NCBI GenBank assembly: GCA_050291745.1
Contig: JBNKKI010000173.1
Coordinates: 3,428-67,427 of the forward strand
Length of the DNA stretch: 64,000 bases
Origin: Gammaproteobacteria bacterium
GTDB lineage: Bacteria; Pseudomonadota; Gammaproteobacteria; GCA-001735895
Reading direction: 5' to 3'
Shown: piece after piece, positions 1 through 64,000 of the stretch
Layout of the letters: each line of letters opens with the position of its first letter
How positions within the stretch are numbered: the stretch's first letter is position 1
Notes under the pieces: model-generated
What the model saw: only the letters and a program-made list of their open reading frames with translations
What the model was told of the DNA's origin: nothing
Database searches by the model: none
Program-made: the position numbers and the translations under genes

Positions 1-527
1 TACTGGTTAAGTTTTTAGGTTTATGTCCTTTGATGGGTGTATCCAACAAGCTTGACTCAGCGCTTGGTATGGGATTGGCAACTACTTTTGTACTCACTCT
101 GGCAGCGTTTGCGGGCTGGTTACTGGAACACTTTATTCTTCAACCGCTGGATATTGGTTATCTGCGTATTTTAACATTTATTCTGGTTATCGCGGTGGTG
201 GTTCAATTCACTGAAATGGCTGTTCGTAAAACCTCACCAGCTCTCTATCAGGTTCTTGGCATTTTTTTACCCTTAATTACGACTAACTGTGCAGTGCTTG
301 GCGTAGCCTTACTGAATGTACAAAAGGAAAACAACTTACTGGAAAGCCTGATCTACGGTTTTGGTTCTGCACTGGGATTTACGCTTGTATTGGTGATATT
401 CGCCGGATTACGTGAACGACTTGCCTTATCAAGAGTACCAGCAGCATTTCGTGGTGCGCCCATCGCTTATGTTGTGGCCGGATTATTATCACTGGCCTTC
501 ATGGGTTTTGCTGGATTAACTAGTTAA
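1..527 (+). CDS. rnfA: Rnf complex subunit A (RnfA/RsxA), 5' end truncated by window edge
   Basis: Frame-3 translation from nt 3 reads [35 protein letters not shown]... matching RnfA polytopic membrane subunit; first gene of rnfABCDGE order. Confidence 0.9.
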
Positions 528-547
528 CACTGGAGAGAGAAACACTT

Positions 548-1078
548 ATGTCTGCAGCTATTATCATTATTGCTTTGCTGGGTCTATCGATGGGAACTTT
601 ACTCGGATACGCAGCAAAATTTTTTGCCGTTGAAGGTAATCCACTTGAAGCTGAAATTGAAGAGTTGTTACCGGGATCACAATGTGGTCAATGTGGTTAT
701 CCTGGATGTTCGCCAGCGGCGGCTGCTGTTGCCAATAGTGAAGCGCCTGTCACTTTATGTCCACCAGGCGGTAAAGCACTGGTTGAAGCACTGGCCGAGA
801 AACTGGGTGTGAGTGTGGATCTGTCAGATGTCGATGAACAGGAACCCCGTGTTGCCTATATTCATGAGAATCTCTGTGTCGGTTGTACCAAATGCTTTAA
901 GCGTTGTCCTACCGACGCCATACTGGGTGGCCCGAAACAGATACACGCCGTATTTATGGATGCCTGTACTGGTTGTGAAAAATGTTTTGATGTATGTCCG
1001 ACAGAATGTATCGAAATGCGCAAAGTAGAACACACTTTGCAAACCTGGTACTGGCCTGAACCGGCTAAAGTAGCCTGA
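548..1078 (+). CDS. rnfB: Rnf complex subunit B (RnfB), ferredoxin-like with 4Fe-4S Cys clusters
   Basis: N-terminal TM helix then CGQCGYPGC and two CxxCxxCxxxCP ferredoxin motifs; GGAGAG RBS upstream of ATG 548. Confidence 0.9.
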   Translation: MSAAIIIIALLGLSMGTLLGYAAKFFAVEGNPLEAEIEELLPGSQCGQCGYPGCSPAAAAVANSEAPVTLCPPGGKALVEALAEKLGVSVDLSDVDEQEPRVAYIHENLCVGCTKCFKRCPTDAILGGPKQIHAVFMDACTGCEKCFDVCPTECIEMRKVEHTLQTWYWPEPAKVA

Positions 1079-1086
1079 GAATTAAT

Positions 1087-2625
1087 ATGTCAGTCTCAAA
1101 TGCATTTAAGCTATTTAAAATTCGTGGTGGTGTTCATCCCGATGACCGCAAGTCATTGAGTGGCAAAAAGACCATCGAAAATCTGCCGATGCCGGCACTA
1201 CTGCATATTCCCTTGCAACAGCATATTGGTGCACCAGCAGCTGCGCTGGTTACGCGCGGAGAAATGGTTAAAAAAGGCCAGTTATTAGCACGTAGTCAAG
1301 GTGCGATTTCAGCACCTGTTCATGCGCCCACTTCGGGGAAAATCATGGGTGTTGGTGGTTATCCTGCACATCATGCATCTGGTTTACTGGTGCGTACCAT
1401 TACTCTTAAGCCAGATGGGCTGGATGAATGGATAGATGACCTTGATCCGGTAGCAGACCCTTTTATTCTTTCGCCTGATGAAATCTCCAAACGCGTTGCC
1501 AACGCGGGTATTGTTGGTATGGGTGGTGCAACTTTCCCTTCATCAGTGAAATTAAATTTACGTAAGCGCTACAGTCTCGATACACTGGTGATTAACGGTG
1601 CCGAATGTGAACCTTATCTGACCTGTGATGACCGTTTAATGCAGGAACATAGTGACGAAGTGCTGCAGGGTATTTTGCTGATGGCGCGAGCACTGGAAGT
1701 TGAGAAAGTTTTAATCGCTATTGAAAACAATAAACCTGACGCCATTGCAGCCATGCGGCAGGCAGCTGTAGATTTTCCTCATGTTCAGGTTGTTGGTTTA
1801 CCTACCCGCTATCCCATGGGGTCAGAAAAACATATGGTGCAAACCCTCACTGGTAAAGAAACACCAGCACGCGGTTTGACCGCTGATATTGGTATCGTAG
1901 TTCACAATGTAGCGACTGCTCTGGCTGTAAATGATGCCATTAAACATGGTCATCCATTAATATCTCGGGTGATGACCGTTTCCGGTTCAGCGATTAAACA
2001 ACCCAAAAATGTACGTGTCCTAATCGGTACACCTTTAGATAATCTGGTTGAATTTTGTGGTGGTTATAGCGAAGAGCCGGCCAAAATAATCAGTGGTGGT
2101 CCAATGATGGGGCAGCCTCTACGCGAAACTCGTGTACCTGCCGTAAAAGGCAGTAACGGCTTGCTGGCATTAACAGCAGCAGAAATCAATGCTGCACCCG
2201 AGATGCCCTGCATCCGCTGTGCCAGTTGTGTACAGGCTTGTCCCTGCGGCCTGGTGCCACTGGAAATGGCTTCTAATATTCGTGCCGGTAGCCTGGATAA
2301 CTCGGTTGGCATAGGTTTACTCGACTGTATTGCCTGCGGTTCCTGCTCCTATGTCTGTCCAGCCCATATTCCGCTGGTGCAATACTTTAATTACGCCAAA
2401 GGTGAACTTGCTCAACGTCAGCGCCTGCAACATAAACAGGGTGAAACTAAACGATTGACTGAAGCACGTACTGAACGGATGGAAAAAATTAAACAGGCTA
2501 AACGGGAAGCGATGAAAAAGCGAAAACTGGAAATGGAAGCCAAAAAGAAAAAGGAAGCAGAGGCAGCAGCCCTGGCACAGGCAGCCAGTGAACAGACCGA
2601 GAGCAGTCAACAGGAGGTCGTATGA
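1087..2625 (+). CDS. rnfC: Rnf complex subunit C (RnfC), NADH-binding/Fe-S subunit with Lys/Glu-rich C-terminal tail
   Basis: 512 aa, CIRCASCVQACP and CIACGSCSYVCP 4Fe-4S motifs, GG.TFP NADH-binding region; position between rnfB and rnfD. Confidence 0.9.
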   Translation: MSVSNAFKLFKIRGGVHPDDRKSLSGKKTIENLPMPALLHIPLQQHIGAPAAALVTRGEMVKKGQLLARSQGAISAPVHAPTSGKIMGVGGYPAHHASGLLVRTITLKPDGLDEWIDDLDPVADPFILSPDEISKRVANAGIVGMGGATFPSSVKLNLRKRYSLDTLVINGAECEPYLTCDDRLMQEHSDEVLQGILLMARALEVEKVLIAIENNKPDAIAAMRQAAVDFPHVQVVGLPTRYPMGSEKHMVQTLTGKETPARGLTADIGIVVHNVATALAVNDAIKHGHPLISRVMTVSGSAIKQPKNVRVLIGTPLDNLVEFCGGYSEEPAKIISGGPMMGQPLRETRVPAVKGSNGLLALTAAEINAAPEMPCIRCASCVQACPCGLVPLEMASNIRAGSLDNSVGIGLLDCIACGSCSYVCPAHIPLVQYFNYAKGELAQRQRLQHKQGETKRLTEARTERMEKIKQAKREAMKKRKLEMEAKKKKEAEAAALAQAASEQTESSQQEVV

Positions 2626-3719
2626 TCGAACAACCACTTATAGCCGGTCCCTATACCCACGAAGGGAATAGCATCAGCAAAACCATGCAAATGGTGATGC
2701 TTGCATTAGTCCCTGCGACTCTGGTTGGTTTTTATATGTTCGGCTGGCCTGCCATTTATCTTTTTGCTATTACCATAGGTAGTGCAATGCTGGCAGAATT
2801 TCTGTCGCTAAAAGTGGCAGCTAAACCGGTACGCCCTTTTTTAATGGATGGTTCGGCTATATTGACTGGCTGGCTACTGGCGATGACACTACCTCCCTGG
2901 GCCCCCTGGTGGATCGCGGTGGTTGGATCATTTTTAGCTATTGTTGTCGGTAAACAGGTATTTGGTGGTCTGGGTCAGAATTTATTTAATCCAGCTATGG
3001 TCGCACGTGTTGCCTTACTGATTTCTTTTCCTCTTGAAATGACTTTATTCAGTGCCCCTGCACCTATTTTTTCAGCTAGTGCACCAGACTGGTTGCAGGG
3101 ATTGTCAATCACTTTTGGTACCGGCTCTGAATTCGATGCCATTAGTAGTGCGACACCCTTAGGACATATCAAAACTGAGTTGGGTACAGGTAAAAGTCTG
3201 ACTGAAGTCATGCAGGGCACTGAATCTCTAATACAGATGATCTTTGGAAAATCTCCAGGCAGTCTGGGTGAAACTTCCGCCATATTTATATTATTAGGTG
3301 GTTTGTTTTTACTCTATAAAAAGATTATTACCTGGTATATTCCTGTTTCCATGCTGGCTACTCTGGCTCTTTTGGCTGGCGTATTTCATCTGATTAATCC
3401 TCAGCTTTATCCCGGTGCTTTAACCCATTTAATGTCAGGGGCAGCAATGCTGGGTGCTTTTTTTATTGCAACCGATCTGGTGACTTCTCCAGTCTCAATT
3501 CGCGGGCAACTCATATTTGGAGCAGGATGTGGTTTATTTGTATATGTCATTCGAACCTGGGCAGGTTACCCTGAGGGTGTAGCTTTTGCAGTCATGTTAA
3601 TGAATGCCTGTACACCGCTTATTGATCACTACTTCAAGCCCAGAATCTATGGTCGTGATAGAAAAGGAGAGCCACTTAATTATGCCCCTGTAGAAAGTAG
3701 TAAAGAGAGTGCGTCATGA
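2622..3719 (+). CDS. rnfD: Rnf complex subunit D (RnfD), NqrB-like membrane subunit
   Basis: 365 aa polytopic membrane protein, GGLGQNLFNPAM motif region conserved in RnfD/NqrB; start overlaps rnfC stop (ATGA). Confidence 0.9.
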   Translation: MIEQPLIAGPYTHEGNSISKTMQMVMLALVPATLVGFYMFGWPAIYLFAITIGSAMLAEFLSLKVAAKPVRPFLMDGSAILTGWLLAMTLPPWAPWWIAVVGSFLAIVVGKQVFGGLGQNLFNPAMVARVALLISFPLEMTLFSAPAPIFSASAPDWLQGLSITFGTGSEFDAISSATPLGHIKTELGTGKSLTEVMQGTESLIQMIFGKSPGSLGETSAIFILLGGLFLLYKKIITWYIPVSMLATLALLAGVFHLINPQLYPGALTHLMSGAAMLGAFFIATDLVTSPVSIRGQLIFGAGCGLFVYVIRTWAGYPEGVAFAVMLMNACTPLIDHYFKPRIYGRDRKGEPLNYAPVESSKESAS

Positions 3720-4399
3720 GTACACCGGTAGAACCCTCATACAGAAAGCGTATAGGTTATCAGGCAATGCTACTGGGTGGCTTTGCTACCATTGCTTCAG
3801 CCTTTTTAGTATCGGGCAATATGGCGACCAAAGATGTCATTGCTGAACGTCTTAGAGAGGATTTACTGCAATCCCTGAGTCAGGTTGTACCTGATAATAT
3901 TCATGACAATAACTTGTTGGATAATACGCTGGAAGTCAGCGATCAAAAAGATCATAGCATTGTGATTTATCGTGCTTTTAAAGGTTCTCAAGTGAGTGCT
4001 TTAGCCTGGCAAATTTCTGAAGAGGGATTTTCCGGTGAAATTAAAATGATTATTGCTGTTGATCCTGACGGTAAAGTTCTTGGTGTCCGAGTTATTTCTC
4101 ATTCAGAGACACCTGGACTGGGTGATAAAATCGAAGAAAAGAAAAGTAACTGGATTTTTGATTTCAATGGACTGTCTTTGGGTAACCCACCGCTGAATGA
4201 ATGGAAGGTGAAAAAAGATGGCGGTCGTTTTGATGCTTTTTCCGGTGCAACGATTACTCCACGCGCAGTGGTTAAGGGCATTACCAGAGGTTTAGAGTTT
4301 TTTAAAGCTAATCGTAGTCGTTTAATCTCAATCCCGGATAAGACAGATGAGCGTGTCAATGTCTCAACCCTGGATAGAAAGGAGAAAGCAGATGAGTAA
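3716..4399 (+). CDS. rnfG: Rnf complex subunit G (RnfG), FMN-binding
   Basis: 227 aa, single N-terminal TM, SGATITPRAV FMN-attachment motif (S-G-A-T) typical of RnfG/NqrC. Confidence 0.85.
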   Translation: MSTPVEPSYRKRIGYQAMLLGGFATIASAFLVSGNMATKDVIAERLREDLLQSLSQVVPDNIHDNNLLDNTLEVSDQKDHSIVIYRAFKGSQVSALAWQISEEGFSGEIKMIIAVDPDGKVLGVRVISHSETPGLGDKIEEKKSNWIFDFNGLSLGNPPLNEWKVKKDGGRFDAFSGATITPRAVVKGITRGLEFFKANRSRLISIPDKTDERVNVSTLDRKEKADE

Positions 4400-5060
4400 C
4401 CAGTATTCAGCCATCGCTAAAGATGGTCTATGGGATAACAATATTATATTCGTTCAGGCTCTGGGCTTATGTCCGCTACTTGCTGTAACTGGAACAGCCA
4501 GTAATGGTTTAGGGATGGGGCTTGCCACCACAGTCGTAATGATCGCATCAGGGCTTATGATTGCTGTACTGCGTGTCATAATTACGCCTCAGGTTCGTAT
4601 CCCCGTTTTCGTCTTAATTATTGCCGTACTTGTTACCATGGTTGATATGGCGATGAATGCCTGGGTACATGATTTACATAAGGTACTGGGTTTATTTATT
4701 CCGCTCATTGTTACTAACTGTGCGATTCTGGGTAGAGCTGAATCTTTTGCTTCGCGCAATAATGTACTGCCGAGTATGTTTGATGGATTAATGATGGGCT
4801 TGGGCTTTACCCTGGCTCTGGTTATTCTGGGTGCTACACGTGAAGTCATTGGCAGTGGTACTTTATTTGCCAATGCATCCTTATTATTAGGTTCCTGGGC
4901 ATCGCATCTTGAAATGGTGCTAATACCAGAATACAAGGGTTTTCTATTGATTATTTTACCACCAGGAGGATTTCTGGTACTGGGATTTCTATTAGCCGGT
5001 AAAAGGGTACTGGATAAACGAATTGCCGAACGTCAACAACTTGCTTTGGCAACAGCTTAA
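4392..5060 (+). CDS. rnfE: Rnf complex subunit E (RnfE)
   Basis: Start moved to ATG 4392 (GGAGAAAGCAG-ATG RBS; overlaps rnfG stop) giving MSNQYSAIAKDGLWDNNIIFVQALGLCPLLAV typical RnfE N-terminus; the track ORF begins 45 nt earlier without RBS. Confidence 0.85.
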   Translation: MSNQYSAIAKDGLWDNNIIFVQALGLCPLLAVTGTASNGLGMGLATTVVMIASGLMIAVLRVIITPQVRIPVFVLIIAVLVTMVDMAMNAWVHDLHKVLGLFIPLIVTNCAILGRAESFASRNNVLPSMFDGLMMGLGFTLALVILGATREVIGSGTLFANASLLLGSWASHLEMVLIPEYKGFLLIILPPGGFLVLGFLLAGKRVLDKRIAERQQLALATA

Positions 5061-5079
5061 ACCGGAAGGAGAGATTGAT

Positions 5080-5346
5080 ATGAATGTTGGTGTTGCCTAT
5101 GCAGACAAATTCAAACAGGTCTGGTTAAAACTGGAAATTCCTGACGGAAGCAGCATAAGAGAAGCGATAGAGCATTCAGGCTTACTGGATCAATTTCCAG
5201 ATATTAATCTGGACAAACAAAAGGTTGGTGTATTTGGCAAAGTCACAAAACTTGATGCCAAAGCAGAAGAAGGTACCAGAATTGAAATTTATCGGGAAAT
5301 AACCGCTGATCCCGAACTGGTAGAACGCCGCGACCGGGATGAATAA
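5080..5346 (+). CDS. rnfH: RnfH-family (YfjF/RatB-like) small ubiquitin-fold protein
   Basis: Start at ATG 5080 (GGAAGGAGAG RBS) giving MNVGVAYADKFKQVWLKLEIPDGSSIREAIEHSGL...; position immediately after rnfE as in many gammaproteobacteria. Confidence 0.7.
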   Translation: MNVGVAYADKFKQVWLKLEIPDGSSIREAIEHSGLLDQFPDINLDKQKVGVFGKVTKLDAKAEEGTRIEIYREITADPELVERRDRDE

Positions 5347-5738
5347 AGTCATTCTGCAACATGAGCAATTAAACAGACTTATGATTTTTCCAGGTTTAAC
5401 TGTTTTGCTCCTTGAATAATATTCTTAAAGTATCTTAAACTTACCTGAATAGCCACTCAGGAAGGCTTGCTTTTCTGCTTTTTACAGTTAGATATGCAAG
5501 AGGGGCAATGCTACTTGAGTTTGACGCCCTGGTGGGTGCTGATGTATGCCTATTAATCAAGCTAGTGACGGAGTTAAGGCCTTTACTGGCATAGTTACTG
5601 AAATGATTACAGGTGATTCTTCTGTATTACTAATGGATGAATCGGAAGCATTCCTCCATCCACCCATGTTTTTCAAATTAAACTCATTGAAATAACCACC
5701 AACATTAGGCAAAGTCACAGGGTCAATAAATAAGTGTA

Positions 5739-5924
5739 ATGGTGATAAAAAAATATACACGAAAGGAAATCGAAAAGCTGGAAGACAAAACCGACTATGA
5801 TCGGCTTAAGAAAATGTCTGAAGAGGAAATTCGTAAAAATGCAGAATTAGATCCTGATGCTCCTTTGCAATCAGAATCAGATTTAGATAATTTTAGGCCG
5901 GCTAAGAAACGGAATCTTAGATGA
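5739..5924 (+). pseudogene. Truncated BrnA-like (DUF4415) antitoxin remnant
   Basis: 61-aa ORF ...MSEEEIRKNAELDPDAPLQSESDLDNFRPAKKRNLR resembles the N-terminal half of BrnA antitoxins (D-P-D-A-x-P-L-T-D-E-x-L-x-x-F-R-P-A-R-R); the C-terminal ribbon-helix-helix IRLD part and any BrnT toxin ORF are absent; AT-rich context. Confidence 0.3.
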
Positions 5925-6012
5925 TAAAAGTAAGTAGCAAGAAACTGAAAGAAAAGCCCAAGACAGTGGCATTATGAGGTATAAAATCAGCTGAATGGAA
6001 TCAGGCCAATAA

Positions 6013-6505
6013 ATGGACTTTTTCTACAGCCTCGTCAGGATATTAAATAAGGAGAAAAAAGATATCTCAAACACAATTTGCCTTTCTTAAGAAGAAAAAT
6101 GTTCCAAATAGAGATCAGCTACAGGCTTCAATTGATGCTTTAGGCTTCGATCTAAAGCTTGATCCTGAATTTACCCCATTTGAAGACGAAGGGTTTTCAC
6201 CATGTGTTCTTCGCGGAGAAGAAGATGTAGGTTTTGAAATATTTTATGAGCCTGCTGCAGATCTTATCGAAGACGATGAAGATGATGAAGAGTTTAAGGA
6301 ACTCATAGGTGATAATGATTATTCGATAGCGTTTTCCTGGGGTGGTAACTTTAAAGATTGTACTTGTGTGTTAATGGTGTCTATTGCACTTGCTAATGAC
6401 TTCGGCGCTACAATTTCCTATGAGGGTGATGGAAAAGAAACCATTGCAGGTATGCAAGGTGGCATTGAAGAGTGTCTTAAGGAAATTAATAAAGGTGAAT
6501 CCTGA
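6013..6505 (+). pseudogene. Frameshifted acidic hypothetical protein (two frames joined at an A6 homopolymer)
   Basis: The stop-free frame 6047-6505 has no ATG/GTG/TTG in its first ~110 codons. ATG 6013 opens a 26-codon frame that would run into it if the A6 run at 6055-6060 were A5. Confidence 0.35.
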
Positions 6506-6569
6506 CAAAAAAGGACAGGTTAAAACAGGCAGAATTGATCAAAAGCTCCTTATAGATTCAACAGTATTC

Positions 6570-6808
6570 AACCTGGATTCCGCAGTTGATCGCTGGCAAT
6601 AGAGGTTAACCCTCTGTTTCATAAAGCATGACAGTTGATATGTATAATCACCCAATCGGTGCATCCCGCTACGAACTGAATTGCAGGTTTGAGGTGGTGT
6701 ATCTCTTCGTTGTAACGCCCTGGAAGAGCAGGCTATTGCGCGTCGTTATGCCTTGATCTACAGCACCTCAAATACACAATCAACTCGTCCAACTGCGGAT
6801 TCCAGGTT
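6570..6808 (+). repeat. MITE-like repeat family A, full-length copy A1 (~239 bp), + orientation
   Basis: Left end AACCTGGATTCCGCAGTTGATCG is inverted at the right end as CGTCCAACTGCGGATTCCAGGTT. Internal nested inverted repeats; other copies at 18259, 20954, 26057, 55599, 58606. Confidence 0.75.
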
Positions 6809-6882
6809 CAAAAACTCATACATTTCGTAGTCAATATCCGATATATTACTTTTACTCCCGGATCTAGATATCGTTAAAAGCA

Positions 6883-7782
6883 ATGAACCAAAGAAGATTA
6901 CTGCCCTCTACCAGCATGCTTTCTGCTTTTGAATCTGCTGCCCGTCTGGGTAGTTTTTCGCGAGCAGCGAATGAACTGAATCTCACTCAGGGTGCAATTA
7001 GCAGGCAGGTTCGAGCTCTCGAAGAACAACTGGATACTGAATTGTTTGAACGTACACACCAGCAGGTTATTCTCACCAGTTCGGGGATGTATTACGCAAA
7101 TGAAATAACCACAGCCTTAAACATTATCAAAACGGCAACCTTGAAGACTATCTCTAATAGCGCCGGAGGAGAGTTAAAACTTGCTATTCTGCCTGCTCTC
7201 GGAACTAAGTGGTTGATTCCGCGTTTATCTGATTTTTTAGAGAAAAATCAGGATATTAATATTGGTTTTAAAACAGAAGTAGCCGCTTTTGATTTTCATG
7301 GTACTAATATCGATGCCGCTATCCATTATGGTCAGGCTGACTGGCCGAATGCAGACTGCACTTTTTTAATGGCTGAAACCGTTTACCCTGTTTATTCACC
7401 ATTGCTATTAGAAAAATATTCAATTTGCAGTCTTCAGGACTTCAAAAAAACACCACTGTTACATTTGTCGACCCGCCTTGATCACTGGAGCAAATGGTTT
7501 CATATCAATGGAATGGAGCATGATGCATCTGAAGGATTGAATTTTGAACAGTTTTCGACGCTTGCCCCCGCTGCTGTAGCTGGTCTGGGTGTTGCTCTTA
7601 TGCCTAAATTATTTGTTGAAAATGAACTTAAAAATGGCAGTTTACTTTGTTTCGATGAGGGTGAATGTAAAAGTTCTTCTGCCTATTATCTGGTTACCCC
7701 CAAACATAGAACTCATTATGCACCGGTCAAAATTTTTAGAGAGTGGATTTTAGAGCAGGCAAAAGGTTATTACATTTCGTAA
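6883..7782 (+). CDS. LysR-family transcriptional regulator
   Basis: N-terminal HTH FESAARLGSFSRAANELNLTQGAISRQVRALEEQL typical of LTTRs; 299 aa; directly upstream of the kamA-like cluster. Confidence 0.85.
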   Translation: MNQRRLLPSTSMLSAFESAARLGSFSRAANELNLTQGAISRQVRALEEQLDTELFERTHQQVILTSSGMYYANEITTALNIIKTATLKTISNSAGGELKLAILPALGTKWLIPRLSDFLEKNQDINIGFKTEVAAFDFHGTNIDAAIHYGQADWPNADCTFLMAETVYPVYSPLLLEKYSICSLQDFKKTPLLHLSTRLDHWSKWFHINGMEHDASEGLNFEQFSTLAPAAVAGLGVALMPKLFVENELKNGSLLCFDEGECKSSSAYYLVTPKHRTHYAPVKIFREWILEQAKGYYIS

Positions 7783-7882
7783 TACCCTGTTGATATTAAG
7801 TAGTTTGCGCCTTTCCATCTGATCTGTTTTTCTAGAGCTATTCCTTTTCATGCTGATAATTCAGCAAATTTCGAGGTGGAAA

Positions 7883-9514
7883 ATGTTAGATCGAGTTAAT
7901 TATCTGTCCATTCATATTGATGAAGTTTTAAGCGAAGGCGGTTATCCGCAGGAAGCGCAAAACATCATAAAGGCTGAAAATCTATTACCTCAGGGGCTGG
8001 TGAATCGCCTGCATAATCTGTATCCGCAGTATTCTATTCTCAATCGTACAACTCCACCGATTTTTACCGAGCGTCAAAACTACACCGGTTTGAAAGGCTT
8101 TCGTCTTGTTTGCAAAACGCTGGCTGAACATGGAATTCATATCGATCATATCCTTGAACGGGAACTTTTTATTGAAGTTTATCGTTTTCTGGCAACCCGC
8201 CACACTTTGAATAGCATTGACTGGGATCATTACCAGACTGATAGTGTATTTCAACTGGTTTTTCCACAACCGGGTATGATTCAGCAAAATGTGGTTGACA
8301 GATACCTTGCAGCTCCCAATGCAGAAGCTCGCTCGAAAGTTGCCAGGGACTATATGCATGAAACTAACCCGCATGATGGTAATCAGCAACTCAATAAGCC
8401 CTGGTTTAAAAATGAAGATGGCGATCTTGAAGTGCTGGCAGGTAGTCAGCATAAATACCCGCAGACTCAGCTTATTTTTGATAAATCCACCCAGCACTGT
8501 TTTTCATTCTGTACTTATTGTTTCCGTCACGCTCAGGTACGCGGAGATGAAGATATGTTTTTACAGCAGGATATAAATCAAATTCATCAATATCTTCGTA
8601 AACACAAAGAGGTAACTGACTTGCTAATCACCGGTGGTGATGGTGGATTTATGCCAGCTGAGCGTTTACTGCAATATGTTGAACCACTTTTTGATGATGT
8701 TGAATTAATCCACATCCGAACTGTTCGCCTGGCAACCCGATCACTGACATTTCAGCCTGAAATGGTTTTGACTGAAAAATACCGGAAAATGCTCGGAGTG
8801 TTCGACAAAATGCATGAAAATGGTATACAGCTTGCGTGGATGGCTCATTTTTCAACACCGAAAGAGTTACTCAATCCTATGACTATTGCGGCAATACGTC
8901 GTTTACAGCAACATGGTGTAGCGATCCGTAGCCAAAGTCCTATGATGAAACATATCAGTTTATTTCCTAAACAGGATGGTTCAACCGATATTGAAAAATC
9001 AGCTCAAAACTGGATTGATCTGGCACTTATTCAGAATACATTGCAAGTAGGATTCCATTCAATGTATTGCGCACGTCCAACCGGTGAACATCATTACTAC
9101 ACAGCACCACTGGTCGATGTAATCAAAATATTTAATCTAATCTATCGCTCACTACCATCGATTGCCAGACCGACCCGGCACATCTCTATGACTACATCGG
9201 CAGGTAAATTATCTTTGATGGGTCTTTCCGAAATTAATGGTGAAACGGTTATTGCGTTAAAGTTTAATGAAGCCCGTAATATGCAATGGATAGATAAAGT
9301 TTTTCATGCTAAATATAACCCGCGTACAAATGATGTTAATTTGTTACAGGCTGTCGAGGGTGACAGTTTCTTTTTTCAGCAGGAACTTGAAGAAATTGAA
9401 CAAGCATTAGAAGATTCATTAAAAGAAGCAATGAGTACGTCCAGAAATATTCATATGGATAAAACTCTGCAACAGGACCAGTCTGCAGAAACAGATTTTC
9501 CACAGGCTTTTTAA
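7883..9514 (+). CDS. KamA-family radical SAM aminomutase (lysine 2,3-aminomutase-like) with ~190-aa N-terminal extension
   Basis: CFSFCTYCFRH (CxxxCxxC) followed by LITGGDGG, homologous to the KamA core. Start placed at ATG 7883 (GAGGTGG RBS) rather than ATG 7850, which has no RBS. Confidence 0.8.
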   Translation: MLDRVNYLSIHIDEVLSEGGYPQEAQNIIKAENLLPQGLVNRLHNLYPQYSILNRTTPPIFTERQNYTGLKGFRLVCKTLAEHGIHIDHILERELFIEVYRFLATRHTLNSIDWDHYQTDSVFQLVFPQPGMIQQNVVDRYLAAPNAEARSKVARDYMHETNPHDGNQQLNKPWFKNEDGDLEVLAGSQHKYPQTQLIFDKSTQHCFSFCTYCFRHAQVRGDEDMFLQQDINQIHQYLRKHKEVTDLLITGGDGGFMPAERLLQYVEPLFDDVELIHIRTVRLATRSLTFQPEMVLTEKYRKMLGVFDKMHENGIQLAWMAHFSTPKELLNPMTIAAIRRLQQHGVAIRSQSPMMKHISLFPKQDGSTDIEKSAQNWIDLALIQNTLQVGFHSMYCARPTGEHHYYTAPLVDVIKIFNLIYRSLPSIARPTRHISMTTSAGKLSLMGLSEINGETVIALKFNEARNMQWIDKVFHAKYNPRTNDVNLLQAVEGDSFFFQQELEEIEQALEDSLKEAMSTSRNIHMDKTLQQDQSAETDFPQAF

Positions 9515-9535
9515 AGATTATATAAAATTATTCTC

Positions 9536-10246
9536 ATGATAGATAAACGCGTAAGTTCAGTAGCAGAAGCCGTTGCCGATATACCTGATGGCGCCACCAT
9601 CATGATTGGTGGTTTCGGTGAAGCGGGCAGTCCCACCGAATTAATTCATGCCCTGATCGATCTTGGATCAAAAAATTTGACAGTCATCAATAATAACACC
9701 GGCAATGGTGAAATTGGACTGGCTGCCCTGATTGCACAGGGTCAGGTAAGAAAAATGATTTGCTCATATCCCCGATCAAGCCATTCAAAAGTGTTCCCGG
9801 TGCTTTACCGCAATGGCGATATCGAACTGGAAATAGTGCCACAGGGTACACTGGCTGAACGTATTCGAGCTGGTGGTGCTGGCATACCGGCTTTTTATAC
9901 TTCAACAACAGTGGGTACAGTTCTGGCTAAAGATAAAGAAATCCGGCAGTTCGATGGCCGTCAGTATGTCATGGAATATGCCCTGAAAGCTGATTTTGCA
10001 TTAATCAAATGCGAACAAGCAGATCGTCTGGGTAATTTAATCTACAATAAAACGGCCAGAAATTTTAATCCGGTTATGTGTACGGCTGCTACAACCACCA
10101 TTGTACAGGCACATCAAATTGTAGAAGTAGGTGAACTTGATCCGGAAGCGATTATCACAGCAAATATTTTTGTTAATCGTATTGTAGAAGTACAACAACC
10201 GTTAATTGAATCTGCAATGATTGCTGCGGGAGTACGTTATCCATGA
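9536..10246 (+). CDS. 3-oxoacid CoA-transferase subunit A (PcaI/ScoA-like)
   Basis: MIDKRVSSVAEAVADIPDGATIMIGGFGEAGSPTELI... matches family I CoA-transferase alpha subunits. Confidence 0.85.
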   Translation: MIDKRVSSVAEAVADIPDGATIMIGGFGEAGSPTELIHALIDLGSKNLTVINNNTGNGEIGLAALIAQGQVRKMICSYPRSSHSKVFPVLYRNGDIELEIVPQGTLAERIRAGGAGIPAFYTSTTVGTVLAKDKEIRQFDGRQYVMEYALKADFALIKCEQADRLGNLIYNKTARNFNPVMCTAATTTIVQAHQIVEVGELDPEAIITANIFVNRIVEVQQPLIESAMIAAGVRYP

Positions 10247-10911
10247 ATGAAATCAGCGATACTGTAAAAGGCTGGTCACGAGAAAAAATGGCTGAACTGG
10301 CAGCACAGGATATTCCCGACGGATCATATGTGAATTTAGGTATAGGTATTCCAGAAATGGTTGCAAAGTATAAACCTGAAGGTCGCGAGTTTATATACCA
10401 CACAGAAAATGGTCTGTTAGGTATGGGGCCGGAGCCTGCTCCAGCAGATCAGGATCATGAATTAATCAATGCGGGAAAAAAAGCGGTTAGCATTATGCCG
10501 GGTGGTTGTTATTTTCATCATGCCGATAGTTTTACTATGATTCGCGGCGGTCATATCGATGTATGCGTGTTAGGCGCTATGCAGGTTTCTGAACAGGGTG
10601 ATCTGGCAAACTGGTCAACCGGAGCGGCTGATGCTATTCCCGCTGTCGGAGGCGCCATGGATCTGGTTGCAGGAGTTAAAACCGTTTTCGTTATTACACA
10701 GCATACAACAAGAAATGGTGACGCTAAAATTGTTAAACAATGCAGCTACCCATTAACCGGCCCTAAAGTTGTCTCACGTATTTATACTGATTTATGCATT
10801 ATAGATGTGACAGATGAAGGCTTGAAAGTATTGAAACTGGCTCCTGGTATTAGTTTTGAAGAAGTCTGTGAAAAAACCGATGCCAGTTTAATAGCACCGC
10901 AGGAAATATAA
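10243..10911 (+). CDS. 3-oxoacid CoA-transferase subunit B (PcaJ/ScoB-like)
   Basis: Overlapping start with subunit A; SENG..G motif region (YHTENGLLGMGP) containing the catalytic Glu of beta subunits. Confidence 0.85.
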   Translation: MNEISDTVKGWSREKMAELAAQDIPDGSYVNLGIGIPEMVAKYKPEGREFIYHTENGLLGMGPEPAPADQDHELINAGKKAVSIMPGGCYFHHADSFTMIRGGHIDVCVLGAMQVSEQGDLANWSTGAADAIPAVGGAMDLVAGVKTVFVITQHTTRNGDAKIVKQCSYPLTGPKVVSRIYTDLCIIDVTDEGLKVLKLAPGISFEEVCEKTDASLIAPQEI

Positions 10912-10912
10912 A

Positions 10913-12226
10913 ATGATTTATCCTAAAAGCGCCCGACTATTTGAACGCGCTCAGAAAGTTCTGCCAGGTGGGCTTAGTCGAAATACACTGTTACGTGGTG
11001 CTCACCCTCTATATGTCAGCAAGGGTAAAGGTTCACTTGTGACCGATGTAGATGGTGTTGAACGTATTGATTTTGCCAATAATATGGCTTCTCTTATTCA
11101 TGGGCATGCATTTGAACCGGTTGTAGAAGCTGTCAGTAATCAACTTCAATTAGGCACAGCATTTACAATGGCCACTGAAGCCGAAATAATGCATGCCGAA
11201 CACCTTTGTTCTCGCTGTGAGAGTTTCGAAAAAATTCGCTTTGTCAATTCTGGTACTGAAGCTGTTATGGCTGGTATGAAAGCTGCAAGAGCTTTTACTG
11301 GTAGACATAAAATAGCTAAAGTTGAAGGCAGTTACCACGGTGCTTATGATTATGCAGAAGTTAGTCAGTCTCCCACTCCGGACAACTGGGGTGAACTGGA
11401 TCATCCTAATTCAATTCCGCTGGCAACAGGCACACCTGACTCGGTAAGCACAGACATGGTTATACTGCCTTTTAATGAACCCGATAAAGCGGTTGCCATT
11501 CTGGATCAATTTAAAAGTGAAATCGCCTGTGTGCTGATTGATCCGATTCCACATCGTATAGGCATGTCACCGGTCAGCCAGGCTTTCATAAAAAAGCTGG
11601 ATACATGGTGTAAGGCAAATGCTGCCCTATTGATGTTTGATGAAGTTATTACTTTACGTACAGAATATGGTGGTGCTCAACAGCGTTACGAAGCGATACC
11701 TGACCTGACTTCAATGGGTAAAATGATTGGCGGAGGTTTTCCGGTCGGTGCTCTGGCCGGTCGTAATGAAGTGATGCAGGTATTCACTAATGGAAAATTA
11801 CCTCACTCTGGAACTTTTTCAGCCAATCCGGTTACTATGACAGCTGGTCGGGTTGCTATGGAATTTTTTGACAGGCAATCCGTTGAGCGACTCAATCAAC
11901 TGGGCGATTATGCACGTCATAATTTAACAGAGGCAATAAAAATTGCTGATGTACCCGCCACGGTTACTGGTGCAGGTTCACTGTTAAGACTGCATTTAAA
12001 ATCACAGCTGCCAGCCAACTTTCGAGAAACTCACCTTCAAAAAAATGAACAACAGGCGCTCACCAGATTTATAAATGCTTTATATGATGATGGCATTATG
12101 ATGATTCATACCGGAGCGGCTGCGCTTTCAACCGCTATGGGCGAAACTGACATTGATCGTCTGGCTGAAGCTGTTGTCAGTGCCTTAGCTAAAATCAAAC
12201 CCATTCTGCTGGAGACTACATCATGA
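10913..12226 (+). CDS. Class III aminotransferase, glutamate-1-semialdehyde aminomutase-like (beta-amino acid type)
   Basis: VLPGGLSRN, VNSGTEAVM, ARAFTGRHKIAKVEGSYHG and DEVITL...GKMIGGGFPVGA align to GSAM/beta-transaminase family motifs. Confidence 0.8.
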   Translation: MIYPKSARLFERAQKVLPGGLSRNTLLRGAHPLYVSKGKGSLVTDVDGVERIDFANNMASLIHGHAFEPVVEAVSNQLQLGTAFTMATEAEIMHAEHLCSRCESFEKIRFVNSGTEAVMAGMKAARAFTGRHKIAKVEGSYHGAYDYAEVSQSPTPDNWGELDHPNSIPLATGTPDSVSTDMVILPFNEPDKAVAILDQFKSEIACVLIDPIPHRIGMSPVSQAFIKKLDTWCKANAALLMFDEVITLRTEYGGAQQRYEAIPDLTSMGKMIGGGFPVGALAGRNEVMQVFTNGKLPHSGTFSANPVTMTAGRVAMEFFDRQSVERLNQLGDYARHNLTEAIKIADVPATVTGAGSLLRLHLKSQLPANFRETHLQKNEQQALTRFINALYDDGIMMIHTGAAALSTAMGETDIDRLAEAVVSALAKIKPILLETTS

Positions 12227-13428
12227 GCGAGGCTTATATTTGTGATGCTGTTCGTACTCCGATTGGACGATATGGAGGTAGTCTTTCTTCAATACGTGCC
12301 GATGACCTGGGTGCATTACCACTGAAGGCATTACAGCAACGTAATCCAGAGATGGACTGGAATAGTGTTGATGATGTCATTTATGGCTGCGCTAATCAGG
12401 CGGGAGAAGATAATCGTAATGTAGCTCGTATGTCTTCATTGTTAGCAGGACTTCCGGTTGGCATTTCCGCCATGACTATAAACAGATTGTGTGGTTCAGG
12501 AATGGATGCCGTAGGCACTGCAGCACGGGCTATTAAATCAGGTGAAACACAATTAATGATTGCCGGTGGTGTCGAAAGTATGACACGCGCTCCTTTTGTA
12601 ATGCCCAAGGCAAACAATGCTTTTAGTCGTAGTAATGAATTGTATGACACGACTATGGGCTGGCGTTTTGTCAATAAATTAATACAACAGGAATATGGTG
12701 TAGAAAGCATGCCGGAAACCGCTGAAAATATTGCTGAAGAATTTGCTATATCGCGGCAAGATCAGGATTTATTCGCCTATCATTCTCAAATGAAAACGGC
12801 TCAGGCACAACAATCAGGAGTTCTGGCTGAAGAAATGATTCCTGTCTCCATCGCAAAGCGCAACAGTGATCCAGTTATTTTTGATCGAGATGAACATCCT
12901 CGCGCAGAAACCAGGCTGGAAAAACTATCATCTCTAAAAGCACTATTTCGTGAAAACGGGACAGTGACCGCCGGTAATGCATCCGGCATTAATGATGGAG
13001 CCTGTGCGCTGATCATTGCTTCTAAAAGTGCAATAGAAAAAAATGCACTGATACCTAAAGCAAGAATTGTAGCAATGGCAACTGCCGGTGTGCCACCCCG
13101 TATAATGGGAATGGGGCCTGTTAAAGCGATCCAGAAAATTATGCAGCAAACAGGTTTAACTTTAAAAGATATGGATGTCATAGAATTGAATGAAGCCTTT
13201 GCCGCACAGGCGCTGGCCTGCAATCGTGAACTGGGCCTGGCGGATGATGATTCACGCATTAATCCAAATGGTGGCGCTATCGCTCTGGGTCACCCCTTGG
13301 GTATGAGTGGTGCAAGACTTATTACAACAGCGGCTTATCAATTACAACGGTCGCAGAGTCGATATGCGCTGTGCAGTATGTGTATCGGTGTCGGTCAGGG
13401 AATTGCTGTTATCCTTGAACGCAGTTAA
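12223..13428 (+). CDS. 3-ketoacyl-CoA thiolase, beta-ketoadipyl-CoA thiolase-like (PcaF/PaaJ-like)
   Basis: ICDAVRTPIGRYGG...GCANQAGEDNRNVARM...NRLCGSGMDA N-terminus near-identical in pattern to PcaF; C-terminal GHPLGMSGARL and CIGVGQG active-site motifs. Confidence 0.85.
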   Translation: MSEAYICDAVRTPIGRYGGSLSSIRADDLGALPLKALQQRNPEMDWNSVDDVIYGCANQAGEDNRNVARMSSLLAGLPVGISAMTINRLCGSGMDAVGTAARAIKSGETQLMIAGGVESMTRAPFVMPKANNAFSRSNELYDTTMGWRFVNKLIQQEYGVESMPETAENIAEEFAISRQDQDLFAYHSQMKTAQAQQSGVLAEEMIPVSIAKRNSDPVIFDRDEHPRAETRLEKLSSLKALFRENGTVTAGNASGINDGACALIIASKSAIEKNALIPKARIVAMATAGVPPRIMGMGPVKAIQKIMQQTGLTLKDMDVIELNEAFAAQALACNRELGLADDDSRINPNGGAIALGHPLGMSGARLITTAAYQLQRSQSRYALCSMCIGVGQGIAVILERS

Positions 13429-13454
13429 CTTTAGCTTTTAACCGGGGAACTTAA

Positions 13455-14957
13455 ATGTCTTACAATGAAATATTAGAAAATCTTGATTTTGAGCCTTCTG
13501 ATTACCTTAATGGTAGCTTGCTCGTTCATTCTCCTATTGATGGCTCTCATATTTCTACTGTAGCTGAAATAAATGCATCCGAAATGGATACTATAATTGC
13601 TCAGGCGAAAATTGCATTTAACAGCTGGAAAAATGTACCTGCTCCCCGCCGTGGCGAACTGGTACGTTTACTGGCTGATGAATTACGAAAATCAAAACAG
13701 GAACTGGGTAAGCTGGTTACTTTAGAGTGTGGAAAAATATATTCTGAAGGATTGGGTGAAGTTCAGGAAATGATTGATATCTGTGATTTTGCAGTGGGTC
13801 TATCACGTCAACTGTATGGCTTAACTATTGCTTCCGAACGGCCAGGACACACGATGCGGGAAAGCTGGCAACCACTGGGAATAGTCGGCATTATTTCATC
13901 TTTTAATTTCCCGGTTGCCGTCTGGTCATGGAATACCGCGCTGGCACTGGTCTGTGGTAACAGTATTATCTGGAAACCTTCAGAAAAAACGCCTTTAACC
14001 GCTATTGCCTGTGGAAAAATCCTGAATCGTGCTCTGGCCCGATTTGCTGATGCACCGGCTAATCTTCACCAGATAGCAATAGGTGGCAGAGATATCGGTG
14101 AAGCTCTGGTGAAAAATCATGATATAGCTTTAATCAGTGCAACAGGCAGTACTCGTATGGGTAAAACAGTTGCACCGATAGTAGCCGAACGTTTTGGTCG
14201 TTCTATATTGGAGTTAGGTGGTAATAATGCAATGATAGTGACACCTTCTGCCGATCTGGATATGGCTGTGCGAGCTATTCTTTTCAGTGCAGTCGGAACC
14301 TGTGGGCAACGTTGTACATCACTGCGCCGTTTGATTGTTCATAAAGATATTAAAAATCAATTATTACCAAAAATAAAAAAAGCCTACGCCAGTATTAGTA
14401 TAGGTAATCCTCTGGATAGTAATAATCTTGTTGGCCCGTTAATTGATGAAAATGCCTATCAGGCTATGGAATCAGCTTTACAGAAAGCAGAAAAAGATGG
14501 GGCGAGAGTGACTGGTGGTGAACGAACATTAGTTGGTAAATATCCTGATGCTTATTATGTAAAACCAGCTATAGTAGAAATACAGGGTCAAAGTGAAATA
14601 GTTAAAAGTGAAACTTTCGCACCAATTCTATATGTTATGGAATATGAAGATTTTAATGATTCAATTAAAATGCAGAATGATGTACCTCAGGGCTTGTCTT
14701 CCTGTATCTTTACTAATGATGTACGTGAAAGTGAATACTTTTTATCTGTAAGCGGTTCTGATTGTGGTATTGCCAATGTTAACATAGGCCCGAGTGGTGC
14801 AGAAATTGGCGGTGCTTTCGGTGGTGAAAAAGAAACAGGTGGTGGTCGGGAATCCGGGTCCGATGCCTGGAAAAGTTATATGCGCAGACAGACCAATACC
14901 GTCAATTATTCCACAGAATTACCCCTGGCTCAGGGTGTGGAATTTAATATAGATTAA
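13455..14957 (+). CDS. ALDH7-family aldehyde dehydrogenase (alpha-aminoadipic semialdehyde/piperideine-6-carboxylate dehydrogenase-like)
   Basis: GEVQEMIDICDFAVGLSR and SGAEIGGAFGGEKETGGGRESGSDAWKSYMRRQTNTVNYS are hallmark ALDH7 (antiquitin/AmaB) segments. Confidence 0.85.
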   Translation: MSYNEILENLDFEPSDYLNGSLLVHSPIDGSHISTVAEINASEMDTIIAQAKIAFNSWKNVPAPRRGELVRLLADELRKSKQELGKLVTLECGKIYSEGLGEVQEMIDICDFAVGLSRQLYGLTIASERPGHTMRESWQPLGIVGIISSFNFPVAVWSWNTALALVCGNSIIWKPSEKTPLTAIACGKILNRALARFADAPANLHQIAIGGRDIGEALVKNHDIALISATGSTRMGKTVAPIVAERFGRSILELGGNNAMIVTPSADLDMAVRAILFSAVGTCGQRCTSLRRLIVHKDIKNQLLPKIKKAYASISIGNPLDSNNLVGPLIDENAYQAMESALQKAEKDGARVTGGERTLVGKYPDAYYVKPAIVEIQGQSEIVKSETFAPILYVMEYEDFNDSIKMQNDVPQGLSSCIFTNDVRESEYFLSVSGSDCGIANVNIGPSGAEIGGAFGGEKETGGGRESGSDAWKSYMRRQTNTVNYSTELPLAQGVEFNID

Positions 14958-15118
14958 ACCTGGAAAAAAACAGTATTTATATTTTACCGTTGATATTCTG
15001 GTGATCAGCGGCAGATTTAACAGACTGATTTTTTATAAGCTTATCAACTGCGATACTAAATTAATTAGTATCGCGCAATAAAAAACTTGCAGATTTTTGC
15101 TGCGAATATTTGAAAGTT

Positions 15119-15310
15119 TTAGTGCGTCAGCTGTCTGTACTGTGAAAATAATTTCACAGATAAATTATGAGCCTTGTTGTGTAGCCATTTTTTAAAATCT
15201 GAAGCTAATTCTGCAATATAATCTGCACGCATTTGTTCTGCTTCGTGCATATAATAGTTCAGGTCTATTTCACCATTTTCGTCGGTTTTAAATTCAAATT
15301 CATTTGTCAT
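15119..15310 (-). CDS. Small hypothetical protein (63 aa from the RBS-supported start)
   Basis: AGGGGAA RBS before ATG 15310 (MTNEFEFKTDENGEIDLNYYMHEAEQMRADYIAELASDFKKW...); divergent from the LysR at 15356; no recognisable family. Confidence 0.3.
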   Translation of the reverse strand: MTNEFEFKTDENGEIDLNYYMHEAEQMRADYIAELASDFKKWLHNKAHNLSVKLFSQYRQLTH

Positions 15311-15355
15311 GTCGTTCCCCTGTAAAGCTATGGTTAGGATATTAGTATTCAATTA

Positions 15356-16315
15356 TTGATTGCACAAACGATCATATTTCAGCAGAATGATGAATATTAT
15401 TCACCTGAGAAAACTGTCATCAGACGCCTACCGCCATTAAATTCACTTCGGGTATTTGAATCTGCCGCCAGGCATGAAAGTTTCGCTGCGGCCGCAGAAG
15501 AATTATTTATTACCGCATCCGCTGTGAGTCATCAGGTAAAAGCGCTGGAAAGATATCTGGGCCTGAAATTATTTAACCGTCTTAATCGTAAGGTAGAACT
15601 GACCGCAGCAGGCCGAAATTATCTGACTCCGGTCAAGCAATCTCTGAATGAAATGGAAGTTGCTACTCAGCATATAGTTTCTAATCCTGAGACTGAAATT
15701 GTAACCATTAGTACGGCACCAAATTTTCTGGTGCGCTGGTTAATGCCTCGCTTAAAAGACTTTCAGCAAAAGTACCCGGATGTTGAATTACAGTTAACGG
15801 CATCCAATGATATTGTTGATTTATACAAAACGAATATCGACATGGCGATTTATTTTGGGCATGGCGACTGGCACGATATCGATGTGCATTTTCTGCATAA
15901 AGTTTATCTGGTACCCGTATGCAGTCCTGATTTATTATCAGAAGGTTTAACGCTGGATGAACCGGAAGATTTAAAAAAATTTACTTTGATTCATGTGACA
16001 AAGCGATTATTTGAGTGGCCGGAGTGGCTGGAACTGGCCAACATGACGAGCAAAGGATTTTCCAGAGGCCTGCAATTATCCAGTAGTCAATTAGCGACTT
16101 CAGCTGCACGTGAATGCTTAGGTATTGCGTTAGCTGATTCAACCCTGACTGCGCGGGAAATTGAACAGGGAAAATTACTCAAGCCATTTGATTTACTACT
16201 GGATAGTCAAAGATCGTTTTATCTGGTTCAACAAAAAAACAGACCTATGACAGAAGGTATGCGCGTATTTAAAGACTGGCTTATTTCAGAAATGAAAAAG
16301 AATACGGATGCTTAG
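15356..16315 (+). CDS. LysR-family transcriptional regulator, GcvA-like
   Basis: RRLPPLNSLRVFESAARHESFAAAAEELFITASAVSHQVKALERYLGLKLFNR closely follows the GcvA N-terminal HTH; no ATG/GTG in the 5' region so the exact start is uncertain (TTG 15356 as in the track). Confidence 0.75.
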   Translation: MIAQTIIFQQNDEYYSPEKTVIRRLPPLNSLRVFESAARHESFAAAAEELFITASAVSHQVKALERYLGLKLFNRLNRKVELTAAGRNYLTPVKQSLNEMEVATQHIVSNPETEIVTISTAPNFLVRWLMPRLKDFQQKYPDVELQLTASNDIVDLYKTNIDMAIYFGHGDWHDIDVHFLHKVYLVPVCSPDLLSEGLTLDEPEDLKKFTLIHVTKRLFEWPEWLELANMTSKGFSRGLQLSSSQLATSAARECLGIALADSTLTAREIEQGKLLKPFDLLLDSQRSFYLVQQKNRPMTEGMRVFKDWLISEMKKNTDA

Positions 16316-16366
16316 ATAAACGCTAATCAATTTATAATTTTGAGACTCAGGGAGTTAAACACTCAT

Positions 16367-18124
16367 TTAATAATGATAAGCCTTTTCGACCATATTTTTA
16401 CTTAATACGCCGAAAATATAATGCTTATTTGAATGCGTACTACGTTCTACAAAGAGAGCTTCAAAGTTTCCCTTTTCAAGTAATTCATAAGCTTCCTGTA
16501 AATCGGCTTCCAGATGAATCGAGCCAACCTGCCAGCGCAACGCTGGAATTTCCAGCAGATTGATAAACTCAAGTTCTTTACCCTTATTGGTTTCTATATA
16601 TTTTGCCAGTTCGATTGCAGGCATCAGGGCTTCCGGCATATTCTCATTATCGATAAGAATAAATAGAGGTTTATTTTTCAGTATTTCATGTGCCAGACGA
16701 GAGGAAATGAGATTATCCACATGTAAAAAATTCTGTTCCATGACACTACCAACACCCATCCGTCGCAGGCTTTGCAAAATGGGGTTGGTATTATAATCCT
16801 GGCCGGAACTTTTCAGCATAGACAGAAACAGGGATTCCTTTCTGAATAATTCACTGGCCGTTACTCCGGAGATAACTACCGCCAGCATACCGGGTAAAAT
16901 TACAGCTGGATTATCTGTCAGTTCCAACATTGCCACCAGCGCGGCAAGTGGTGCCTGTAGACTGGCCGACATCATTGCTCCCATGCCAAGTAGAGCATAA
17001 AAGCCAACTTCAGTATCAAGCTCAAATGGGAGTAACAGAAATATTTTTGCAAGCAGTGCTCCCAGCATTGCGCCAATAAAAAGTGTCGGCCCGATCATAC
17101 CGCCAGGTACGCCCAATCCGACAACGATAGAGGTTGCCAGCAATTTACCGATAACCAGAAAAACCAGCAGAACAATAGTTAAATGTCCATTTAAGGCAAG
17201 TTCAACCGTATCGTATCCAATACTCATCAGTTGTGGAATAAACATTCCGCTAAGACCCATAAAAGCGCCAGCCAATAATAAGCGCCACCAGATAGGGATT
17301 TGCTTACTACTACTGGCAAAATGCTGTAATAAATGTATAAAAATTGCTGATACTGTACCCGCCAGAAGGCCCAGAATAACGACCAGAAATAAATCACTCA
17401 ATGAACCCATTTCCATGATAGGAACGGCAAAGGCGGGGGCAGTACCAAATACAGCATTCGACAGGGTAGTCGCCGCTACTGCGGCTAAAATCACTGGAAT
17501 AAAACTGCTTAAAGTATATTCCATCAGCACCACTTCCAGTGCAAAAATAACGCCAGCCAGGGGCGTGTTAAATGAAGCAGCAATACCCGCAGCAGTGCCG
17601 CAGGCGACGAATATCCGAATAGTATTATTAGGAAGCGAAAAATATTGCCCCATCAGGCTGGCAGCAGCCGCACCCAGAAACACATGAGGGCCTTCCCGGC
17701 CTACCGAGTGACCACTGATTATGGCGATGGCTGCGCCCACAAACTGCAGTATAAAACCACGTATAGTGAAATGCGCCTGATGATAGGTCATACGTTCCAT
17801 GACCCTGGCCACACCTAAAACATGCATTCCTTTACCAGCATAACGAAATAATAGAGCAAGCAGAATTGCCCCGATGATCGGAAAGGTGAAATTCGCCCAT
17901 TCAGGTAAAGCTTCATAATTATCAGATCCCTGACCGGGTAGAATAAAGTCCTGACTATTCTCAACCAGCATTCGAAACAGGATGATTACTGCTCCTGAAA
18001 GTAATCCGCTGAGTAAACCGAATAAAGATAAAGGCAATAAGGCATCAGAACGGGCAAGATGAATACGCATGGTATCCAGTCGATTGATACGTTGATAAGC
18101 GTTATTGACCGATTCTTTTTTCAA
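16367..18124 (-). CDS. ClC-family chloride channel/H+-Cl- antiporter with C-terminal CBS pair
   Basis: 585 aa, GREGP, GIFAP-like and GVPGGMIGPTLFIGA selectivity-filter-type motifs, C-terminal CBS-like ~130 aa. Confidence 0.85.
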   Translation of the reverse strand: MKKESVNNAYQRINRLDTMRIHLARSDALLPLSLFGLLSGLLSGAVIILFRMLVENSQDFILPGQGSDNYEALPEWANFTFPIIGAILLALLFRYAGKGMHVLGVARVMERMTYHQAHFTIRGFILQFVGAAIAIISGHSVGREGPHVFLGAAAASLMGQYFSLPNNTIRIFVACGTAAGIAASFNTPLAGVIFALEVVLMEYTLSSFIPVILAAVAATTLSNAVFGTAPAFAVPIMEMGSLSDLFLVVILGLLAGTVSAIFIHLLQHFASSSKQIPIWWRLLLAGAFMGLSGMFIPQLMSIGYDTVELALNGHLTIVLLVFLVIGKLLATSIVVGLGVPGGMIGPTLFIGAMLGALLAKIFLLLPFELDTEVGFYALLGMGAMMSASLQAPLAALVAMLELTDNPAVILPGMLAVVISGVTASELFRKESLFLSMLKSSGQDYNTNPILQSLRRMGVGSVMEQNFLHVDNLISSRLAHEILKNKPLFILIDNENMPEALMPAIELAKYIETNKGKELEFINLLEIPALRWQVGSIHLEADLQEAYELLEKGNFEALFVERSTHSNKHYIFGVLSKNMVEKAYHY

Positions 18125-18258
18125 AACAAGTTCAAACTTCTTAAGGTTTATTTAGTGTATTACTTATTTCACTAAAATGTCAGTTAGTTTATTTTGCTGA
18201 AAACACAAGTTTTTATCCAATAATACAATTCGCAATTCTGCTATTATCTGCAGCCTTA

Positions 18259-18390
18259 AACCTGGAATCCGCAGTTGGACGAGTCAGTTCGTAGCGGGAT
18301 GTCCCGATTGGGTGATTATACACATCAACTGTCATGGTTTATGAAACAGTGGGTTAAGCTCTATTGCGAGCGGTCAACTGCGGAATTCAG
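18259..18390 (-). repeat. MITE-like repeat family A, truncated copy A2 (~132 bp), inverted orientation
   Basis: Begins AACCTGGAATCCGCAGTTGGACGAGT (inverse of A1 right end) and ends GAGCGGTCAACTGCGGAATTCAG; lacks the ~105-bp internal stem-loop module. Confidence 0.7.
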
Positions 18391-18424
18391 CTTAAACTAA
18401 CCCGGAAATATATAAGCCATAAAA

Positions 18425-19846
18425 ATGAATCAATTGCTGGACGAAACACACCAACCCAAAGCCCACCTTGAAGGAACACTAAGTCAGCGGGTTAAATTTG
18501 AATGGGCGACACTGGCCCGTCTGGGCGCCCCCATTTTAATTGCTCAATTAGCACAAATGGCGAATGGTGTCATCGATACCCTGATGGCAGGACGAGCCAG
18601 TGCTGATGATTTAACCGGAGTAGCTATAGGCTATAGCTTATGGGTGCCGATTTTCCTTTTTGTCATAGGCGTGTTAAATGCTCAGCAACCACTTATCTCC
18701 GGTTTTAACGGTGCCAAACAATTTGAAAAGGTTTCTCCTGTTGCCTGGCATGGTATTTATTTTGCGATTTTGGCCGCCATCGCCGCAATTATTGGATTAA
18801 ATCAGATTGACCCAGTTTTACAGTGGTTAAAAATGGAAGCTAACCCGGCGACAATAACCAATGGATATTTATTTGCGTTTTCCATGGGTATACCGGCAAT
18901 TCTGTTAATTCTAGCACTACGCGGATTGACCGATGGACTGGGTCATACGCGTATCATCATGGTGTTTACCATAATATCAACTGCGATCAATACGCCTCTT
19001 AATTACATTTTTATTTTTGGTAAGTTTGGTTTTCCCGAAATGGGTGGTGTCGGATGCGGTTGGGCCACTACGATTGCTAACTGGATCGCAGTGATTGCGC
19101 TATGGATTTATATTCACCGGGCCAGGACATTTAAACGATTTCATCTATGGTCAAATCGAATGAGGCCCAATTTTGAACAGTTTAAGACATTATTGCGACT
19201 GGGTATTCCCATTGGCTTTACTATTTTTGTTGAAGCTACAATGTTTTCTGTTATCGCCCTGTTACTGGCACCGCTAGGCTCAATTGTTGTTGCCGGTCAT
19301 CAAATTGCACTCAATATCGTCAGTGTCCTGTTTATGGTGCCGCTCAGCCTCGGTATGGCGCTCACCTTGCGTATCAGTTTCCTGATTGGTGCTAATCAAT
19401 GTGACAGTGTACGTCTTGTCGCTCGCAGCTCAATTATTCTGGCTCTGATCATTGCCTTCAGTTTTGCCACATTTTTACTGTTTAATAGAGCCACCCTGGT
19501 AGGATGGTACAGTAATGATAAGGATGTTCTGTTAATGGCGACTCACTTATTACTTTTTGGTGCAGTGTTTCAAATTGCAGATGTAGTCCAGGTGAGTTGT
19601 ATTAGTGCATTACGTGGATTTAAAGATACCCGTATTCCCATGTTTATCATGCTGTTTTCCTTTTGGGTAATTGGCATTCCGCTAGGCTATAGTCTGACTT
19701 TTAATAACTGGATAACTGAGCCAATGGGTGCAGCTGGTTTCTGGGCAGGATTAATTGCCGGTCTGGCCCATGCCGCCTTCTGGTTAATTTTACGATTGAT
19801 GTGGATAAGTCGAAAAATTGCAGATCAACAGGTTTTTCCAGGTTAA
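18425..19846 (+). CDS. MATE-family multidrug efflux transporter (NorM-like)
   Basis: 473 aa, 12 predicted TMs, N-terminal LARLGAPILIAQLAQMANGVIDTLMAGR characteristic of MATE/NorM. Confidence 0.85.
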   Translation: MNQLLDETHQPKAHLEGTLSQRVKFEWATLARLGAPILIAQLAQMANGVIDTLMAGRASADDLTGVAIGYSLWVPIFLFVIGVLNAQQPLISGFNGAKQFEKVSPVAWHGIYFAILAAIAAIIGLNQIDPVLQWLKMEANPATITNGYLFAFSMGIPAILLILALRGLTDGLGHTRIIMVFTIISTAINTPLNYIFIFGKFGFPEMGGVGCGWATTIANWIAVIALWIYIHRARTFKRFHLWSNRMRPNFEQFKTLLRLGIPIGFTIFVEATMFSVIALLLAPLGSIVVAGHQIALNIVSVLFMVPLSLGMALTLRISFLIGANQCDSVRLVARSSIILALIIAFSFATFLLFNRATLVGWYSNDKDVLLMATHLLLFGAVFQIADVVQVSCISALRGFKDTRIPMFIMLFSFWVIGIPLGYSLTFNNWITEPMGAAGFWAGLIAGLAHAAFWLILRLMWISRKIADQQVFPG

Positions 19847-19901
19847 TAATCTCTTGAAATAATATGCGATAGCCAAATCGGAGTTAGTCGGGCTTATTGT
19901 T

Positions 19902-20807
19902 TTAGTTCTTTACCCGAGAATTATGTTCGGCTTTAAAGCGGGTCAAAGCAATGCCAAGCAGAATAATTGCCAGTGAAAAAAGGCTGCTCATATTCATCGG
20001 TTCAGAAAGTACCCACACACCAGCCAGAAAAGCGACTACTGGAATTAAATAATTAATGGTCGATAGAAAAGTCGGGCCTGCCCGCTCAATTACTGCAAAC
20101 AAAATAATCGATGCGATACCGGTTGGAGCAATACCAAGCCAGATAAGCGACCATAGTGAAGCTGAACTAATTTTGCTCCACTCAACATGCTGCTGTGCTA
20201 ACCATATTGGTAATAAACAGAAGGTGGCGGCAATTAATACACCGGCCCCGGCAACCATTGGATTGAAAGCTGGCAAGCGTCTTACAAGAATTGTATTAAG
20301 AGCATAACTACAGGCTGCAATAAAAACGGCAATCGCACTTAAAATTTCACGGGATTCACTGGTAAAAACAGGGCCAAGTAATAATGTGACGCCTGTTATT
20401 CCCAGTATAAAACCTATAATTTTAAATCGGTTCAGAGATTCCTGAGGTATAAAATAATGAGCAAGAATCATTGTCATCAAAGGCATGATTGCCATAATCA
20501 TGCCGGCCAGACCGGAATCCAGTGTTTGCTGTCCCCAGGCAATTAGAAAAAAAGGAAATAAATTGCCGACAAAACCGTACAGACTGAAGATAAGCCAACT
20601 TCGCAAATCAAAAGGTAAGCGTCTGTTTCGACCATACATATAAGCTGTGACGATCAAAGCGCCTATCAGTACACGAAAAAAAACTAACGACAGTGGATCA
20701 ACCGATCTGACAGCTATAGATGTAAACATGAATGAAGTGCCCCATAGTAAAACAAGGCTCATCAGCAGCATCCAGTTTATTAGTGTAGTGTTTGATTTCA
20801 TAATCAC
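19902..20807 (-). CDS. DMT-superfamily (EamA-like) transporter
   Basis: 301 aa, 10 TM, duplicated EamA-type halves (LLWGTSFMFTSIA...; ...LSEPMNMSSLF). Confidence 0.75.
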   Translation of the reverse strand: MIMKSNTTLINWMLLMSLVLLWGTSFMFTSIAVRSVDPLSLVFFRVLIGALIVTAYMYGRNRRLPFDLRSWLIFSLYGFVGNLFPFFLIAWGQQTLDSGLAGMIMAIMPLMTMILAHYFIPQESLNRFKIIGFILGITGVTLLLGPVFTSESREILSAIAVFIAACSYALNTILVRRLPAFNPMVAGAGVLIAATFCLLPIWLAQQHVEWSKISSASLWSLIWLGIAPTGIASIILFAVIERAGPTFLSTINYLIPVVAFLAGVWVLSEPMNMSSLFSLAIILLGIALTRFKAEHNSRVKN

Positions 20808-20953
20808 CTATTTTAGAGCAAATTCGATTAGTAAACTGATATTTTGCAGATCAACTCAGGGTTGTGAAAAAGTTATTGATCCGCCTGGTGAAACGCTATA
20901 AATTCAGCAATCTGCTCAAATCCTGTAGATATTAGACAGAGATAGAAAGGTTA

Positions 20954-21080
20954 AACCTGCAATTCAATTCGTAGCGGGATACACTGATTGGGTGATTTTT
21001 TCACATCATACACATCAACTGTCATGATTAAAACAGTGGATTAATCTCTATAGCGGGCGTTCTACTGCGCAATTCAGGTT
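20954..21080 (-). repeat. MITE-like repeat family A, short core copy A3 (~127 bp), inverted orientation
   Basis: AACCTGCAATTCAATTCGTAGCGGGATACACTGATTGGGTGATT...CATCAACTGTCATGATTAAAACAGTGGATTAATCTCTATAGCGGGCGTTCTACTGCGCAATTCAGGTT; has its own TIR AACCTGCAATTC/GAATTGCGC..AGGTT. Confidence 0.65.
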
Positions 21081-21177
21081 TAATTGTAAAGAATTGTTAC
21101 GAAGTTAATTAAGGCAAAATAAATACTTAAAAACTTGATAAACTACTTTTCTTTTAACTTGGCCCAGATGGAAAATC

Positions 21178-22269
21178 ATGAATTGTGCTTCAACTCCCCT
21201 AGCCAGAATACTGAGTTTATTTTTAATACTTTGGTTTACTCCACTAGCAGCGAGTGAATATATTGTTAAGCCCGGTGATACACTGACAGGCATAGCCAGA
21301 CAACGCATAAGCCCTGATCTCCAATATAATTCACCACAAGTCGTTCAATTTATTAATCAGGTAATGCAACAAAATCCATTGCAGTTTCCACAAAATAACC
21401 CGAACCAGCTATCCATTGGCATGAAATTAAACCTTCCCGATGGGAATCCCGTTCCAGAACCAAAGCCTGAGCCAGTCGTCGAAACAATCCCGGAAATCAA
21501 AGTGCCTGAAAAAATAATGGCACAAATCAGCCGCTTAAAAGGAACTGGCTGGATTATGCATAGTGACGAATCTAAAGAACCACTAGTTGTCGGTCAAACT
21601 GTAAAGCAGGGCGATAGTATCCGTACAGAGCTGGATTCACAGGCAGTTGTTGAATTTGCTGATCAAGCCAGCCTGACGGTTAAAGAATCCAGTCAGGTTA
21701 ATATTGCAGAATATCACTGGGATGAACAGGCTGGTACAGGTCGTTCAATTATAAATTTTCTGCAAGGAGCATTCCGCGCTGTTTCTGGCCTGATTGGAAA
21801 AAAAGATCCTAATGACTATGCCGTCAACACACCCGTAGCGACCATAGGAATCAGGGGAACAGATTTTGGCGCACGCTATTGCGCAAGCAGTAGTTGTGAG
21901 ATAAAAACAGGAGAAAACACAGTGACACTATCTCAAGGTATTTACATTGGTGTCCTTGATGGGCAAATCAGTTCTCATAGTGATGGCAAGGAAACCCTGG
22001 TAGATGCGGGCGAAGCCATATATCAGAAAGATGCCCAATCACCGGTTAAGCCGATTAAAAACCTGCCGGGTATTATATTCAGTGAAGCGGAAATAAAAAC
22101 ATATGCCCCGGCTCCCATGACAGTAATAGAACCAACTAAAATGGATAAAATACCATTTTACCAGGCCTTCTGGCTCAACAGTCAGGGAAATGTTATGAAA
22201 GATAGTCAGGGTAATTGTATCCGTAGTAGTGATTACCGTACCGATCATCATGTTGTTGAATGCCAGTGA
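21178..22269 (+). CDS. Secreted LysM-domain / FecR-domain protein
   Basis: Signal peptide (LFLILWFTPLAAS), LysM-like YIVKPGDTLTGIARQ...LSIGMKLNLP, then FecR-like beta-sandwich region (VVEFADQASLTVKESSQVNIAEYH...). Confidence 0.6.
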   Translation: MNCASTPLARILSLFLILWFTPLAASEYIVKPGDTLTGIARQRISPDLQYNSPQVVQFINQVMQQNPLQFPQNNPNQLSIGMKLNLPDGNPVPEPKPEPVVETIPEIKVPEKIMAQISRLKGTGWIMHSDESKEPLVVGQTVKQGDSIRTELDSQAVVEFADQASLTVKESSQVNIAEYHWDEQAGTGRSIINFLQGAFRAVSGLIGKKDPNDYAVNTPVATIGIRGTDFGARYCASSSCEIKTGENTVTLSQGIYIGVLDGQISSHSDGKETLVDAGEAIYQKDAQSPVKPIKNLPGIIFSEAEIKTYAPAPMTVIEPTKMDKIPFYQAFWLNSQGNVMKDSQGNCIRSSDYRTDHHVVECQ

Positions 22270-22289
22270 AGCAGTAACAGGCTTTCAAT

Positions 22290-22492
22290 CTGGAAAAATC
22301 AGTTAATCATGAAAGTCCAGGTAACAGCTTAATGCAGCTGATAAAATCAAAAACACGCTCATCACAAATCAGCTGACTACGCTGTTTTTGATTTCCCGGC
22401 AATTGCTCTACCTACAGCCATCTCTGGCTTAGACCAGGCGCATCAATCTGTTACGCATCTTTTTCACGCTGAACTGATTTTTCCAGGTTCAA
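22290..22492 (+). repeat. Repeat family B copy B1 (~203 bp)
   Basis: CTGGAAAAATCAGTTAATCATGAAAGTCCAGGTAACAGCTTAATGCAGCTGATAAAATCAAAAACAC...TTGATTTCCCGGCAATTGCTC...GCATCTTTTTCACGCTGAACTGATTTTTCCAGGTTCAA; two further copies at 24801 and 26449. Confidence 0.65.
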
Positions 22493-22525
22493 CTCGTCCA
22501 ACTGCGGTTTCCAGGTTCAGGCTAA
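22489..22525 (+). repeat. Family A right-terminus fragment (A4) abutting family B copy
   Basis: TTCAACTCGTCCAACTGCGGTTTCCAGGTTCAGG matches the A-element right end only. Confidence 0.5.
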
Positions 22526-22889
22526 AACTATTCCTTTTTACCTGGATGAGTTTAATAAGGCGGGAGTGAAACAGTGGAAAACTTGACCCAGTATCAGTAA
22601 CTGTCTATTGGCTGTTTGCTATATGTGAACGGTTATACAGAGGAAATTAGAGTTTAGAAAAGGAGATGAATGTGCTGTTATGAATGAAAATCCCTATGCT
22701 ATTGTTGGTTGAGTAAGCAAGGAGAGTCTCCCCCAGGCTTTTCATAGAACCGTAAGTGAAGCTATCGATTTATACGGTTCTTATTATCATTCAGTCAAAC
22801 ACGTAACAAACTCCAGTGCACAAAATAATTAGGGTAGTTGCACTTAATTCGCTTCACTAACAATGGATTAAGTCGCGACTGCGCGCGGC

Positions 22890-23519
22890 CTATCCATTTT
22901 TGTTAGAATTTTTTCTATTAATCCTACAAGTGTAAAGGCCAGCTAAACCTGTAACAAACAGTAGTAAAACCGCAGGTGCAGGTACCGAACTTATAGTACC
23001 GCTGACGTTGGAAGAAAGATTACCGAACTGGGTTTGAAAGCCCTGGGAGGCGCTTACGCGAAACTTGTCAATCGAACTATTAAGAACCAGATCAAACAAT
23101 TCGGATGAGCTACCTGGAGAAAAAAATGGATTTGTGCCTATGTTAAATTGAATACTGAAGAGAGAAGCCGAGATGCCATTAATAGTTGGGCCACTACCTG
23201 TAAAATCCAAAAGGAACCAGCCTGCTGAATTGATCGTTGATATAGAAGCTCCTTCAGCATTAAACGTTTGCGCCCCAAAAACGCTATCAATCCAGTCAAA
23301 TGTCCCAGTAACATTATCTATCACTGATGAGCCTATGGTTCCAGAACCAATGTTGAAGGTAACGTTTGAAGTTAGTGTTGTGCCAATAGGTAATAAATCT
23401 GTAGCTATTGAAAGGCCATCGGTCATATCAGCAGATGCATTTACTGAAATCAACGATGCTTGAACATTAGCTGTAAAGGCTAGTGCTAATGCACATACCA
23501 GTGAATAAAAGATTTTCAT
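22890..23519 (-). CDS. Secreted Ser/Thr/Gly/Asn-rich protein with PEP-CTERM/VPLPA-CTERM-like C-terminal sorting signal
   Basis: N-terminal signal peptide MKIFYSLVCALALAFTANVQA; C-terminus ...SSVPAPAVLLLFVTGLAGLYTCRINRKNSNKNG = Pro-x-Pro motif, hydrophobic helix, basic cluster as in exosortase substrates. Confidence 0.55.
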   Translation of the reverse strand: MKIFYSLVCALALAFTANVQASLISVNASADMTDGLSIATDLLPIGTTLTSNVTFNIGSGTIGSSVIDNVTGTFDWIDSVFGAQTFNAEGASISTINSAGWFLLDFTGSGPTINGISASLFSIQFNIGTNPFFSPGSSSELFDLVLNSSIDKFRVSASQGFQTQFGNLSSNVSGTISSVPAPAVLLLFVTGLAGLYTCRINRKNSNKNG

Positions 23520-23671
23520 ATATACTCCGTGTTGTATTATTTTTTAAACTCTAGCAGTTTAAAAAAAGGAAGCAAAAATATACAAATATAGTTGGATTCC
23601 TTCAATTTCCGTAATATTACTTTTTGTTTAGAATATATTAATGGGCAGACAATGGTAATGTCAATGAATTA

Positions 23672-23896
23672 ATGAACAAGATAGAGAAAGAAAAATGTCT
23701 TGAAATAATTGCTCTCCACAATCGAGGTGACGGTGTTATTGGTGCTAGCGATGATATGGAAGATATTATTAATCTATTGAATGGACGAAAAGAATTTGAA
23801 GTTGAAGTTCAGACTTTGACTAAGGAGTTGAAAGAATTTCTCAGAGATGAAGCCGAAGCTTTCTTGCCTGGTCCGTCATTAAGCGAAGCAATATGA
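23672..23896 (+). CDS. Hypothetical small acidic protein (74 aa)
   Basis: Open frame only, no family recognised; in AT-rich accessory island. Confidence 0.3.
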   Translation: MNKIEKEKCLEIIALHNRGDGVIGASDDMEDIINLLNGRKEFEVEVQTLTKELKEFLRDEAEAFLPGPSLSEAI

Positions 23897-24034
23897 TGGC
23901 ATTTACTACCAGATGAAATTTTTCAGAAGTTGAGGGCTATTACCCGATTATAAAATAATGTGGCACAATTGATGACTAAAGAAAGCTAATTAGTGTAGAG
24001 CTATTTTTAAATATATTGTTGGAGAGCGAAGCCT

Positions 24035-24056
24035 GTCCCTGGCTGCAAGCCAGGAC
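24035..24056 (+). terminator. GC-rich hairpin (GTCCCTGGC-TGCAA-GCCAGGAC) followed by T-rich tract, candidate intrinsic terminator
   Basis: 8-9 bp near-perfect stem, 5-nt loop, then GTGGACTTTATTTATAG; ~140 bp downstream of ORF 23672-23896. Confidence 0.3.
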
Positions 24057-24800
24057 GTGGACTTTATTTATAGTAAATAGCTTGATCGACTAATTAGGGT
24101 CAAAGTAATATAAGAGTTTTTAAAATGATATCGAATATACTTAGAAAATCACAAAATGATAAGTCTTCAATATTATGAAAAGAAAATTTAAATTATTTAT
24201 ATTGGCAAAAACTTCAAACAAATAAAATATTTAGAAATAATAAGGAAAAAAATGGAGAAAATACTGTTGCTTTTATTAGTCAAGGATCTTGTGAATGGGA
24301 AGAAGTTTATTCTACTGATGCTTTAAACCACAAACAAATATTCCTAAGAATGATTTCTGATGCAGCTATTGATACTAATTATCTGGAGGAAATTTATTTT
24401 AATGTTTTTAAATAATATGCTTAAATGGAAACGTATATCTTGTGCGCTATCTTTTGAGCTCAACAGATTGGCGTAAAGAGAAATTATTATAAATATTGAA
24501 TGAGTTGGGGCTTTCAAGAAAGGTGATTAGTACTGGTAAATAGAACCAGAGTACATTTTTTGTGAAACTTTAACTATCAAGTCTGAGGAAGGTTAAGAAG
24601 TGGAGCGACATAATAAGCTAAAGTACAGAGACACCACGGGGTCTGTTTATTGGTTAAGTACTCAGCAAATTCTTAAATACGATACCCTTTATAAAGAGAG
24701 TAGTAAGGTGAATGACGGCATAGTTTATAGTCTTTTATATACTCAACTCAAGCTTCATTTTTGGCTGTTATATTGTCAAAAGCTCTGTAGTGTACATTAA

Positions 24801-25013
24801 CCTAGAAAAATCAGTTGAATCATGAAAGTCTACGTAACAGCTTAATGCAGCTGATAAAATCAAAAACACAGTCTTCACCAATCAGCTGACTACGGTGTTT
24901 TTAATTTGCCGGCAATTGCTCCTGCATTGCTCTAACTACAGCCATCCCCGGCTTAGACCAGGCAAATCAATCTGTTACGCATCTTTTTCACGCTCAACTG
25001 GTTTTTCTAGGAT
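24801..25013 (+). repeat. Repeat family B copy B2 (~213 bp), immediately upstream of OMP-like gene
   Basis: CCTAGAAAAATCAGTTGAATCATGAAAGTCTACGTAACAGCTTAATGCAGCTGATAAAATCAAAAACAC...GCATCTTTTTCACGCTCAACTGGTTTTTCTAGGATT; carries a 14-bp perfect inverted repeat AAAATCAAAAACAC/GTGTTTTTAATTTG. Confidence 0.7.
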
Positions 25014-25035
25014 TAAAGAATTAAATAAATTTCAT

Positions 25036-25722
25036 ATGATAAGAGTAATTACGTCCATAATTTTTTTATATCTGGCCAGTTTTTCACAAATGTCATATTC
25101 AAATGAAGATAGTGAGGAGACGACTTTATATGATCGCTTTATCCAAAATACTTTTAGTATACAGATGAAAGATATTAAATCCGGAATATCAATTACAAAC
25201 TCAGCGGTAATTTTTAGATATGACGAGCCAATTGGAGCTGGCGTTATAGATCTGGTTGCTAAGTTAGATGGTATAGACTTTTCATACAATCAATATTTTA
25301 CTAACCAGTTTGGTGTTGAGTATGGAGTATATTATGGTAGTACAGATGTTCTATATTATGATTTTCTAAAAAAGAAAGATGAAAAGAAATATATATTTTC
25401 TGTTCCTATGTCTAGTTATTCTGATTATAGAAATGTGAGTGTTTACGGAATAAGAAGTACAATTATTGGTGGATTATATCTTCGAGATCCAGGATTCCGG
25501 GTGTTTCTTGGGTTAGGGGGATATTTAGATTATATTGAGTTAGATAGAGTAGATGGTCGTAGTTTAGTTGAAATCGATATCGGTTCAGCTATTAAATTCG
25601 GGTTAGGGTATAATTGGGAAAAAATTTCTGTAGATTTTTGGGGAAGTGTTAGGTCAGATGGGCCCACTGGATTTAGCTCGAAAACAGCACAAGGTGGATG
25701 GCGGCTCACCTATTATTTTTGA
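25036..25722 (+). CDS. Putative outer-membrane beta-barrel-like protein (228 aa)
   Basis: Start set at ATG 25036 just after repeat B2 (the track ORF starts inside the repeat); N-terminal hydrophobic signal-like segment ITSIIFLYLASFSQMSYS, alternating Tyr/Gly-rich strands, C-terminal ...WRLTYYF ending in Phe. Confidence 0.5.
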   Translation: MIRVITSIIFLYLASFSQMSYSNEDSEETTLYDRFIQNTFSIQMKDIKSGISITNSAVIFRYDEPIGAGVIDLVAKLDGIDFSYNQYFTNQFGVEYGVYYGSTDVLYYDFLKKKDEKKYIFSVPMSSYSDYRNVSVYGIRSTIIGGLYLRDPGFRVFLGLGGYLDYIELDRVDGRSLVEIDIGSAIKFGLGYNWEKISVDFWGSVRSDGPTGFSSKTAQGGWRLTYYF

Positions 25723-26056
25723 TAATATGAAATTATTTTACATATTTTTTATTTTACCAATGATGAGATTGTTAACGGGTTAACCTTATAAGCTGGCGGC
25801 TTAAGTTGAAAATAGGATAAATTTTAGAGGTAAAATCTTATTTGATGGAATCCAGATTCAAACATCTTTTTAAGATGCAGTAACTGAGCTTGAGTTAACA
25901 GAAAAAAGACAGAGAAGTTGCTCTTAAGTAGAGAAATTAATAAGCCCAGGAACAGGGGCAGATAGTAATATCAGAGATACTCATAATTTTATGAAAAAAC
26001 TGATTAAAGGTTGTCGAGATAGAATTATTCCAAACTATGTCCCTTGTGATCATAAT

Positions 26057-26291
26057 CCTAGATTCCGCAGATGACCGCTCGCAATAGAGGTTAACCCACT
26101 GTTTCATAAACCATGACAGTTGATTTGTATAATCACCTAATCGGTGCATCACGCTACGGACTGAATTGCAGGTTTGAGGCGGCGTATCTCTTCGTTGTAA
26201 CTCCTTGGAATAGCTCGCTATTCCGCGTCGTTACGCCTTGATCTACACCACCTCAAACGCACAATCAATTCGTCCAACTACGGATTCTAGG
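26057..26291 (+). repeat. MITE-like repeat family A, full-length copy A5 (~235 bp), + orientation
   Basis: CCTAGATTCCGCAGATGACCGCTCGCAATAGAGGTTAACCC...CAATTCGTCCAACTACGGATTCTAGG; >85% identical to A1/A7 by eye. Confidence 0.75.
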
Positions 26292-26448
26292 ATAATCAAA
26301 GCTTTGCAATGAATGCAGGCTGCAAAAATCTTAAGGGCTTAAGAGACTAAAGTTAAAAAACCAGGATTTAAGTTAGATCAAGAAATTTATTGAAAAAAAA
26401 CATCATAAAAGGCAAAGTGATGTTTTTAATAGTAATCTCAAGCTTAAT

Positions 26449-26662
26449 CCTAGAAAAATCAGTTGAATCATGAAAGTCTATGTAACATCTTAATGCACCT
26501 GATAAAATCAAAAACACACTCTTCACCAATCAGGTGACTATGGTGTTTTTGATTTGCCGGCAATTGCTCCTGCATTGCTCTAACTACAGCCATCTCTGGC
26601 TTAGACCAGGCGCATCAATCTGTTACGCATCTTTTTCACGCTCAACTGATTTTTCTAGGTTA
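26449..26662 (+). repeat. Repeat family B copy B3 (~214 bp), immediately upstream of lipoprotein gene
   Basis: Near-identical to B2 (CCTAGAAAAATCAGTTGAATCATGAAAGTCTATGTAACATCTTAATGCACCTGATAAAATCAAAAACAC...CTCAACTGATTTTTCTAGGTT). Confidence 0.7.
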
Positions 26663-26725
26663 ATGGAATCATGTCCTGTATGGTCTTTTTCTACAGCCTC
26701 ATTATATAAAAAAGGAAAAACTGAA

Positions 26726-27616
26726 ATGATTAATAAATATTTAGTACTACCAGTTCTATTCAGCATTATATTATCGGGTTGTGGTGGCTCAGGTGATAAG
26801 GAGGATGAACTAATTTTAGGTGATCTTTATGACAAAAAACCTGGAGATGTGTTTACAACATCAAGAACCATAAATCTTGCATATTCAAATGGACAAAATG
26901 CTGAAGTCAGCGCTACTGGGGAAAGTACATATTCTGATATTAGTGATATTCCTTCTAAATATGATTATTCAAACTCTAATAATGGTCCATATGTGCTAGA
27001 AACTTTTAAAATAGATGATGAACCTTTTCAATTGTTTTATATGACAGAATCTGGCGATAGTATTATTGACGACGATTTTGAATTTTTTTCGAGTGTTGAA
27101 TATAGGACTGAAAGCGGTAAGGCTAAACCTGAGAATATTTATATGGGTGATGAATTTAGTTATAATATAAATTCAACTTTATTCGATTCTCAATCAGGAG
27201 TAGAAGCAGGTTATGAAATCCAAAATATAGATTTTACTGTGTTAAAGGTAGAGCAATTGATAGTGCCTGCAGGTTCATTTAATGCTGTTAAAATCGGATA
27301 TAGCTTTTCTTCCACAACTTCAGAGAATGCTGTTGTTAATACGATGTCAGAAACAGGTTACGTGTGGTTTGATACTACAAATGGCTTTCTTCTTAAAGAA
27401 GAGAAAAATGGAAATATGACACTAAACGAATTAAGTCTAACGGCGACATTTTCAGCAGAGACTATATTGCAGAGTTATTCAATTTCTCAAAATAAATCAG
27501 CTAAAAATAGTTCTGCTGCAAGAGCAGGTAAGAATTCGTCACTTATAGATATCAATCCATTGTTTATTTATCATAATATAAAGCAGAATATCCAAAAGCT
27601 TAGTTTGCTAAAATAA
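26726..27616 (+). CDS. Hypothetical lipoprotein (296 aa)
   Basis: Start set at ATG 26726 (AAGGA RBS) giving MINKYLVLPVLFSIILSGCGGSG with lipobox LSGC; the track ORF begins inside repeat B3 and reproduces the same spurious N-terminus as the OMP-like gene. Confidence 0.6.
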   Translation: MINKYLVLPVLFSIILSGCGGSGDKEDELILGDLYDKKPGDVFTTSRTINLAYSNGQNAEVSATGESTYSDISDIPSKYDYSNSNNGPYVLETFKIDDEPFQLFYMTESGDSIIDDDFEFFSSVEYRTESGKAKPENIYMGDEFSYNINSTLFDSQSGVEAGYEIQNIDFTVLKVEQLIVPAGSFNAVKIGYSFSSTTSENAVVNTMSETGYVWFDTTNGFLLKEEKNGNMTLNELSLTATFSAETILQSYSISQNKSAKNSSAARAGKNSSLIDINPLFIYHNIKQNIQKLSLLK

Positions 27617-27698
27617 AACTGGATAACTCGTAGATTGTTCTGCAGTATTCAAAACGCTTTCTCTATAAACTTTAAAGATATTCCTGGAATATAACAGA

Positions 27699-28466
27699 AT
27701 GGCACAGCGAAAAATATCAGATAAAGAAACTATAGATCTTTCTGGTAAATCTAACTTTAGTGATTTATCTCCGTTAAGTAACTTTACAAAGATGCAACGA
27801 CTTGATTTATCTGATACAGCTGTTGAAGATCTCAGTCCTATTGCTAATTGTCGACAGTTAAAAGTGCTTCGCTTATCCCGTTCCCCGGTTAAAGACCTTA
27901 GTCCTATTGCTTCTCTAACAGAACTGGAAGAATTGCAAATTCAACAAACTCTGGTAAATGATCTGTCACCATTGACGCAGCTTAATAAGCTTCAATGGCT
28001 AAGAGCATCACATTGCTTTTTTACCGATATCCAGGCGCTTCGTGGAAAAAATGAGCTTGGACGACTTGAAATATCGAATTGCCCGGTTAAAGATTTTTCA
28101 CCACTTAAGGATATAAGCTCTTTAGTCATGCTTGTGTTACTTAATACGGGTTTTGACGATTGCTCACTGCTGTCAAATAATACTGGACTGGCAAATCTTA
28201 ATTTAGCACGAACCGAGATCAGCAATATTGATGCTCTTGCTGGTCTTGCTAAGCTGTGGCGTTTAGACCTTCAAGGTACTGTAATCTCTGATTACTCCGC
28301 TTTACTGGGACTTGCAAAATTAAGCGAGCTTTCTGTTGGGGATTATCTGAGCAAAGAAGAGTATGGTGGCTTAGATAATATTCCAGTATCAGAGTTAAAC
28401 CTGAACTGGGAAACATTTTCTGGTGAAGATGAAGTGCAAGCGTTTATTTCTTCGCGTATGTCTTAA
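27699..28466 (+). CDS. Leucine-rich-repeat protein, internalin-like 22-residue repeats, no signal peptide
   Basis: Nine or more tandem repeats of the L-x-x-L-x-L-x-x-T-x-V-x-D-L-S-P-L form (DLSPLSNFTKMQRLDLSDTAVE / DLSPIANCRQLKVLRLSRSPVK / DLSPIASLTELEELQIQQTLVN ...). Confidence 0.7.
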   Translation: MAQRKISDKETIDLSGKSNFSDLSPLSNFTKMQRLDLSDTAVEDLSPIANCRQLKVLRLSRSPVKDLSPIASLTELEELQIQQTLVNDLSPLTQLNKLQWLRASHCFFTDIQALRGKNELGRLEISNCPVKDFSPLKDISSLVMLVLLNTGFDDCSLLSNNTGLANLNLARTEISNIDALAGLAKLWRLDLQGTVISDYSALLGLAKLSELSVGDYLSKEEYGGLDNIPVSELNLNWETFSGEDEVQAFISSRMS

Positions 28467-28643
28467 GGATATTCTGGGTTGGGTGTATTGAGGAATGAAA
28501 TAGTTTCAATCAAGGTGCCAGAGCTCAGGTAAATAAATCCATTCGCAGATGACTTATTGACGTTTAATTTTTTAAAATAGGGATTAATTTGATGTAAGTT
28601 TGATGTTGCTGTTTGATTTTTTGTGTCTGGAACCATTTATATT

Positions 28644-29540
28644 TTAACGGGGTTTAACTGATTTTTTAGGATTATATCGCTGTACCAGTAAGCCGCCTAC
28701 AATAAGAACGAGGCCTATAAATGTGCTGGGTACAATGTTCTCAGCTAATATGAAATGTATAAAAACCAGAGAAAGAAATGGCGAAAGAAAAATTAAATTA
28801 CTGATACTGGCTGTATTGTCAGTAAGTTTCATTGCCAGTAGCCACAGAACGAAGCAGATACCCATTTCAAATAAACCAACATAGGCAGCTCCAAGAATAC
28901 CTTCGATAGGAATTATTCTGGGCGTTTCCATCACGAAATAATAGATCAGCATAAAAGGCAGACTGCAGATAAAATTGATAAATAAACCCACCACTGGATC
29001 ACGATGATCACGGGTATTAAAAATCCAGTACAGTGACCAGATGACCGTACTGACCAGTGCTAGAATTACGCCAAAGCTGTCAGTGAAATTCAGTTGTAGA
29101 AGTTTTCCTTCGGTAGAAATCACCACCACACCGAGATAACTGATGATTAAGGCCAGCCATTGATTTCTACTGATTTTATGTTTTAACAATGGTACCGATA
29201 ACAGCGAAAGCATGATCGCCCAGGTGTAATTGATTGGCTGGGCCTGTTGAGCTGGTAAACGCTCGTAAGCTTCAAACAGAATCAAATAATATAAAAATGG
29301 GCTTAGAAATCCAAGTACAATAGATAGTAGAAAATCCTGTTTTGTGGATTTAAAAACCTGCTGAAATTTTCCCTGTTGAATGAGGATAACTGCAAGCACG
29401 GCAGTAGAAAAAAAAGTGGAATAAAGCAGTAACTCAATGGTGCTAAGATACTGCAATGACAACTTGAAAGCTGTTGCTACTGTAGACCAGAACAGGACTG
29501 CTGTCAGCGCATATAAAACTGCACGGTGCTGTTCAGTCAT
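28644..29540 (-). CDS. DMT-superfamily (EamA-like) transporter
   Basis: 298 aa, 10 TM, EamA-type repeats (LYALTAVLFWSTVATAFK...). Confidence 0.75.
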   Translation of the reverse strand: MTEQHRAVLYALTAVLFWSTVATAFKLSLQYLSTIELLLYSTFFSTAVLAVILIQQGKFQQVFKSTKQDFLLSIVLGFLSPFLYYLILFEAYERLPAQQAQPINYTWAIMLSLLSVPLLKHKISRNQWLALIISYLGVVVISTEGKLLQLNFTDSFGVILALVSTVIWSLYWIFNTRDHRDPVVGLFINFICSLPFMLIYYFVMETPRIIPIEGILGAAYVGLFEMGICFVLWLLAMKLTDNTASISNLIFLSPFLSLVFIHFILAENIVPSTFIGLVLIVGGLLVQRYNPKKSVKPR

Positions 29541-29580
29541 TGATTTTATCCATGAAAATGTTCAGCTAATTTTTTAAGGT

Positions 29581-30303
29581 TTAAAGAACTTTACTTAAAA
29601 ATTGCCGGGTTGTTTCTTTTTGCGGATTAGAAATTACCTGTTCTGGAGGTCCGATTTCTTCAATAATGCCCTGGTTAAAAAATGCAACTTCATCAGATAC
29701 TTCGCGCGCAAAAGCGATTTCATGGGTGACACAGATCATCGTCATACCGTCATCTCTTAGCATTCGTAAAGTATCCAGTACTTCTCCGACCAGTTCCGGG
29801 TCGAGTGCAGAAGTAATTTCATCAAACAGCATGTAATCCGGTTTCATGGCTAAGGCACGTGCTATCGCCAGCCTTTGTTGCTGACCACCTGACATCTTGG
29901 TCGGGTAGACATCAAATTTATCGCCCAGGCCCACATGTTTAAGCTCCTTTTTAGCAATTTCCATTGCTTCTTCTTTGCTCATTTTTTTAACAATTCTTGG
30001 GGCAAGAGCAGCATTTTCCAGTACGGTTAAATGCGGAAATGAATTCCATTGCTGGAAAACCATCCCCAGTTTCTGGCGAAGTTTATCCTTGTTGGTATTC
30101 TTATGATGAACTTCAATATCATCAACAATAATTTTACCCTGCTGAATCTCTTCAATTGCATTAATGCAATATAGCAGAGTTGATTTTCCACTTCCTGAAC
30201 CACCGATGATACTGAGTACTTCACCTTTATTGACATCCAGATCAATACCTTTTAATACTTCAAGTTCTCCGAAGGATTTATGTACATTGCGAATATTAAT
30301 CAT
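29581..30303 (-). CDS. Polar amino-acid ABC transporter ATP-binding protein (GlnQ/HisP-like)
   Basis: Walker A GGSGSGKST, signature LSGGQQQRLAIARAL, Walker B MLFDEITSALD, H-loop; 240 aa. Confidence 0.85.
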   Translation of the reverse strand: MINIRNVHKSFGELEVLKGIDLDVNKGEVLSIIGGSGSGKSTLLYCINAIEEIQQGKIIVDDIEVHHKNTNKDKLRQKLGMVFQQWNSFPHLTVLENAALAPRIVKKMSKEEAMEIAKKELKHVGLGDKFDVYPTKMSGGQQQRLAIARALAMKPDYMLFDEITSALDPELVGEVLDTLRMLRDDGMTMICVTHEIAFAREVSDEVAFFNQGIIEEIGPPEQVISNPQKETTRQFLSKVL

Positions 30304-30953
30304 AAAGCCATTTTCCTCTCTACATACCGGCCATAAATAGACAGCGGGTATGAAATGATAAAATAAAAGATGCCAACTCCAATGAGAATTTCCAGAGGTT
30401 GTTGGGTTCGTGAAATTAACTGATCTGATGTGCGTAATAGTTCCATATAACCTATTACCGATACCAGTGCAGAATCTTTGATAACGCTAAGTGCGACTCC
30501 CAGCCAGGAGGTAAAAACAGCTCTTAAACCAATCGGTAAACGAATATAAAAAATGGTTTGCCAATAACTCATGCCCAGCGAACGTGCTGCAATTTGCATA
30601 GAGTGATGTACACTTTCAAAACCACTACGAAAAACTTCGCTCATGAACGCCATCGTGTACAGGGAAAGTACAATGGAACCTGACACAAAGGGAGCCAGAG
30701 GGTGACCAATTGCACCTATATAGGTTGAAAATAAAATCAATTGAATAATCAATGGCACACTACGGAATATATCCAGAATGCTACCAATAAATGTATTGAC
30801 GGCTTTATTGCTTTCTGCCCTGATAAAGCCGACAACAATACCAAGCAATGTCCCAATAACAATTGCTACGACAGAAATAATGATGGTGTTCCATACACCG
30901 GTAAGAATAAAACCAGTATCATTCCAGGATAAAGGCGTAAATAAAGATCCCAT
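30300..30953 (-). CDS. Polar amino-acid ABC transporter permease (HisM/GlnP-like)
   Basis: 217 aa, 5 TM, EAA-like loop ...AARSLGMSYWQTIFYIRLP. Confidence 0.8.
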   Translation of the reverse strand: MGSLFTPLSWNDTGFILTGVWNTIIISVVAIVIGTLLGIVVGFIRAESNKAVNTFIGSILDIFRSVPLIIQLILFSTYIGAIGHPLAPFVSGSIVLSLYTMAFMSEVFRSGFESVHHSMQIAARSLGMSYWQTIFYIRLPIGLRAVFTSWLGVALSVIKDSALVSVIGYMELLRTSDQLISRTQQPLEILIGVGIFYFIISYPLSIYGRYVERKMAL

Positions 30954-31618
30954 TAGATTTCTCCCCTGAACAGTTTACGCGAGATAAGTGATGAACTGAT
31001 CAATACCAGTTTGGTAATGAGAAAGTACATAACGGCAGCCACAATAAAAAACTCCAGCGTTCTAAATGATAGAGACTGTAATCTCTGGGTTTCTCCGGAT
31101 AATTCACTCATGCCTACCAGTATGCCCAGTGAACTCATTAAAATTGACCATACAAACTGATTAGTCATCGGGTGATAAATTCGTCTAAACATTTGCGGTA
31201 GAATAATATATCGATACACTTGTAAACTGGTCATACCGAGAGATTTGGAAGCGCTATACTGGGTTTTTGGAATGGACATGAACCCACCGCGAAAAGTCTC
31301 AGTCAGATATCCTGCATTAATAAAAACCAGTGCACTTAGTACGGCGGCATATGGACTTAAATGGATGCCGAATGCACCAAGCCCGAAATAAGCCATATAG
31401 ATTTGAAACAATGCCGGTGTATTTCTGGCAATTTCAACCCAGGCGATGGCGATATAGCAGAATGGTTTAGTGTGATTCATTTTGACAATCGCCAGCAAAA
31501 CAGCAATGGCAATGCCTATGAGCATAGATAGAACGGAGACATGCAGGGTAACAAAAGCCCCCTGAAGCATCTCAGGCATTTTCTGGAATACAATATTCCA
31601 GTGAAATTGATAGTCCAT
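30953..31618 (-). CDS. Polar amino-acid ABC transporter permease (HisQ-like)
   Basis: 221 aa, EAA loop ...ASKSLGMTSLQVYRYIILP. Confidence 0.8.
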   Translation of the reverse strand: MDYQFHWNIVFQKMPEMLQGAFVTLHVSVLSMLIGIAIAVLLAIVKMNHTKPFCYIAIAWVEIARNTPALFQIYMAYFGLGAFGIHLSPYAAVLSALVFINAGYLTETFRGGFMSIPKTQYSASKSLGMTSLQVYRYIILPQMFRRIYHPMTNQFVWSILMSSLGILVGMSELSGETQRLQSLSFRTLEFFIVAAVMYFLITKLVLISSSLISRKLFRGEI

Positions 31619-31796
31619 ACCTGGTAATCCTCTATTGAGTTATTCACATCAGGTTAAGAGCAGGATGATTTGCTCAACCTCAGTTAGACAGGCCAGCGAA
31701 CAGGCATGTTCGGCTGGCGTTTGTTCGCAGTAACAATACTACCCTGTTCAGTTCAACCGGATAACAGGTTGATGAACAGGGCGCTTTTTCTAATTA

Positions 31797-32618
31797 TTAT
31801 TTATTATCGCGTAAAGCCTGGATCAGATCTGCAGGCGCATCTGAGCCAAAGTGTTGATTATAGCGTTGATCCAGTTTACCGTCACGAATCTGATGAATCA
31901 GAAACAGGTTCAGATAATTAATCCAGCTTACTTCACTTCTTTTGGCGATTAGGCCAACCACATCGTCATAATTTGGCACAAAAGGGCCGGCAACATAGTC
32001 TTTGAATTCTTTTGATTGTAATTTAGTTGCGATATTAGTGTTGGTAGAAATAATAGCATCTACTTTACCCTGGTATAATCCGAGGAATGCATCATTTTCT
32101 GATTTAAAAGCTGTGTAGTTGCTTTTACCCCAGCCTTTTTTCTTAGCATATGCCAGATACTCAGTTTCATAAGTTGTTCCCAGTGCTGCACCGACTTTTA
32201 CTTTTTTCAAATCATCGAAAGTATTGATGTTTTTACCGGGTTTGGAGAAGACCTGAAACTTGAAAACAAAGTAGGGGTAGGTGAAACCAACCGATTTAGC
32301 ACGTTCCAGAGTATCAGAAGTAGAACCAACAACGACATCAGTTTTTCCTGAAACCAGAGATGGAATTCGGTCACCCCAGGTAAGATTCAAAACATTTGAT
32401 TTAACACCCAGAGCGGCAGCAAGATCATTACAGTAATCTACATCAAAACCGGCTGGTTTATTATCTTTGTCAAAATAACCCATGGGTGGAAAGTCTAGCA
32501 CCACGCCACAATTTAAGGTCCCTCTATCAAGAACTGTATCCAGTTGATCAGCTCTTGCATTGACTGTAAACAGGAGAGTCAATGCAGCAGCCATAACAGG
32601 TATATTTAATAATTTCAT
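31797..32618 (-). CDS. Polar amino-acid ABC transporter periplasmic substrate-binding protein
   Basis: Start set at ATG 32618 giving signal peptide MKLLNIPVMAAALTLLFTVNARA; family-3 SBP fold motifs (GFDVDYCNDLA, GKTDVVVG). Confidence 0.8.
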   Translation of the reverse strand: MKLLNIPVMAAALTLLFTVNARADQLDTVLDRGTLNCGVVLDFPPMGYFDKDNKPAGFDVDYCNDLAAALGVKSNVLNLTWGDRIPSLVSGKTDVVVGSTSDTLERAKSVGFTYPYFVFKFQVFSKPGKNINTFDDLKKVKVGAALGTTYETEYLAYAKKKGWGKSNYTAFKSENDAFLGLYQGKVDAIISTNTNIATKLQSKEFKDYVAGPFVPNYDDVVGLIAKRSEVSWINYLNLFLIHQIRDGKLDQRYNQHFGSDAPADLIQALRDNK

Positions 32619-32784
32619 ATTATTTCTCTCTATAGAATATATTTTATTTAGAACCAGTATTGGTTCGGATATTTTATTTCCCCATCTTATAGCAAGTAGG
32701 GTAAAAGTGATAATTTCAGGATGTATGTATATCGTTAAATAAAACCTCCTCAGTAATAATTGGTCATCTAAATAGTATAAATTG

Positions 32785-35700
32785 TTAAGAAATTCGTGAA
32801 AGTAATTCAGTGTTTCCACCGGATGCTGTGGTATCTACACAAACATGTCGTTCTGATAATATATGTCCATTATCGGGTTTTCCTGTAATCAATGGTTTTA
32901 TCGTACCTCTGGTTTCTGATAATGCCTGATCAAGGCTTTTAGCCTGTTCAATATCTCCCCACCAGACTAAGGCGGAATACCCATTCAGTATGGTTAATAT
33001 ATCAGCCGATATCAATTTTCCATATTCAACGGCATTCCCACCTGCTTCTCTAATTAAGCGAGCCTGCTCAGCGGCTGCCTGTTGTCCCGGTCCTAAACAT
33101 AACAGGGGAGCTTTTGCTATGCCACTTAGCTGATTTGACTCACCTGTTGGCCCGGGTAAATTAATCGATTGCAAATTACCGGAAGCACCAGCAGCTTCAT
33201 TGATCAGGTTTTGTAGTTCTTCAACAGACATTGAAGGCTCGCTGGAATAATCAGTATCAATAGCCGGTGCCGGACGTTGATAAAAGCGTTCAAGATAATG
33301 CGGTCCTCCTGCTTTTGGTCCGGTACCTGATAAACCATTGCCGCCAAAAGGCTGGCTTCCTACTATGGCACCAATTTGATTGCGATTGACATAAATATTA
33401 CCGGCATTTATTTTCTCGCAAACATCCTGAACCCGGTCATCAATGCGCGTCTGTAAGCCAAAAGTTAAACCGTAGCCGGTATTATTAATCGCATTAATCA
33501 CCTGATTGATCTGAGTGGCTTTAAATGTTGCCAGGTGCAGTACAGGGCCAAATATTTCCTGCTCTAAATCCTCAATACCATTGACTTCAATAACAGTCGG
33601 GCCACAAAAAGTACCCATTTCAGGACTGGATAATCGCTTTAAAAGGCGATTTTCTTTTTCTGCGCGATTGATATGTGATTCAATGATATCTAATGCCTGC
33701 TGATCTATAACAGGGCCTGAATCAATTTGTAAGAGCCAGGGATCACCCAGCCTCAATTCATCCATAGCACCAAACAGCATCTTTTTAAATGTTTCTGCAA
33801 TATCTTCCTGAACATATAGACAACGTAAAGCAGAGCATCTTTGTCCAGCTGATTGAAAAGCACTTTCAATAACTGCTTTGACAGCCTGTTCCGGTAATGC
33901 AGTACTATCAACAATCATTGCATTAAGACCACCTGTTTCGGCAATCAATGGTGCTCCAGGTTGAAGATGTTTTGCCATCGAACTACGAATAAGCTGGGCT
34001 GTTTCGGTTGAGCCGGTAAATACAACACCGTTGATACGTGGATCACTGGTTAGCAAAGCGCCAGTTGAGCCTTCACCCGGTAGTAATTGAAGAACATGAT
34101 CAGGTACACCTGCTTCATGCATGAGTTGTACTGCACGCCAGGCGATGAGTGGGGTCTGTTCAGCCGGTTTAGCCAGTACCGCATTACCGGCAGCCAGTGC
34201 TGCGGATATCTGTCCGGTAAAAATGGCCAGTGGAAAATTCCACGGGGAAATACAGGCATAAACACCAATAGGCGTATCATCACTCGCATTGGCAGCATAA
34301 TAGCGAAGAAAATCAACAGCTTCGCGAATTTCAGCCACTGAGTCAGATAATGATTTACCTGCCTCTCTTGCCAGAAGAGCAAATATTTCTCCGAAATGTA
34401 ATTCATACAGATCAGCGACCTTATTTAATATTTCAGCGCGTTTTTCAGTGTCTGCATCCCAGGTTTTTGCTGCAAGCAGAGCTGACTCAACTTCAGATTC
34501 ATCCGCCTGCTGTACGGAACCAACTTTATCTTCAGGAATGGCAGGGTTGTAGCAGTCAATTTGGTCACCCTTAAAATCAACGGCCGAGGCAATAAGCGGG
34601 GTGGCTTGCCATTGATGTTCATGAAAAGGTTCACGAGCAGTATCAATTTCTTTAAGTGATTCCCAGTTATTCAGATCCCAGCCACGTGAATTGCTACGTT
34701 GTGGCTGAAATAAATCTGTGCCTGTCCTGATATTGCTGCTTAAATTATCTGAAATTTTTGCGAAAGGGTCAGCAGCGACAATTTCCGGTGGTACATCTTC
34801 ATCGACTACCTGATTAACAAAAGAACTGTTTGCACCATTTTCCAATAAGCGGCGCACCAGATAAGCTAACAGATCCTGATGCGCACCAACTGGGGCATAG
34901 ATTCGACAAAGAGTATTTTCCTGTGCCTTGATTAACTGGTGCAACTGTTCACCCATGCCATGCAATCTTTGAAATTCAAAAGCAGTTTTGTCGGTGGCCA
35001 TGTGTAAAATAGCCGCTGCCGTATGGGCATTATGGGTGGCAAACTGCGGGTAGATACGATCCGACATATTCAGTAAGCGCTTTGCATTAGCAATATAAGA
35101 GATATCGGTAGCCGCTTTTGAGGTAAATAGAGGAAAGTCAGCCATACCCTTAAGTTGTGCCAGCTTGATTTCACTATCCCAATAGGCACCTTTTACCAGG
35201 CGAACTGTAATGCGGCGATCATATTGCTGAGCCATCTGGTAAAGAATATCTATAACCTGGGTAGAGCGCTTTCCGTAAGACTGTACAACGACCCCAAATC
35301 CATCCCATCCGGATAAAGCTGGTTCAGCAAACACCTGTTCTATTACTTCAAGAGATAAAGATAGCCTATCGGATTCTTCAGCATCAACTGTAATACCCAT
35401 ATCAGCTGACTTGGCTAATAAAACCAGTGATTTTAATCTTGGTACTAATTCATTTAACACCCGTTCCCGCTGGGCCAGTTCATAGCGTGGGAATAGTGCC
35501 GATAATTTGATAGAAATACCCGGATTAGTTCGAATATCAGTACCCTCACAGGCAGTTGCTATAGCACTGATAGCTCGTGAGTAGGCAAGGTGGTAACGAC
35601 TGGCATCTGAACTGGTAATAGCGGCTTCACCGAGCATATCGTATGAATAAGAATAGCCCTTTTTTTCCATACCCTGCGCGCGCTTCATTGCTGACTGAAT

Positions 35701-36231
35701 ATTTTCACCAAGCACAAACTGGCGTCCCATCTCTTCCATTGCCCGATTTACAGCAGTACGGATGACGGGTTCCCCAAGGCGTTTTATAGCGGCTTTTAAA
35801 TGACCTACAGGTCCTGGAGACTGCTCCTTTAATACCTTTCCTGTCAGCATCAGAGCCCAGGTTGAAGCATTAACCAGTGGAGAAGTCGAATGCCCCATGT
35901 GCTTCGCCCAGTCACTGGAAGCAATTTTATCTTCGATAAGTGCATCGATGGTTTCAGCATCGGGTACTCGCAAAAGTGCTTCAGCCAGGCACATTAATGC
36001 AATGCCTTCGTCAGTAGACAGTCCGTATTCAGCCAGAAATATTTCCATTAAACCGGGATTAGACTGCCCCCTGATATCTGATACCAGTTGGGCACCGTGT
36101 TTACTGATCAGTTGCCGTTCAGCTTCAGAGAGGTTTGTCTGGCTGATCAGTTCCTTAATAATTTCAATTTCATTGCGGTAAGTAAGCTGATCTATTTGCT
36201 GAATATTACCGGTATTGCTTACAGTAATCAT
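32785..36231 (-). CDS. putA: Bifunctional proline dehydrogenase / delta-1-pyrroline-5-carboxylate dehydrogenase PutA (no N-terminal RHH DNA-binding domain)
   Basis: 1148 aa; proline dehydrogenase (beta/alpha)8 barrel region followed by ALDH domain with catalytic-Cys/Glu region (ELGGKNA-type, FQSAGQRCSALR). Confidence 0.9.
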   Translation of the reverse strand: MITVSNTGNIQQIDQLTYRNEIEIIKELISQTNLSEAERQLISKHGAQLVSDIRGQSNPGLMEIFLAEYGLSTDEGIALMCLAEALLRVPDAETIDALIEDKIASSDWAKHMGHSTSPLVNASTWALMLTGKVLKEQSPGPVGHLKAAIKRLGEPVIRTAVNRAMEEMGRQFVLGENIQSAMKRAQGMEKKGYSYSYDMLGEAAITSSDASRYHLAYSRAISAIATACEGTDIRTNPGISIKLSALFPRYELAQRERVLNELVPRLKSLVLLAKSADMGITVDAEESDRLSLSLEVIEQVFAEPALSGWDGFGVVVQSYGKRSTQVIDILYQMAQQYDRRITVRLVKGAYWDSEIKLAQLKGMADFPLFTSKAATDISYIANAKRLLNMSDRIYPQFATHNAHTAAAILHMATDKTAFEFQRLHGMGEQLHQLIKAQENTLCRIYAPVGAHQDLLAYLVRRLLENGANSSFVNQVVDEDVPPEIVAADPFAKISDNLSSNIRTGTDLFQPQRSNSRGWDLNNWESLKEIDTAREPFHEHQWQATPLIASAVDFKGDQIDCYNPAIPEDKVGSVQQADESEVESALLAAKTWDADTEKRAEILNKVADLYELHFGEIFALLAREAGKSLSDSVAEIREAVDFLRYYAANASDDTPIGVYACISPWNFPLAIFTGQISAALAAGNAVLAKPAEQTPLIAWRAVQLMHEAGVPDHVLQLLPGEGSTGALLTSDPRINGVVFTGSTETAQLIRSSMAKHLQPGAPLIAETGGLNAMIVDSTALPEQAVKAVIESAFQSAGQRCSALRCLYVQEDIAETFKKMLFGAMDELRLGDPWLLQIDSGPVIDQQALDIIESHINRAEKENRLLKRLSSPEMGTFCGPTVIEVNGIEDLEQEIFGPVLHLATFKATQINQVINAINNTGYGLTFGLQTRIDDRVQDVCEKINAGNIYVNRNQIGAIVGSQPFGGNGLSGTGPKAGGPHYLERFYQRPAPAIDTDYSSEPSMSVEELQNLINEAAGASGNLQSINLPGPTGESNQLSGIAKAPLLCLGPGQQAAAEQARLIREAGGNAVEYGKLISADILTILNGYSALVWWGDIEQAKSLDQALSETRGTIKPLITGKPDNGHILSERHVCVDTTASGGNTELLSRIS

Positions 36232-36311
36232 AGCTATCTTCGAATAAAAATAGTCATTCTAGAGTATTTGTATTAGTCTATATGACTTCAACAGCCGTTT
36301 TATTAGTCTGA

Positions 36312-36812
36312 ATGGGTCAAAATATCTCAAAAATCAATGCAAATACGCCAGTAAACCTTGATTCATTTGATGAAAAGATTCTGGATGTGCTTTCCGGGCA
36401 TGGCCGAATTAGTATTAGTGAACTGGCTCGTAGAATTAATTTATCAAAAACACCAACTCAGGCAAGAGTCAAACGGCTAGAATCTGAAGGCTATATTGTC
36501 GGTTATAGGGCCATGCTTGACCCTATTCGACTGGGGCTGGATCATGTCGCTTTCGTCGAAGTTACACTCAGCGATACCCGTGAAGAAGCCTTAACAAAAT
36601 TTAATATTGAAGTGGCAAAAATTGGTGAAATAGAACAATGTCATATGATTGCGGGAAATTTTGATTACCTGCTGAAGGTGCGAACCCGCAGTATGCCTGC
36701 CTACCGAAAAGTTCTGGGTGAAAAAATTTCCGCTTTACCGCATGTAGCAAATACAAAAACTTTTGTTGCCATGCAATCAGTTAAGGAAGAAGTACTCGGC
36801 TCATGGGATTAA
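36312..36812 (+). CDS. Lrp/AsnC-family transcriptional regulator, divergent from putA (PutR-type arrangement)
   Basis: LDSFDEKILDVLSGHGRISISELARRINLSKTPTQARVKRLESEGYIVGYRAMLDP HTH plus RAM domain; 166 aa. Confidence 0.8.
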   Translation: MGQNISKINANTPVNLDSFDEKILDVLSGHGRISISELARRINLSKTPTQARVKRLESEGYIVGYRAMLDPIRLGLDHVAFVEVTLSDTREEALTKFNIEVAKIGEIEQCHMIAGNFDYLLKVRTRSMPAYRKVLGEKISALPHVANTKTFVAMQSVKEEVLGSWD

Positions 36813-36877
36813 TTTTCCAGTGTCGGTTTATCTGTCAACTGAATCAGTCTTCCCTCTGCTATTTACGCAAAAGTAAA

Positions 36878-37705
36878 TTAGTCAGACATTAATACTGGTA
36901 CTACCATGGAAGATAATAAATTCTGTGTAACACCGCCAAATATTTTTTGTTTTAATGTGGGCGTACCATGGCCACCCATGACCAGCAGGTCGATATCATA
37001 TTCAGTTATCTTATTCAGAATGACACTCGATACCGTGTTCTCACCTGGATTTACGTTTAATATACGTGCATTAACCTGATGGCTTTTCAAGTGGCTTGCC
37101 AGACCTTCAACAAGCACTTCACTTTTACTTTTTAATTGCTTTTTACTGGCAACCACCAGCAATATAACTTCATTTGCTTTTGCCAGTAATGGAATGGATT
37201 CATGTAATGCTCTGCTGGCAGCAGGTGTACCATCCCAGGCAACCAGTGCTTTGTTGTATTCTGTTTTTTTACTTCCGATATATGGGATAAATAATATCGG
37301 CCGGCCACTATGAATTAATACCTGCTGAGCAAATTCTACTAATCTGGAGTAATTATCTCTGGAAGGATTTGGCTGGCTTAATATTATCAGGTCATAGTTC
37401 CTGCTATAGTGCGCCATTTTGATGGCACTGTTTAAACTGTTACCCGTTATAACGATTGTTTTGACTGGTTGACCACGCTCTACTGCATCCTTTGTAAAGT
37501 CATCTGCCAGCTTGTGTGCGAGTTTATAAGCCATTCGAAGAATGGCTTTGTCATCATCACTTCTGGCATGCACTGGCTTCATTGACTCCAGAGATACACC
37601 TGTTATGTTAGCGTCAAATTTTTCTGATAGCTTATAAGCTGTATTTACCCGATCAGAATTTATTTCGCTGTCATCCAGGAAAACAAGAATATCCTTTATT
37701 GCCAT
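36878..37705 (-). CDS. Universal stress protein, tandem UspA domains (UspE-like)
   Basis: 275 aa; two Usp domains each ending in G-x-x-G-(x)n-G-S ATP-binding-like motif (MGGHGTPTLKQKIFGGVT). Confidence 0.75.
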   Translation of the reverse strand: MAIKDILVFLDDSEINSDRVNTAYKLSEKFDANITGVSLESMKPVHARSDDDKAILRMAYKLAHKLADDFTKDAVERGQPVKTIVITGNSLNSAIKMAHYSRNYDLIILSQPNPSRDNYSRLVEFAQQVLIHSGRPILFIPYIGSKKTEYNKALVAWDGTPAASRALHESIPLLAKANEVILLVVASKKQLKSKSEVLVEGLASHLKSHQVNARILNVNPGENTVSSVILNKITEYDIDLLVMGGHGTPTLKQKIFGGVTQNLLSSMVVPVLMSD

Positions 37706-37738
37706 TCTTACTCTTACTATATCCGGGTTTATCCTAAA

Positions 37739-38515
37739 CTAGATAGCAAGATACTCATGTCGTAACTCTTCATTATCCAGTACTTCCTGTGCAGTGCCAT
37801 CAAACACAATATTACCCATATCAAGAATCAGTGCTCTATCAGCCAGACGTAAAGCGGCAACTGCATTCTGTTCCACAATAATGGTGGTAATACCCTGTTT
37901 TTTGATGCTATCTACAATGTTGGCAATTTCCTGCACAATAACAGGAGCCAGACCTTCATAAGGTTCATCTAACAGTAATAATTTAATATCACGGGCCAGC
38001 GCACGGGCTACAGCCAGCATTTGTTGTTCACCACCGGAAAGTGTTGTGCCAATTTGATTGCGACGTTCAGCCAGGCGTGGAAAGTGTTCATAAATACGAT
38101 CAATACCCCAGCCAATGGGTGGTGCTATCTGAGATAGCACTAAATTTTCTTCTACGGTTAATCCTGGAATTATTCGTCTATCTTCAGGTACCAGAGCAAC
38201 ACCATTCTGTGCCGCTTCATGTGCAGCCATACTATGAATAGGCTTATGATCCAGCCAGATTTCACCATGTGTCACCTGCGGGCTATCAACTCTGGCAATA
38301 GAGCGTAAAGTAGATGTTTTTCCCGCACCGTTTCGACCTAATAATGCAACCACTTCGCCTTCACGAATATCAAAGCTAACACCCTGTACGATATAACTTT
38401 CACCGTAATAGGAATGTACATCCCAGCAGGAAAAAAATGCAGGATCTGAGCCCTGGTTTAAAACAGGTTTTACTCGTTCTTCTACAACAACATCACCCAA
38501 TAATTGATTACTCAT
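37739..38515 (-). CDS. HAAT-family ABC transporter ATP-binding protein (LivF/UrtE-like)
   Basis: Walker A GRNGAGKTS, LSGGEQQMLAVARAL, Walker B LLLLDEP. Confidence 0.8.
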   Translation of the reverse strand: MSNQLLGDVVVEERVKPVLNQGSDPAFFSCWDVHSYYGESYIVQGVSFDIREGEVVALLGRNGAGKTSTLRSIARVDSPQVTHGEIWLDHKPIHSMAAHEAAQNGVALVPEDRRIIPGLTVEENLVLSQIAPPIGWGIDRIYEHFPRLAERRNQIGTTLSGGEQQMLAVARALARDIKLLLLDEPYEGLAPVIVQEIANIVDSIKKQGITTIIVEQNAVAALRLADRALILDMGNIVFDGTAQEVLDNEELRHEYLAI

Positions 38516-39269
38516 CTTCTGCTTCTCCCAGATAGGCTTCTTTTACTTTGGGGCTATTTCGAATTTCATCTGGCGTACCAGATGCGATAATACGTCCCTG
38601 GGCAAGTACGCTAATACGATCAGCCAGGCTGAATACAACATGCATATCATGTTCAATAATTATTTTGGTCATACCTCTTTTCTTAATTTTCTGAAGTAGA
38701 TCAATAGTTTTATTCGTATCGTGACGAGCCATACCTGCTGTGGGTTCATCCAGTAATAATAAACTTGGCTTTTGAATAAGACCCATTGCCAGTTCCAGGC
38801 GACGCTTATCCCCGCGCGATATACTGCCTGCATGCTGGTCATGAAATCTATCCAGACCCACATCGACTAAGGCTGCCATGGCATCTTCCTGTAATTGCTT
38901 TTCTTTTGACATGCTTTTAAAAGGGTTGAACTTAAAAGTGCCCTCTCTTTTAGCCAGTGCAGGAATTAATACATTTTCCAGAAGAGTAAGTTCAGGAAAA
39001 ATTTCAGGTGTCTGGAATACTCTTACCATACCTGCATGATTAATATCATAGGGTTCCATACCAATCATGTTATGACCATTAAAGGTAACAGTGCCCTCAT
39101 CAGGAATTAAACGGCCAATACAGCAGTTTAATAGTGTCGATTTTCCTGCTCCATTGGGACCGATAATAGCGTGAGTAGTGCCTTCTTCGATCTGTAATTT
39201 AATATCGGAGAGCGCATGTAATCCACCAAAAGTTTTATTAACGCCTTCAATTTCAAGAATCATACTCAT
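38508..39269 (-). CDS. HAAT-family ABC transporter ATP-binding protein (LivG/UrtD-like)
   Basis: Walker [10 protein letters not shown], signature-like [15 protein letters not shown] (degenerate LSGGQ), Walker [12 protein letters not shown]. Confidence 0.8.
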
Positions 39270-40426
39270 GACTGTTCTCCTGAAGTTGCAGATATCTGGT
39301 CGTCAGGATCTTCGTCACTGATGCCTAATTTCTTTTTGAAGAATTTAAACAGTCTGGTGATGCCTTCCATCACACCACCCGGTAAAAAGATAACAACAAG
39401 CATAAACAATGCGCCTAATGTCAGGTGCCAGCCATCTCCAACAAAATTTTTGGTAATAGCGACTACAAAGTTTTCGACACCATCAGGCAAATAAGCAAAT
39501 GTTTCATGTAAGGCTGATTCATTCATGGCTGAAAAAATATTTTCAAAGTATTTAATTATGCCGACACCCAGTAAAGGACCGACCAAAGTACCAACACCGC
39601 CCAGAATCGTCATCAAAACGACTTCACCTGAAGCTGTCCACTGCATACGTTCAGCACCCGTCAATGGATCTGTAATAGCCATTAATGAACCTGCCAGTCC
39701 GGCATACATACCTGAAATAATAAAAGCGGTTAATAAATAAGGGCGTGTATTAAAACCGGTATATCGCATACGATTTTGATTTGATTTGATAGCCGTCAGC
39801 TTTAAACCAAATGGTGAACGGAAAATTTTCAATGAAATATAAAAACCAATTATCAACATGATGGCACAAAAATAAAATCCGGAGTAACCGCTCATTAACT
39901 GGCCAAATAAATTTGTCGAAGGTAAGCCTTCTTCAACTGTAACACCGGCTAGTGAGTCTATATATCGGGGATCATTTATAGATAATTGCAGTCCCGTTTC
40001 TCCATTAGTAATCGGCGTTAAAACGGAATAAGCCAGGCTGTAGGACATTTGTGCGAAAGCCAGTGTCAGTATCGAAAAATAGATTCCCGAACGTCGTAAA
40101 CTAATATAGCCGATAACAAGTGCAAATACGCCGGCCATTATTGTGCCAAGAATAATAGCTGGTATGACATTCATGGTAAAAAGCTTAAAACACCATACGG
40201 CAGTATAAGAACCTACACCCAGAAAAGTTGCATGGCCAAAAGACAGGTAACCGGTCAGGCCAAACAAAATATTGTAACCAATGGCAAAAATTCCAAAGAT
40301 TGCGAATTTCTGTAACAGATCGGGATAGTTAGCACCGATCGGGTCGAGCCAGATAGGTGCTGTTAGAACAACAGCTGAGAAAATCAGCATAATGACCAGG
40401 TTATTTTTTAAAGAAATCATCATCAA
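39266..40426 (-). CDS. HAAT-family ABC transporter permease (LivM/UrtC-like)
   Basis: 386 aa, ~9 TM, branched-chain amino acid permease family topology. Confidence 0.8.
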
Positions 40427-41439
40427 TCCTCCATCATGCCTTCACGCCCTAACAGACCGCGAGGCCTGACCAGGAGAATGACAACTGCGACTAGATAAAT
40501 AATAATTTGATCTATGCCGGGTAATATAGTTTTAATTTCATTCATGGAAGCAAACGACTGCAGTATGCCTAATAAAAAGCCTGCCGCCACCGCGCCTTCC
40601 AGTGAGCCCATACCTCCAACGACGACTACCACAAAGGAGAGCACCAGAAAGTCCATACCCATGTGATAATCGGGTGGTAATATCGGGGTGTACATGGCTC
40701 CAGCCAGACCGGCAACTATAGCCGCAATACCAAAAACAATGGTAAATCTACGTTGCACATTAATGCCCAGTAAGCTCACTGTTTCCCGATCAGCCATACC
40801 GGCACGAACAACCATGCCGAAAGTGGTGTATTTTAGAAAAGCGAAAACTGAAAATATCATTAAGCCAGAGAATGAAAGGTAAATTAATCGCCACCAGGGA
40901 TAGACCAGTGCTGCATCCAGTCCAAATAAAGCACCTACCGGAGCGCTGCCGGAAACTATTTGTGGAGCAGGGGTTGGTATCGGGTTGGCACCGAAAAAAG
41001 ATCTGATGATTTCCTGAATGACAATAGCCAGACCAAAAGTCACCAGGATTTGTTCAGCATGAGATCTTTTATAAAAATGTTTAATCAGGCCTCGTTCCAG
41101 TGCCACGCCAATCAATAGCATGACAGGAATAGCCAGTAAAATTGAAATTGGGACGGCATAATCTATGATCGTCGTGCCGGTATCGCCCCACCAGATTTCC
41201 AGATAGGGTTGCTCTTTATAAGCATCAAAGAAAGTAATGCTTTCATCTTTGACTTTTTTTGAAATAGTGAGTAATTGTTGCATGGAGACAGCACAAAATG
41301 CACCAAGCATAAATAATGCGCCGTGAGCAAAATTCACAATGCCCAGCGTGCCGAAAGTTAAGGTTAAACCCAGCGCAATTAATGCATAGGCCCCGCCTTT
41401 ATCCAGGCCGTTAAGTATTTGTATGAGGATCGCATCCAT
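40423..41439 (-). CDS. HAAT-family ABC transporter permease (LivH/UrtB-like)
   Basis: 338 aa polytopic membrane protein, translationally coupled to downstream permease. Confidence 0.8.
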
Positions 41440-41545
41440 AAGCTTACACTTCTAGTTAGGAATGAAACTGAACCAGTATAAAATACTGGCTCAGACAAAA
41501 AAGCCATACCACCTTACGATGGTATGGCCTGGACGTTAGCGAATT

Positions 41546-42883
41546 TTAAACCTTATAAGGCCCTAAATCACCACCAAAGATTGATGCATCGTACTCAACC
41601 TGTGAACGAGGCACTTCCTGAACAATTTCCAGCAGATCAAACTGGCTGGTTGGGTTCTGGTTACCACGTACCACAAGTACATCTTTAAAGCACTGATGAT
41701 CTGCAGCCCGGTACTCAGTCGCACCATTACCCATACCATCAAATTTAAAACCTTCCAGAGTTTTAATAACTTCAGGTGGATAGAAAGTACCTGCTTTTTC
41801 ACATGCATTGGCATATAGAAGTGTCTGAACATAACAGGTATGAGCCGCCATTGAAGGAGGGAAGCCATATTTAGCGCCAAACGACTTAACAAAGGCCTGT
41901 GAACCAGCATCTTTTAATGCCCAGTTCCAGTTAGTGGTACCAAGAATACCTTTCATATTCTCACCGGCACCCTGTGCCATCAAACGAGAAAATAATGGTA
42001 CGATGATTTCAAACTGCTTACCATTAACCATTTTATCGCGCAGACCAAATTGCACTGCCTGAGTCAATGAGTTAATCATATCCTTGCCATAATGGTTCAG
42101 GATTAGTACGTCTGCACCTGAATTCAATATTGGAGTGATATATTGTGAAAAGTCACCCGCGCCAACAGGTGTTTTAACTGTAGCTGTTGTTTTCCAGCCA
42201 AGTGCTTCAGTGGTATCTTTAATTGATTCTTCCTGAGTCCAGCCCCAGGTGTAATCAGCAGTCAGGTGATAGGCTTTTCTTTCTTTACCATATTCTTTTT
42301 CAAGAACAGGGCCTAATGCGCGACCAGACATATAAGCGTTAAAGAAGTGTCTGAAACCGTAACGACGCTTATCTTTACCTGTTGTATCGTTAGAGTGAGT
42401 CAGGCCAGCCATAAAAATGATGCCCATTTCCTGACATAAACCCTGCACAGCAACAGCAACACCAGAAGAAGAACCACCAGTGATCATAATAACGCGATCT
42501 TTTTCAATCATACGCTTGGCTGAAGCACGAGCTACAGGAGATTTTGTGGCAGTATCACCTGTTGCATATTCCACTTTTTTACCTAGCACGCCATTGCCTT
42601 TAAGGGATAAAGGTTTCATGGTATTTAACATACCGCCATCACCTTCACCGTTTAAATGCTCAACAGCTAGTTTATAGGCGCGTAATTCATCTGCTCCTTC
42701 ATCTGCATAAGCATTTGTCTGGGGAACGTTAAAACCAAATTTAACGCTTTTTCCTGTAGGGGCGTTTCTGAAATTCTCAGCAGCATAAGCTCCTTTAACA
42801 AAGAACATTGGTGAACTGGCAACTACACCTGTGGCGGCTGTAGCTTTCAAAAAGTCACGTCTAGTATTATTTTTTTTACTCAT
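41546..42883 (-). CDS. HAAT-family periplasmic substrate-binding protein with twin-arginine (Tat) signal
   Basis: MSKKNNTRRDFLKATAATGVVASSPMFFVKGAYA = S/T-R-R-x-F-L-K Tat motif; 445 aa type-I periplasmic binding fold (UrtA/amide-binding-like size). Confidence 0.7.
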   Translation of the reverse strand: MSKKNNTRRDFLKATAATGVVASSPMFFVKGAYAAENFRNAPTGKSVKFGFNVPQTNAYADEGADELRAYKLAVEHLNGEGDGGMLNTMKPLSLKGNGVLGKKVEYATGDTATKSPVARASAKRMIEKDRVIMITGGSSSGVAVAVQGLCQEMGIIFMAGLTHSNDTTGKDKRRYGFRHFFNAYMSGRALGPVLEKEYGKERKAYHLTADYTWGWTQEESIKDTTEALGWKTTATVKTPVGAGDFSQYITPILNSGADVLILNHYGKDMINSLTQAVQFGLRDKMVNGKQFEIIVPLFSRLMAQGAGENMKGILGTTNWNWALKDAGSQAFVKSFGAKYGFPPSMAAHTCYVQTLLYANACEKAGTFYPPEVIKTLEGFKFDGMGNGATEYRAADHQCFKDVLVVRGNQNPTSQFDLLEIVQEVPRSQVEYDASIFGGDLGPYKV

Positions 42884-43145
42884 ATGATTCCTCTAGAATT
42901 GTTGGGCTTCTGCTTGCGTATTAGGACAAAAGCATTGCCGTTTTATTTTATATCGTGCAGTGAATATCGATTACCTATATAGGGTTATCTGCAACACTGC
43001 TAAGCATATTAGCAATTTATAGGCCATAGTTTAAAAGCCCTTGAATTTATTGTGTTATTTCTAAACTATTTAACAAAAGCTATTGTCGTATGTTACCATG
43101 CGTAACACTCGATGTTTCCAGATGTAACATTTACTTTTAAAAGGC

Positions 43146-43349
43146 ATGGCTAAATCCTCAAAATTAAATATAACGGAGAAAACTTTAATCGTAGTATTGC
43201 TGGTGCTACTGATTTTTTTATCTCCCATTAACAATTTCTGGGCGGCCATAGATGCTCCCTGGTATAGCCCTTATCTGGCCTGGGCAGTGAGTATATTTTT
43301 AGCCTGGTTATTGCAGCGTAGCCTGAAAGAGCCTTCTGGTGATCAATGA
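43146..43349 (+). CDS. Small membrane protein translationally coupled to the SSF-domain sensor kinase (CbrX-like position)
   Basis: 67 aa, two predicted TM helices; stop overlaps the kinase start (ATGA at 43346). Confidence 0.4.
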   Translation: MAKSSKLNITEKTLIVVLLVLLIFLSPINNFWAAIDAPWYSPYLAWAVSIFLAWLLQRSLKEPSGDQ

Positions 43350-46282
43350 TATACCAGATCTGGCAACTATTTTTAATTAGTATTCTTTATCTTGGATTAT
43401 TGTTTATTATTGCTACAGCAGCAGATAAAAAGTGGTTACCTGAGTCTCTGATTAATCATCCCATCGTTTATACGCTATCTCTTGGTGTGTATGCCACTTC
43501 CTGGAGCTTTTATGGAAGTGTCGGTCTGGCGGAACGTGAGGGCTATACATTTCTAGCCGTTTATCTGGGTGTAACAATTGCCTTTCTGGCTTCTCCCATA
43601 TTGTTAAAACCTGTTCTGCGTCTAATTAAGGAATACCAGTTGTCATCTCTGGCGGATTTGATTGCCTTTCGCTATCACAGTCCTGTCAGCGGTATTCTGG
43701 TTACTCTGTTAATGCTTACTGGTGCTTTACCCTATATGGCATTACAGATTCAGGCAGTCACAGACTCTTTGCAAATTTTAACTCACGATACTCAGCCCGG
43801 ATTTATCTCTCTGGGGTTTTGTCTGATGATTACTCTGTTTGCAATTTTGTTTGGGGCAAGACATGTGACACCCAGAGAGAAACATGAAGGGCTGGTCGTG
43901 GCTATTGCCTTTGAATCACTGGTCAAGCTGGTCGCCTTAATGACAGTTGGTTTATATGCAGTGTTTGGTGTATTTAATGGATTTAACGGGTTTTCAGGTT
44001 GGCTGGAAAACAATACTGAAGCGACCCGTGCTCTCATGCAGCCCATCCATGATGGTCCCTGGGCTATGATGTTAATACTTTCATTCTCAGCGGCATTTCT
44101 ATTGCCCAGACAGTTCCATATGATTTTTGTGGAAAACCTGAAATCCTCAAATTTAAGCTTTGCGAGCTGGGCGTTTCCACTATTTCTGTTATTACTTAAT
44201 ATTTCTATACCGCCGATTTTATGGGCCGGACAATCTATGGATTTAAGTTATGGGCCCGATTTATTTGTACTGGGCGTTTCTATGCAAAGTCAGTCAGTTT
44301 TATTACCTGTATTTATTTTTATCGGTGGTGTTTCTGCGGCGAGTGCGATGATTATTGTTACCACCATAGCACTGGCTTCAATGTGTTTAAATCATTTAGT
44401 GTTGCCTGTGGTGCTGCCCAAGCAGAAGCAAAATTCGGTCAATCTTTATAGCCTGTTACTGTGGAGTAAAAGGATTCTGATTTTACTGATTATTCTGGCC
44501 GGTTATTCATTCTACCTTTTTCTGCAAACGCATCAGGAGTTAACCGACCTCGGTTTGATTTCCTTTGTTGCTGTCGCTCAGTTTTTGCCCGGTATTTTTG
44601 GTTTATTGTATTGGCGTAAAGCGAGTCGGCAGGGTTTTGTTGGCGGTCTGATCGTTGGTGGTTTAATCTGGATAGTGACTTTAATCCTGCCATTATTTGC
44701 TAAAGCAGGCTGGCTGGTCAATTCTCCTCTGGAAGCCATTATGCTGCCCATGTCATCTACTGATAGTGCGTTCTGGTCTTTGCTGGCTAATTCCTGTGTT
44801 TATGTACTGGCTTCAGTTTTATGGCCGCAAACTGATGAAGAACGCAAAGCTGCCAATGCCTGTTGCAATAATAATCAAAATCAAACCCATGCTATCCCGC
44901 TGGCAACCAGCATACAGCAATTTGAATCAGGTCTTGCAGAAACCATAGGCGCTGAAATAGCCACAAAGGAAATAAATCTGGCATTAGCTGATCTGGGGCT
45001 GTCAGATAAAATTCTGGATCGCACAGATTTTGCCAATCTCCGCATGCAAATCAGGCATAATCTTTCCGGTCTGATCGGGCCGGTACTTGCCAGTATGGTC
45101 GTTAACGAACAGCTGGAAATAGATACATCCGCTAAAGTCGCTATTGCCGATACCATACAGTATGTTGAAAAAAGTTTGCTGGATTCGCGCCTTGAATTAA
45201 AGGAAATTTCAGGTGAACTGGATTCCTTGCGACGTTTTCATCGTCAGGTACTACTTGATTTACCGCTTGCTGTGGTAACCATCAGTCCTGAACAGCAAAT
45301 TATCAGCTGGAACAGAGAGATGGAAAAACTGGCTGCTATTGAAGAGACTGCAGTGCTGGGGAAAGATCTCGCCCACCTGTCAAACCCCTGGTCGGATTTA
45401 TTAACTGCATTTATTGAAGGTGATGAAACTGTTTTAAGATCAACAAAAGTGAAGACCAGCAATGCCACGAGCATACTTAACTTATTCAAGTCCGATGTTA
45501 GTGGATCAACCGAAAATGAGAATCATGGCTATGTTGTCCTGCTACAGGATCAATCGGAAATTCACCAGCTTGAAACTGAGCTGGCACATAGTGAAAGGCT
45601 TGCTTCTATAGGTCGACTGGCTGCAGGTGTAGCTCATGAAATTGGTAATCCTGTCACTGGTATTGCCTGTCTGGCGCAGGATATTAAGGCGATGCCTGAT
45701 GACAGGGAGCTGCAACAGGAAAGCACCAGTGACATCCTGGATTTAACTAATAGAATTTCTACTATTGTGCATTCTTTACTCAGTTATAGTCACCTTGGTA
45801 CAGAGTTAGGCTATTCACCTGAACCAGTAAATTTACATAGTTTGATAGAAGAATCACTACGTCTGATATCTTTAAGCCATAAAGGTAAGCAAATTAATTT
45901 TGTAAATCATTGTGACACTGATTTAACTCTAATCGGAGATCATCAGAAACTATTACAGGTACTTGTCATTATTTTTTCGAATGCTATCGATGCTTCGCAG
46001 GAAGGAGATGAAATAGTAATAGATGTCGCAAAAAATAATGAATTTATTGAAATGAAAATTAGTGATGCAGGGCACGGTATTAATGAAAATATTATTCATA
46101 AAATATTTGACCCGTTTTTCACCACAAAAGAGGCTGGAGAAGGAACAGGCCTTGGCCTGTCTCTAGCCTATAACATTATCAGGGAGCATGATGGAAGTAT
46201 TGAAATAACCAGTCAACCAAATAAAGGTACGCAAGTAACTATTCAGCTACCTGAGTTAATTAAAGCGAAAAATTATGTCTGA
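43346..46282 (+). CDS. Sensor histidine kinase with N-terminal sodium:solute symporter (SSF) domain, CbrA-like
   Basis: 978 aa; ~500 aa 13-TM SSF-like domain, linker/PAS-like region, HisKA H-box (LASIGRLAAGVAHEIGNP), HATPase N, G1 (DAGHGI) and G2 (GTGLGLS) boxes. Confidence 0.8.
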   Translation: MIYQIWQLFLISILYLGLLFIIATAADKKWLPESLINHPIVYTLSLGVYATSWSFYGSVGLAEREGYTFLAVYLGVTIAFLASPILLKPVLRLIKEYQLSSLADLIAFRYHSPVSGILVTLLMLTGALPYMALQIQAVTDSLQILTHDTQPGFISLGFCLMITLFAILFGARHVTPREKHEGLVVAIAFESLVKLVALMTVGLYAVFGVFNGFNGFSGWLENNTEATRALMQPIHDGPWAMMLILSFSAAFLLPRQFHMIFVENLKSSNLSFASWAFPLFLLLLNISIPPILWAGQSMDLSYGPDLFVLGVSMQSQSVLLPVFIFIGGVSAASAMIIVTTIALASMCLNHLVLPVVLPKQKQNSVNLYSLLLWSKRILILLIILAGYSFYLFLQTHQELTDLGLISFVAVAQFLPGIFGLLYWRKASRQGFVGGLIVGGLIWIVTLILPLFAKAGWLVNSPLEAIMLPMSSTDSAFWSLLANSCVYVLASVLWPQTDEERKAANACCNNNQNQTHAIPLATSIQQFESGLAETIGAEIATKEINLALADLGLSDKILDRTDFANLRMQIRHNLSGLIGPVLASMVVNEQLEIDTSAKVAIADTIQYVEKSLLDSRLELKEISGELDSLRRFHRQVLLDLPLAVVTISPEQQIISWNREMEKLAAIEETAVLGKDLAHLSNPWSDLLTAFIEGDETVLRSTKVKTSNATSILNLFKSDVSGSTENENHGYVVLLQDQSEIHQLETELAHSERLASIGRLAAGVAHEIGNPVTGIACLAQDIKAMPDDRELQQESTSDILDLTNRISTIVHSLLSYSHLGTELGYSPEPVNLHSLIEESLRLISLSHKGKQINFVNHCDTDLTLIGDHQKLLQVLVIIFSNAIDASQEGDEIVIDVAKNNEFIEMKISDAGHGINENIIHKIFDPFFTTKEAGEGTGLGLSLAYNIIREHDGSIEITSQPNKGTQVTIQLPELIKAKNYV

Positions 46283-47600
46283 AATACTTATTGTAGAAGA
46301 TGAAAAAATTATTCGTGCCAGCCTTTCAAGATTATTGAACAGGCATGGCTTTTCTGTCAGTACAGCAGGATCAGTGAGCGAAGCTGAAGAGGAAGGCTTG
46401 CAGGGCTTTGATTTAATCATCGCTGATTTGCGATTACCCGGTTCTGAAGGTACAGCCTTAATACAGATGGCGCATCCCGTACCGGTATTAATCATGACCA
46501 GTTACTCATCGGTGCAGTCGGCAGTAGATGCTATGAAACAGGGCGCAGCTGATTATATTGCAAAACCCTATAATCATGATGAAATGATATTGACTGTAAA
46601 TAGATTACTGAAAAGTCAACAACTGGAAAATCAGAATAAGGCATTAAAACGGGAAATTGACAGTCTGCATCCAGTAAAAAACCTGACTGGTAAAAGTAAG
46701 TCAATATTACAGGTAAAAGATCGTATTCAACGGGTAGCGCAAACCGATACCAGTGTTTTAATATTAGGTGAAACAGGCACTGGAAAAGAACTTACTGCCA
46801 GAGCAATTCATGCACAAAGTGCGCGGTCAGACAAACCGTTGATTTGTATTAACTGTGCCTCTATTCCTGAAAATTTAATTGAGTCTGAACTATTCGGGCA
46901 TCAGAAAGGCGCTTTTACCGGAGCCTTGCAAAGTAGTAAGGGGTTAATTGCAACTGCAGACTCCGGGACTTTATTTTTAGATGAAATTGGTGAGTTATCT
47001 CTGGAGGCTCAGGCTCAGTTATTGCGTGTCTTGCAGGAAGGTGAGATACGTCGGGTGGGGTCAAATAAAATGCAATACGTCGATATTCGATTAATTGCTG
47101 CGACCCATCGGAATTTACTCGACATGGTAGAGCAAAAATTATTCCGTGAGGATTTGTATTATCGATTAAATGTTATGGAAATAACTTTACCACCTCTGCG
47201 TCAAAGAAGTGATGATATTTTACAGCTGGCCAATCAGATACTACATACTATATCTACTCGTTTTCAACGTTCAAATTTTAAATTTGATGAAGCTGCTGTT
47301 AAGCAGTTACAGTCATATCACTGGCCGGGTAATGTTCGAGAACTGGAAAATGTGATTGAGCGATCCATTATATTGAGTAATGGTGAAGTGATAACCGAAC
47401 AGGATCTTGGCCTTCAACATCAGCCTGATAGAAAAACATCAGCTGCTCTTTCAGCAGAATTATCGATGGATGAGTATTTCATTGAATTTATTAAGGAACA
47501 TCAGCATAAATTTAATGAAACCGAGTTATCGGCACGGCTGGGTATTAGTCGAAAAAATCTTTGGGAACGTCGACAAAAGCTGGGTATTCCAAGACCTTGA
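46275..47600 (+). CDS. Sigma-54-dependent response regulator (NtrC family), CbrB-like
   Basis: REC domain (DLIIADLRLPG), AAA+ sigma-54 activation domain with GETGTGKE Walker A, GAFTGA motif, C-terminal Fis-type HTH. Confidence 0.85.
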   Translation: MSEILIVEDEKIIRASLSRLLNRHGFSVSTAGSVSEAEEEGLQGFDLIIADLRLPGSEGTALIQMAHPVPVLIMTSYSSVQSAVDAMKQGAADYIAKPYNHDEMILTVNRLLKSQQLENQNKALKREIDSLHPVKNLTGKSKSILQVKDRIQRVAQTDTSVLILGETGTGKELTARAIHAQSARSDKPLICINCASIPENLIESELFGHQKGAFTGALQSSKGLIATADSGTLFLDEIGELSLEAQAQLLRVLQEGEIRRVGSNKMQYVDIRLIAATHRNLLDMVEQKLFREDLYYRLNVMEITLPPLRQRSDDILQLANQILHTISTRFQRSNFKFDEAAVKQLQSYHWPGNVRELENVIERSIILSNGEVITEQDLGLQHQPDRKTSAALSAELSMDEYFIEFIKEHQHKFNETELSARLGISRKNLWERRQKLGIPRP

Positions 47601-47753
47601 GGTAATCGCATAACGATTAGTCCGACAATTTTCAATGCTTACTATTGGAATACTGTGCAATATTAACCTTATTTCAGGGTTATGATAGTTATCCACTATT
47701 ACCTGAATCCGAATTTTCAGGTACTTATAAGAAATCTAAACTGGAGTTAATAT

Positions 47754-48635
47754 ATGAGTTTGCAATCGCCTGGTAAAACCTTTCGCGAACTGGTTAAAAC
47801 AGAAAAACCTTTGCAGTGTATCGGGGCTATTAATGCTTATCATGCAAAATTGGCTGAAGCTAGCGGGGCTAAGTCGCTATATATTTCTGGTGGTGGAGTT
47901 GCCGCCGGTTCCTGTGGTATTCCTGATCTGGGTATAACCACTATGGAAGATGTATTAACCGATTTACGCCGCATGACTGATATTACCGATTTGCCGGTAC
48001 TAGTCGATATTGATGTTGGCTGGGGTGGGGCTTTTAATATTGCACGTGCTGTTCGCTCTATGAGCAAGATGGGTGCTGCTGCAGTACATCTTGAAGATCA
48101 GGTAATGCAAAAACGTTGTGGTCACAGACCCAATAAAGCCATTGTAACTCAGGCAGAAATGGTTGATCGGGTAAAGGCTGCGGTAGATGCTAAAACGGAT
48201 GAGGATTTTGTTATCATGGCACGCACAGATGCCCTTGCCGTAGAAGGTTTGCAGTCTGCTATAGACCGCGCCTGTGCCTGTGTAGAGGCGGGTGCCGATA
48301 TGATTTTTCCTGAAGCTATTACTGAGCTTGAGATGTATCAGCAGTTTACCGATGCCGTTAAGGTGCCTGTTTTAGCCAATATTACTGAATTTGGTTCGAC
48401 CCCTCTTTTCACGACTGAGCAACTTGCCGGAGCCGGTGTCTCAATTGCTTTATATCCATTATCTGCTTTTCGCGCTGCCAACGCTGCGGCACTTAAAGTT
48501 TATCAGGCATTAATTACTGAAGGCACTCAACAAAACGTATTAGATACTATGCAGACTCGCGATGATCTTTATGAATATCTTGGTTACCATAGTTTCGAAC
48601 AGAAATTAGATGCATTATTCTCGGAGGAAAAATAA
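47754..48635 (+). CDS. prpB: 2-methylisocitrate lyase
   Basis: 293 aa, near-collinear with PrpB ([10 protein letters not shown]..., [12 protein letters not shown] catalytic region, MARTDA). Confidence 0.9.
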
Positions 48636-48637
48636 AC

Positions 48638-49792
48638 ATGTCTGAAAATTCTAATCAGGTTTTACCGAAAGCCAAAAAATCGGTAGCTCTCTCCGGTACA
48701 GCTGCTGGAAACACTGCTATTTGTACTGTAGGGCGCACAGGTAATGACTTGCATTATCGTGGATATGATATTCTGGATTTTGCCGATAAGGCCGAGTTTG
48801 AAGAAATTGCCTTTTTGCTCATTCATGGTCACTTACCCAATATTTCTGAGCTTGATGCTTATAAAGCCAGACTGAAGTCAATGCGTGGTTTACCCAAAGC
48901 AGTAAAAAAAGCGCTTGAAGCTTTACCATCAACCGCGCATCCAATGGATGTAATGCGTACAGCCTGTTCTGTGATGGGTATCTGTATACCCGAGAAAGAC
49001 AGTCATCCGACTGCTGAAGCACGCGATATCATTGATCGCTTGATGGCCAGTTTTGGATCAGCCTTACTGTACTGGTATCACTTTGCAGTCAATGGTAAAC
49101 GTATAGAAGTTGAAACTGATGATGACTCTATAGGGGGGCATTTTCTCAATTTATTACATGGTAAGAAAGCGCCGGATTCCTGGGTTCGTGCGATGCATAC
49201 ATCATTAAATTTATATGCCGAGCATGAGTATAATGCATCAACATTTACTGCACGTGTTATCGCAGGAACAAATTCTGATATTTATTCTGCTATTACCGGA
49301 GCCATTGGCGCATTACGCGGGCCAAAACATGGTGGTGCTAATGAAGAAGCTTTCCGTACTCAAAGTCGTTATAAAACAGCAGATGAAGCTGAAGCGGATA
49401 TTCGCGCCCGGGTAGAACGTAAGGAAATTGTCATTGGTTTTGGTCATCCTGTGTATACAGTGGGTGATCCACGCAATGAAGTTATCAAATCCGTTGCTAA
49501 ACAGTTATCTGAAGAAGCAGGTAATACGAGAATGTTCGATGTTGCCGAACGTCTGGAAAGCGTCATGTGGGATATCAAAAAAATGTTCCCTAATCTGGAC
49601 TGGTTCTCAGCCGTATCTTATAACCAGATGGGTGTACCCACGGATATGTTCACCCCGTTATTTGTCATATCACGGGTCACAGGCTGGGGTGCTCATGTTA
49701 TTGAACAGCGCGAAGACGGTAAAATTATACGTCCTTCAGCGAATTATGTCGGGCCTGATATCCGTCCTTACGTCAGCATTGATAAACGATAA
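48638..49792 (+). CDS. prpC: 2-methylcitrate synthase
   Basis: 384 aa citrate-synthase fold; GLRGYDILD..., catalytic His/Asp regions ([14 protein letters not shown]). Confidence 0.9.
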
Positions 49793-49904
49793 AGTTATCG
49801 CTGAATCTGCTGCTTCAACTGATTTTTCCAGGTTCAATTCTACTCCTCCATCAAAAGCCATTACTGTTCATGTGACAGTAATGGCTCATAAGTAATTATT
49901 ATTT

Positions 49905-49914
49905 TTGTCGACAA
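49905..49914. promoter_or_regulatory. Palindrome TTGTCGACAA, candidate GntR/FadR-type operator (site 1)
   Basis: Perfect 10-bp palindrome 90 bp upstream of the GntR regulator gene; repeated at 49957-49968 (ATTGTCGACAAT) and inside the gene at 50107-50120. Confidence 0.35.
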
Positions 49915-49956
49915 TTTCGATATTATCTATGGACTATTGCCTGAATAATGGCTATA

Positions 49957-49968
49957 TTGTCGACAATT
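49957..49968. promoter_or_regulatory. Palindrome ATTGTCGACAAT, candidate GntR/FadR-type operator (site 2)
   Basis: Second copy, 27 bp upstream of the GntR start; matches the T-N-G-T-N-N-N-A-C-N-A FadR-subfamily operator architecture. Confidence 0.35.
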
Positions 49969-49994
49969 AATGAATATAATAATTTCTTCTTTTT

Positions 49995-50690
49995 ATGATG
50001 CTAGTCACCGAAGCCCCTGTTACATCAGCCGATAAAACTTTTTTCAAGTTAAGAGCGGATATTGTAGAAGGTGAAATTCTGGCTGGCTCCAAGCTAAGTG
50101 AAGCTGAATTGTCGACAAAATATGGTGTCAGTCGCGCAGTTATCCGGGAAGCTATAAATCGTCTTGAATTCTGTCATCTGGTAGAACGTAAGGCTAATAT
50201 TGGCGCTAGAGTTGTCGCAATAACCGCAACAGGGCTGGCAGAACTATATGAAGTGCGAGAAGCGCTTGAAGGTATGGCGGCACGTCTTGCCGCGATTCAT
50301 ATGACGGATCAGCAAATAAAAGATTTAAACAGTTTACTGGATAGCCATCTAAAAACCGTTCAAAACGGTGATTCTTATTATCAGGAAGCGGGTGATCTGG
50401 ATTTCCATTACCGCATAGTCCAGGGTAGTAAAAACAAACATTTGATCTCTGTTTTGATTGATAGTAATTACCACCTGATCCGTATGTATCGTGTGCAATT
50501 AGGAATGGCTGGCCCCAGAGTTTCCACCGCTTTTGAAGAGCATAGGCAGGTAGCCAAAGCAATTTCCAATCGTGATGCGGAGCTCGCTGAAATTTTAATG
50601 CGCCGACATATCCTTTATACAAAAAATAGCCTTGAACAAAAAATAAATAAAACTAATAACCAGAAACCTGAAAAAATCAGAGAGCAATAA
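49995..50690 (+). CDS. GntR-family (FadR/FCD subfamily) transcriptional regulator, PrpR-like by context
   Basis: N-terminal wHTH (LSEAELSTKYGVSRAVIREAINRLE) and FCD ligand-binding domain; sits between prpC and acnD as in Vibrio/Shewanella-type methylcitrate loci. Confidence 0.8.
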   Translation: MMLVTEAPVTSADKTFFKLRADIVEGEILAGSKLSEAELSTKYGVSRAVIREAINRLEFCHLVERKANIGARVVAITATGLAELYEVREALEGMAARLAAIHMTDQQIKDLNSLLDSHLKTVQNGDSYYQEAGDLDFHYRIVQGSKNKHLISVLIDSNYHLIRMYRVQLGMAGPRVSTAFEEHRQVAKAISNRDAELAEILMRRHILYTKNSLEQKINKTNNQKPEKIREQ

Positions 50691-50691
50691 T

Positions 50692-53295
50692 ATGAATACT
50701 GAATACCGTAAACCACTGGCCGGTTTCAATGTGGATTATTTTGATACACGCGCAGCAATAGAGGCAATTCAAGCTGGTGCATATAGTCGATTACCTTACA
50801 CTTCCCGTGTTCTGGCTGAACAGTTGGTACGTCGCTGTGATCCCGCATCTTTGACCGATTCACTAAAGCAAATAATTGAACGTCGACGTGATCTGGATTT
50901 TCCCTGGTACCCCGCTCGGGTAGTTTGTCATGACATCCTTGGTCAAACTGCACTGGTTGATCTGGCCGGTTTACGTGATGCCATTGCTGATCAGGGGGGC
51001 GATCCGGCAAAGGTTAATCCAGTGGTGCCTACCCAGTTAATTGTTGATCACTCTCTGGCTGTAGAATACGCAGGATTTGACCCTGATGCCTTTGAGAAAA
51101 ATCGTGCCATAGAAGATAGAAGAAATGAAGATAGATTTCATTTTATTGAGTGGACTAAAACTGCTTTTCAAAATGTAGATGTGATCCCGGCAGGTAACGG
51201 CATCATGCATCAAATCAATCTGGAAAAAATGTCTCCGGTTATTCAAACAAGAGATGGTGTTGCTTTTCCTGATACCTGTGTTGGTACTGATAGTCATACA
51301 CCACACATCGATTCCCTGGGTGTTATCGCCATCGGTGTTGGTGGTCTGGAAGCCGAGACAGTCATGTTAGGTCGGCCTTCCATGATGCGTCTGCCCAATA
51401 TTATCGGGGTCAAACTAAGCGGTAAACGTCAACCCGGTATTACTGCAACTGATATCGTACTGGCACTAACTGAATTTCTGCGAAATGAGAAAGTGGTTTC
51501 TTCATATCTTGAATTCTTCGGTGAAGGTGCATCCAATCTTACGCTTGGTGATCGTGCCACTATTTCAAATATGACACCTGAATTCGGTGCTTCTGCCGGT
51601 ATGTTTTATATCGATGAACAAACCATCGAATACCTGAAATTAACCGGTCGGGATGTTGAGCAGGTAGCACTGGTTGAACACTATGCAAAAACCACCGGGC
51701 TATGGGCCGATAGTCTGATTGAGGCTGAATACGAACGTGTGATTGAATTTGATTTATCGACTGTCTGTCGCAATATGGCAGGGCCATCCAATCCTCATCG
51801 TCGTTTACCAACATCCGATTTACTGCAGCGTGGCTTCGCAGCTAATCAGGATAAGGAGATAGAAGATGATGGCAAAATGCCTGATGGTGCAGTGATTATA
51901 GCGGCCATAACAAGTTGTACAAATACCAGTAATCCACGCAATGTCGTGGCAGCCGGACTGGTTGCACGTAAGGCAAATGAACTGGGTTTAACCAGGAAAC
52001 CCTGGGTGAAGACATCTTTTGCACCCGGTTCGAAAGTAGCCAAACTCTATCTACAGGATGCTGGTTTACTATCTGAAATGGAGAAACTGGGTTTTGGAAT
52101 AGTGGCTTATGCCTGTACCACCTGTAATGGTATGAGTGGTGCACTTGACCCTGAAATTCAACAGGAAGTGATTGACCGGGATCTTTATGCGACCGCTGTG
52201 TTATCGGGTAATCGTAATTTCGATGGTCGTATACATCCCTATGCTAAACAGGCTTTTCTGGCATCACCGCCATTGGTAGTAGCCTATGCCATTGCCGGTA
52301 CTATGCATTTTGATATTGAACAGGATTCCCTGGGTACCGATAAAAATGGCAACCCCGTCACTTTGAAAGATATCTGGCCAACTGATGAAGAGATTGATGA
52401 AATAGTCAAAAACAGTGTTAAACCTGAGCAATTTAGTCAGGTATATAATCCCATGTTCGATCTGGGTCAGGTGAAAGAGGCTGAAAGTCCATTATATGAC
52501 TGGAACCCGCAAAGCACTTACATACGACGTCCTCCCTACTGGGAAGGTGCACTGGCAGGTGAACGTAGCATGAAAGGAATGCGCCCGCTGGCGGTTCTGG
52601 GTGACAATATTACCACTGACCATCTATCCCCATCTAATGCCATTTTGCTGGATAGTGCAGCAGGGGCTTATCTACATAAAATGGGTCTACCTGAAGTAGA
52701 TTTTAATTCCTATGCGACTCATCGTGGAGATCATCTAACTGCTCAACGGGCAACCTTCGCTAATCCAAAGCTGCTCAATGAAATGTGTCGGGATGAAAAC
52801 GGTGAAGTTATACAGGGCTCTCTGGCAAGAATTGAACCGGAAGGCCGGCAAAGTAGAATGTGGGAAGCAATAGAAACTTACATGCAACGTAAGCAAGCTC
52901 TGATTATTATTGCCGGTGCAGATTATGGACAGGGTTCATCACGAGACTGGGCGGCAAAAGGTGTCCGACTGGCAGGGGTTGAAGTTATTGTCGCAGAAGG
53001 ATTCGAACGAATACACCGTACTAACCTGGTGGGCATGGGTGTGTTACCTCTGGAATTTATGGCTGGCGAAAACCGACACAGCTATTCAATAGATGGTACA
53101 GAAACCTATGATGTCATCGGTGAAATAGCACCTTTGGCAACGCTTACAGTAAATATGACTCGTGCTAACGGCGAGCTTGTAGAAATACCAGTCACCTGTC
53201 GACTCGATACCGCCGAAGAGGTTCATGTTTATTCGGCCGGTGGCGTCCTGCAACGATTTGCACAGGACTTTCTTCAATCCAGCAATATAGCTTAA
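50692..53295 (+). CDS. acnD: Fe-S-dependent 2-methylcitrate dehydratase (aconitase family AcnD)
   Basis: 867 aa aconitase A-like; Fe-S ligand cysteines (ITSCTNTSN, CTTCNG); followed by prpF. Confidence 0.9.
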   Translation: MNTEYRKPLAGFNVDYFDTRAAIEAIQAGAYSRLPYTSRVLAEQLVRRCDPASLTDSLKQIIERRRDLDFPWYPARVVCHDILGQTALVDLAGLRDAIADQGGDPAKVNPVVPTQLIVDHSLAVEYAGFDPDAFEKNRAIEDRRNEDRFHFIEWTKTAFQNVDVIPAGNGIMHQINLEKMSPVIQTRDGVAFPDTCVGTDSHTPHIDSLGVIAIGVGGLEAETVMLGRPSMMRLPNIIGVKLSGKRQPGITATDIVLALTEFLRNEKVVSSYLEFFGEGASNLTLGDRATISNMTPEFGASAGMFYIDEQTIEYLKLTGRDVEQVALVEHYAKTTGLWADSLIEAEYERVIEFDLSTVCRNMAGPSNPHRRLPTSDLLQRGFAANQDKEIEDDGKMPDGAVIIAAITSCTNTSNPRNVVAAGLVARKANELGLTRKPWVKTSFAPGSKVAKLYLQDAGLLSEMEKLGFGIVAYACTTCNGMSGALDPEIQQEVIDRDLYATAVLSGNRNFDGRIHPYAKQAFLASPPLVVAYAIAGTMHFDIEQDSLGTDKNGNPVTLKDIWPTDEEIDEIVKNSVKPEQFSQVYNPMFDLGQVKEAESPLYDWNPQSTYIRRPPYWEGALAGERSMKGMRPLAVLGDNITTDHLSPSNAILLDSAAGAYLHKMGLPEVDFNSYATHRGDHLTAQRATFANPKLLNEMCRDENGEVIQGSLARIEPEGRQSRMWEAIETYMQRKQALIIIAGADYGQGSSRDWAAKGVRLAGVEVIVAEGFERIHRTNLVGMGVLPLEFMAGENRHSYSIDGTETYDVIGEIAPLATLTVNMTRANGELVEIPVTCRLDTAEEVHVYSAGGVLQRFAQDFLQSSNIA

Positions 53296-53307
53296 AGGAG
53301 AGAATTA

Positions 53308-54486
53308 ATGCCTCATTTACCGCAAATTAAAATTCCCGCTACCTATATGCGTGGTGGAACCAGCAAAGGTGTATTTTTTAAGCTGAGTGACCTGCCTGAA
53401 CCCGCTCAACAGGCAGGTGCAGCTCGTGATGCAATTTTGCTGCGAGTGATTGGTAGTCCTGATCCTTATGGAAAGCAAACTGATGGAATGGGTGGCGCTA
53501 CATCAAGTACCAGTAAAACAGTTATTCTGTCAAAAAGCAGCCGCAGTGATCACGATGTGGATTACCTGTTTGGACAAGTCGCAATAGATCGCGCTTTTGT
53601 CGACTGGAGCGGTAATTGTGGCAACTTAACATCGGCAGTTGGTTCATTTGCTATTAGTAGCGGTCTGGTCGATTCAGCAGGTATTCCACAAAATGGTATT
53701 GCTACAGTGCGTATCTGGCAGGCTAATATTGAAAAAACAATTATCGCCAAAGTACCAATGACTAATGGAGTAGTTCAGGAGACTGGTGATTTTGAACTTG
53801 ATGGAGTTACCTTTCCGGCAGCAGAAGTTGAGCTGGAATTTATGGCTCCGGCGGATGGTGAAGGCGCTTTATTTCCAAGCGGTAATCTAGTAGATGAACT
53901 TGAAGTCCCTGATGTGGGCAGATTTAAAACCACAATGATTAATGCTGGTATTCCAACCATCTTTCTGAATGCTGAAGATCTTGGATATAAGGGTACAGAA
54001 TTGCAGGATGCAATAAATAATGATGAAGCGGCGCTGCAAAAGTTTGAAACAATACGAGCTTATGGAGCAGTTAAAATGGGCCTGATTAAAGATATTAAAG
54101 AAGCTGCTAACAGACAGCACACACCCAAGGTTGCATTCGTTGCAAAACCTGTTGATTACATTTCTTCCAGTGGTAAAAACATCACGGCTGAAGATATCGA
54201 CGTCAATGTGCGTGCGCTTTCAATGGGTAAGCTGCATCATGCTATGATGGGCACAGCAGCTGTAGCTATAGGTACGGCTGCAGCAATACCCGGTACTTTA
54301 GTGAATATTGCCGCAGGTGGAGAAGAACGTAACTCTGTACGCTTTGGTCATCCTTCAGGTACGCTTAAAGTGGGTGCGGAAGCGAGCCTGGTTGAGGGTA
54401 ACTGGACAGTTAACAAGGTGATAATGAGCCGTAGTGCCAGAGTGCTAATGGAAGGCAGAGTTCATATACCCGGTGATTCTTTTTAA
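53308..54486 (+). CDS. prpF: 2-methylaconitate cis-trans isomerase
   Basis: 392 aa; PrpF family signature N-terminus (IPATYMRGGTSKGVFF) and diaminopimelate-epimerase-like fold motifs. Confidence 0.85.
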   Translation: MPHLPQIKIPATYMRGGTSKGVFFKLSDLPEPAQQAGAARDAILLRVIGSPDPYGKQTDGMGGATSSTSKTVILSKSSRSDHDVDYLFGQVAIDRAFVDWSGNCGNLTSAVGSFAISSGLVDSAGIPQNGIATVRIWQANIEKTIIAKVPMTNGVVQETGDFELDGVTFPAAEVELEFMAPADGEGALFPSGNLVDELEVPDVGRFKTTMINAGIPTIFLNAEDLGYKGTELQDAINNDEAALQKFETIRAYGAVKMGLIKDIKEAANRQHTPKVAFVAKPVDYISSSGKNITAEDIDVNVRALSMGKLHHAMMGTAAVAIGTAAAIPGTLVNIAAGGEERNSVRFGHPSGTLKVGAEASLVEGNWTVNKVIMSRSARVLMEGRVHIPGDSF

Positions 54487-54524
54487 ACGAGATCAATAAT
54501 TAATTTAATAAAAGAGGATAAATA

Positions 54525-55520
54525 ATGACAACATTCCCTGCATGGCAAGTTAACAAAACGGATGAAGGTACATCTGTTTCACTCACTGAATTGACTCTGG
54601 ACAACTTAACGGATGGAGACGTCACGATTCAAATAGAATACTCCGGCTTAAATTATAAAGATGGTCTGGCAATGACAAAAAGTGCCCTGATCATTAAAAA
54701 TTATCCTCTGATTCCCGGAATTGATTTCGCAGGTACGGTTATTCAATCAGAAACTGATAAGTTCAAAGCAGGTGACAAGGTTATCTTAACCGGTTATGGC
54801 GTCGGTGAAAAATATAATGGTGGTTATGCAGGGATTGCCAGAGTTAAAAGTGAATGGCTGGTGCCTTTACCGGATAATATGAGCACAAGACAGGCCATGG
54901 CCATAGGCACTGCAGGTTTTACAGCCATGTTATGTATTCTGGCACTGCAAAATCATGGCGTTAAAGCAGAAGATGGAAATATATTAATCAGTGGTGCTGC
55001 TGGAGGCGTCGGTAGTATCGCTGTATCTATTTTGCATAAACTGGGTTACAAAGTAACCGCGATGACTGGCAGAATGCATGAGGCAGATTATTTGCATCAG
55101 TTAGGTGCTAGCGACATCATTGACAGGAATGAGTTTGCAGGCAAGCCACGACCACTGGCGAAAGAAAACTGGGCTGCAGCGATAGATGTGGCAGGTGGTT
55201 TTACGCTGGCCAATATTTTAACGCAAATTAAAGCACAGGGAGCTGTTGCTGCCTGTGGACTGGCAGAATCAATGGATTTACCAACATCTGTGGCCCCCTT
55301 TATTTTACGTGGAATCAGTTTATATGGTATTGACTCAGTCTATTGCCCGAATCATAAAAGACTCGATGCCTGGCAAAGACTGTCACAGGACCTGGATTTA
55401 AATTCACTCGAATCAATGGTCACGGAAATTGAATTTAATGATATTCCACAAGCTGCGAAAGAAATTTTAAAGGGTCAGATTCGCGGACGTGTGATTGTTA
55501 ATCTGGAAAAATCAGTTTAG
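54525..55520 (+). CDS. MDR-superfamily NADPH-dependent reductase, YhdH/AcuI (acrylyl-CoA reductase)-like
   Basis: 331 aa, zinc-independent MDR; AAGGVGS nucleotide-binding motif; collinear with E. coli YhdH-type proteins; adjacent to propionate genes. Confidence 0.7.
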   Translation: MTTFPAWQVNKTDEGTSVSLTELTLDNLTDGDVTIQIEYSGLNYKDGLAMTKSALIIKNYPLIPGIDFAGTVIQSETDKFKAGDKVILTGYGVGEKYNGGYAGIARVKSEWLVPLPDNMSTRQAMAIGTAGFTAMLCILALQNHGVKAEDGNILISGAAGGVGSIAVSILHKLGYKVTAMTGRMHEADYLHQLGASDIIDRNEFAGKPRPLAKENWAAAIDVAGGFTLANILTQIKAQGAVAACGLAESMDLPTSVAPFILRGISLYGIDSVYCPNHKRLDAWQRLSQDLDLNSLESMVTEIEFNDIPQAAKEILKGQIRGRVIVNLEKSV

Positions 55521-55598
55521 CGTGAAAAAACCTGACAGATTGATGTAGATGATCTAAGCCAGGGATGGCTGAAAGTGTTTTGATTTTATCATCCCATT

Positions 55599-55844
55599 AA
55601 ACCTGGATTCCGCAGTTGACCGCTCGCAATAACCATGACCCTAGATTCCACAGTTGACCGCTCGCAATAGAGATTAACCCACTGTTTCATAAACGATTAC
55701 AGTTGATGTGTATAATCACCCAATCGGTGAATCCCGCTACGAACTGAATTGCAGGTTTGAGGCGGTGTATCTCTCCGTTGTAACGCCTTGATCTACACCA
55801 GCTTAAACACACAATCAACTCGTCCGACAGCGGATTCCGGGTTT
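55599..55844 (+). repeat. MITE-like repeat family A, copy A6 (~246 bp) with tandemly duplicated left terminus
   Basis: AACCTGGATTCCGCAGTTGACCGCTCGCAATAACCATGACCCTAGATTCCACAGTTGACCGCTCGCAATAGAG... = two left ends in tandem; right end CGTCCGACAGCGGATTCCGGGTT. Confidence 0.75.
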
Positions 55845-55868
55845 AAGGTAGTCTAACTATATGAGTAA

Positions 55869-56843
55869 CTATATAGTCAGTACCGTGCAACCACTGGTTT
55901 GCCTGTCTTCCAGTGCACGGTGCGCATCGGCACAATTTGCCAGCGGGTAAGTCTGGTTTATATGAATTTTTACATCACCATTGGCTACCACACCAATCAA
56001 ACGATTTGCGCCTTCCAGGAATAACTCTTTGGTGGCGACATGGGTCGCAAGAGTCGGACGTGTTACATATAAAGAACCTTTGGGTGCAAGAATGCCTGGA
56101 TTAAAAGCTTCTACCGGTCCACTCGCATTACCATAAGTTGCCAATACACCAAATGGCTGTAAGGAATTCAGTGAAGCCTCAAAAGTTGCCTGACCAATTG
56201 AATCATAGGCTACTGCAACACCTTTTCCATTAGTGATTTCGGCAACACGGGCAGCTATATCCTCGTTACGGTACATAATGATATGATCGCAGCCATTAGC
56301 TCTGGCCAGCTCAGCTTTAGCTTCAGAGCCTACACAGCCTATTACTGTGGCACCTAATAACTTTGCCCATTGGCATAGAATTAAACCGACTCCGCCAGCC
56401 GCCGCATACATTAAAATAGTGTCACCGGGTTTGACCTGATAAGTTCGAAATAACAGGTAATGTGCCGTTAAGCCCTTAAGCATCATGGCAGCGGCAGTTA
56501 AATCATCGATATTGACTGGAATCTTACATAACTTATCAGCATCAATCAGACGTTCTTCAGCGTAAGCACCCTGACACATAGGGTAGGTAACTCGATCCCC
56601 CGGTTTAAATGCAGTGACGCCCTCACCCAGTTCCGTGATAATGCCAACGGCTTCCATACCGAGAATAGCGGGCATATCACCTACGGAATACAGGCCGGTA
56701 CGGCCATAGACATCGATATAATTTAGTCCACAGGCCGTTTGTTTGAGCTTTACCTGTCCGGCGGCGGGTTGTCCGACCTCGATATCTTCCCATTGCAGTA
56801 CTTCAGGACCACCGGTTTTATGAATTCGAATTGCTTTAGTCAT
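55869..56843 (-). CDS. NADPH:quinone oxidoreductase (Qor, zeta-crystallin family)
   Basis: 324 aa MDR protein, AAGGVG nucleotide motif, Qor-like N-terminus MTKAIRIHKTGGPEVLQWEDIEV. Confidence 0.8.
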   Translation of the reverse strand: MTKAIRIHKTGGPEVLQWEDIEVGQPAAGQVKLKQTACGLNYIDVYGRTGLYSVGDMPAILGMEAVGIITELGEGVTAFKPGDRVTYPMCQGAYAEERLIDADKLCKIPVNIDDLTAAAMMLKGLTAHYLLFRTYQVKPGDTILMYAAAGGVGLILCQWAKLLGATVIGCVGSEAKAELARANGCDHIIMYRNEDIAARVAEITNGKGVAVAYDSIGQATFEASLNSLQPFGVLATYGNASGPVEAFNPGILAPKGSLYVTRPTLATHVATKELFLEGANRLIGVVANGDVKIHINQTYPLANCADAHRALEDRQTSGCTVLTI

Positions 56844-57041
56844 GTTGTTTCTCCACCATTGGTAAGCGATTTTTCCAGGTTAATTTACCCTTTATTTGCA
56901 ATTTTTGCTTATATTTATTTTGTCTGTGATAAATAGGGCCACAGGATTATTTTATCAACTTATCCAGGATAATTATTAATTAATAAGACTATGCGATATT
57001 CTGATTAGGATTAGACAGCATGATGAGTATAGAATACTTCT

Positions 57042-57938
57042 ATGAATAATTTTCCTGTTGATTATATTGAACCTGTTTTTCGACCACCCAGTGAAGCGAA
57101 CTCGTTGATTCTTCAGGTAAGCAATGGCTGCTCATACAATCAATGTACTTTCTGTGACATGTATACTCAACCACAGAAAAAATTCCGCCCTAAAACATTG
57201 CAGACTATCGAGCAGGAATTGCAACTGATAGTGAATTCCGGGCAGCGATACCGGCGAATATTTCTGGCTGATGGAGATGCTATGTCGTTATCCTTCAGAA
57301 GATTGCATGGCATCATGTTATTGATTAATCAATACCTGCCGGAAACGCAACGTGTATCATCCTATTGCCTGCCCAGAAACCTGTTAAACAAAACAGAGGA
57401 TGAATTACTACAGTTACAGAGTATGGGGTTAAGTCTGATGTATGTGGGTTGTGAAACCGGTGACGACCTGTTGCTTGAAAAGGTTCGTAAAGGAGAAACC
57501 TTCGAATCATCTTTACAGGCATTAACAAAAATTAAAAATGCCCGCATGAAAAGCTCGGTAATGATTTTAAATGGACTGGGAGGAAAAAAATACAGTGAAC
57601 AGCATGCTATTAATTCTGCTCGATTAATGAATCAGGCACAACCGGATTATCTGGCTACATTGGTTATAAGTTTTTACTATGGTGAAGAACGATTTCAAAA
57701 AGCATTCGGAGGTGATTTCATTGCCTTAAAACCAGAAGACTTATTTGTCGAAATGGAAATACTGCTACAACAGCTGGAACTCGATAAAACGATTTTCCGT
57801 AGTGATCATGCATCCAATTATCTGGTGTTGAAAGGTGTTCTCGGAAGAGACAAAGCAAGGCTGCTAAAACAGGTTCAAGCGGCGATTCAGGATCAAAGTT
57901 CTGTTAATTTACGTAAGGAATGGCAAAGGAGTTTGTGA
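57042..57938 (+). CDS. Radical-SAM-like protein with non-canonical Cx4Cx2C cluster motif
   Basis: VSNGCSYNQCTFCDMY near the N-terminus (C-x4-C-x2-C instead of C-x3-C-x2-C), GGD/MSL and later segments consistent with a partial TIM-barrel radical SAM core; 298 aa. Confidence 0.5.
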   Translation: MNNFPVDYIEPVFRPPSEANSLILQVSNGCSYNQCTFCDMYTQPQKKFRPKTLQTIEQELQLIVNSGQRYRRIFLADGDAMSLSFRRLHGIMLLINQYLPETQRVSSYCLPRNLLNKTEDELLQLQSMGLSLMYVGCETGDDLLLEKVRKGETFESSLQALTKIKNARMKSSVMILNGLGGKKYSEQHAINSARLMNQAQPDYLATLVISFYYGEERFQKAFGGDFIALKPEDLFVEMEILLQQLELDKTIFRSDHASNYLVLKGVLGRDKARLLKQVQAAIQDQSSVNLRKEWQRSL

Positions 57939-58089
57939 ATTGTTTGGATTTTACAAACTTAACAAGTACATCAAAATCCTTCGTTGTCGATCACTGGGAT
58001 ATTTCGTTACCTGTCCCTGATGTAGATGGCACTCAGGAATGATATGGGGCTACAAAAAAATCGATGAAGTGGAGTATAGGGTCTGAATT

Positions 58090-58521
58090 ATGCGAATCTA
58101 TAAGAATCCAGATAGAGTACGAGTTTTCGAATTACTATCACAATGTGAATTGCCTTCAAGCGATCTGCAAAAATCTGATTTAGAAACATTTTTTGGTTGT
58201 GGTGATGAGGTTAATCCTGATGGTATAATTGGCCTCGAACAGTATGGGGTTTACGGACTTCTACGCTCATTAGCTGTAGCTCCAGAAGCAAGAAATCAGG
58301 GTTGTGCTAAGCTGCTTGTAATTAAGGTAGAAGAGTTTTCAAAAACTAGAGGTATAAAAACTATCTATCTACTAACAACTACCGCTAAGCAATTCTTTAG
58401 CAGGCTTGGATATAGTGAGGTGGAGAGGCAATCAGTTCCAGATGCTATTAAGGCTACAGCAGAGTTTTCAAGTCTTTGTCCTGATAGTGCAACAGTTATG
58501 GTAAAGAAAATTGAAAGTTAA
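58090..58521 (+). CDS. GNAT-family N-acetyltransferase (ArsN2/ArgA-like small form)
   Basis: 143 aa; acetyl-CoA binding segment LAVAPEARNQGCAKLLV (R-x-x-G-x-G/A). Confidence 0.6.
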   Translation: MRIYKNPDRVRVFELLSQCELPSSDLQKSDLETFFGCGDEVNPDGIIGLEQYGVYGLLRSLAVAPEARNQGCAKLLVIKVEEFSKTRGIKTIYLLTTTAKQFFSRLGYSEVERQSVPDAIKATAEFSSLCPDSATVMVKKIES

Positions 58522-58605
58522 CAAATAAAGTAAGCGGAAAAATTTGCCTATCCGTTTAGTTGCGAGGCAGTTTTTTGGTTCTTTGAGAGTTATATTTTTC
58601 AAGGA

Positions 58606-58850
58606 TATCTATGATCCTGGATTCCGCAGTTGACCGCTCGCAATAGAGGTTAACCCACTGTTTCATAAACCATGACAGTTGATGTGTATAATCACCCAAT
58701 CGATGCATCCCGCTACGAACTGAATTGCAGGTTTGAGGCTGCGTATCTCTTCGTTGTAACTCCTTGCAATAGCTGGCTATTCCGCGTCGTTACGCCTTGA
58801 TCTACACCACCTCAAACGCACAATCAACTCGTCCAACTGCGAATTCTAGC
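58606..58850 (+). repeat. MITE-like repeat family A, full-length copy A7 (~245 bp); its right end contains the stop codon of the hybrid kinase gene
   Basis: CCTGGATTCCGCAGTTGACCGCTCGCAATAGAGGTTAACCC...CTCGTCCAACTGCGAATTCTAGC; minus-strand TAG (58846-58848) lies inside GAATTCTAGC. Confidence 0.75.
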
Positions 58851-61413
58851 TTAAATACTGTGTTATAAATGTATTTAACCCTTCGATATCAAACCCTTTT
58901 GCCAGTTTCATTAGCTGCTGAGCAAAGGGGATGAAAGCTTCATTCTCTGATTGTAAACGAGAGGCTTGCTCCTGTATTTCAAATACCTGTCCTACTTCGA
59001 TTAATTGATTTAGTTCGAGTAACTGTTCGCGGGGCGGTACAACCATGGGTATTTCGGGTTCATTGGCTTCCTCTGCGTATATATATGTCAATCCCAGTTG
59101 CTTTTCCAGACAATGGTATATCTCTTCAAAGTGATAAGGTTTGCTGACGTAGTCATCCATGCCTGATGCACGTAATGTTGCTTCCTGCTCTTTTAATGCG
59201 GAGGCGGTGACGGCAACGATTTTCACCTCGCCGCCGCCCGGCAATGCACGAATTTGTTGAGTGGCCTCGTCTCCGTCCATGATTGGCATGCGTTGGTCCA
59301 TCCAGATCAGATCCGGTTTCCAGTCTTCGAATATCTGTATGCACTCCTTGCCGTTCTGTGCCACCTTTACCTCCAGGCCAAGGTCTGTCATTAGCCTGGA
59401 GAGCAGGATTTGATTATCCTGCTGATCTTCGGCAATCAGGATTTTGCGACTGGACTGTTGCGGCGCAATACCAGCCACAGCTCCGTGCCTTTCTCCGCTC
59501 AGACGTTTTATATCTACCTCATCGGCTTCATTCAGTGGCAGCTTGACGCGGAATAGCGACCCCTTGCCCGTTTGGCTTTCAACGGAGATATCCCCCTGCA
59601 TCAATTGTACGAACTGGTATACGATAGTGAGTCCCAGTCCGGTTCCACCGTGTGAAGAAGTGCCTGCAGACAGTTGTTCGAAAGGCTTAAAAAGACGCTG
59701 CTGGTCGAAGCTACTAATCCCCGGGCCAGTATCCTCTACCTCGATCAGTAGCTTGTGATGAGCGTTGTGCCAATTGCGCAGGCGGATGGTCACGCTGCCT
59801 AGTTCGGTGAACTTCACTGCATTGCTCACCAGATTCACCAGGATCTGTCGAAGCCGAGCCTCGTCGCCCTTGATGTAGCGCGGGCAGTCTGATGATTGAT
59901 CCAGCTCCAGTTGCAGACCTTTCTGTTGCGCTCGCAGTCTCATCATGTCACTAACTTCTCGCACCAGATTTTGTAAATTAAAACTGGCGATATCAAGTTG
60001 TAACTTGCCAGCCTCGATTTTGGCGATTTCCAGTACGTCATTGATCAGTTTGAGCAGGTGATCACCGCTGTGATTAATGATATCCAGGTTTTCCCGCTGA
60101 CTGGCGCTCAAGGAGCTGTCACTATGCATGAGTTGCGAGAAGCCGAGGATTGCGTTGAGTGGCGTGCGCAACTCATGGCTCATGTTAGCCAGGAACACAC
60201 TCTTTGCCTTATTCGCGGCTTCAGCAGCATCGCGTGCCAGACGCAGTTCATCAGTACGTTGCTGGACTGTTTCCTCAAGATGATCTTTGTAGCGTACAAG
60301 TTCCTGTTCCGTCCGTTTACGTTCGCTGAGATCGTAAACCATGCCGACATATCCTGTAATACCGCCACCCTCGTTGTAGAGTGCTGTTACTGACAGATTA
60401 ACTGGTACTCGGCTTCCATCTTTGCGCACAAAGTTCCATTCGTTTTCTTCAGCAAGATTGCGCTGCGGGCGGGCAGCAAATACCTGAAATCCCGGTTGGA
60501 TTGTTTCGCCCAATTCGTTTGACAACTGTTGGGCATAGCGTGCGATTTCTTCCGGATCGTGCCAGTATTCGGGCGTCTGCTTTGCAACGATCTCGTCTTC
60601 CGTATAACCCAGTAAACGCTCAGCAGCAGGATTAAAACTGGTGACAATGCCTTCCGGTGTCGCGGAGATGATGCCGTAGGCTACATTATCCAGAATCGTG
60701 CGCTGAAAAAGCGTGAGCTGTTGCAAGTCATCTTCTCGCTCCTGGATAGTTTCCATCATGGCGTTGAAGTTTTTGCCCAGCTGTGCCACTTCATCGGTGC
60801 CAGTCGCGGGAACGCGATGCGTATAGTTCGCACTGGCCCGAACTAGTTGGGTCGCCTGGGTCAAATTTGCAATGGGGCGCGTGAGTGTGCGTCGTAAAAC
60901 CAGCAGTTGGGCAACTGTAGCCAGAAGCACAACGAGTACACCCATAGCGAATACCCACAGAGCCTGATGTGTTTGCTGGCGAAGTTGTTCAAGTCCAATG
61001 CTTAGCCGTAGACGACCTCCACTGGGGAGCACTTGTAACAATTCTGCTGTATTTCGTTCCAGATAGAGACCATCCGGTCTGGTCGGTAAAGGAGCCGGGG
61101 TAAGGTTTGGTAGCTGGCTGAAACTGGCGAGTATGCGCCCGCTATCGAGGTAAATGACTGCTTCCTGTATTTGCGAATTTGACTGCAGGCTATCGAGAAT
61201 TTCCTGTGCACGGGTGGGGTCCTCAAAAGCCACCGCTGCGTCTGTGCCGACTGAAACCAGTTGTGCATAGGGGTCCATGATCTGGTGGGTGCGTTGCTCC
61301 AGAGTAAAACTCTGAAACAGCACTACACCAATGCCGGTCACAACAAATGCCAGAAGGGCGACCCCCCAAAGCACGAGTGCAAGTCTGTTATGTATGTTTA
61401 GCTGGATAGACAT
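58846..61413 (-). CDS. Hybrid sensor histidine kinase / response regulator with C-terminal Hpt-like tail
   Basis: 855 aa; N-terminal TM plus periplasmic domain, HAMP, PAS (with coiled coil), HisKA H-box (NMSHELRTPLNAI), HATPase (GTGLGLTIV), REC (DLIWMDQRMPIMDG), then ~110 aa containing KLAKG. Confidence 0.85.
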   Translation of the reverse strand: MSIQLNIHNRLALVLWGVALLAFVVTGIGVVLFQSFTLEQRTHQIMDPYAQLVSVGTDAAVAFEDPTRAQEILDSLQSNSQIQEAVIYLDSGRILASFSQLPNLTPAPLPTRPDGLYLERNTAELLQVLPSGGRLRLSIGLEQLRQQTHQALWVFAMGVLVVLLATVAQLLVLRRTLTRPIANLTQATQLVRASANYTHRVPATGTDEVAQLGKNFNAMMETIQEREDDLQQLTLFQRTILDNVAYGIISATPEGIVTSFNPAAERLLGYTEDEIVAKQTPEYWHDPEEIARYAQQLSNELGETIQPGFQVFAARPQRNLAEENEWNFVRKDGSRVPVNLSVTALYNEGGGITGYVGMVYDLSERKRTEQELVRYKDHLEETVQQRTDELRLARDAAEAANKAKSVFLANMSHELRTPLNAILGFSQLMHSDSSLSASQRENLDIINHSGDHLLKLINDVLEIAKIEAGKLQLDIASFNLQNLVREVSDMMRLRAQQKGLQLELDQSSDCPRYIKGDEARLRQILVNLVSNAVKFTELGSVTIRLRNWHNAHHKLLIEVEDTGPGISSFDQQRLFKPFEQLSAGTSSHGGTGLGLTIVYQFVQLMQGDISVESQTGKGSLFRVKLPLNEADEVDIKRLSGERHGAVAGIAPQQSSRKILIAEDQQDNQILLSRLMTDLGLEVKVAQNGKECIQIFEDWKPDLIWMDQRMPIMDGDEATQQIRALPGGGEVKIVAVTASALKEQEATLRASGMDDYVSKPYHFEEIYHCLEKQLGLTYIYAEEANEPEIPMVVPPREQLLELNQLIEVGQVFEIQEQASRLQSENEAFIPFAQQLMKLAKGFDIEGLNTFITQYLS

Positions 61414-61694
61414 CTTTTATCTCATATGGTGTTTTTCCTTGTTCCGGATTATCGCCGGAAACTTACAGCTTTCTAGTCTGTATAGTCGTGCAGCAACCCG
61501 GACTGCCCGATTTCCATGCTTGCTGCCAGCTCATCATTAAACCGTCATTTTGTTTTATATCAATTCAATAGCTGAGACTATGGTATCTATTTTAGCTCAG
61601 CATTTAGTCTCTATGTTGAGTACTTTTATTTTAATATCTTTTTTTATTTTTTGGCGCAGCCACTCCAGTGCAGGTCAATATTATTGCAATACAC

Positions 61695-61717
61695 AGCTGC
61701 GGAATCCAGGTTGAATT
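61695..61717 (-). repeat. Family A terminus fragment (A8)
   Basis: CAGCTGCGGAATCCAGGTTGAATT = isolated A-element end. Confidence 0.4.
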
Positions 61718-61751
61718 ATGATTATCAGTCAGTAGCCTCAGAGACTGTGTT

Positions 61752-61848
61752 TTTATTCTGTTCCTAATACTCCCGTGTTGGAACCGAAAGATTTAGCGAT
61801 CATTTGATCTCGTATGCATTACCACGCGGGAGCGTGGGAACGAGAGAA
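61752..61848 (+). repeat. Repeat family C copy C1 (97-bp imperfect palindromic element)
   Basis: TATTCTGTTCCTAATACTCCCGTGTTGGAAC...CATTACCACGCGGGAGCGTGGGAACGAGAGAAT; arms TTCTGTTCC..ACTCCCG / CGGGAG..GGAAC..AGAA are inverted repeats. Confidence 0.6.
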
Positions 61849-62041
61849 ATAGGTGGGGGGCAATACTTTTACAAAAAAATGGCGTTACTATATTAAAAAT
61901 ATGGTGAAATATATTCAAAGTGAAAGTGCTAACAGTTAAATTGTATTTGGAAGCAGCAAATCTTACACAGCATTTTACTGTCATAAACACCTGCCGGTTT
62001 AGGTGAATTCGTTAGCATTACAGGAGTTCAATGTGATTAAA

Positions 62042-62431
62042 ATAATAAAAAGCTATTTATTGAAAAAAAAATGGGAGAATCGAAAGCTCCCGGATGGTCA
62101 AAAACTTTCAGAAAAATGGAAAACAATTAAAAAGGAATTTCCAGATGATATTATATCTTTAATAAAGGATTTAAGTGAAACGGAAACAGCTAGTGTCTGC
62201 TTACATAATGACGATATTACTCCCATGGAATATGTCGTGTTTGTTCTTCAGCATTGTTTTGGTTTTAGTGCAGATGAATCTATTAAAAAAATGTTGGAGA
62301 TTCACACTAAAGGTGACAGCATTATATTAACTGGTATGAACTCGAATTCGGCTGCAATTGTTGTTTTTTATTTACGCGGACACGCTAATTCAAGGGGGTA
62401 TCCACTAGAGTGGAAGGTCAAAGATGCATAA
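62042..62431 (+). CDS. ClpS-domain protein (ATP-dependent Clp protease adaptor paralog) with extended N-terminus
   Basis: C-terminal ...LHNDDITPMEYVVFVLQHCFGFSADESIKKMLEIHTKGDSIILTGMNSNSAAIVVFYLRGHANSRGYPLEWKVKDA aligns to the ClpS core. Start set at GTG 62042 (AGGAG RBS, 6-nt spacer) rather than GTG 62003. Confidence 0.65.
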   Translation: MIKSYLLKKKWENRKLPDGQKLSEKWKTIKKEFPDDIISLIKDLSETETASVCLHNDDITPMEYVVFVLQHCFGFSADESIKKMLEIHTKGDSIILTGMNSNSAAIVVFYLRGHANSRGYPLEWKVKDA

Positions 62432-62528
62432 TAAATTATCCCTCCAGAAACAAATTACATGCCTAAAATTTGTACGTGCTTTTACTCTGTTCATCTATGA
62501 ATATGGAAATTGAGAAAATTACTAGAGA

Positions 62529-62867
62529 ATGCTTATGAGTGAAAAGAAGCCTGATTTGTACAGCATGAATAATGCAGTCTTAGACAGCTATCCAATGGAA
62601 ACTGAAGAACAGTTTATTTTAGATATAGCTAAGGGAGTAAAACCTTCTGTAGCCCTGCAAAGCTTTATAAAGAGCAATGCTTGTGAATCACTGGATTCAT
62701 CAGTAATTTTGGATCTTTTGAGGAAGGCATACACGGGTATTAAGATTGGCGAGATTTCCGGCTTAATACATGATTCTGGCTACCCGTTTGCTGCCGGTGA
62801 AGATCTAAGTCACTTGAAATTTGATGAGATTGTTACTCAAGCATATGAAAATCCATCGGAATGGTGA
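62529..62867 (+). CDS. Hypothetical protein (112 aa)
   Basis: Open frame following the ClpS-like gene inside the module bounded by the two family-C repeats; no recognisable family. Confidence 0.4.
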   Translation: MLMSEKKPDLYSMNNAVLDSYPMETEEQFILDIAKGVKPSVALQSFIKSNACESLDSSVILDLLRKAYTGIKIGEISGLIHDSGYPFAAGEDLSHLKFDEIVTQAYENPSEW

Positions 62868-62953
62868 AAGTATTGTTTTGATGTGTCCAGGTTAACTCTT
62901 CTGGAGTGGCTGAAGTTCTTCGCTTTACTTCAGGATCTGATTGTAGAAAATGT

Positions 62954-63050
62954 TATTCTGGTTCTCATACTCCCGCATTGGAACTTTTATTTCTGGCGGT
63001 CAATTTGAGCTCGTTTGCATTCCCGCGCAGAGCGTTGGGAACGAGAGAAT
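62954..63050 (+). repeat. Repeat family C copy C2 (97 bp)
   Basis: TATTCTGGTTCTCATACTCCCGCATTGGAAC...CATTCCCGCGCAGAGCGTTGGGAACGAGAGAAT; same length and arm structure as C1. Confidence 0.6.
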
Positions 63051-63145
63051 GTTGACTTCTTTTAACAGAGCTTTTATCTTCCCTGCATTTTTATTATACG
63101 GATGTACTGCTCGTATGCCTACTCACTGCTCACTGAAAGACAATC

Positions 63146-64000
63146 GTGAAAAATAACTACATAATTAAACAGGATAAGAACCCCGCCTATTTCTATCAAA
63201 TTGATGCGAGGAAAGACTTGTGTATCGTGGTGAGTGGTAGTCCAGACCAGGTACCAGGCATAGAGATTACTCGATTTTCCACGGAGCAGGAGGCAGCACA
63301 GGAGGCCGCCAGACTAACCCGGGCACGGATAGATGAAGGCTATGTTCAAGATGATAAGCCCAGCAAGCTTTCCTTCTTTGCTGTCGCAATTGATCAACTG
63401 GCCCGTGCTGAAGCTCAAGAATCTGAGAGAGAAATCCTGACCCTGAAAGCTCTGGTCGACGCCTATCATAGTCGACACAGGCACCCTTTTGTTGAATCTT
63501 TGGGCGTTATAATGCGAGATGATGAGCTGGTTTCAATTCCTGTATTAGATGAATATTTGCAAAACAATCTAAAAAAGCTTTCTTCTAGCGCATTGGTCAG
63601 CCTGTTTCAGATGACTTTGCAGGATATCCGTTACAACTTTGCAGCCAGCAGTGTTGTGACAGAGGAAATTGTTAAGAGAAAGGATGAAGTGGCACAGCTC
63701 GCTGTTGTCACTCAATTCACTCTGGCCTGTGAGTATTACGATGCGGGGCACCGCAATAGGGCAAATACCAATCTGGATCTGCTTCTTGATACTTATTTCC
63801 CGCAATTCGAATCGTCAGCCTTACTGGCATTGTTGTCGACAGCAACGCCAGCTATGCTAAATGCTGACGATGGCGATGCTCTGGACGAACTTTTTGTGCC
63901 AGCCCTGCAGCACAGCAATGACAGGGAGTTGCAACAAACTATCATTGATGTTCTCGCAAGCTACAGAAGCGCACGGGATGAAGATGATGATAGTAAGAAA
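63146..64000 (+). CDS. Hypothetical protein, 3' end beyond window (no ATG start; GTG 63146 or TTG ~63218 with AGGA RBS)
   Basis: Uninterrupted frame from 63146 to window end (>280 codons): ...DLCIVVSGSPDQVPGIEITRFSTEQEAAQEAARLTRARIDEGY...; absent from the ORF track because no stop occurs in the window. Confidence 0.4.
   Translation, partial: MKNNYIIKQDKNPAYFYQIDARKDLCIVVSGSPDQVPGIEITRFSTEQEAAQEAARLTRARIDEGYVQDDKPSKLSFFAVAIDQLARAEAQESEREILTLKALVDAYHSRHRHPFVESLGVIMRDDELVSIPVLDEYLQNNLKKLSSSALVSLFQMTLQDIRYNFAASSVVTEEIVKRKDEVAQLAVVTQFTLACEYYDAGHRNRANTNLDLLLDTYFPQFESSALLALLSTATPAMLNADDGDALDELFVPALQHSNDRELQQTIIDVLASYRSARDEDDDSKK

What the first reader, a model, noticed from the sequence alone, without database searches (positions are those of the whole stretch)
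6570..6808. High-density MITE-like element (family A): at least six full/core copies plus fragments in 64 kb
A ~240-bp non-coding element recurs at 6570-6808, 26057-26291, 55599-55844 and 58606-58850 (full length, + orientation), at 18259-18390 and 20954-21080 (shorter, inverted), and as end fragments at 22489-22525 and 61695-61717. Copies are ~85-95% identical by eye. They carry ~20-bp imperfect terminal inverted repeats (AACCTGGATTCCGCAGTTGACCG ... CGTCCAACTGCGGATTCCAGGTT) and nested internal palindromes (GTTTGAGGNNGNGTA / TACACCACCTCAAAC; AATAGCTGGCTATT). No transposase is present. All copies are intergenic. In four of six, an internal TTGATGTGTATAATCACC (-10-like TATAAT) points toward the adjacent gene start (lysR, ClC, EamA, lipoprotein). 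This copy number in one 64-kb window implies hundreds genome-wide.
Basis: seen in the sequence. Interest (0 to 1): 0.62.

Follow-up and report, generated by a model that had tools for sequence, protein, structure and literature searches.

The report
MITE family derived from IS1380 transposons
The repeated ~235-bp element is a real miniature, gene-less transposon that is moved by an IS1380-type transposase (the family of the resistance-spreading ISEcp1), and it belongs to a large, apparently undescribed superfamily found across marine and soil proteobacteria.

Summary
The window has four ~235-bp copies (one lacks 33 bp), two truncated copies and three solo ends of family A.

The element starts at CCTRGATTCC, not AACCTGG. 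The outer bases are a 5-bp target-site duplication. Across 91 distinct insertion sites here and in MAG, metagenome and viral-contig loci, 64 have perfect direct 5-bp flanks with consensus W-T-N-A-W.

Three features place it in the IS1380 family:
- ends of the form CCTnnATTCC;
- a 5-bp duplication;
- a palindrome TCACC-N5-GGTGA about 77 bp from the left end, as in ISEcp1 (position 75) and seven other IS1380 elements (about 73-98 bp).

On a Polaromonas plasmid a sister MITE lies 358 bp from a complete 1,630-bp IS1380-family element with matching ends and a TTTAA duplication. A second family (B) in the window has the same architecture.

A ~90-nt internal hairpin, absent from the autonomous elements, is kept by compensatory changes.

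The promoter idea is not supported: TATAAT has no -35 box and is not conserved outside family A. No transposase lies in the window, and the partner of family A itself was not found. It is a new member of a known kind, of moderate interest.

The parts
6572..6806 (+). Family A, full-length copy (235 bp). TSD TTCAA at 6567-6571 and 6807-6811.
6572..6593 (+). Left terminal inverted repeat CCTGGATTCCGCAGTTGATCGC, with the IS1380-type end CCTnnATTCC.
   Evidence: helix 1 nearly invariant
6643..6648 (+). No -35 partner, and not conserved outside family A.
6648..6662 (+). Subterminal palindrome TCACC-CAATC-GGTGC at element position 77. Same motif and position as in ISEcp1 and other IS1380 elements.
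6687..6773 (+). Long internal hairpin with AATAG/CTATT tip. Maintained by compensatory changes across the superfamily.
6785..6806 (+). Right terminal inverted repeat CTCGTCCAACTGCGGATTCCAGG.
18261..18391 (-). Family A internal-deletion derivative (131 bp) with both TIRs. TSD TTAAA on both sides. The orthologous ClC-MATE spacer lacks any family A copy in six loci from relatives.
20951..21078 (-). Family A left arm only (128 bp, with a 10-bp insertion). Ends at the internal right-end-like sequence ...GAATTGCAGG.
22493..22515 (+). Solo family A right end, lying next to the family B copy at 22289-22487 (5 bp, the B copy's TTCAA duplication, lies between them).
26057..26291 (+). Family A full-length copy. 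TSD ATAAT on both sides.
55602..55631 (+). Solo family A left end (30 bp) just upstream of the next copy.
55640..55841 (+). Family A copy of the 202-203-bp subfamily, lacking 33 bp at the hairpin tip. Flanks do not match (ATGAC / TTTAA).
58616..58850 (+). Family A full-length copy with a degenerate right end (TCTAGC). Flanks ATGAT / TTAAA. The 855-aa histidine-kinase ORF on the - strand stops at a TAG inside this end.
61692..61710 (-). Solo family A end fragment (CCTGGATTCCGCAGCTG), flanked by TTCAA.
22289..22487 (+). Family B copy (199 bp). TSD TTCAA on both sides.
24801..25011 (+). Family B copy (211 bp). Ends CCTAGAAAAATCAGTTGA. TSD ATTAA on both sides.
26449..26659 (+). Family B copy (211 bp). 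TSD TTAAT on both sides. Palindrome TCACCAATCAGGTGA at about position 75.
55503..55573 (-). Family B right-end fragment (about 70 bp).
49814..49832 (-). Solo family B-type end (CCTGGAAAAATCAGTTGA), flanked by TTGAA, about 20 bp past the stop codon of ORF 48638-49792.

Best explanation
Family A, and family B in the same window, are miniature inverted-repeat transposable elements. They are non-autonomous derivatives of a subgroup of the IS1380 insertion-sequence family.

Shown:
- They carry no gene.
- Their ~22-bp terminal inverted repeats (CCTAGA-N5/6-CAGTTG...) and a subterminal palindrome (TCACC-N5-GGTGA, about 77 bp from the left end) match the cis features of autonomous IS1380 elements.
- They insert at W-T-N-A-W sites and duplicate those 5 bp.

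Inferred:
- A DDE transposase of Pfam type PF13701, encoded by a full-length relative elsewhere in the genome, binds these sites. It cuts the element out or copies it and inserts it.
- The palindrome is a cis-acting transposase-binding site. It is kept, in sequence and position, in elements that have no gene to regulate.
- Every W-T-N-A-W site contains TAA or TGA on one strand, and the duplication restores the site on both sides. Insertions at stop codons and between gene ends are therefore nearly harmless and accumulate there.

The window's copies are old: 89-94% alike, several truncated or with mismatched flanks. They are probably no longer moving. A related MAG has copies 97-100% alike, which indicates a recent burst.

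The ~90-nt internal hairpin is not part of the parent IS and is kept by compensatory change. Its role is unknown. My best guess is a stable stem-loop at the DNA or RNA level that makes the element tolerable, or useful, at gene ends.
For: 1. Target-site duplication. 8 of 14 complete copies in the window and MAG loci have perfect 5-bp direct flanks. All 3 family B copies do too.
- Over 95 TIR-paired elements, 65 are perfect and 21 have one mismatch. Permuted flanks give a mean of 7.9 and a maximum of 18 in 5000 trials. Left equals the reverse complement of right only once.
- Over 91 distinct sites, 64 are perfect.
- Position 2 is T and position 4 is A in 65 of 65 perfect cases.

2. IS1380-type ends:
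- ISEcp1: CCTAGATTCT / CCTAAATTCC
- IS1247-like: CCTGCATTCC
- L. acidipiscis IS: CCTGAATTAT
- MITE A: CCTAGATTCC
A 5-bp AT-rich duplication is documented for ISEcp1 (PMC6061673).

3. Palindrome TCACC-N5-GGTG at position 75 in ISEcp1 and an 85%-identical relative, about 73 in the L. acidipiscis IS, and about 98 in two IS1247-like elements. It is at 77 in MITE A and about 75 in family B. Its arms are nearly invariant in 42 elements that are only 57-100% alike.

4. Cognate pair on Polaromonas sp. P1-6 plasmid CP087967:
- MITE at L171:3001-3234.
- A 1,630-bp IS at 3592-5221, 358 bp away. Its 510-aa transposase hits PF13701 and PF01609.
- IS ends CCTAGAAACGGCAGTTAG / CCTATTTTCGGCAGTTAG. MITE ends CCTAGAAACAGCAGTTGA / CCTAGAAACGGCAGTTGA.
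- IS duplication TTTAA on both sides.
- Palindrome at about 77 bp from the left end.

5. More autonomous members with the same ends, palindrome and 5-bp duplications: CTGAT, GTTAT and CTAAT.

6. Mobility. Six loci from relatives whose MATE protein is 78-86% identical have no family A copy. Five of them keep the ClC-MATE-EamA synteny; the sixth keeps MATE-EamA.

7. Copies in other species are 93-94% identical to the window copies. The one shared coding stretch is only 65% identical.

8. All 16 copies examined are intergenic. 28 element ends lie within 12 bp of a flanking stop codon.
Against: - No full-length IS carrying family A's exact ends (CCTAGATTCCGCAGTTGACC) was found. None is in the window, the 12 MAG loci or the 120 metagenome loci. 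The link to IS1380 for family A itself therefore rests on shared cis features and on a sister family.
- The Polaromonas MITE is not a recent deletion derivative of its neighbouring IS. Only the ends and the palindrome are alike.
- The ISEcp1 duplications reported in the literature (ACTCA, TAATA, TAAGA) do not follow W-T-N-A-W, so target choice differs within the family.
- About 30% of elements lack perfect flanks. Recombination between copies or decay is assumed to explain this, not shown.
- No transposition was observed.
Confidence: 0.85

Rival explanations
1. Promoter-carrying element. The internal TTGATGTGTATAATCACC acts as an outward-reading promoter for the neighbouring gene, and this is why copies are kept upstream of genes.
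For: TATAAT is present in all family A copies. In four of six window copies it points at a gene start. Among 20 superfamily elements lying between same-direction genes, 16 are co-oriented with them (p = 0.012). The homologous stretch of the autonomous IS lies upstream of the transposase start codon, so it presumably holds that gene's promoter (inference).
Against: No sigma-70-type match in copies 6572 or 26057. There is no -35 box at 16-18 nt and no TGn extension. TATAAT is replaced by unrelated sequence in all non-A members of the 42-element alignment. Expected by chance: 3 of 6 pointing at a gene start. Half of the window and MAG copies lie between convergent gene ends, where a promoter would drive antisense transcription. 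The orientation bias could equally reflect replication direction or selection against polar effects.
Confidence: 0.12
2. A structured-RNA or structured-DNA module with a host-level role. The element is still a MITE by origin, but it persists because the covarying hairpin does something useful. Examples would be a two-way transcription stop or an mRNA 3'-end stabiliser between gene ends.
For: In hairpin helix 3, 13 of 14 pairs show changes on both sides. Overall 95.8% of cells are paired, against 32-37% when partners are slid. No shuffle out of 500 reaches the observed covariation score. The hairpin is absent from the autonomous IS, whose transposase gene ends 1-15 bp from the right end. Fold z-scores are -5.2 and -7.1. 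Elements are enriched at gene 3' ends. The alignment was not fitted to the structure.
Against: No run of T follows the stem, so there is no intrinsic-terminator match. There is no Rfam match. G-U versus A-C departures show no clear strand preference (counts), as expected for a DNA-level palindrome. Palindromes can be kept by templated repair within the hairpin without any selection (established idea of quasi-palindrome correction). Subfamilies that lack the hairpin tip, or carry 47-bp insertions in it, still have duplications and have spread.
Confidence: 0.2
3. A non-autonomous element of another transposon family that also makes 5-bp duplications. Candidates are Tn3-derived miniature elements (TIMEs), Tn7-like, IS3 or IS701-type elements.
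For: A 5-bp AT-rich duplication is also typical of the Tn3 family (established knowledge; TIMEs are described in PMC4133298, listed). An rve-type transposase gene lies next to one element end in L073.
Against: The ends start with CCT, not GGGG (Tn3) or TGT (Tn7, IS3, IS481). The L073 transposase belongs to a separate IS with its own TGT...ACA inverted repeats that has inserted into a MITE end. The only transposases found flanked by these ends are PF13701 / IS1380 type.
Confidence: 0.02
4. REP/REPIN-type palindromic repeats spread by a RAYT (tyrosine) transposase, or repeats with no mobility at all that are conserved in place.
For: They are short, intergenic, palindromic and multi-copy.
Against: There are direct 5-bp flanking duplications at 64 of 91 sites. 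The terminal inverted repeats are long. There are 91 different flanking contexts. Orthologous sites in relatives lack the element. REPINs make no target duplication (established knowledge).
Confidence: 0.01

Closest known systems
ISEcp1 and other IS1380-family insertion sequences (transposase Pfam PF13701 DDE_Tnp_1_4)
   Same: Terminal bases CCTnnATTCC. A 5-bp target-site duplication. The palindrome TCACC-N5-GGTGA at about 75 bp from the left end. In the ~510-aa subgroup found here, also the CAGTT(G/A) box in the ends and an N-T-N-A-N target.
   Different: No transposase gene. About 235 bp instead of about 1,650 bp. Carries a ~90-nt covarying hairpin and a CGCTACG box that the autonomous elements lack. 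ISEcp1's published duplications do not follow W-T-N-A-W.
Classical bacterial MITEs: Correia (Neisseria), ERIC, RUP, MITEAba12, MITEPye1
   Same: Same kind of thing: 100-400 bp, terminal inverted repeats, target duplication, intergenic, able to fold into a long stem-loop, mobilised in trans.
   Different: Unrelated sequence. The parent family differs: Correia duplicates TA and has no known parent, RUP relates to IS630, and MITEPye1 relates to IS1182. No IS1380-derived MITE appears in the 2024 review or in the papers I could search.
piggyBac transposons of eukaryotes
   Same: Their transposases are treated as relatives of IS1380, which serves as the outgroup in PMC10813416. From established knowledge, piggyBac has ends starting with CC, a palindromic T/A-rich target (TTAA versus TTNAA here), and a subterminal palindromic repeat that binds the transposase.
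   Different: piggyBac makes a 4-bp duplication rather than 5 bp, and is eukaryotic. The resemblance is a lead recalled from knowledge, not tested here.
Tn3-derived inverted-repeat miniature elements (TIMEs)
   Same: Size about 250 bp, 5-bp AT-rich duplication, non-autonomous.
   Different: TIMEs have 38-bp ends beginning with GGGG and are moved by Tn3-family transposases. The ends here begin with CCT and the partners found are IS1380 type.

Membership tests
MITE (generic definition) | Short (under about 500 bp) and without coding capacity | tested here: met
   Elements are 131-235 bp in the window and 100-450 bp across 95 elements. No conserved ORF. tblastn with transposases finds nothing in the window.
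MITE (generic definition) | Terminal inverted repeats | tested here: met
   About 22-bp TIRs. Helix 1 is 98.6% paired and nearly invariant in 42 elements.
MITE (generic definition) | Target-site duplication of fixed length | tested here: met
   5 bp. 64 of 91 distinct sites are perfect. Permuted flanks give a mean of 7.9 perfect matches (computed on the full set of 95 elements).
MITE (generic definition) | Multiple dispersed copies at unrelated sites, with presence/absence differences between relatives | tested here: met
   91 distinct flanking contexts. The ClC-MATE spacer lacks the element in six loci from relatives.
MITE (generic definition) | An autonomous element with matching ends in the same genome | tested here: inconclusive
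   Met for a sister family on the Polaromonas plasmid. Not found for family A itself. The rest of the source genome could not be searched.
IS1380-family derivative | Ends of the family type (begin with CC; CCTnnATTcc in sampled members) | tested here: met
   9 of 10 terminal bases match the ISEcp1 IRL, the ISEcp1 IRR and the IS1247-like IRR.
IS1380-family derivative | 4-5-bp target-site duplication | tested here: met
   5 bp. 5 bp for ISEcp1 in PMC6061673. The range '4-5 bp' for the whole family is from my own knowledge of ISfinder.
IS1380-family derivative | Subterminal left-end palindrome TCACC-N5-GGTG (a feature I derived here from eight autonomous members, not a published criterion) | tested here: met
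   Position 75 in ISEcp1 and in L159, about 73 in the L. acidipiscis IS, about 98 in the IS1247-like elements, 76-88 in the ~510-aa subgroup. Position 77 in MITE A.
IS1380-family derivative | Mobilisation by a PF13701 transposase | not testable with these tools
   Needs a transposition assay. The only transposases found bounded by these ends are PF13701 + PF01609.
Tn3-derived TIME | About 38-bp ends beginning with GGGG | tested here: not met
   The ends begin with CCTAGA.
Any Rfam RNA family | Match to a curated covariance model | tested here: not met
   No hit at gathering score in the whole window. Only a chance snoRNA hit at E = 0.9 with relaxed settings.
MITE reported in Polaromonas sp. 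JS666 (Mattes et al. 2008, cited in PMC10969869) | Sequence identity with that element | not tested
   The paper (PMC2570305) is not held. A sister element does occur on a Polaromonas sp. P1-6 plasmid, so overlap with that report cannot be excluded.

The most novel reading that the evidence does not exclude
The MITE lineage is more than a stripped-down IS. It has acquired and kept two modules that the autonomous IS1380 elements lack: a ~90-nt covarying hairpin with a conserved AATAG/CTATT tip, and a CGCTACG box. On this reading the lineage has kept them across Beta- and Gammaproteobacteria because they act as a functional structured nucleic acid. That could be a cis-acting enhancer of mobilisation by any IS1380-subgroup transposase, or an RNA or DNA structure that benefits the host at gene ends. 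If so, the shared palindrome would also define a previously unrecognised cis-acting site needed for ISEcp1-type transposition.
Probability: 0.3. Interest if true: 0.7.

Novelty: new member of a known kind. Interest (0 to 1): 0.5.

Why it matters
- **What IS1380 transposases recognise.** IS1380 elements, above all ISEcp1, move clinically important resistance genes, yet their cis requirements are poorly defined. A large natural collection of gene-less elements that still move shows what the transposase appears to need: about 22 bp at each end plus a palindrome at about 77 bp. This gives a direct, testable prediction for ISEcp1.
- **A target rule.** The data also give a clear target rule, W-T-N-A-W. 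It recalls the TTAA target of the related eukaryotic piggyBac.
- **Why such elements collect at gene ends.** The target contains a stop codon that the duplication restores.
- **Practical consequences.** These repeats break metagenome assemblies: contigs end inside them. They should also be masked or annotated in MAGs of marine and soil proteobacteria.

Tried and rejected
- **Plasmid search with the whole family A element:** no match.
- **Protein search with the ISEcp1 transposase:** returned only 83-100% identical ISEcp1 relatives. Useless for finding the partner of family A.
- **Viral-contig scans with end patterns**:
  - L015 is a chance match inside a GC-rich coding region.
  - L027 has no right end within the ~300 bp inspected and was not pursued.
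  - L028 is a genuine ~190-bp relative.
- **tblastn of three IS1380 transposases against 744 kb of metagenome loci:** nothing.
- **Search for end pairs more than 450 bp apart:** none.
- **L073:** looked like an autonomous element, with an end followed 95 bp later by a 326-aa ORF. It proved to be an unrelated rve/IS481-type IS with its own TGT...ACA repeats, inserted into a MITE end.
- **Sigma-70 promoter and intrinsic terminator scans on two copies:** nothing.
- **The window's organism:** not named. The exact MATE protein is on an 80.8-kb NCBI contig and in Logan run SRR36185843. The nearest named relatives of that protein are Reinekea and Marinobacter, at about 60%.
- **Exact-protein look-up of the LysR neighbour:** found nothing.
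- **The Polaromonas JS666 genome paper:** could not be read.

Full report
**1. The observation**

The repeats are real.
- The repeat finder recovers a 244-nt direct family at 6567, 26052, 55635 and 58611, with inverted partial copies at 18284-18396 and 20953-20997.
- The 22-nt core ACAGTTGATNTGTATAATCACC occurs five times against 0.01 expected.
- Full copies are 89-94% identical to each other.
- Rfam has no match and there are no tRNAs.

**2. Boundaries and target-site duplication**

I lined up each copy with 16 bp of flank. Similarity starts at CCTRGATTCC and ends at GGAATCYAGG. The five bases outside are repeated directly, not inverted:
- TTCAA / TTCAA at 6572
- ATAAT / ATAAT at 26057
- TTAAA / TTAAA at 18261
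- in copies from other genomes: TTGAA three times, TTAAA and ATGAA

The middle base separates a duplication from a longer inverted repeat. It is the same on both sides (G/G, C/C, A/A, T/T), not complementary.

A metagenome scan enlarged the sample to 95 elements with both ends.
- 65 have perfect 5-bp direct flanks and 21 have one mismatch.
- Permuting the right flanks gives a mean of 7.9 perfect matches and at most 18 in 5000 trials.
- The left flank equals the reverse complement of the right only once.
- Position 2 is T and position 4 is A in all 65 perfect cases. Positions 1 and 5 are A or T and position 3 is any base.
- The 95 elements occupy 91 distinct sites, of which 64 are perfect.

This is a transposon with a 5-bp duplication at W-T-N-A-W.

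**3. Evidence of movement**

The copy at 18261-18391 lies between a ClC channel gene and a MATE transporter gene. Six loci from relatives whose MATE protein is 78-86% identical contain no family A copy. Five of them keep the ClC-MATE-EamA order; the sixth (L020) keeps MATE-EamA but has HupE genes upstream.
- In the three ClC-MATE spacers I measured, the length is 142-202 bp, against 300 bp in the window.
- A conserved motif (GATTCTGCTATCATG...) can be followed up to the insertion point.
- Divergence is too high to rebuild the exact empty site.

Copies in three other MAG species are 93-94% identical to the window copies. The only shared coding stretch is 65% identical.

Within MAG H1.bin.24 the copies are 97-100% alike, which indicates a recent burst. 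The window's copies are older, and several are truncated or have non-matching flanks.

**4. Which transposon family**

The ends resemble IS1380-family ends. I fetched ISEcp1 from plasmid pC15-1a and other family members from plasmids and viral contigs.

| Element | End sequence |
|---|---|
| ISEcp1 | CCTAGATTCT / CCTAAATTCC |
| IS1247-like | CCTGCATTCC |
| Ligilactobacillus acidipiscis IS | CCTGAATTAT |
| Family A | CCTAGATTCC |

ISEcp1 makes 5-bp AT-rich duplications (PMC6061673).

A second shared feature appeared and was checked. The palindrome TCACC-N5-GGTG sits at:
- position 75 in ISEcp1 (TTCACCCATTGGGTGAA) and in an 85%-identical relative;
- about 73 in the L. acidipiscis element;
- about 98 in two IS1247-like elements;
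- position 77 in family A (TCACCYAATCGGTGA).

**5. A cognate pair**

A short end query hit a member of the same superfamily on a Caballeronia grimmiae plasmid. That element in turn hit a 79.5%-identical copy on a Polaromonas sp. P1-6 plasmid.

On the Polaromonas plasmid a complete IS lies 358 bp from the MITE:
- It spans 1,630 bp (L171:3592-5221).
- Its 510-aa transposase matches PF13701 (DDE_Tnp_1_4) and PF01609, the same domains as ISEcp1.
- Its ends are CCTAGAAACGGCAGTTAG and CCTATTTTCGGCAGTTAG. The MITE ends are CCTAGAAACAGCAGTTGA and CCTAGAAACGGCAGTTGA.
- It is flanked by TTTAA on both sides.
- It has TCACCAAATGGGTGA about 77 bp from the left end, with the transposase ATG in the loop.

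This transposase type is very common: 7,986 database proteins at E ≤ 1e-30. Other autonomous members show the same ends and palindrome, with duplications CTGAT, GTTAT and CTAAT. They include one whose transposase is only 45% identical.

I did not find a full-length element with family A's own ends. None is in the window, the MAG loci or the 120 metagenome loci.

**6. A superfamily**

The metagenome scan used a pattern meant to exclude family A itself. It still returned at least 120 contigs.
- The elements fall into 17 sequence clusters, 100-450 bp long and mostly about 235 bp.
- All share the ends. Most share the palindrome followed by a CGCTACG box and then a long hairpin.
- Family B in the window (22289-22487, 24801-25011, 26449-26659) has ends CCTAGAAAAATCAGTTGA. 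It has the palindrome at about position 75 and perfect duplications TTCAA, ATTAA and TTAAT. It is a second family of the same superfamily.

**7. The hairpin**

I aligned 42 distinct cluster-1 elements with MAFFT, without structural guidance. They are 57-100% identical to a reference copy (L005:847-1082).
- The ends, the palindrome arms and CGCTACG are nearly invariant.
- The long hairpin varies in sequence but stays paired. In helix 3, 13 of 14 pairs show changes on both sides.
- Overall 95.8% of cells are paired, against 32-37% when partners are slid by 1-3 columns.
- No shuffle out of 500 reaches the observed covariation score.
- Several pairs show three or four pair types. Many of the counted changes are nonetheless inherited by whole subfamilies, so independent events are fewer than cells.
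- Wobble and A-C departures show no clear strand preference, so the data do not say whether the structure matters as RNA or as DNA. Repair templated within a palindrome could also maintain it.

The autonomous elements have no room for this hairpin. Their transposase gene ends 1-15 bp from the right end. The hairpin is therefore a feature of the MITE lineage.

**8. The promoter idea**

- The scanner finds no sigma-70-type promoter in copies 6572 or 26057, and no intrinsic terminator.
- By eye there is no -35 box 16-18 nt upstream of TATAAT and no TGn extension.
- TATAAT is absent from the 36 non-A members of the alignment. Its last base is the first base of the conserved palindrome arm.
- Of the six window copies, two lie between divergent genes, two between same-direction genes and two between convergent genes. 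Three of six pointing at a gene start is expected by chance; four were seen.

One result keeps a transcription-related effect open. Among 20 superfamily elements between same-direction genes, 16 are co-oriented with them (p = 0.012). My ORF calling was crude, and replication-direction bias is an alternative explanation.

**9. Where the copies sit**

- All 16 window and MAG copies are intergenic, and 8 of 15 lie between convergent gene ends.
- In the larger set the contexts are 20 tandem, 13 convergent and 5 divergent.
- 28 element ends lie within 12 bp of a flanking stop codon.
- Every W-T-N-A-W site contains TAA or TGA on one strand, and the duplication leaves one copy on each side. An insertion at a stop codon therefore leaves the gene intact. 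This step is inference.

**10. Novelty**

- The end and core strings occur in no relevant paper of the searchable library.
- Papers that mention both IS1380 and MITEs do not describe an IS1380-derived MITE.
- A 2024 review of prokaryotic MITEs does not mention IS1380 or ISEcp1.
- I could not read the Polaromonas JS666 genome paper, which reports a MITE, and I could not consult ISfinder.

On this evidence the element is a new member of a known kind, namely a MITE. Its value lies in the cis-site prediction for IS1380 / ISEcp1 and in the unexplained covarying hairpin.

Noticed in passing
window 22289-22487, 24801-25011, 26449-26659; fragment 55503-55573: A second MITE family (B, about 200-211 bp) with ends CCTAGAAAAATCAGTTGA, perfect 5-bp duplications and the same subterminal palindrome. 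It is a relative of family A. Region 22-27 kb is a low-GC stretch (32-35%) packed with A and B copies.
   Followed up: yes
window 58846-58850: The 855-aa hybrid histidine-kinase ORF on the - strand reads through the flanking 5-mer and stops at the TAG inside the MITE's terminal CTAG. The element therefore supplies the stop codon and the last two codons.
   Followed up: partly
window 14959 (+) and 19842 (-): B-type end-like sequences (CCTGGAAAAAAACAGTAT; CCTGGAAAAACCTGTTGA) with TTAAA / ATTAA flanks sit exactly at the stop codons of the aldehyde dehydrogenase and MATE genes. They could be old solo ends or chance matches (two mismatches were allowed).
   Followed up: no
window 61802-61848 and 63003-63049: An unrelated 47-nt repeat (ATTTGATCTCGTATGCATTACCACGCGGGAGCGTGGGAACGAGAGAA, 79% alike) with an internal palindrome. 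Possibly another small repeat family.
   Followed up: no
L006, L004, L008, L009, L012, L002 (MAG H1.bin.24); also L044, L045, L050, L052, L055, L085: Subfamilies carry extra 45-50-bp modules inserted into the hairpin, for example TTGCCTATAGGGACATAGGTAAGGGGCGTGAGCAGGACGCGGCAGCC. Metagenome elements carry other small inserts such as ...GGCCATGGATGGCC.... These may be nested mini-insertions.
   Followed up: no
L073 4358-5469: An IS481/rve-type insertion sequence with its own TGT...ACA inverted repeats has inserted 29 bp inside a MITE end. At first sight it mimics an autonomous partner.
   Followed up: yes
L171 5131-5145; L174-L183; L172; L173: In the ~510-aa IS1380 subgroup the transposase start codon lies in the loop of the TCACC-N5-GGTGA palindrome (TCACCAA-ATG-GGTGA). 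This suggests the palindrome could also control translation or be an operator.
   Followed up: partly
L028 (IMGVR_UViG_3300049846_000661) about 7610-7822: A ~190-bp relative with ends CCTAGATTCCGCAGTTGG / CCTAAAATCCGGCACCC and duplication ATCAT lies on a contig classed as viral. It hints that phages may carry these elements between hosts.
   Followed up: no
L002, L003, L016 and many metagenome loci: Contigs of MAGs, Logan assemblies and metagenomes often end inside the element. These repeats fragment short-read assemblies.
   Followed up: partly
91 distinct insertion sites across window and loci: Between same-direction genes, 16 of 20 elements have their left arm on the upstream side (p = 0.012). 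The cause is unknown.
   Followed up: partly
family A positions 49-67 (e.g. window 6620-6638, 26105-26123): An internal sequence CATAAACCATGACAGTTGA resembles the terminal repeat. A second sequence at about 103-118 (AACTGAATTGCAGG) resembles the right end. The 128-bp fragment at 20951-21078 stops exactly there, as if that site can serve as an alternative end.
   Followed up: no

What the first reader, a model, noticed from the sequence alone, without database searches (positions are those of the whole stretch)
22290..26662. Second repeat family (B) gives two unrelated surface-protein genes identical 5' regions
Three ~210-bp copies (22290-22492, 24801-25013, 26449-26662) share >90% identity. 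B2 ends 22 bp before the OMP-like gene and B3 ends 63 bp before the lipoprotein gene. As a result the six-frame track gives both genes the same spurious N-terminal extension (MFLICRQLLLHCSNYSH...). Each copy contains a perfect 14-bp inverted repeat AAAATCAAAAACAC(N25)GTGTTTTTGATTTG. The element may be a mobile promoter/leader or regulatory cassette that co-regulates surface-protein genes of the island.
Basis: seen in the sequence. Interest (0 to 1): 0.55.

Follow-up and report, generated by a model that had tools for sequence, protein, structure and literature searches.

The report
Small hairpin transposon (MITE) copies
The three ~200-bp repeats are copies of a small non-coding transposon (a MITE) that happened to land upstream of two surface-protein genes; this is an ordinary kind of bacterial mobile DNA, although this family seems undescribed.

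Summary
The three repeats are real: 22289-22487, 24801-25011 and 26449-26659, all on the + strand. Each copy ends in inverted repeats, CCTAGAAAAATCAGTTGA...TCAACTGATTTTTCTAGG. Each is flanked by a 5-bp A/T-rich direct duplication: TTCAA, ATTAA, TTAAT.

Sixteen full copies, from the window and from marine Gammaproteobacteria MAGs and metagenome contigs, were measured for flanks. Twelve have perfect 5-bp flank duplications; shifted-register controls give 0-1. The element has no coding capacity and folds into one long hairpin whose pairing is kept by compensatory changes.

It is therefore a MITE. The CCTAGA tips, the 5-bp duplication and the sister family A (CCTAGATTCCGCAG, compared with ISEcp1 CCTAGATTCTACGT) point to an IS1380-type transposase. 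No such gene was found.

The "identical 5' regions" and the shared N-terminal extension are by-products of two insertions, 24 and 66 bp upstream of the true ATGs.

A dedicated promoter or regulatory cassette is not supported:
- Copies also lie between convergent genes and in gene 3' ends.
- They occur in both orientations.
- They sit next to unrelated housekeeping genes.

Incidental promoter or RNA-hairpin effects remain possible. Verdict: new member of a known kind, low interest.

The parts
22289..22487 (+). MITE copy B1 (199 bp). Ends are TCTGGAAAAATCAGTT-AA / TGAACTGATTTTTCCAGG. The 5-bp duplication TTCAA lies at 22284-22288 and 22488-22492. It sits 19 bp after the stop of the FecR/LysM-like gene 21178-22269 (+), and the next gene (22890-23519) is on the - strand.
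24801..25011 (+). MITE copy B2 (211 bp). Terminal inverted repeats have 17/18 complementary. The duplication ATTAA lies at 24796-24800 and 25012-25016. The right end is 24 bp upstream of ATG 25036.
26449..26659 (+). MITE copy B3 (211 bp). Terminal inverted repeats are a perfect 18 bp, CCTAGAAAAATCAGTTGA / TCAACTGATTTTTCTAGG. The duplication TTAAT lies at 26444-26448 and 26660-26664. The right end is 66 bp upstream of ATG 26726. The inner palindrome is 26505-26527 / 26533-26555.
55502..55600 (-). Partial, diverged B copy in reverse orientation. Its end supplies the last six codons and the stop (NLEKSV*) of the ADH-like gene 54525-55520. Relatives end in KVPQ* or KIPD*.
49815..49832 (-). Solo B end (CCTGGAAAAATCAGTTGA), with TTCAA both overlapping its inner end and following its tip. 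It looks like a deletion footprint of a former copy. It lies 22 bp after the stop of the citrate-synthase-family (prpC-like) gene.
19825..19842 (-). Solo B-like end (3 mismatches) that forms the last codons and the stop region of the MatE gene 18425-19846.
22493..22515 (+). Right-end fragment of sister MITE family A (CTCGTCCAACTGCGGTTTCCAGG), directly after B1's duplication.
26057..26291 (+). Family A MITE copy (235 bp). Ends are CCTAGATTCCGCAG... / ...CGGATTCTAGG. The duplication ATAAT lies at 26052-26056 and 26292-26296. It sits 157 bp upstream of B3.
6572..6806 (+). Family A MITE copy with duplication TTCAA. Other A copies or fragments are at 55602-55639, 55640-55841, 58616-58850, 18261-18385 (-) and 20953-21082 (-).
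25036..25722 (+). OMP-like gene (228 aa). It has a hydrophobic, signal-peptide-like N-terminus and the C-terminal sequence ...LTYYF, and no Pfam hit. The true start is ATG 25036; the upstream 47 codons of ORF 24895-25722 are MITE read-through.
26726..27616 (+). Lipoprotein gene (296 aa, lipobox LSGC, weak DUF3108-like hit). The true start is ATG 26726; the upstream 64 codons of ORF 26534-27616 are MITE plus spacer read-through.

Best explanation
Family B is a non-autonomous DNA transposon, a bacterial MITE. Its core is about 163 bp. The window's copies are 199-211 bp because they carry an extra 37-49-nt internal module.

The element encodes nothing. It consists of 18-nt, extendable to about 46-nt, terminal inverted repeats around a palindromic interior, so the whole element can fold back on itself.

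A transposase supplied in trans binds the two ends and inserts the element at A/T-rich pentanucleotides, which are duplicated on insertion. That enzyme is most likely of the IS1380 family, and it is not encoded in this window. This step is inferred.

A/T-rich pentamers are common at stop codons (TAA, TGA), in intergenic DNA and in the 32-37% GC block at about 23-28.6 kb. Copies therefore accumulate just after genes, just before genes and in that block.

B2 and B3 landed independently 24 and 66 bp upstream of two unrelated genes. This gives those genes an identical upstream sequence and, by frame coincidence, the same artefactual ORF extension.

Any effect on those genes is a side effect of insertion. 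Possible effects are a long hairpin in a read-through 5' UTR, displacement of the native promoter, or a weak internal promoter. The element does not look like a cassette that evolved to regulate them.

Shown: the repeats, the inverted ends, the duplications, the lack of coding capacity, the multi-genome spread and the hairpin covariation. Inferred: the transposase family, trans-mobilisation and any expression effects.
For: Anatomy:
- Perfect 18-bp terminal inverted repeats in B3; 44-46 nt at 72-75% complementarity in B1 and B2.
- 5-bp direct duplications flank all three window copies.

Other genomes:
- Pattern scans recovered copies in marine Gammaproteobacteria MAGs and in 18 metagenome stretches.
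- 12 of 16 full copies have perfect 5-bp duplications. Two of 12 shifted-register controls gave a single perfect match and the other ten none, over 21 elements.
- The duplicated pentamers are 88% A/T.

Non-coding:
- Stops occur in all frames except one 62-codon stretch, whose only database homologue is another MITE-encoded ORF.
- No Rfam family matches.
- No ORF of 100 aa or more in the window matched a transposase family; one 554-aa ORF (7850-9514) has no Pfam hit at all.

Hairpin:
- RNA fold z-scores are -11.2 (+ strand) and -11.9 (- strand).
- On 9 copies, 12 of 50 pairs show double compensatory changes, against 4.5 +/- 1.5 in shuffles and 0-3 in slid controls.
- At the ends, pair 24/242 is UA in 7 copies and CG in 7 copies of 18.

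IS1380 link:
- ISEcp1's IRL is CCTAGATTCTACGT and it makes 5-bp direct repeats (PMC6061673; read directly from a plasmid copy).
- Family A ends, CCTAGATTCCGCAG, share 10/14 with that IRL and 11/14 with the IRR.
- An IS1247-like element ends in CCTGCATTCCCCAAGT.
- B shares the CCTAGA tip and the CAGTTGA block with A. An intermediate end variant, CCTGGATTAATCAGTTGA, occurs in L033, with related ATTAATC-type ends in L030 and L036.

Insertion rather than cassette:
- B1 and the copies in L009, L029 and L035 lie between convergent genes.
- A copy replaces the C-terminus of an ADH-like gene, compared with syntenic relatives that lack it.

Multi-copy:
- Unitigs of the only public read set holding the window's exact proteins break 27 nt into B1 and about 20 nt into an A copy, as expected for multi-copy repeats.
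Against: - No autonomous element with matching ends was found. tblastn with the ISEcp1 transposase found nothing in 342 kb of held sequence.
- The left-end pattern scan of metagenomes returned only MITE-like or truncated copies.
- B's own ends match ISEcp1's IRL at only 7 of 14 positions, so the family assignment rests on the tip, the duplication length and the bridge through family A.
- Compensatory conservation of the interior and the 89% conserved apical palindrome TCACCAATCAGGTGA suggest some constraint beyond transposase binding at the tips. That constraint is unexplained.
- Transposition has not been observed.
Confidence: 0.85

Rival explanations
1. Mobile promoter. The element carries an outward-reading promoter, perhaps the former transposase promoter of its parent IS. 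That promoter drives whatever gene lies beyond its right end, here the OMP-like and lipoprotein genes.
For: - An extended -10-like motif, TGATAAAAT, sits at element positions 52-60 reading towards the right end in B1-B3 (22339, 24852, 26500). Eight of the 18 aligned copies carry TGATAAAAT exactly, and L006 and L035 carry one-mismatch variants.
- B2 ends only 24 bp before the ATG, so transcription must start in it or pass through it.
- Where a copy adjoins a gene start, the right end faces it in 9 of 12 cases.
- IS1380-family elements ISEcp1 and ISPme1 carry strong outward promoters (PMC9330008).
- Some MITEs have promoter activity (PMC4133298).
Against: - The consensus scan finds no -35/-10 pair in any copy. 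The relaxed scan gives only a 15-nt-spacer candidate.
- The TGNTAWAAT motif is common in this window: 15 observed against 11 expected.
- The motif is absent from the other subfamilies: L002, L005, L022, L025, L029, L031, L034 and L037.
- A 9:3 orientation split is not significant (p about 0.15), and the gene calls behind it are simple ORF heuristics.
- Four full copies and one partial copy lie between convergent genes or inside gene 3' ends, where a promoter would be useless or antisense.
- Neighbouring genes are functionally unrelated.
Confidence: 0.15
2. Structured RNA module. When co-transcribed, the ~-83 to -98 kcal/mol hairpin acts after transcription, as described for Correia and ERIC elements: as an RNase III site, an mRNA stabiliser at 3' ends, or a translation or termination modulator. 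This is compatible with the MITE reading, as a secondary effect.
For: - Very stable fold on both strands.
- Significant compensatory covariation across genomes.
- Many copies lie 1-50 bp after stop codons, so they would be in 3' UTRs.
- MITEs are known to be co-transcribed and to affect transcript stability (PMC4133298).
Against: - Covariation works equally on both strands. G-U and A-C cells are both frequent, so no transcribed strand is indicated.
- Arm-to-arm correction in a DNA palindrome, or descent from symmetric master copies, would give the same pattern without any RNA function.
- No U-tract follows the stem and no terminator-like site was called in any copy.
- No Rfam match.
Confidence: 0.2
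3. Tn3-family derived miniature element (TIME). These also insert into A/T-rich DNA and make 5-bp duplications.
For: The 5-bp A/T-rich duplication and the ~200-bp size resemble TIMEs (PMC4133298).
Against: - Tn3-family ends are ~38-bp repeats that start with GGGG (established knowledge). B starts with CCTAGA and A with CCTAGATTCC, which match IS1380-family ends instead.
- TIMEs are usually single-copy. B and A together have about 14 sites in 64 kb.
Confidence: 0.03
4. Dispersed protein-binding site. The conserved apical palindrome TCACC-N5-GGTGA is an operator for a dimeric regulator or nucleoid protein, so copies form a regulon or have a chromosome-structuring role.
For: The apex is 89% conserved across 18 copies, against 76-80% for the neighbouring stems. 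Some MITEs carry host-factor sites (PMC4133298).
Against: - No known operator was matched.
- Neighbouring genes are unrelated.
- The apex could equally matter for transposition or hairpin nucleation.
- In one subfamily a 49-nt module is inserted right next to it.
Confidence: 0.05
5. Duplicated upstream region. The two genes share a 5' region because a promoter or leader segment was copied by segmental duplication or recombination, not by transposition.
For: B2 and B3 are 94% identical and in the same orientation, 1648 bp apart.
Against: - Similarity stops exactly at the inverted ends.
- Each copy has its own different 5-bp duplication (ATTAA against TTAAT).
- Flanks are unrelated.
- The same element occurs at unrelated loci in other genomes.
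Confidence: 0.01

Closest known systems
Bacterial MITEs in general, e.g. Correia/CREE-NEMIS of Neisseria, ERIC/IRU of enterobacteria, RUP of Streptococcus pneumoniae
   Same: - Small (about 100-250 bp), non-coding and multicopy.
- Terminal inverted repeats and target-site duplication.
- Mostly intergenic, sometimes supplying codons to genes.
- Folds into a long hairpin when transcribed.
   Different: - No sequence similarity.
- The duplication is 5 bp and A/T-rich, rather than the TA typical of Correia and RUP.
- The ends are CCTAGA-type.
- The hosts are uncultured marine Gammaproteobacteria.
- Promoter, IHF or RNase III effects known for Correia are untested here.
IS1380 family insertion sequences (ISEcp1, IS1247, ISPme1)
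   Same: - Ends begin CCTAGA or CCTG.A.
- Family A shares 10-11 of 14 positions with the ISEcp1 IRL and IRR.
- 5-bp A/T-rich direct repeats, as reported for ISEcp1.
- These ISs are known to carry outward promoters.
   Different: - B and A have no transposase gene and are about 8-10 times shorter.
- B's ends diverge from ISEcp1 after the first 6 nt.
- No cognate full-length IS was found.
- IS1380 elements are not whole-length palindromes.
[quoted passage not shown]
   Same: Non-autonomous, ~200-260 bp, insertion into A/T-rich DNA with 5-6-bp duplications, stable predicted transcript folds, weak promoter activity in one orientation.
   Different: TIME ends are Tn3-type 38-bp repeats and TIMEs are usually single-copy. 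B ends are unrelated to these and the family is multicopy.
piggyBac superfamily (eukaryotic relatives of IS1380 transposases)
   Same: CC(C)TAGAAA-type tip (piggyBac end recalled from memory, not tested) and preference for TTAA-like A/T targets. IS1380 is used as the prokaryotic outgroup of piggyBac (PMC10813416).
   Different: piggyBac duplicates exactly TTAA (4 bp) and is eukaryotic. Here the duplication is 5 bp and variable.

Membership tests
MITE (miniature inverted-repeat transposable element) | Small size (about 30-300 bp) | tested here: met
   199-211 bp in the window. The core form elsewhere is 163 bp, with 57-bp and 124-bp mini variants.
MITE (miniature inverted-repeat transposable element) | Terminal inverted repeats | tested here: met
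   18/18 in B3, 17/18 in B2, 15/18 in B1 by the ungapped 18-nt comparison (B1's left end lacks one base); extendable to 44-46 nt at 72-75%.
MITE (miniature inverted-repeat transposable element) | Short direct duplication of the target at both ends | tested here: met
   Perfect 5-bp duplication in 12 of 16 full B copies, and one mismatch in 3 more. Two of 12 shifted-register controls gave a single perfect match and the other ten none, over 21 elements. Family A copies: TTCAA, ATAAT, TTTAA.
MITE (miniature inverted-repeat transposable element) | No transposase or other coding capacity | tested here: met
   Stops in all frames except one 62-codon stretch, whose only homologue is another MITE-derived ORF.
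MITE (miniature inverted-repeat transposable element) | Multicopy, at unrelated loci | tested here: met
   Three full copies, one partial copy and two solo ends in 64 kb. Copies occur at unrelated loci in at least 4 MAGs and 18 metagenome stretches. The copy number in the source genome could not be counted.
MITE (miniature inverted-repeat transposable element) | Mobilised in trans by a cognate transposase | not testable with these tools
   Needs a transposition assay. The only indirect evidence is absence of the insertion at the orthologous ADH 3' end in relatives.
IS1380-family derivative | Ends resemble IS1380-family inverted repeats (CC T A/G . A T T C ...) | tested here: inconclusive
   Family A meets it: 10/14 with the ISEcp1 IRL, 11/14 with the IRR, and close to IS1247-like CCTGCATTCCCCAAGT. 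Family B shares only the first 6 nt, 7/14 overall. It links to A through the shared CAGTTGA block and an intermediate variant, CCTGGATTAATCAGTTGA.
IS1380-family derivative | 4-5-bp target duplication | tested here: met
   5 bp throughout. ISEcp1 makes 5-bp direct repeats (PMC6061673).
IS1380-family derivative | A full-length IS1380-type element with the same ends exists in the host or its relatives | tested here: inconclusive
   None found in the window (Pfam on 52 window ORFs: 51 of the ORFs of 100 aa or more, plus one 74-aa ORF), in 342 kb of held loci or in plasmids. Whole genomes could not be searched.
TIME (Tn3-derived MITE) | ~38-bp Tn3-family terminal repeats (GGGG...) | tested here: not met
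   Ends are CCTAGAAAAATCAGTTGA. The Tn3 repeat consensus is taken from established knowledge.
Correia / ERIC / other curated repeat RNAs | Sequence or structure match to a curated family | tested here: not met
   No Rfam match over any B copy at gathering score or at E up to 1. The terminal sequences were not found in the searched literature.
Sigma-70 promoter cassette | Conserved -35/-10 pair, or extended -10, in all copies, pointing at a downstream gene | tested here: not met
   No consensus site in any copy. The TGATAAAAT motif occurs in one subfamily only. Orientation is mixed and some copies lie in convergent regions. Actual promoter activity is not testable here.

The most novel reading that the evidence does not exclude
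The window's subfamily of the element keeps a functional rightward promoter (extended -10 TGATAAAAT, perhaps the old transposase promoter of an IS1380-type parent). Insertions such as B2 and B3 would then switch on otherwise poorly expressed genes in A/T-rich, horizontally acquired DNA. In addition, the conserved apical palindrome could be a host-factor site. The family would then act as a dispersed, mobile expression module for surface proteins.
Probability: 0.12. Interest if true: 0.5.

Novelty: new member of a known kind. Interest (0 to 1): 0.22.

Why it matters
For annotation, the practical consequences are:
- The two ORF extensions are artefacts, and the true starts are ATG 25036 and ATG 26726.
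- Several gene 3' ends in this window are MITE-encoded.
- Assemblies of this organism break at these repeats.

For biology, it adds an apparently undescribed MITE family, together with its sister family A. Both have IS1380-like ends and occur in uncultured marine Gammaproteobacteria. The family shows unusually clear compensatory maintenance of a whole-element hairpin. It also has a modular internal insert that sits at two different positions in different subfamilies.

It does not reveal a new kind of system.

Tried and rejected
- Rfam at gathering score on the whole window and at E up to 1 on 22200-26800: nothing over the repeats.
- blastn of B and A against 72,556 plasmids: no match.
- First metagenome scan with the right-end pattern: 0 hits. 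The second scan, with a left-end pattern, gave 18 stretches.
- Viral-contig scan with the 18-nt end: one hit inside a phage coding region, taken as chance.
- Protein-database census with the 62-aa MITE-frame peptide: only one cluster, so the family is rare in public data.
- Parent transposase hunt:
  - tblastn of the ISEcp1 transposase against all held DNA: no hit better than E = 1.
  - 'Solo left ends' in L020, L027, L028, L032 and L036 turned out to be truncated or variant MITEs, not IS ends.
  - The extra end-like sites in L033 are intergenic MITE remnants.
- Organism identification: AcnD is too conserved to go beyond 'uncultured marine Gammaproteobacterium' related to MAG Bse_11. The window's exact proteins occur only in Logan unitigs of SRR36185843.
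- Literature search for the terminal sequences: none.
- Segmental duplication and a Tn3-derived origin were considered and rejected (see the rival explanations).
- I ran no further search on a blind IS1380 hunt, because candidates could not be filtered by their ends.

Full report
**Observation**

The region holds three copies of one repeat, all in the same orientation. Aligning them with their flanks shows that similarity begins and ends abruptly: 22289-22487 (B1), 24801-25011 (B2) and 26449-26659 (B3).

- B2 and B3 are 94% identical.
- B1 is 86-87% identical to the other two and lacks an 11-nt tandem duplication.
The ORF listing gives GTG-started ORFs 24895-25722 and 26534-27616, which begin inside the repeat and are in frame with the real genes.
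- The claimed perfect 14-bp inverted repeat in every copy is only approximately right: 13 bp in B3, 12 in B1, mismatched in B2.

- Each copy starts CCTAGAAAAATCAGTTGA and ends TCAACTGATTTTTCTAGG. This is a perfect 18-bp terminal inverted repeat in B3, extendable to 44-46 nt at 72-75% in B1 and B2.
- Each copy is flanked by a direct 5-bp duplication that differs between copies: TTCAA (B1), ATTAA (B2), TTAAT (B3).
- The 18-nt end with up to 3 mismatches occurs 9 times in the window, against 0.10 expected. The extra sites are:
  - A partial reverse copy at 55502-~55600.
  - A solo end at 49815-49832, with TTCAA both overlapping its inner end and following its tip. It looks like a deletion footprint.
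  - A solo end at 19825-19842, inside the last codons of a MatE gene.

**Related sequences**

It returned copies in MAGs labelled Gammaproteobacteria bacterium, and in one MAG binned as Parasphingorhabdus. One of the MAGs, Bse_11 (GCA_024225395.1), is a relative of the window's organism: AcnD is 89% identical and the prp locus is syntenic.

A left-end pattern scan of metagenomes returned 18 stretches. The core form elsewhere is 163 bp.

For 16 full copies I paired the ends automatically. Twelve have perfect 5-bp flank duplications and three more have one mismatch. Two of 12 shifted-register controls gave a single perfect match and the other ten none, over 21 elements. The pentamers are 88% A/T. 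This is the signature of transposition.

**Non-coding, non-autonomous**

- All reading frames are closed except one 62-codon stretch. A search of 5.8 billion proteins with that stretch found one cluster, which is itself an ORF called across another copy.
- None of the 52 window ORFs scanned against Pfam (51 of 100 aa or more, plus one 74-aa ORF) matched a transposase family. The window is ordinary chromosome: rnf, put, prp, ABC transporters and two-component systems. One 554-aa ORF (7850-9514) has no Pfam hit.
- No Rfam family matches.

**Structure**

B3 folds into one long hairpin on either strand: -82.7 and -98.1 kcal/mol, z = -11.2 and -11.9.

- On nine copies from different genomes, 12 of 50 pairs show changes on both sides that keep the pair. 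Column shuffles give 4.5 +/- 1.5 and slid partners give 0-3.
- On 18 copies the two ends co-vary. Pair 24/242 is U-A in 7 copies and C-G in 7.
- Conservation is highest at the ends (92-94%) and at the apical palindrome TCACCAATCAGGTGA (89%). It is lowest in the interior stems (76-80%).
- G-U and A-C cells are both frequent, so no transcribed strand is indicated. The pattern fits a DNA palindrome as well as it fits an RNA.

**Which transposase**

The sister family A (D1; copies at 6572, 26057, 55640 and 58616, plus fragments) begins CCTAGATTCCGCAG and ends ...CGGATTCTAGG. It has its own 5-bp duplications: TTCAA, ATAAT, TTTAA.

- ISEcp1 (IS1380 family) has IRL CCTAGATTCTACGT and makes 5-bp direct repeats (PMC6061673).
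- I read both ISEcp1 ends from a plasmid copy (CCTAGATTCTACGT and CCTAAATTCCACGT), and the ends of an IS1247-like element (CCTGCATTCCCCAAGT).
- Family A matches these at 10-11 of 14 positions.
- B shares CCTAGA and the CAGTTGA block with A. An intermediate end, CCTGGATTAATCAGTTGA, occurs in L033, with related ATTAATC-type ends in L030 and L036.

An IS1380-type enzyme acting in trans is therefore the best-supported mobiliser. No matching full-length element was found, either by tblastn over 342 kb of held sequence or among plasmids. This step stays inferred.

Tn3-derived TIMEs share the 5-bp A/T-rich duplication (PMC4133298). Their GGGG-type 38-bp ends are not present here.

**Is it a regulatory cassette?**

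- B1 lies 19 bp after a FecR/LysM-like gene and faces a gene on the other strand, so both neighbours end there.
- The partial copy supplies the last six codons (NLEKSV*) of an ADH-like gene. Its orthologues in syntenic relatives end KVPQ* or KIPD* and have no insertion.
- With a simple ORF heuristic, copies elsewhere fall into four classes:

| Context | Copies |
|---|---|
| Between convergent genes | L009, L029, L035 |
| Between divergent genes | L022 |
| Right end facing a gene start | B2, B3, L002, L004, L007, L024, L030, L031, L037 |
| Left end facing a gene start | L005, L006, L033 |

- The 9:3 split gives a two-sided binomial p of about 0.15.
- Neighbouring genes are unrelated: a probable clpB (by its N-terminal sequence), the isc operon's fdx, alr and dnaB, and transporters.
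- Many copies sit 1-50 bp after a stop codon. This fits a preference for A/T-rich pentamers, which often contain TAA or TGA.
- The consensus scan finds no promoter-like or terminator-like site in any copy.
- A relaxed scan shows one recurrent feature, TGATAAAAT (extended -10-like) at positions 52-60 reading rightwards. The motif class is common in the window (15 against 11 expected) and is missing from the other subfamilies.
- IS1380 elements and some MITEs do carry outward promoters. An incidental promoter effect therefore cannot be excluded, and I give it about 15%.

**Mechanism, shown and inferred**

- Shown: a small palindromic non-coding element with inverted ends and 5-bp A/T-rich duplications. 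It is multicopy here and in related uncultured marine Gammaproteobacteria, and it inserts in intergenic DNA and in gene ends.
- Inferred: cut-or-copy and insertion by a trans-acting IS1380-type transposase.
- Inferred: enrichment in the 32-37% GC block at about 23-28.6 kb, because targets abound there and insertions are tolerated.
- Inferred: B2 and B3 are independent insertions that now form part of, or displace, the 5' untranslated or promoter regions of the OMP-like and lipoprotein genes.

**Novelty and verdict**

MITEs are well known. This family is not in Rfam, and its terminal sequences were not found in the searched literature. It is a new member of a known kind.

The finding is real, but its interpretation should change from 'regulatory cassette for surface proteins' to 'MITE insertions'. 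Interest is low.

Noticed in passing
window 22708-22782 (-): Sub-threshold Rfam match to group II intron domain V/VI (RF00029, 29.2 bits against gathering score 40, E 0.007). It lies between B1 and the PEP-CTERM-like ORF. Possibly an intron 3' remnant.
   Followed up: no
window 26556-26604 (B3), 24908-24956 (B2), 22395-22432 (B1); L024 ~118-167; L013 7710-7739: The window's B copies are 'long' because of a 37-49-nt internal module (GCAATTGCTCCTGCATTGCTCTAACTACAGCCATC...). A related module sits at a different position, next to the apex, in the long copies L024, L025 and L035. A 30-nt piece of it occurs in an unrelated repeat upstream of prpB in L013. It may be a nested micro-insertion or a recombination module.
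   Followed up: partly
window 6572-6806, 26057-26291, 55602-55841, 58616-58850, 18261-18385 (-), 20953-21082 (-), 22493-22515: Sister MITE family A is ~235 bp, with ISEcp1-like ends CCTAGATTCCGCAG and 5-bp duplications (TTCAA, ATAAT, TTTAA). It includes a short 125-bp form, a tandem or nested left end at 55602, and a right-end fragment abutting B1.
   Followed up: partly
window 55500-55520; 19822-19846; 58846-58850: MITE ends provide the C-terminal codons or the stop of real genes. The ADH-like gene ends NLEKSV* instead of KVPQ*/KIPD* in relatives. The MatE gene ends inside a solo end. The stop of the histidine kinase 58846-61413 (-) lies in the right end of an A copy.
   Followed up: partly
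window ~23000-28600: An A/T-rich block (32-37% GC against about 42% for the window). It holds a PEP-CTERM-like protein, an OMP-like protein, a lipoprotein and an LRR protein, plus B2, B3 and one A copy. It lies between B1 and an EamA gene. It is probably horizontally acquired and is a preferred MITE target.
   Followed up: no
window 49995-50690: A GntR/FCD regulator gene lies between the prpC-like and acnD genes. It is absent from the otherwise syntenic loci of relatives (L013, L017, L018). The solo B end lies just upstream of it.
   Followed up: no
element positions ~73-92 (window 26521-26540 in B3): The apical palindrome TCACCAATCAGGTGA is about as conserved across 18 copies (89%) as the transposon ends, while the stems beside it drift with compensatory changes. 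The reason is unknown.
   Followed up: partly
L013 7560-7670: Relatives carry a different GC-rich hairpin repeat (GTTCCCACGCTCCCGCGTGG...CCACGCAGGAGCGTGGGAAC) upstream of prpB. It is absent from the window.
   Followed up: no

What the first reader, a model, noticed from the sequence alone, without database searches (positions are those of the whole stretch)
61752..63050. Two 97-bp palindromic elements (family C) flank a two-gene module containing a ClpS-like paralog
C1 (61752-61848) and C2 (62954-63050) are both 97 bp and ~75% identical. Each is an imperfect hairpin (TTCTGTTCC...ACTCCCG // CGGGAG...GGAAC...AGAA). Together they bracket ORFs 62042-62431 (ClpS-domain protein) and 62529-62867 (hypothetical). 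Downstream lies another orphan ORF with no ATG start. The layout is reminiscent of repeat-bounded gene cassettes. However the repeats lack the RYYYAAC/GTTRRRY cores of integron attC sites and no integrase is in the window, so this may be a different recombination or REP-like system.
Basis: seen in the sequence. Interest (0 to 1): 0.55.

Follow-up and report, generated by a model that had tools for sequence, protein, structure and literature searches.

The report
Decayed REPIN-type palindromic repeats, not cassettes
The two 97-bp repeats are worn copies of a common bacterial "junk" palindrome (a REP doublet spread by a dedicated transposase-like enzyme) that landed between genes, so they do not mark a new gene-cassette system.

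Summary
C1 (61753-61848) and C2 (62953-63049) are the only two copies in the window, lie in the same orientation and are 78% identical. They bracket a ClpS-domain gene and a 110-aa gene.

The cassette reading does not hold. Each element is a head-to-head doublet of one about 30-nt hairpin, TGCATTCCCACGC-loop-GCGTGGGAACGAG. The right arm is well kept and the left arm is decayed.

- That hairpin occurs in at least 118 genome stretches from six or more phyla, where about 0.5 are expected by chance.
- It is mostly extragenic, and about a third of copies form the same 65-150-bp inverted doublets (REPIN architecture).
- In two genomes inverted copies flank both sides of a REP-associated tyrosine transposase (RAYT) gene; two more loci have a copy next to a partial RAYT gene.
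- No attC core sites, recombinase or transposase were found in the window.
- Neither bracketed gene keeps its neighbour in other genomes.
- The break in homology with related genomes lies 54 nt outside C1, at the end of a different repeat family.

Verdict: an ordinary REP/REPIN relic pair. The side point of some interest is how little this hairpin varies across phyla, and that it lacks the canonical GT[AG]G foot.

The parts
61753..61848 (+). C1: 96-nt REPIN-type doublet (two inverted REP hairpins plus a 30-nt spacer)
   Evidence: The boundaries come from the alignment with C2. Its architecture matches the inverted doublets found in other genomes.
61760..61784 (+). C1 left arm: decayed REP hairpin, GTTCCtaatAC-TCCC-GtgTTGGAAC. 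The strand that reads 5'-CTCG is the + strand here.
   Evidence: 19 of 24 positions match the cross-genome consensus, with one indel. It folds as a local hairpin.
61815..61844 (-). C1 right arm: nearly intact REP hairpin. The - strand reads CTCGTTCCCACGC-TCCC-GCGTGGTAATGCA.
   Evidence: One mismatch to the consensus; 31 of 32 positions match the canonical arm.
62953..63049 (+). C2: 97-nt REPIN-type doublet, more decayed than C1
   Evidence: 78% identical to C1. Its fold is no better than shuffled sequence.
62961..62984 (+). C2 left arm: decayed REP hairpin, GTTCTCATAC-TCCC-GCATTGGAAC
   Evidence: 21 of 26 positions match the consensus. It shares the derived bases ATAC and TTGGAAC with the C1 left arm.
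63016..63045 (-). C2 right arm: REP hairpin with 4 mismatches and shifted bases
62033..62431 (+). ClpS-domain gene (132 aa, about 50-aa N-terminal extension, 33% GC). It lies between the repeats and is not part of them.
   Evidence: Pfam ClpS E = 7e-17. PDB ClpS chains at about 6e-7. Only one relative was found (47% identity), and it sits in another gene context.
62535..62867 (+). 110-aa gene of a rare family. It lacks the 224-aa upstream partner that accompanies two of its relatives (L143, L144).
63146..64000 (+). Orphan ORF with a GTG start that runs beyond the window (more than 413 aa), with a weak WGR-like N-terminus
61694..61716 (+). Solo terminal piece of repeat family A (CAGCTGCGGAATCCAGGTTGAAT). 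It marks the true break in homology with related genomes, 54 nt left of C1.
   Evidence: Inverted repeat I3. The blastn breakpoint is at 61699, confirmed by reading the sequences side by side.

Best explanation
C1 and C2 are two old, decaying REPINs. A REPIN is a non-autonomous doublet of a repetitive extragenic palindrome (REP).

**Anatomy.** Each doublet carries two inverted copies of one hairpin, 5'-CTCG-TTCCCA(C/T)GC-loop-GCGTGGGAA-TGCA-3', around a 30-nt spacer.

**Inferred mechanism.**
- Such hairpins form on single-stranded DNA. A REP-associated tyrosine transposase (RAYT, also called TnpA-REP, an HUH/Y1 enzyme related to the IS200/IS605 transposase) binds, cuts and rejoins them.
- That enzyme spreads REPs and REPINs into intergenic DNA without moving its own gene.
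- Two such copies, both descended from a sub-lineage with an already altered left arm, sit in the AT-rich, lineage-specific DNA next to the histidine-kinase gene.
- With only two copies on view, I read the fact that they lie on either side of the ClpS-like and 110-aa genes as a by-product of landing in neighbouring intergenic gaps. It is not evidence of a cassette boundary.

**Shown here:**
- the anatomy of C1 and C2;
- their membership of the hairpin family;
- the extragenic location of the family and its doublet form;
- the RAYT association in other genomes.

**Inferred:**
- that a RAYT moved these two copies;
- that they are now immobile relics.
For: **Arm identity**
- The C1 right arm matches the cross-genome consensus at 31 of 32 positions. 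The other three arms are degraded versions of it.

**Distribution of the hairpin**
By my own calculation about 0.5 are expected by chance for 21 fixed bases in 596 Gb.
- The hosts include Pseudomonas, Methylobacter, Thiomargarita, Vibrio, Desulfobacterales, Campylobacterota, Caldilineaceae, Tolypothrix and Planctomycetota.
- It is also present in 15 IMG/VR contigs.
- Several genomes carry it on many contigs. One MAG (CAZWOY01) has it on at least 9.

**Doublet form**
- About 50 of roughly 158 hits are head-to-head doublets of 65-150 bp, with CTCG on the outside and TGCA on the inside.
- An 82-nt subtype (L017 twice, L044) has the same TTCT(A)GTTCC...GCGTTGGAAC left arm as C1 and C2.

**Extragenic location**
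- 22% of hairpin centres lie inside an ORF of at least 120 aa, against 79% of random positions in the same loci.

**RAYT association**
- Genes matching NCBIfam NF047646, REP-associated tyrosine transposase, score 89.7 and 86.9 bits against a cutoff of 80.
- These genes are flanked on both sides by inverted hairpin copies in L037 (Oceanospirillum maris) and L078.
- Partial RAYT genes lie next to hairpins in L049 and L072.

**Strand asymmetry**
- The only common polymorphism is C/T at one position of the 5' stem half on the strand that reads CTCG.
- It accounts for 27% of right arms and 28% of left arms. The partner G is 98% fixed among left arms (52/53); in right arms that partner base was set by the search pattern.
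- On the CTCG strand the variant gives a G-T wobble. On the other strand it gives an A-C mismatch. This is what a hairpin that acts as a single strand should show.

**Fit with the literature**
- REPINs are REP doublets moved by single-copy RAYTs (PMC3116915; PMC3337134).
- RAYT genes are usually flanked by their own REPs, an arrangement called a REPtron (PMC6006769).
- One RAYT group spans 21 bacterial classes with low-copy flanking repeats (PMC5581495).
Against: - The source genome could not be scanned. Neither a RAYT gene nor further copies are shown for it. There is no RAYT in the window.
- About 60 kb of non-redundant sequence from related MAGs contains no hairpin with 5 or fewer mismatches.
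- Only two copies occur in 64 kb, and they are adjacent. Dispersed REPs would not normally look like that.
- The hairpin lacks the 5' GT[AG]G tetranucleotide used to define canonical REPs (PMC6006769).
- The search pattern was derived from C1 and C2, so part of the apparent invariance of the family comes from how the hits were selected.
- No empty site was found, so insertion is inferred rather than seen.
Confidence: 0.85

Rival explanations
1. The two same-strand REPINs act like the left and right ends of an IS200/IS605-type element. On this reading a RAYT once moved, or could move, the whole 1.3-kb segment (C1, ClpS-like gene, 110-aa gene, C2) as a REP-bounded cassette.
For: - Both elements have the same orientation, so their well-kept right arms lie on the same strand.
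- The enclosed DNA is 35% GC against 41.7% for the window.
- Both enclosed genes are rare.
- The block is absent next to the 91%-identical kinase orthologues.
Against: - The break in homology with relatives is at 61699, at a family-A repeat end. It is not at the edge of C1.
- The ORF to the right of C2 is just as orphan as the enclosed genes.
- Neither gene travels with the other, or with C-like repeats, elsewhere.
- Two metagenome scans for sibling copies found nothing.
Confidence: 0.06
2. C1 and C2 are recombination sites of an integron-like or other site-specific recombinase system, and they delimit a gene cassette.
For: The layout is repeat, small promoter-less-looking genes, repeat, and each repeat is an imperfect palindrome of attC-like length.
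Against: - No RYYYAAC or GTTRRRY site lies in or within 30 nt of either element on either strand.
- The elements fold as two local hairpins, not as one bulged stem.
- No tyrosine or serine recombinase domain was found in 45 of the 48 non-overlapping window ORFs of at least 120 aa.
- The surrounding genes are ordinary chromosomal metabolism: Rnf, PutA, the methylcitrate genes and ABC transporters.
- The arms belong to a family that flanks RAYT genes, not integrases.
Confidence: 0.03
3. They are MITEs: deletion derivatives of a DDE-transposase insertion sequence, recognised through their terminal inverted repeats.
For: They have terminal inverted repeats, are about 100 bp long and are intergenic. 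The window also holds other MITE-like families, A and B.
Against: - No target-site duplication is evident at either copy.
- Each end is itself a hairpin that also occurs singly, in tandem, and next to other GC-rich hairpins. That is REP/BIME behaviour.
- The only recurring enzyme-coding neighbour that flanks the hairpin is a Y1/HUH RAYT. The other recurring neighbours were generic families such as ABC-transporter, Rnf and phage Rha proteins.
Confidence: 0.04

Closest known systems
REPINs / BIMEs: REP doublets mobilised by RAYT (TnpA-REP), as in Pseudomonas fluorescens SBW25 and E. coli (PMC3116915, PMC3337134, PMC6006769)
   Same: - Two inverted copies of a short GC-rich palindrome around a spacer, about 100 bp in total.
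- Extragenic location.
- Repeated within genomes.
- The same hairpin flanks a RAYT gene on both sides in inverted orientation.
- No target-site duplication is evident.
   Different: - The hairpin foot is CTCG/TGCA rather than the canonical 5' GT[AG]G.
- Nearly the same sequence is found in at least six phyla, whereas the well-studied RAYT groups and their REPINs are reported as mostly vertically inherited (bioRxiv 10.1101/2022.05.22.493013; PMC5581495).
- Copy density looks low here: 2 copies in 64 kb, and none in about 60 kb of related MAGs.
- The two copies in the window are decayed, and their left arms are no longer good hairpins.
IS200/IS605-family ends (subterminal hairpins cut by the Y1 HUH transposase TnpA)
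   Same: A single-strand hairpin with conserved short flanks on both sides. The strand-specific G-T wobble suggests that one strand is the one recognised.
   Different: There is no transposase or tnpB gene between the hairpins here. The left and right ends of an IS are different hairpins on one strand, not inverted doublets.
Integron attC sites and gene cassettes
   Same: Imperfect palindromes of about 60-140 bp at the borders of small ORFs.
   Different: There are no R''/R' core sites, no integrase and no array. The sequence is conserved across phyla, which is not known for attC sites (my own knowledge).

Membership tests
REP / REPIN-RAYT system | A short (20-40 nt) imperfect palindrome able to form a stem-loop | tested here: met
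   The hairpin has a 9-bp stem (TTCCCACGC/GCGTGGGAA) and a 3-4-nt loop. The C1 arms fold locally with z = -3.0.
REP / REPIN-RAYT system | Two REPs in inverted orientation around a short spacer (a REPIN doublet) | tested here: met
   C1 and C2 each have two inverted arms. About 50 comparable doublets of 65-150 bp occur in other genomes.
REP / REPIN-RAYT system | Extragenic location | tested here: met
   C1 and C2 are intergenic. Across the family, 22% of hairpins lie inside ORFs against 79% of random positions.
REP / REPIN-RAYT system | Many copies within the same genome | not testable with these tools
   Only the 64-kb window plus 385 nt of the source genome is available, and it holds 2 doublets. 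Other genomes carry the hairpin on several contigs.
REP / REPIN-RAYT system | A cognate RAYT gene flanked by the same REPs (REPtron) | tested here: inconclusive
   Met in other genomes: L037 and L078 have genes scoring above the NF047646 cutoff, each with inverted hairpins on both sides. It is not shown for the source genome, and there is no RAYT in the window.
REP / REPIN-RAYT system | A 5' GT[AG]G guide tetranucleotide at the hairpin foot (canonical REPs, PMC6006769) | tested here: not met
   The foot sequences are CTCG and TGCA. The same paper describes RAYT subclasses with atypical feet, so this places the hairpin outside canonical REPs but not outside the wider kind.
Integron attC / gene cassette | R'' RYYYAAC and R' GTTRRRY core sites at the two ends | tested here: not met
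   No occurrence on either strand within 61720-61880 or 62920-63080.
Integron attC / gene cassette | An adjacent intI tyrosine recombinase with attI and Pc | tested here: not met
   No recombinase domain was found in 45 of the 48 non-overlapping window ORFs of at least 120 aa. About 17 kb of the source contig lies outside the window and was not seen.
MITE of a DDE insertion sequence | Terminal inverted repeats plus a target-site duplication | tested here: not met
   The arms are inverted repeats, but the flanks (TGTGTTT|...|ATAGGTG and GAAAATG|...|TGTTGAC) show no duplication.
Intrinsic terminator | A GC-rich stem followed by a run of T | tested here: not met
   No terminator-like site in 61400-63300.
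Any Rfam RNA family | A covariance-model match | tested here: not met
   No match at the gathering score in the whole window, and none at E up to 1 in 61500-63300.

The most novel reading that the evidence does not exclude
The hairpin (CTCG foot, no GT[AG]G) and its RAYT form a REP system that moves between phyla with almost no sequence change. In addition, two same-strand copies can behave like IS200/IS605 ends, so that the ClpS-like/110-aa segment was brought in as a REP-bounded cassette.
Probability: 0.06. Interest if true: 0.6.

Novelty: new member of a known kind. Interest (0 to 1): 0.22.

Why it matters
For this locus it matters little. The repeats are selfish or neutral intergenic DNA, and they say nothing special about the ClpS-like gene.

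There is a practical gain. Annotators can mask this hairpin family, which also produces spurious small ORFs such as 62906-63055 and 62950-63156.

The wider point may deserve a separate look. One non-canonical REP hairpin varies very little across at least six phyla, and it shows a strand-specific wobble signature. That bears on whether REP-RAYT systems are always inherited vertically.

Tried and rejected
**Searches that found nothing useful**
- Exact-protein look-ups for the source contig gave only a 3-kb Logan contig. It is identical to the window and reaches 385 nt past its end. I therefore could not look beyond 64 kb for an integrase or a RAYT.
- Full-text searches for the hairpin sequence returned nothing. 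Term searches inside three REP papers also found no printed copy.
- Two metagenome scans for sibling copies returned nothing. One used the spacer plus right arm, the other the derived left arm plus TGCATT.
- A homologue search with the downstream ORF returned nothing.

**Analyses that did not give the intended answer**
- Clustering ORFs within 1.5 kb of the hairpin to find a common neighbour gave only generic families (ABC-transporter, Rnf and phage Rha proteins), apart from the small RAYT cluster.
- Pfam missed those RAYT proteins at E up to 0.001. NCBIfam found them.
- Kinase orthologues were fetched for a synteny, presence/absence test. Their flanks are unrelated to the window, so the test only shows that the block is lineage-specific.

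**Ideas considered and dropped**
- CRISPR repeat: the copies are single or in inverted pairs, not spaced arrays.
- Terminator.
- Known RNA family.

Full report
**1. The observation**

- C1 (61753-61848, 96 nt) and C2 (62953-63049, 97 nt) align over their whole length, with sharp edges TTATTCTG...GAGAGAA.
- 76 of 98 columns are identical, with two single-base gaps. The blastn E-value is 1.7e-14 within the window.
- Motifs from either end match only these two places even with 3 mismatches, against 0.04 and 0.00 expected from shuffles.
- A consensus scan allowing 8 mismatches finds no third copy in the 64 kb.
- The elements are in the same orientation and 1,200 nt apart.

Between them lie two genes.
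- The first is a ClpS-domain gene. Its real start is GTG 62033, behind an AGGAG, and it encodes 132 aa (Pfam ClpS E = 7e-17). It matches E. coli ClpS structures at about 6e-7 and keeps the NDD-TPME pocket motif.
- The second is a 110-aa gene at 62535-62867, with no Pfam match.

After C2 comes an ORF with a GTG start at 63146. It runs off the window and is more than 413 aa long on an identical public contig.

**2. Anatomy**

Each element is not one long hairpin. It is two inverted copies of one short hairpin separated by a 30-nt spacer.
- The C1 right arm reads TGCATTACCACGC-GGGA-GCGTGGGAACGAG on the + strand.
- The left arms (GTTCCTAATAC-TCCC-GTGTTGGAAC in C1) are the same hairpin in the opposite orientation, but degraded.
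- Against the canonical arm the scores are: C1 right 31/32, C2 right about 27/31 with indels, C2 left 21/26 and C1 left 19/24.
- Folding gives two local stem-loops. C1 is more stable than shuffles (z = -3.0) and C2 is not (z = -0.3).
- C1 and C2 share derived bases in the left arm (ATAC, TTGGAAC) and most of the spacer. They therefore descend from one already asymmetric sub-lineage.

**3. The hairpin elsewhere**

I searched with the pattern TGCATTNCCNCGCN{6,7}TGGGAACGAG.
- It has 21 fixed bases, so by my calculation about 0.5 chance matches are expected in 596 Gb.
- It hit 15 IMG/VR contigs.
- The hosts are Gamma- and Betaproteobacteria (Pseudomonas, Methylobacter, Methylomonas, Thiomargarita, Vibrio, Marinicella, Endozoicomonas, Oligella), Desulfobacterota, Campylobacterota, Caldilineaceae, Tolypothrix and Planctomycetota.
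- Some MAGs carry it on many contigs.

The copies occur singly, in tandem, next to other GC-rich hairpins of the type GGACGC-GGA-GCGTCC, and as doublets.
- About 50 of roughly 158 matches are head-to-head doublets of 65-150 bp, with CTCG on the outside and TGCA on the inside.
- An 82-nt subtype (L017 twice, and L044 from a Piscirickettsiaceae MAG) has the same TTCT(A)GTTCC...GCGTTGGAAC left arm as C1 and C2.

Hairpin centres lie inside ORFs of at least 120 aa in 22% of cases, against 79% for random positions in the same loci. The family is therefore repetitive, extragenic and palindromic.

**4. The associated enzyme**

- Clustering the ORFs near the hairpins gave one small cluster that NCBIfam names REP-associated tyrosine transposase (NF047646). 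It scores 89.7 and 86.9 bits against a cutoff of 80, and a truncated copy scores 45.7.
- In L037 (Oceanospirillum maris) the gene is at 2345-2905 on the - strand. Hairpins lie at 2306-2334 (-) and 2907-2935 (+).
- In L078 the gene is at 1204-1743 (-). Hairpins lie at 1116-1144 (-) and 1843-1871 (+).
- In both cases inverted hairpins sit on both sides of the gene, which is the REPtron arrangement described in PMC6006769.
- L072 and L049 carry partial copies next to hairpins.
- The window has no RAYT.

**5. A strand signature**

- At the pattern positions left free, the bases are at least 95% invariant except at one site. That site reads GC[G/A]TGGG, with G in 114 and A in 42 right arms.
- In the left arms, which the pattern did not constrain, the matching site reads CCCA[C/T]GC, with C in 37 and T in 15. 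Its partner stays G in 52 of 53.
- The change is therefore always C to T on the strand that reads 5'-CTCG...TGCA-3'. There it leaves a G-T wobble, while on the other strand it makes an A-C mismatch.
- This fits a hairpin that works as a single strand, as HUH/Y1 enzymes require. That last step is an inference.
- One caution applies. The pattern came from C1 and C2, so part of the apparent invariance is due to selection of the hits.

**6. The cassette idea**

- No RYYYAAC or GTTRRRY site lies in or near either element.
- Pfam scans of 45 of the 48 non-overlapping ORFs of at least 120 aa show Rnf, CoA-transferase, thiolase, PutA, ABC transporters, the methylcitrate genes, regulators and kinases. 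They show no recombinase or transposase.
- The ClpS-like protein has one detectable relative (47% identity). It sits next to V-type ATPase genes, with no 110-aa homologue and no C element.
- The 110-aa protein has 22 relatives among 1.84 billion representatives. In two loci it overlaps the stop codon of a conserved 224-aa partner, which is 60% identical between those loci, unrelated to ClpS and absent here.
- So the "two-gene module" is not a conserved unit.

**7. The edge of the variable block**

- Kinase orthologues of 91% and 80% protein identity were fetched with 10-kb flanks.
- Nucleotide homology covers only 58851-61699 of the window.
- At 61699 the window continues into CGGAATCCAGGTTGAAT, a solo end of repeat family A. 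A full family-A copy sits at 58611-58854, on the other side of the kinase gene.
- The lineage-specific block therefore begins 54 nt outside C1, and it includes the orphan ORF beyond C2.
- GC content is 33% for the ClpS-like gene and 35% for the inter-repeat DNA. It is 50% for the kinase gene and 41.7% for the window.
- None of these related loci holds the hairpin.

**8. Conclusion**

C1 and C2 are decayed REPIN-type doublets of a RAYT-associated REP family. They sit in the intergenic gaps of an AT-rich accessory stretch.
- The family differs from textbook REPs in its foot, which is CTCG/TGCA rather than GT[AG]G (PMC6006769), and in its spread across phyla.
- PMC5581495 describes a RAYT group found in 21 bacterial classes with low-copy flanking repeats and possible horizontal transfer. 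This family may belong to it, but I did not test that.
- Three things remain unshown: a RAYT and further copies in the source genome, an empty site, and enzyme activity on this hairpin.

Noticed in passing
L019-L136 and L004-L018 (hairpin hits); window 61815-61844: The hairpin TGCATTCCCACGC-N3-4-GCGTGGGAACGAG is almost unchanged in genomes of at least six phyla and in viral contigs. It lacks the canonical GT[AG]G REP foot. Its single common polymorphism is strand-specific (C/T on the CTCG strand, which gives a G-T wobble).
   Followed up: partly
window 61694-61716 and 58611-58854 (also 6567, 18284, 26052, 55635): Repeat family A is about 244 nt long, has ends like TTGAACCTGGAATCCGCAGTTG, and has 5-6 copies in the window. 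A full copy and a solo end bracket the hybrid histidine-kinase gene. Homology with the 91%-identical orthologue loci stops exactly at these two points.
   Followed up: partly
window 62535-62867; L143 2243-3246; L144 171-1159: The 110-aa protein belongs to a rare family. In two other loci (L143, L144) it is translationally coupled to a conserved 224-aa protein with no Pfam match. That partner is missing here, so this looks like an orphan second gene of a two-gene pair, possibly of toxin/immunity type.
   Followed up: partly
window 62033-62431: The ClpS-domain protein has an N-terminal extension of about 50 aa and keeps the N-degron pocket motif (NDD-TPME, H). Only one relative (47% identity) was found by the word-indexed search of 5.8 billion proteins.
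   Followed up: partly
window 63146-64000, continuing on L001 to 2998: A large orphan ORF with a GTG or TTG start. It has a weak WGR-like N-terminus (E = 0.087), no other Pfam match and no homologue found.
   Followed up: partly
window 22305-22489, 24801-25021, 26449-26669: Repeat family B is about 100-220 nt long and has three copies within 4.4 kb, 89-93% identical. The copies are interleaved with ORFs that have no Pfam match and with a family-A copy.
   Followed up: no
window 62906-63055 and 62950-63156: Small ORFs are read straight through C2 (for example ...AFPRRALGTREC). Gene callers may report such artefacts wherever this REP occurs.
   Followed up: no
window 58846-61413 compared with L140, L141: The C-terminal kinase and receiver half of the hybrid histidine kinase is 72-79% identical in DNA to several paralogous kinase genes in the related MAG contigs. 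This suggests recent duplication or recombination among sensor kinases.
   Followed up: no
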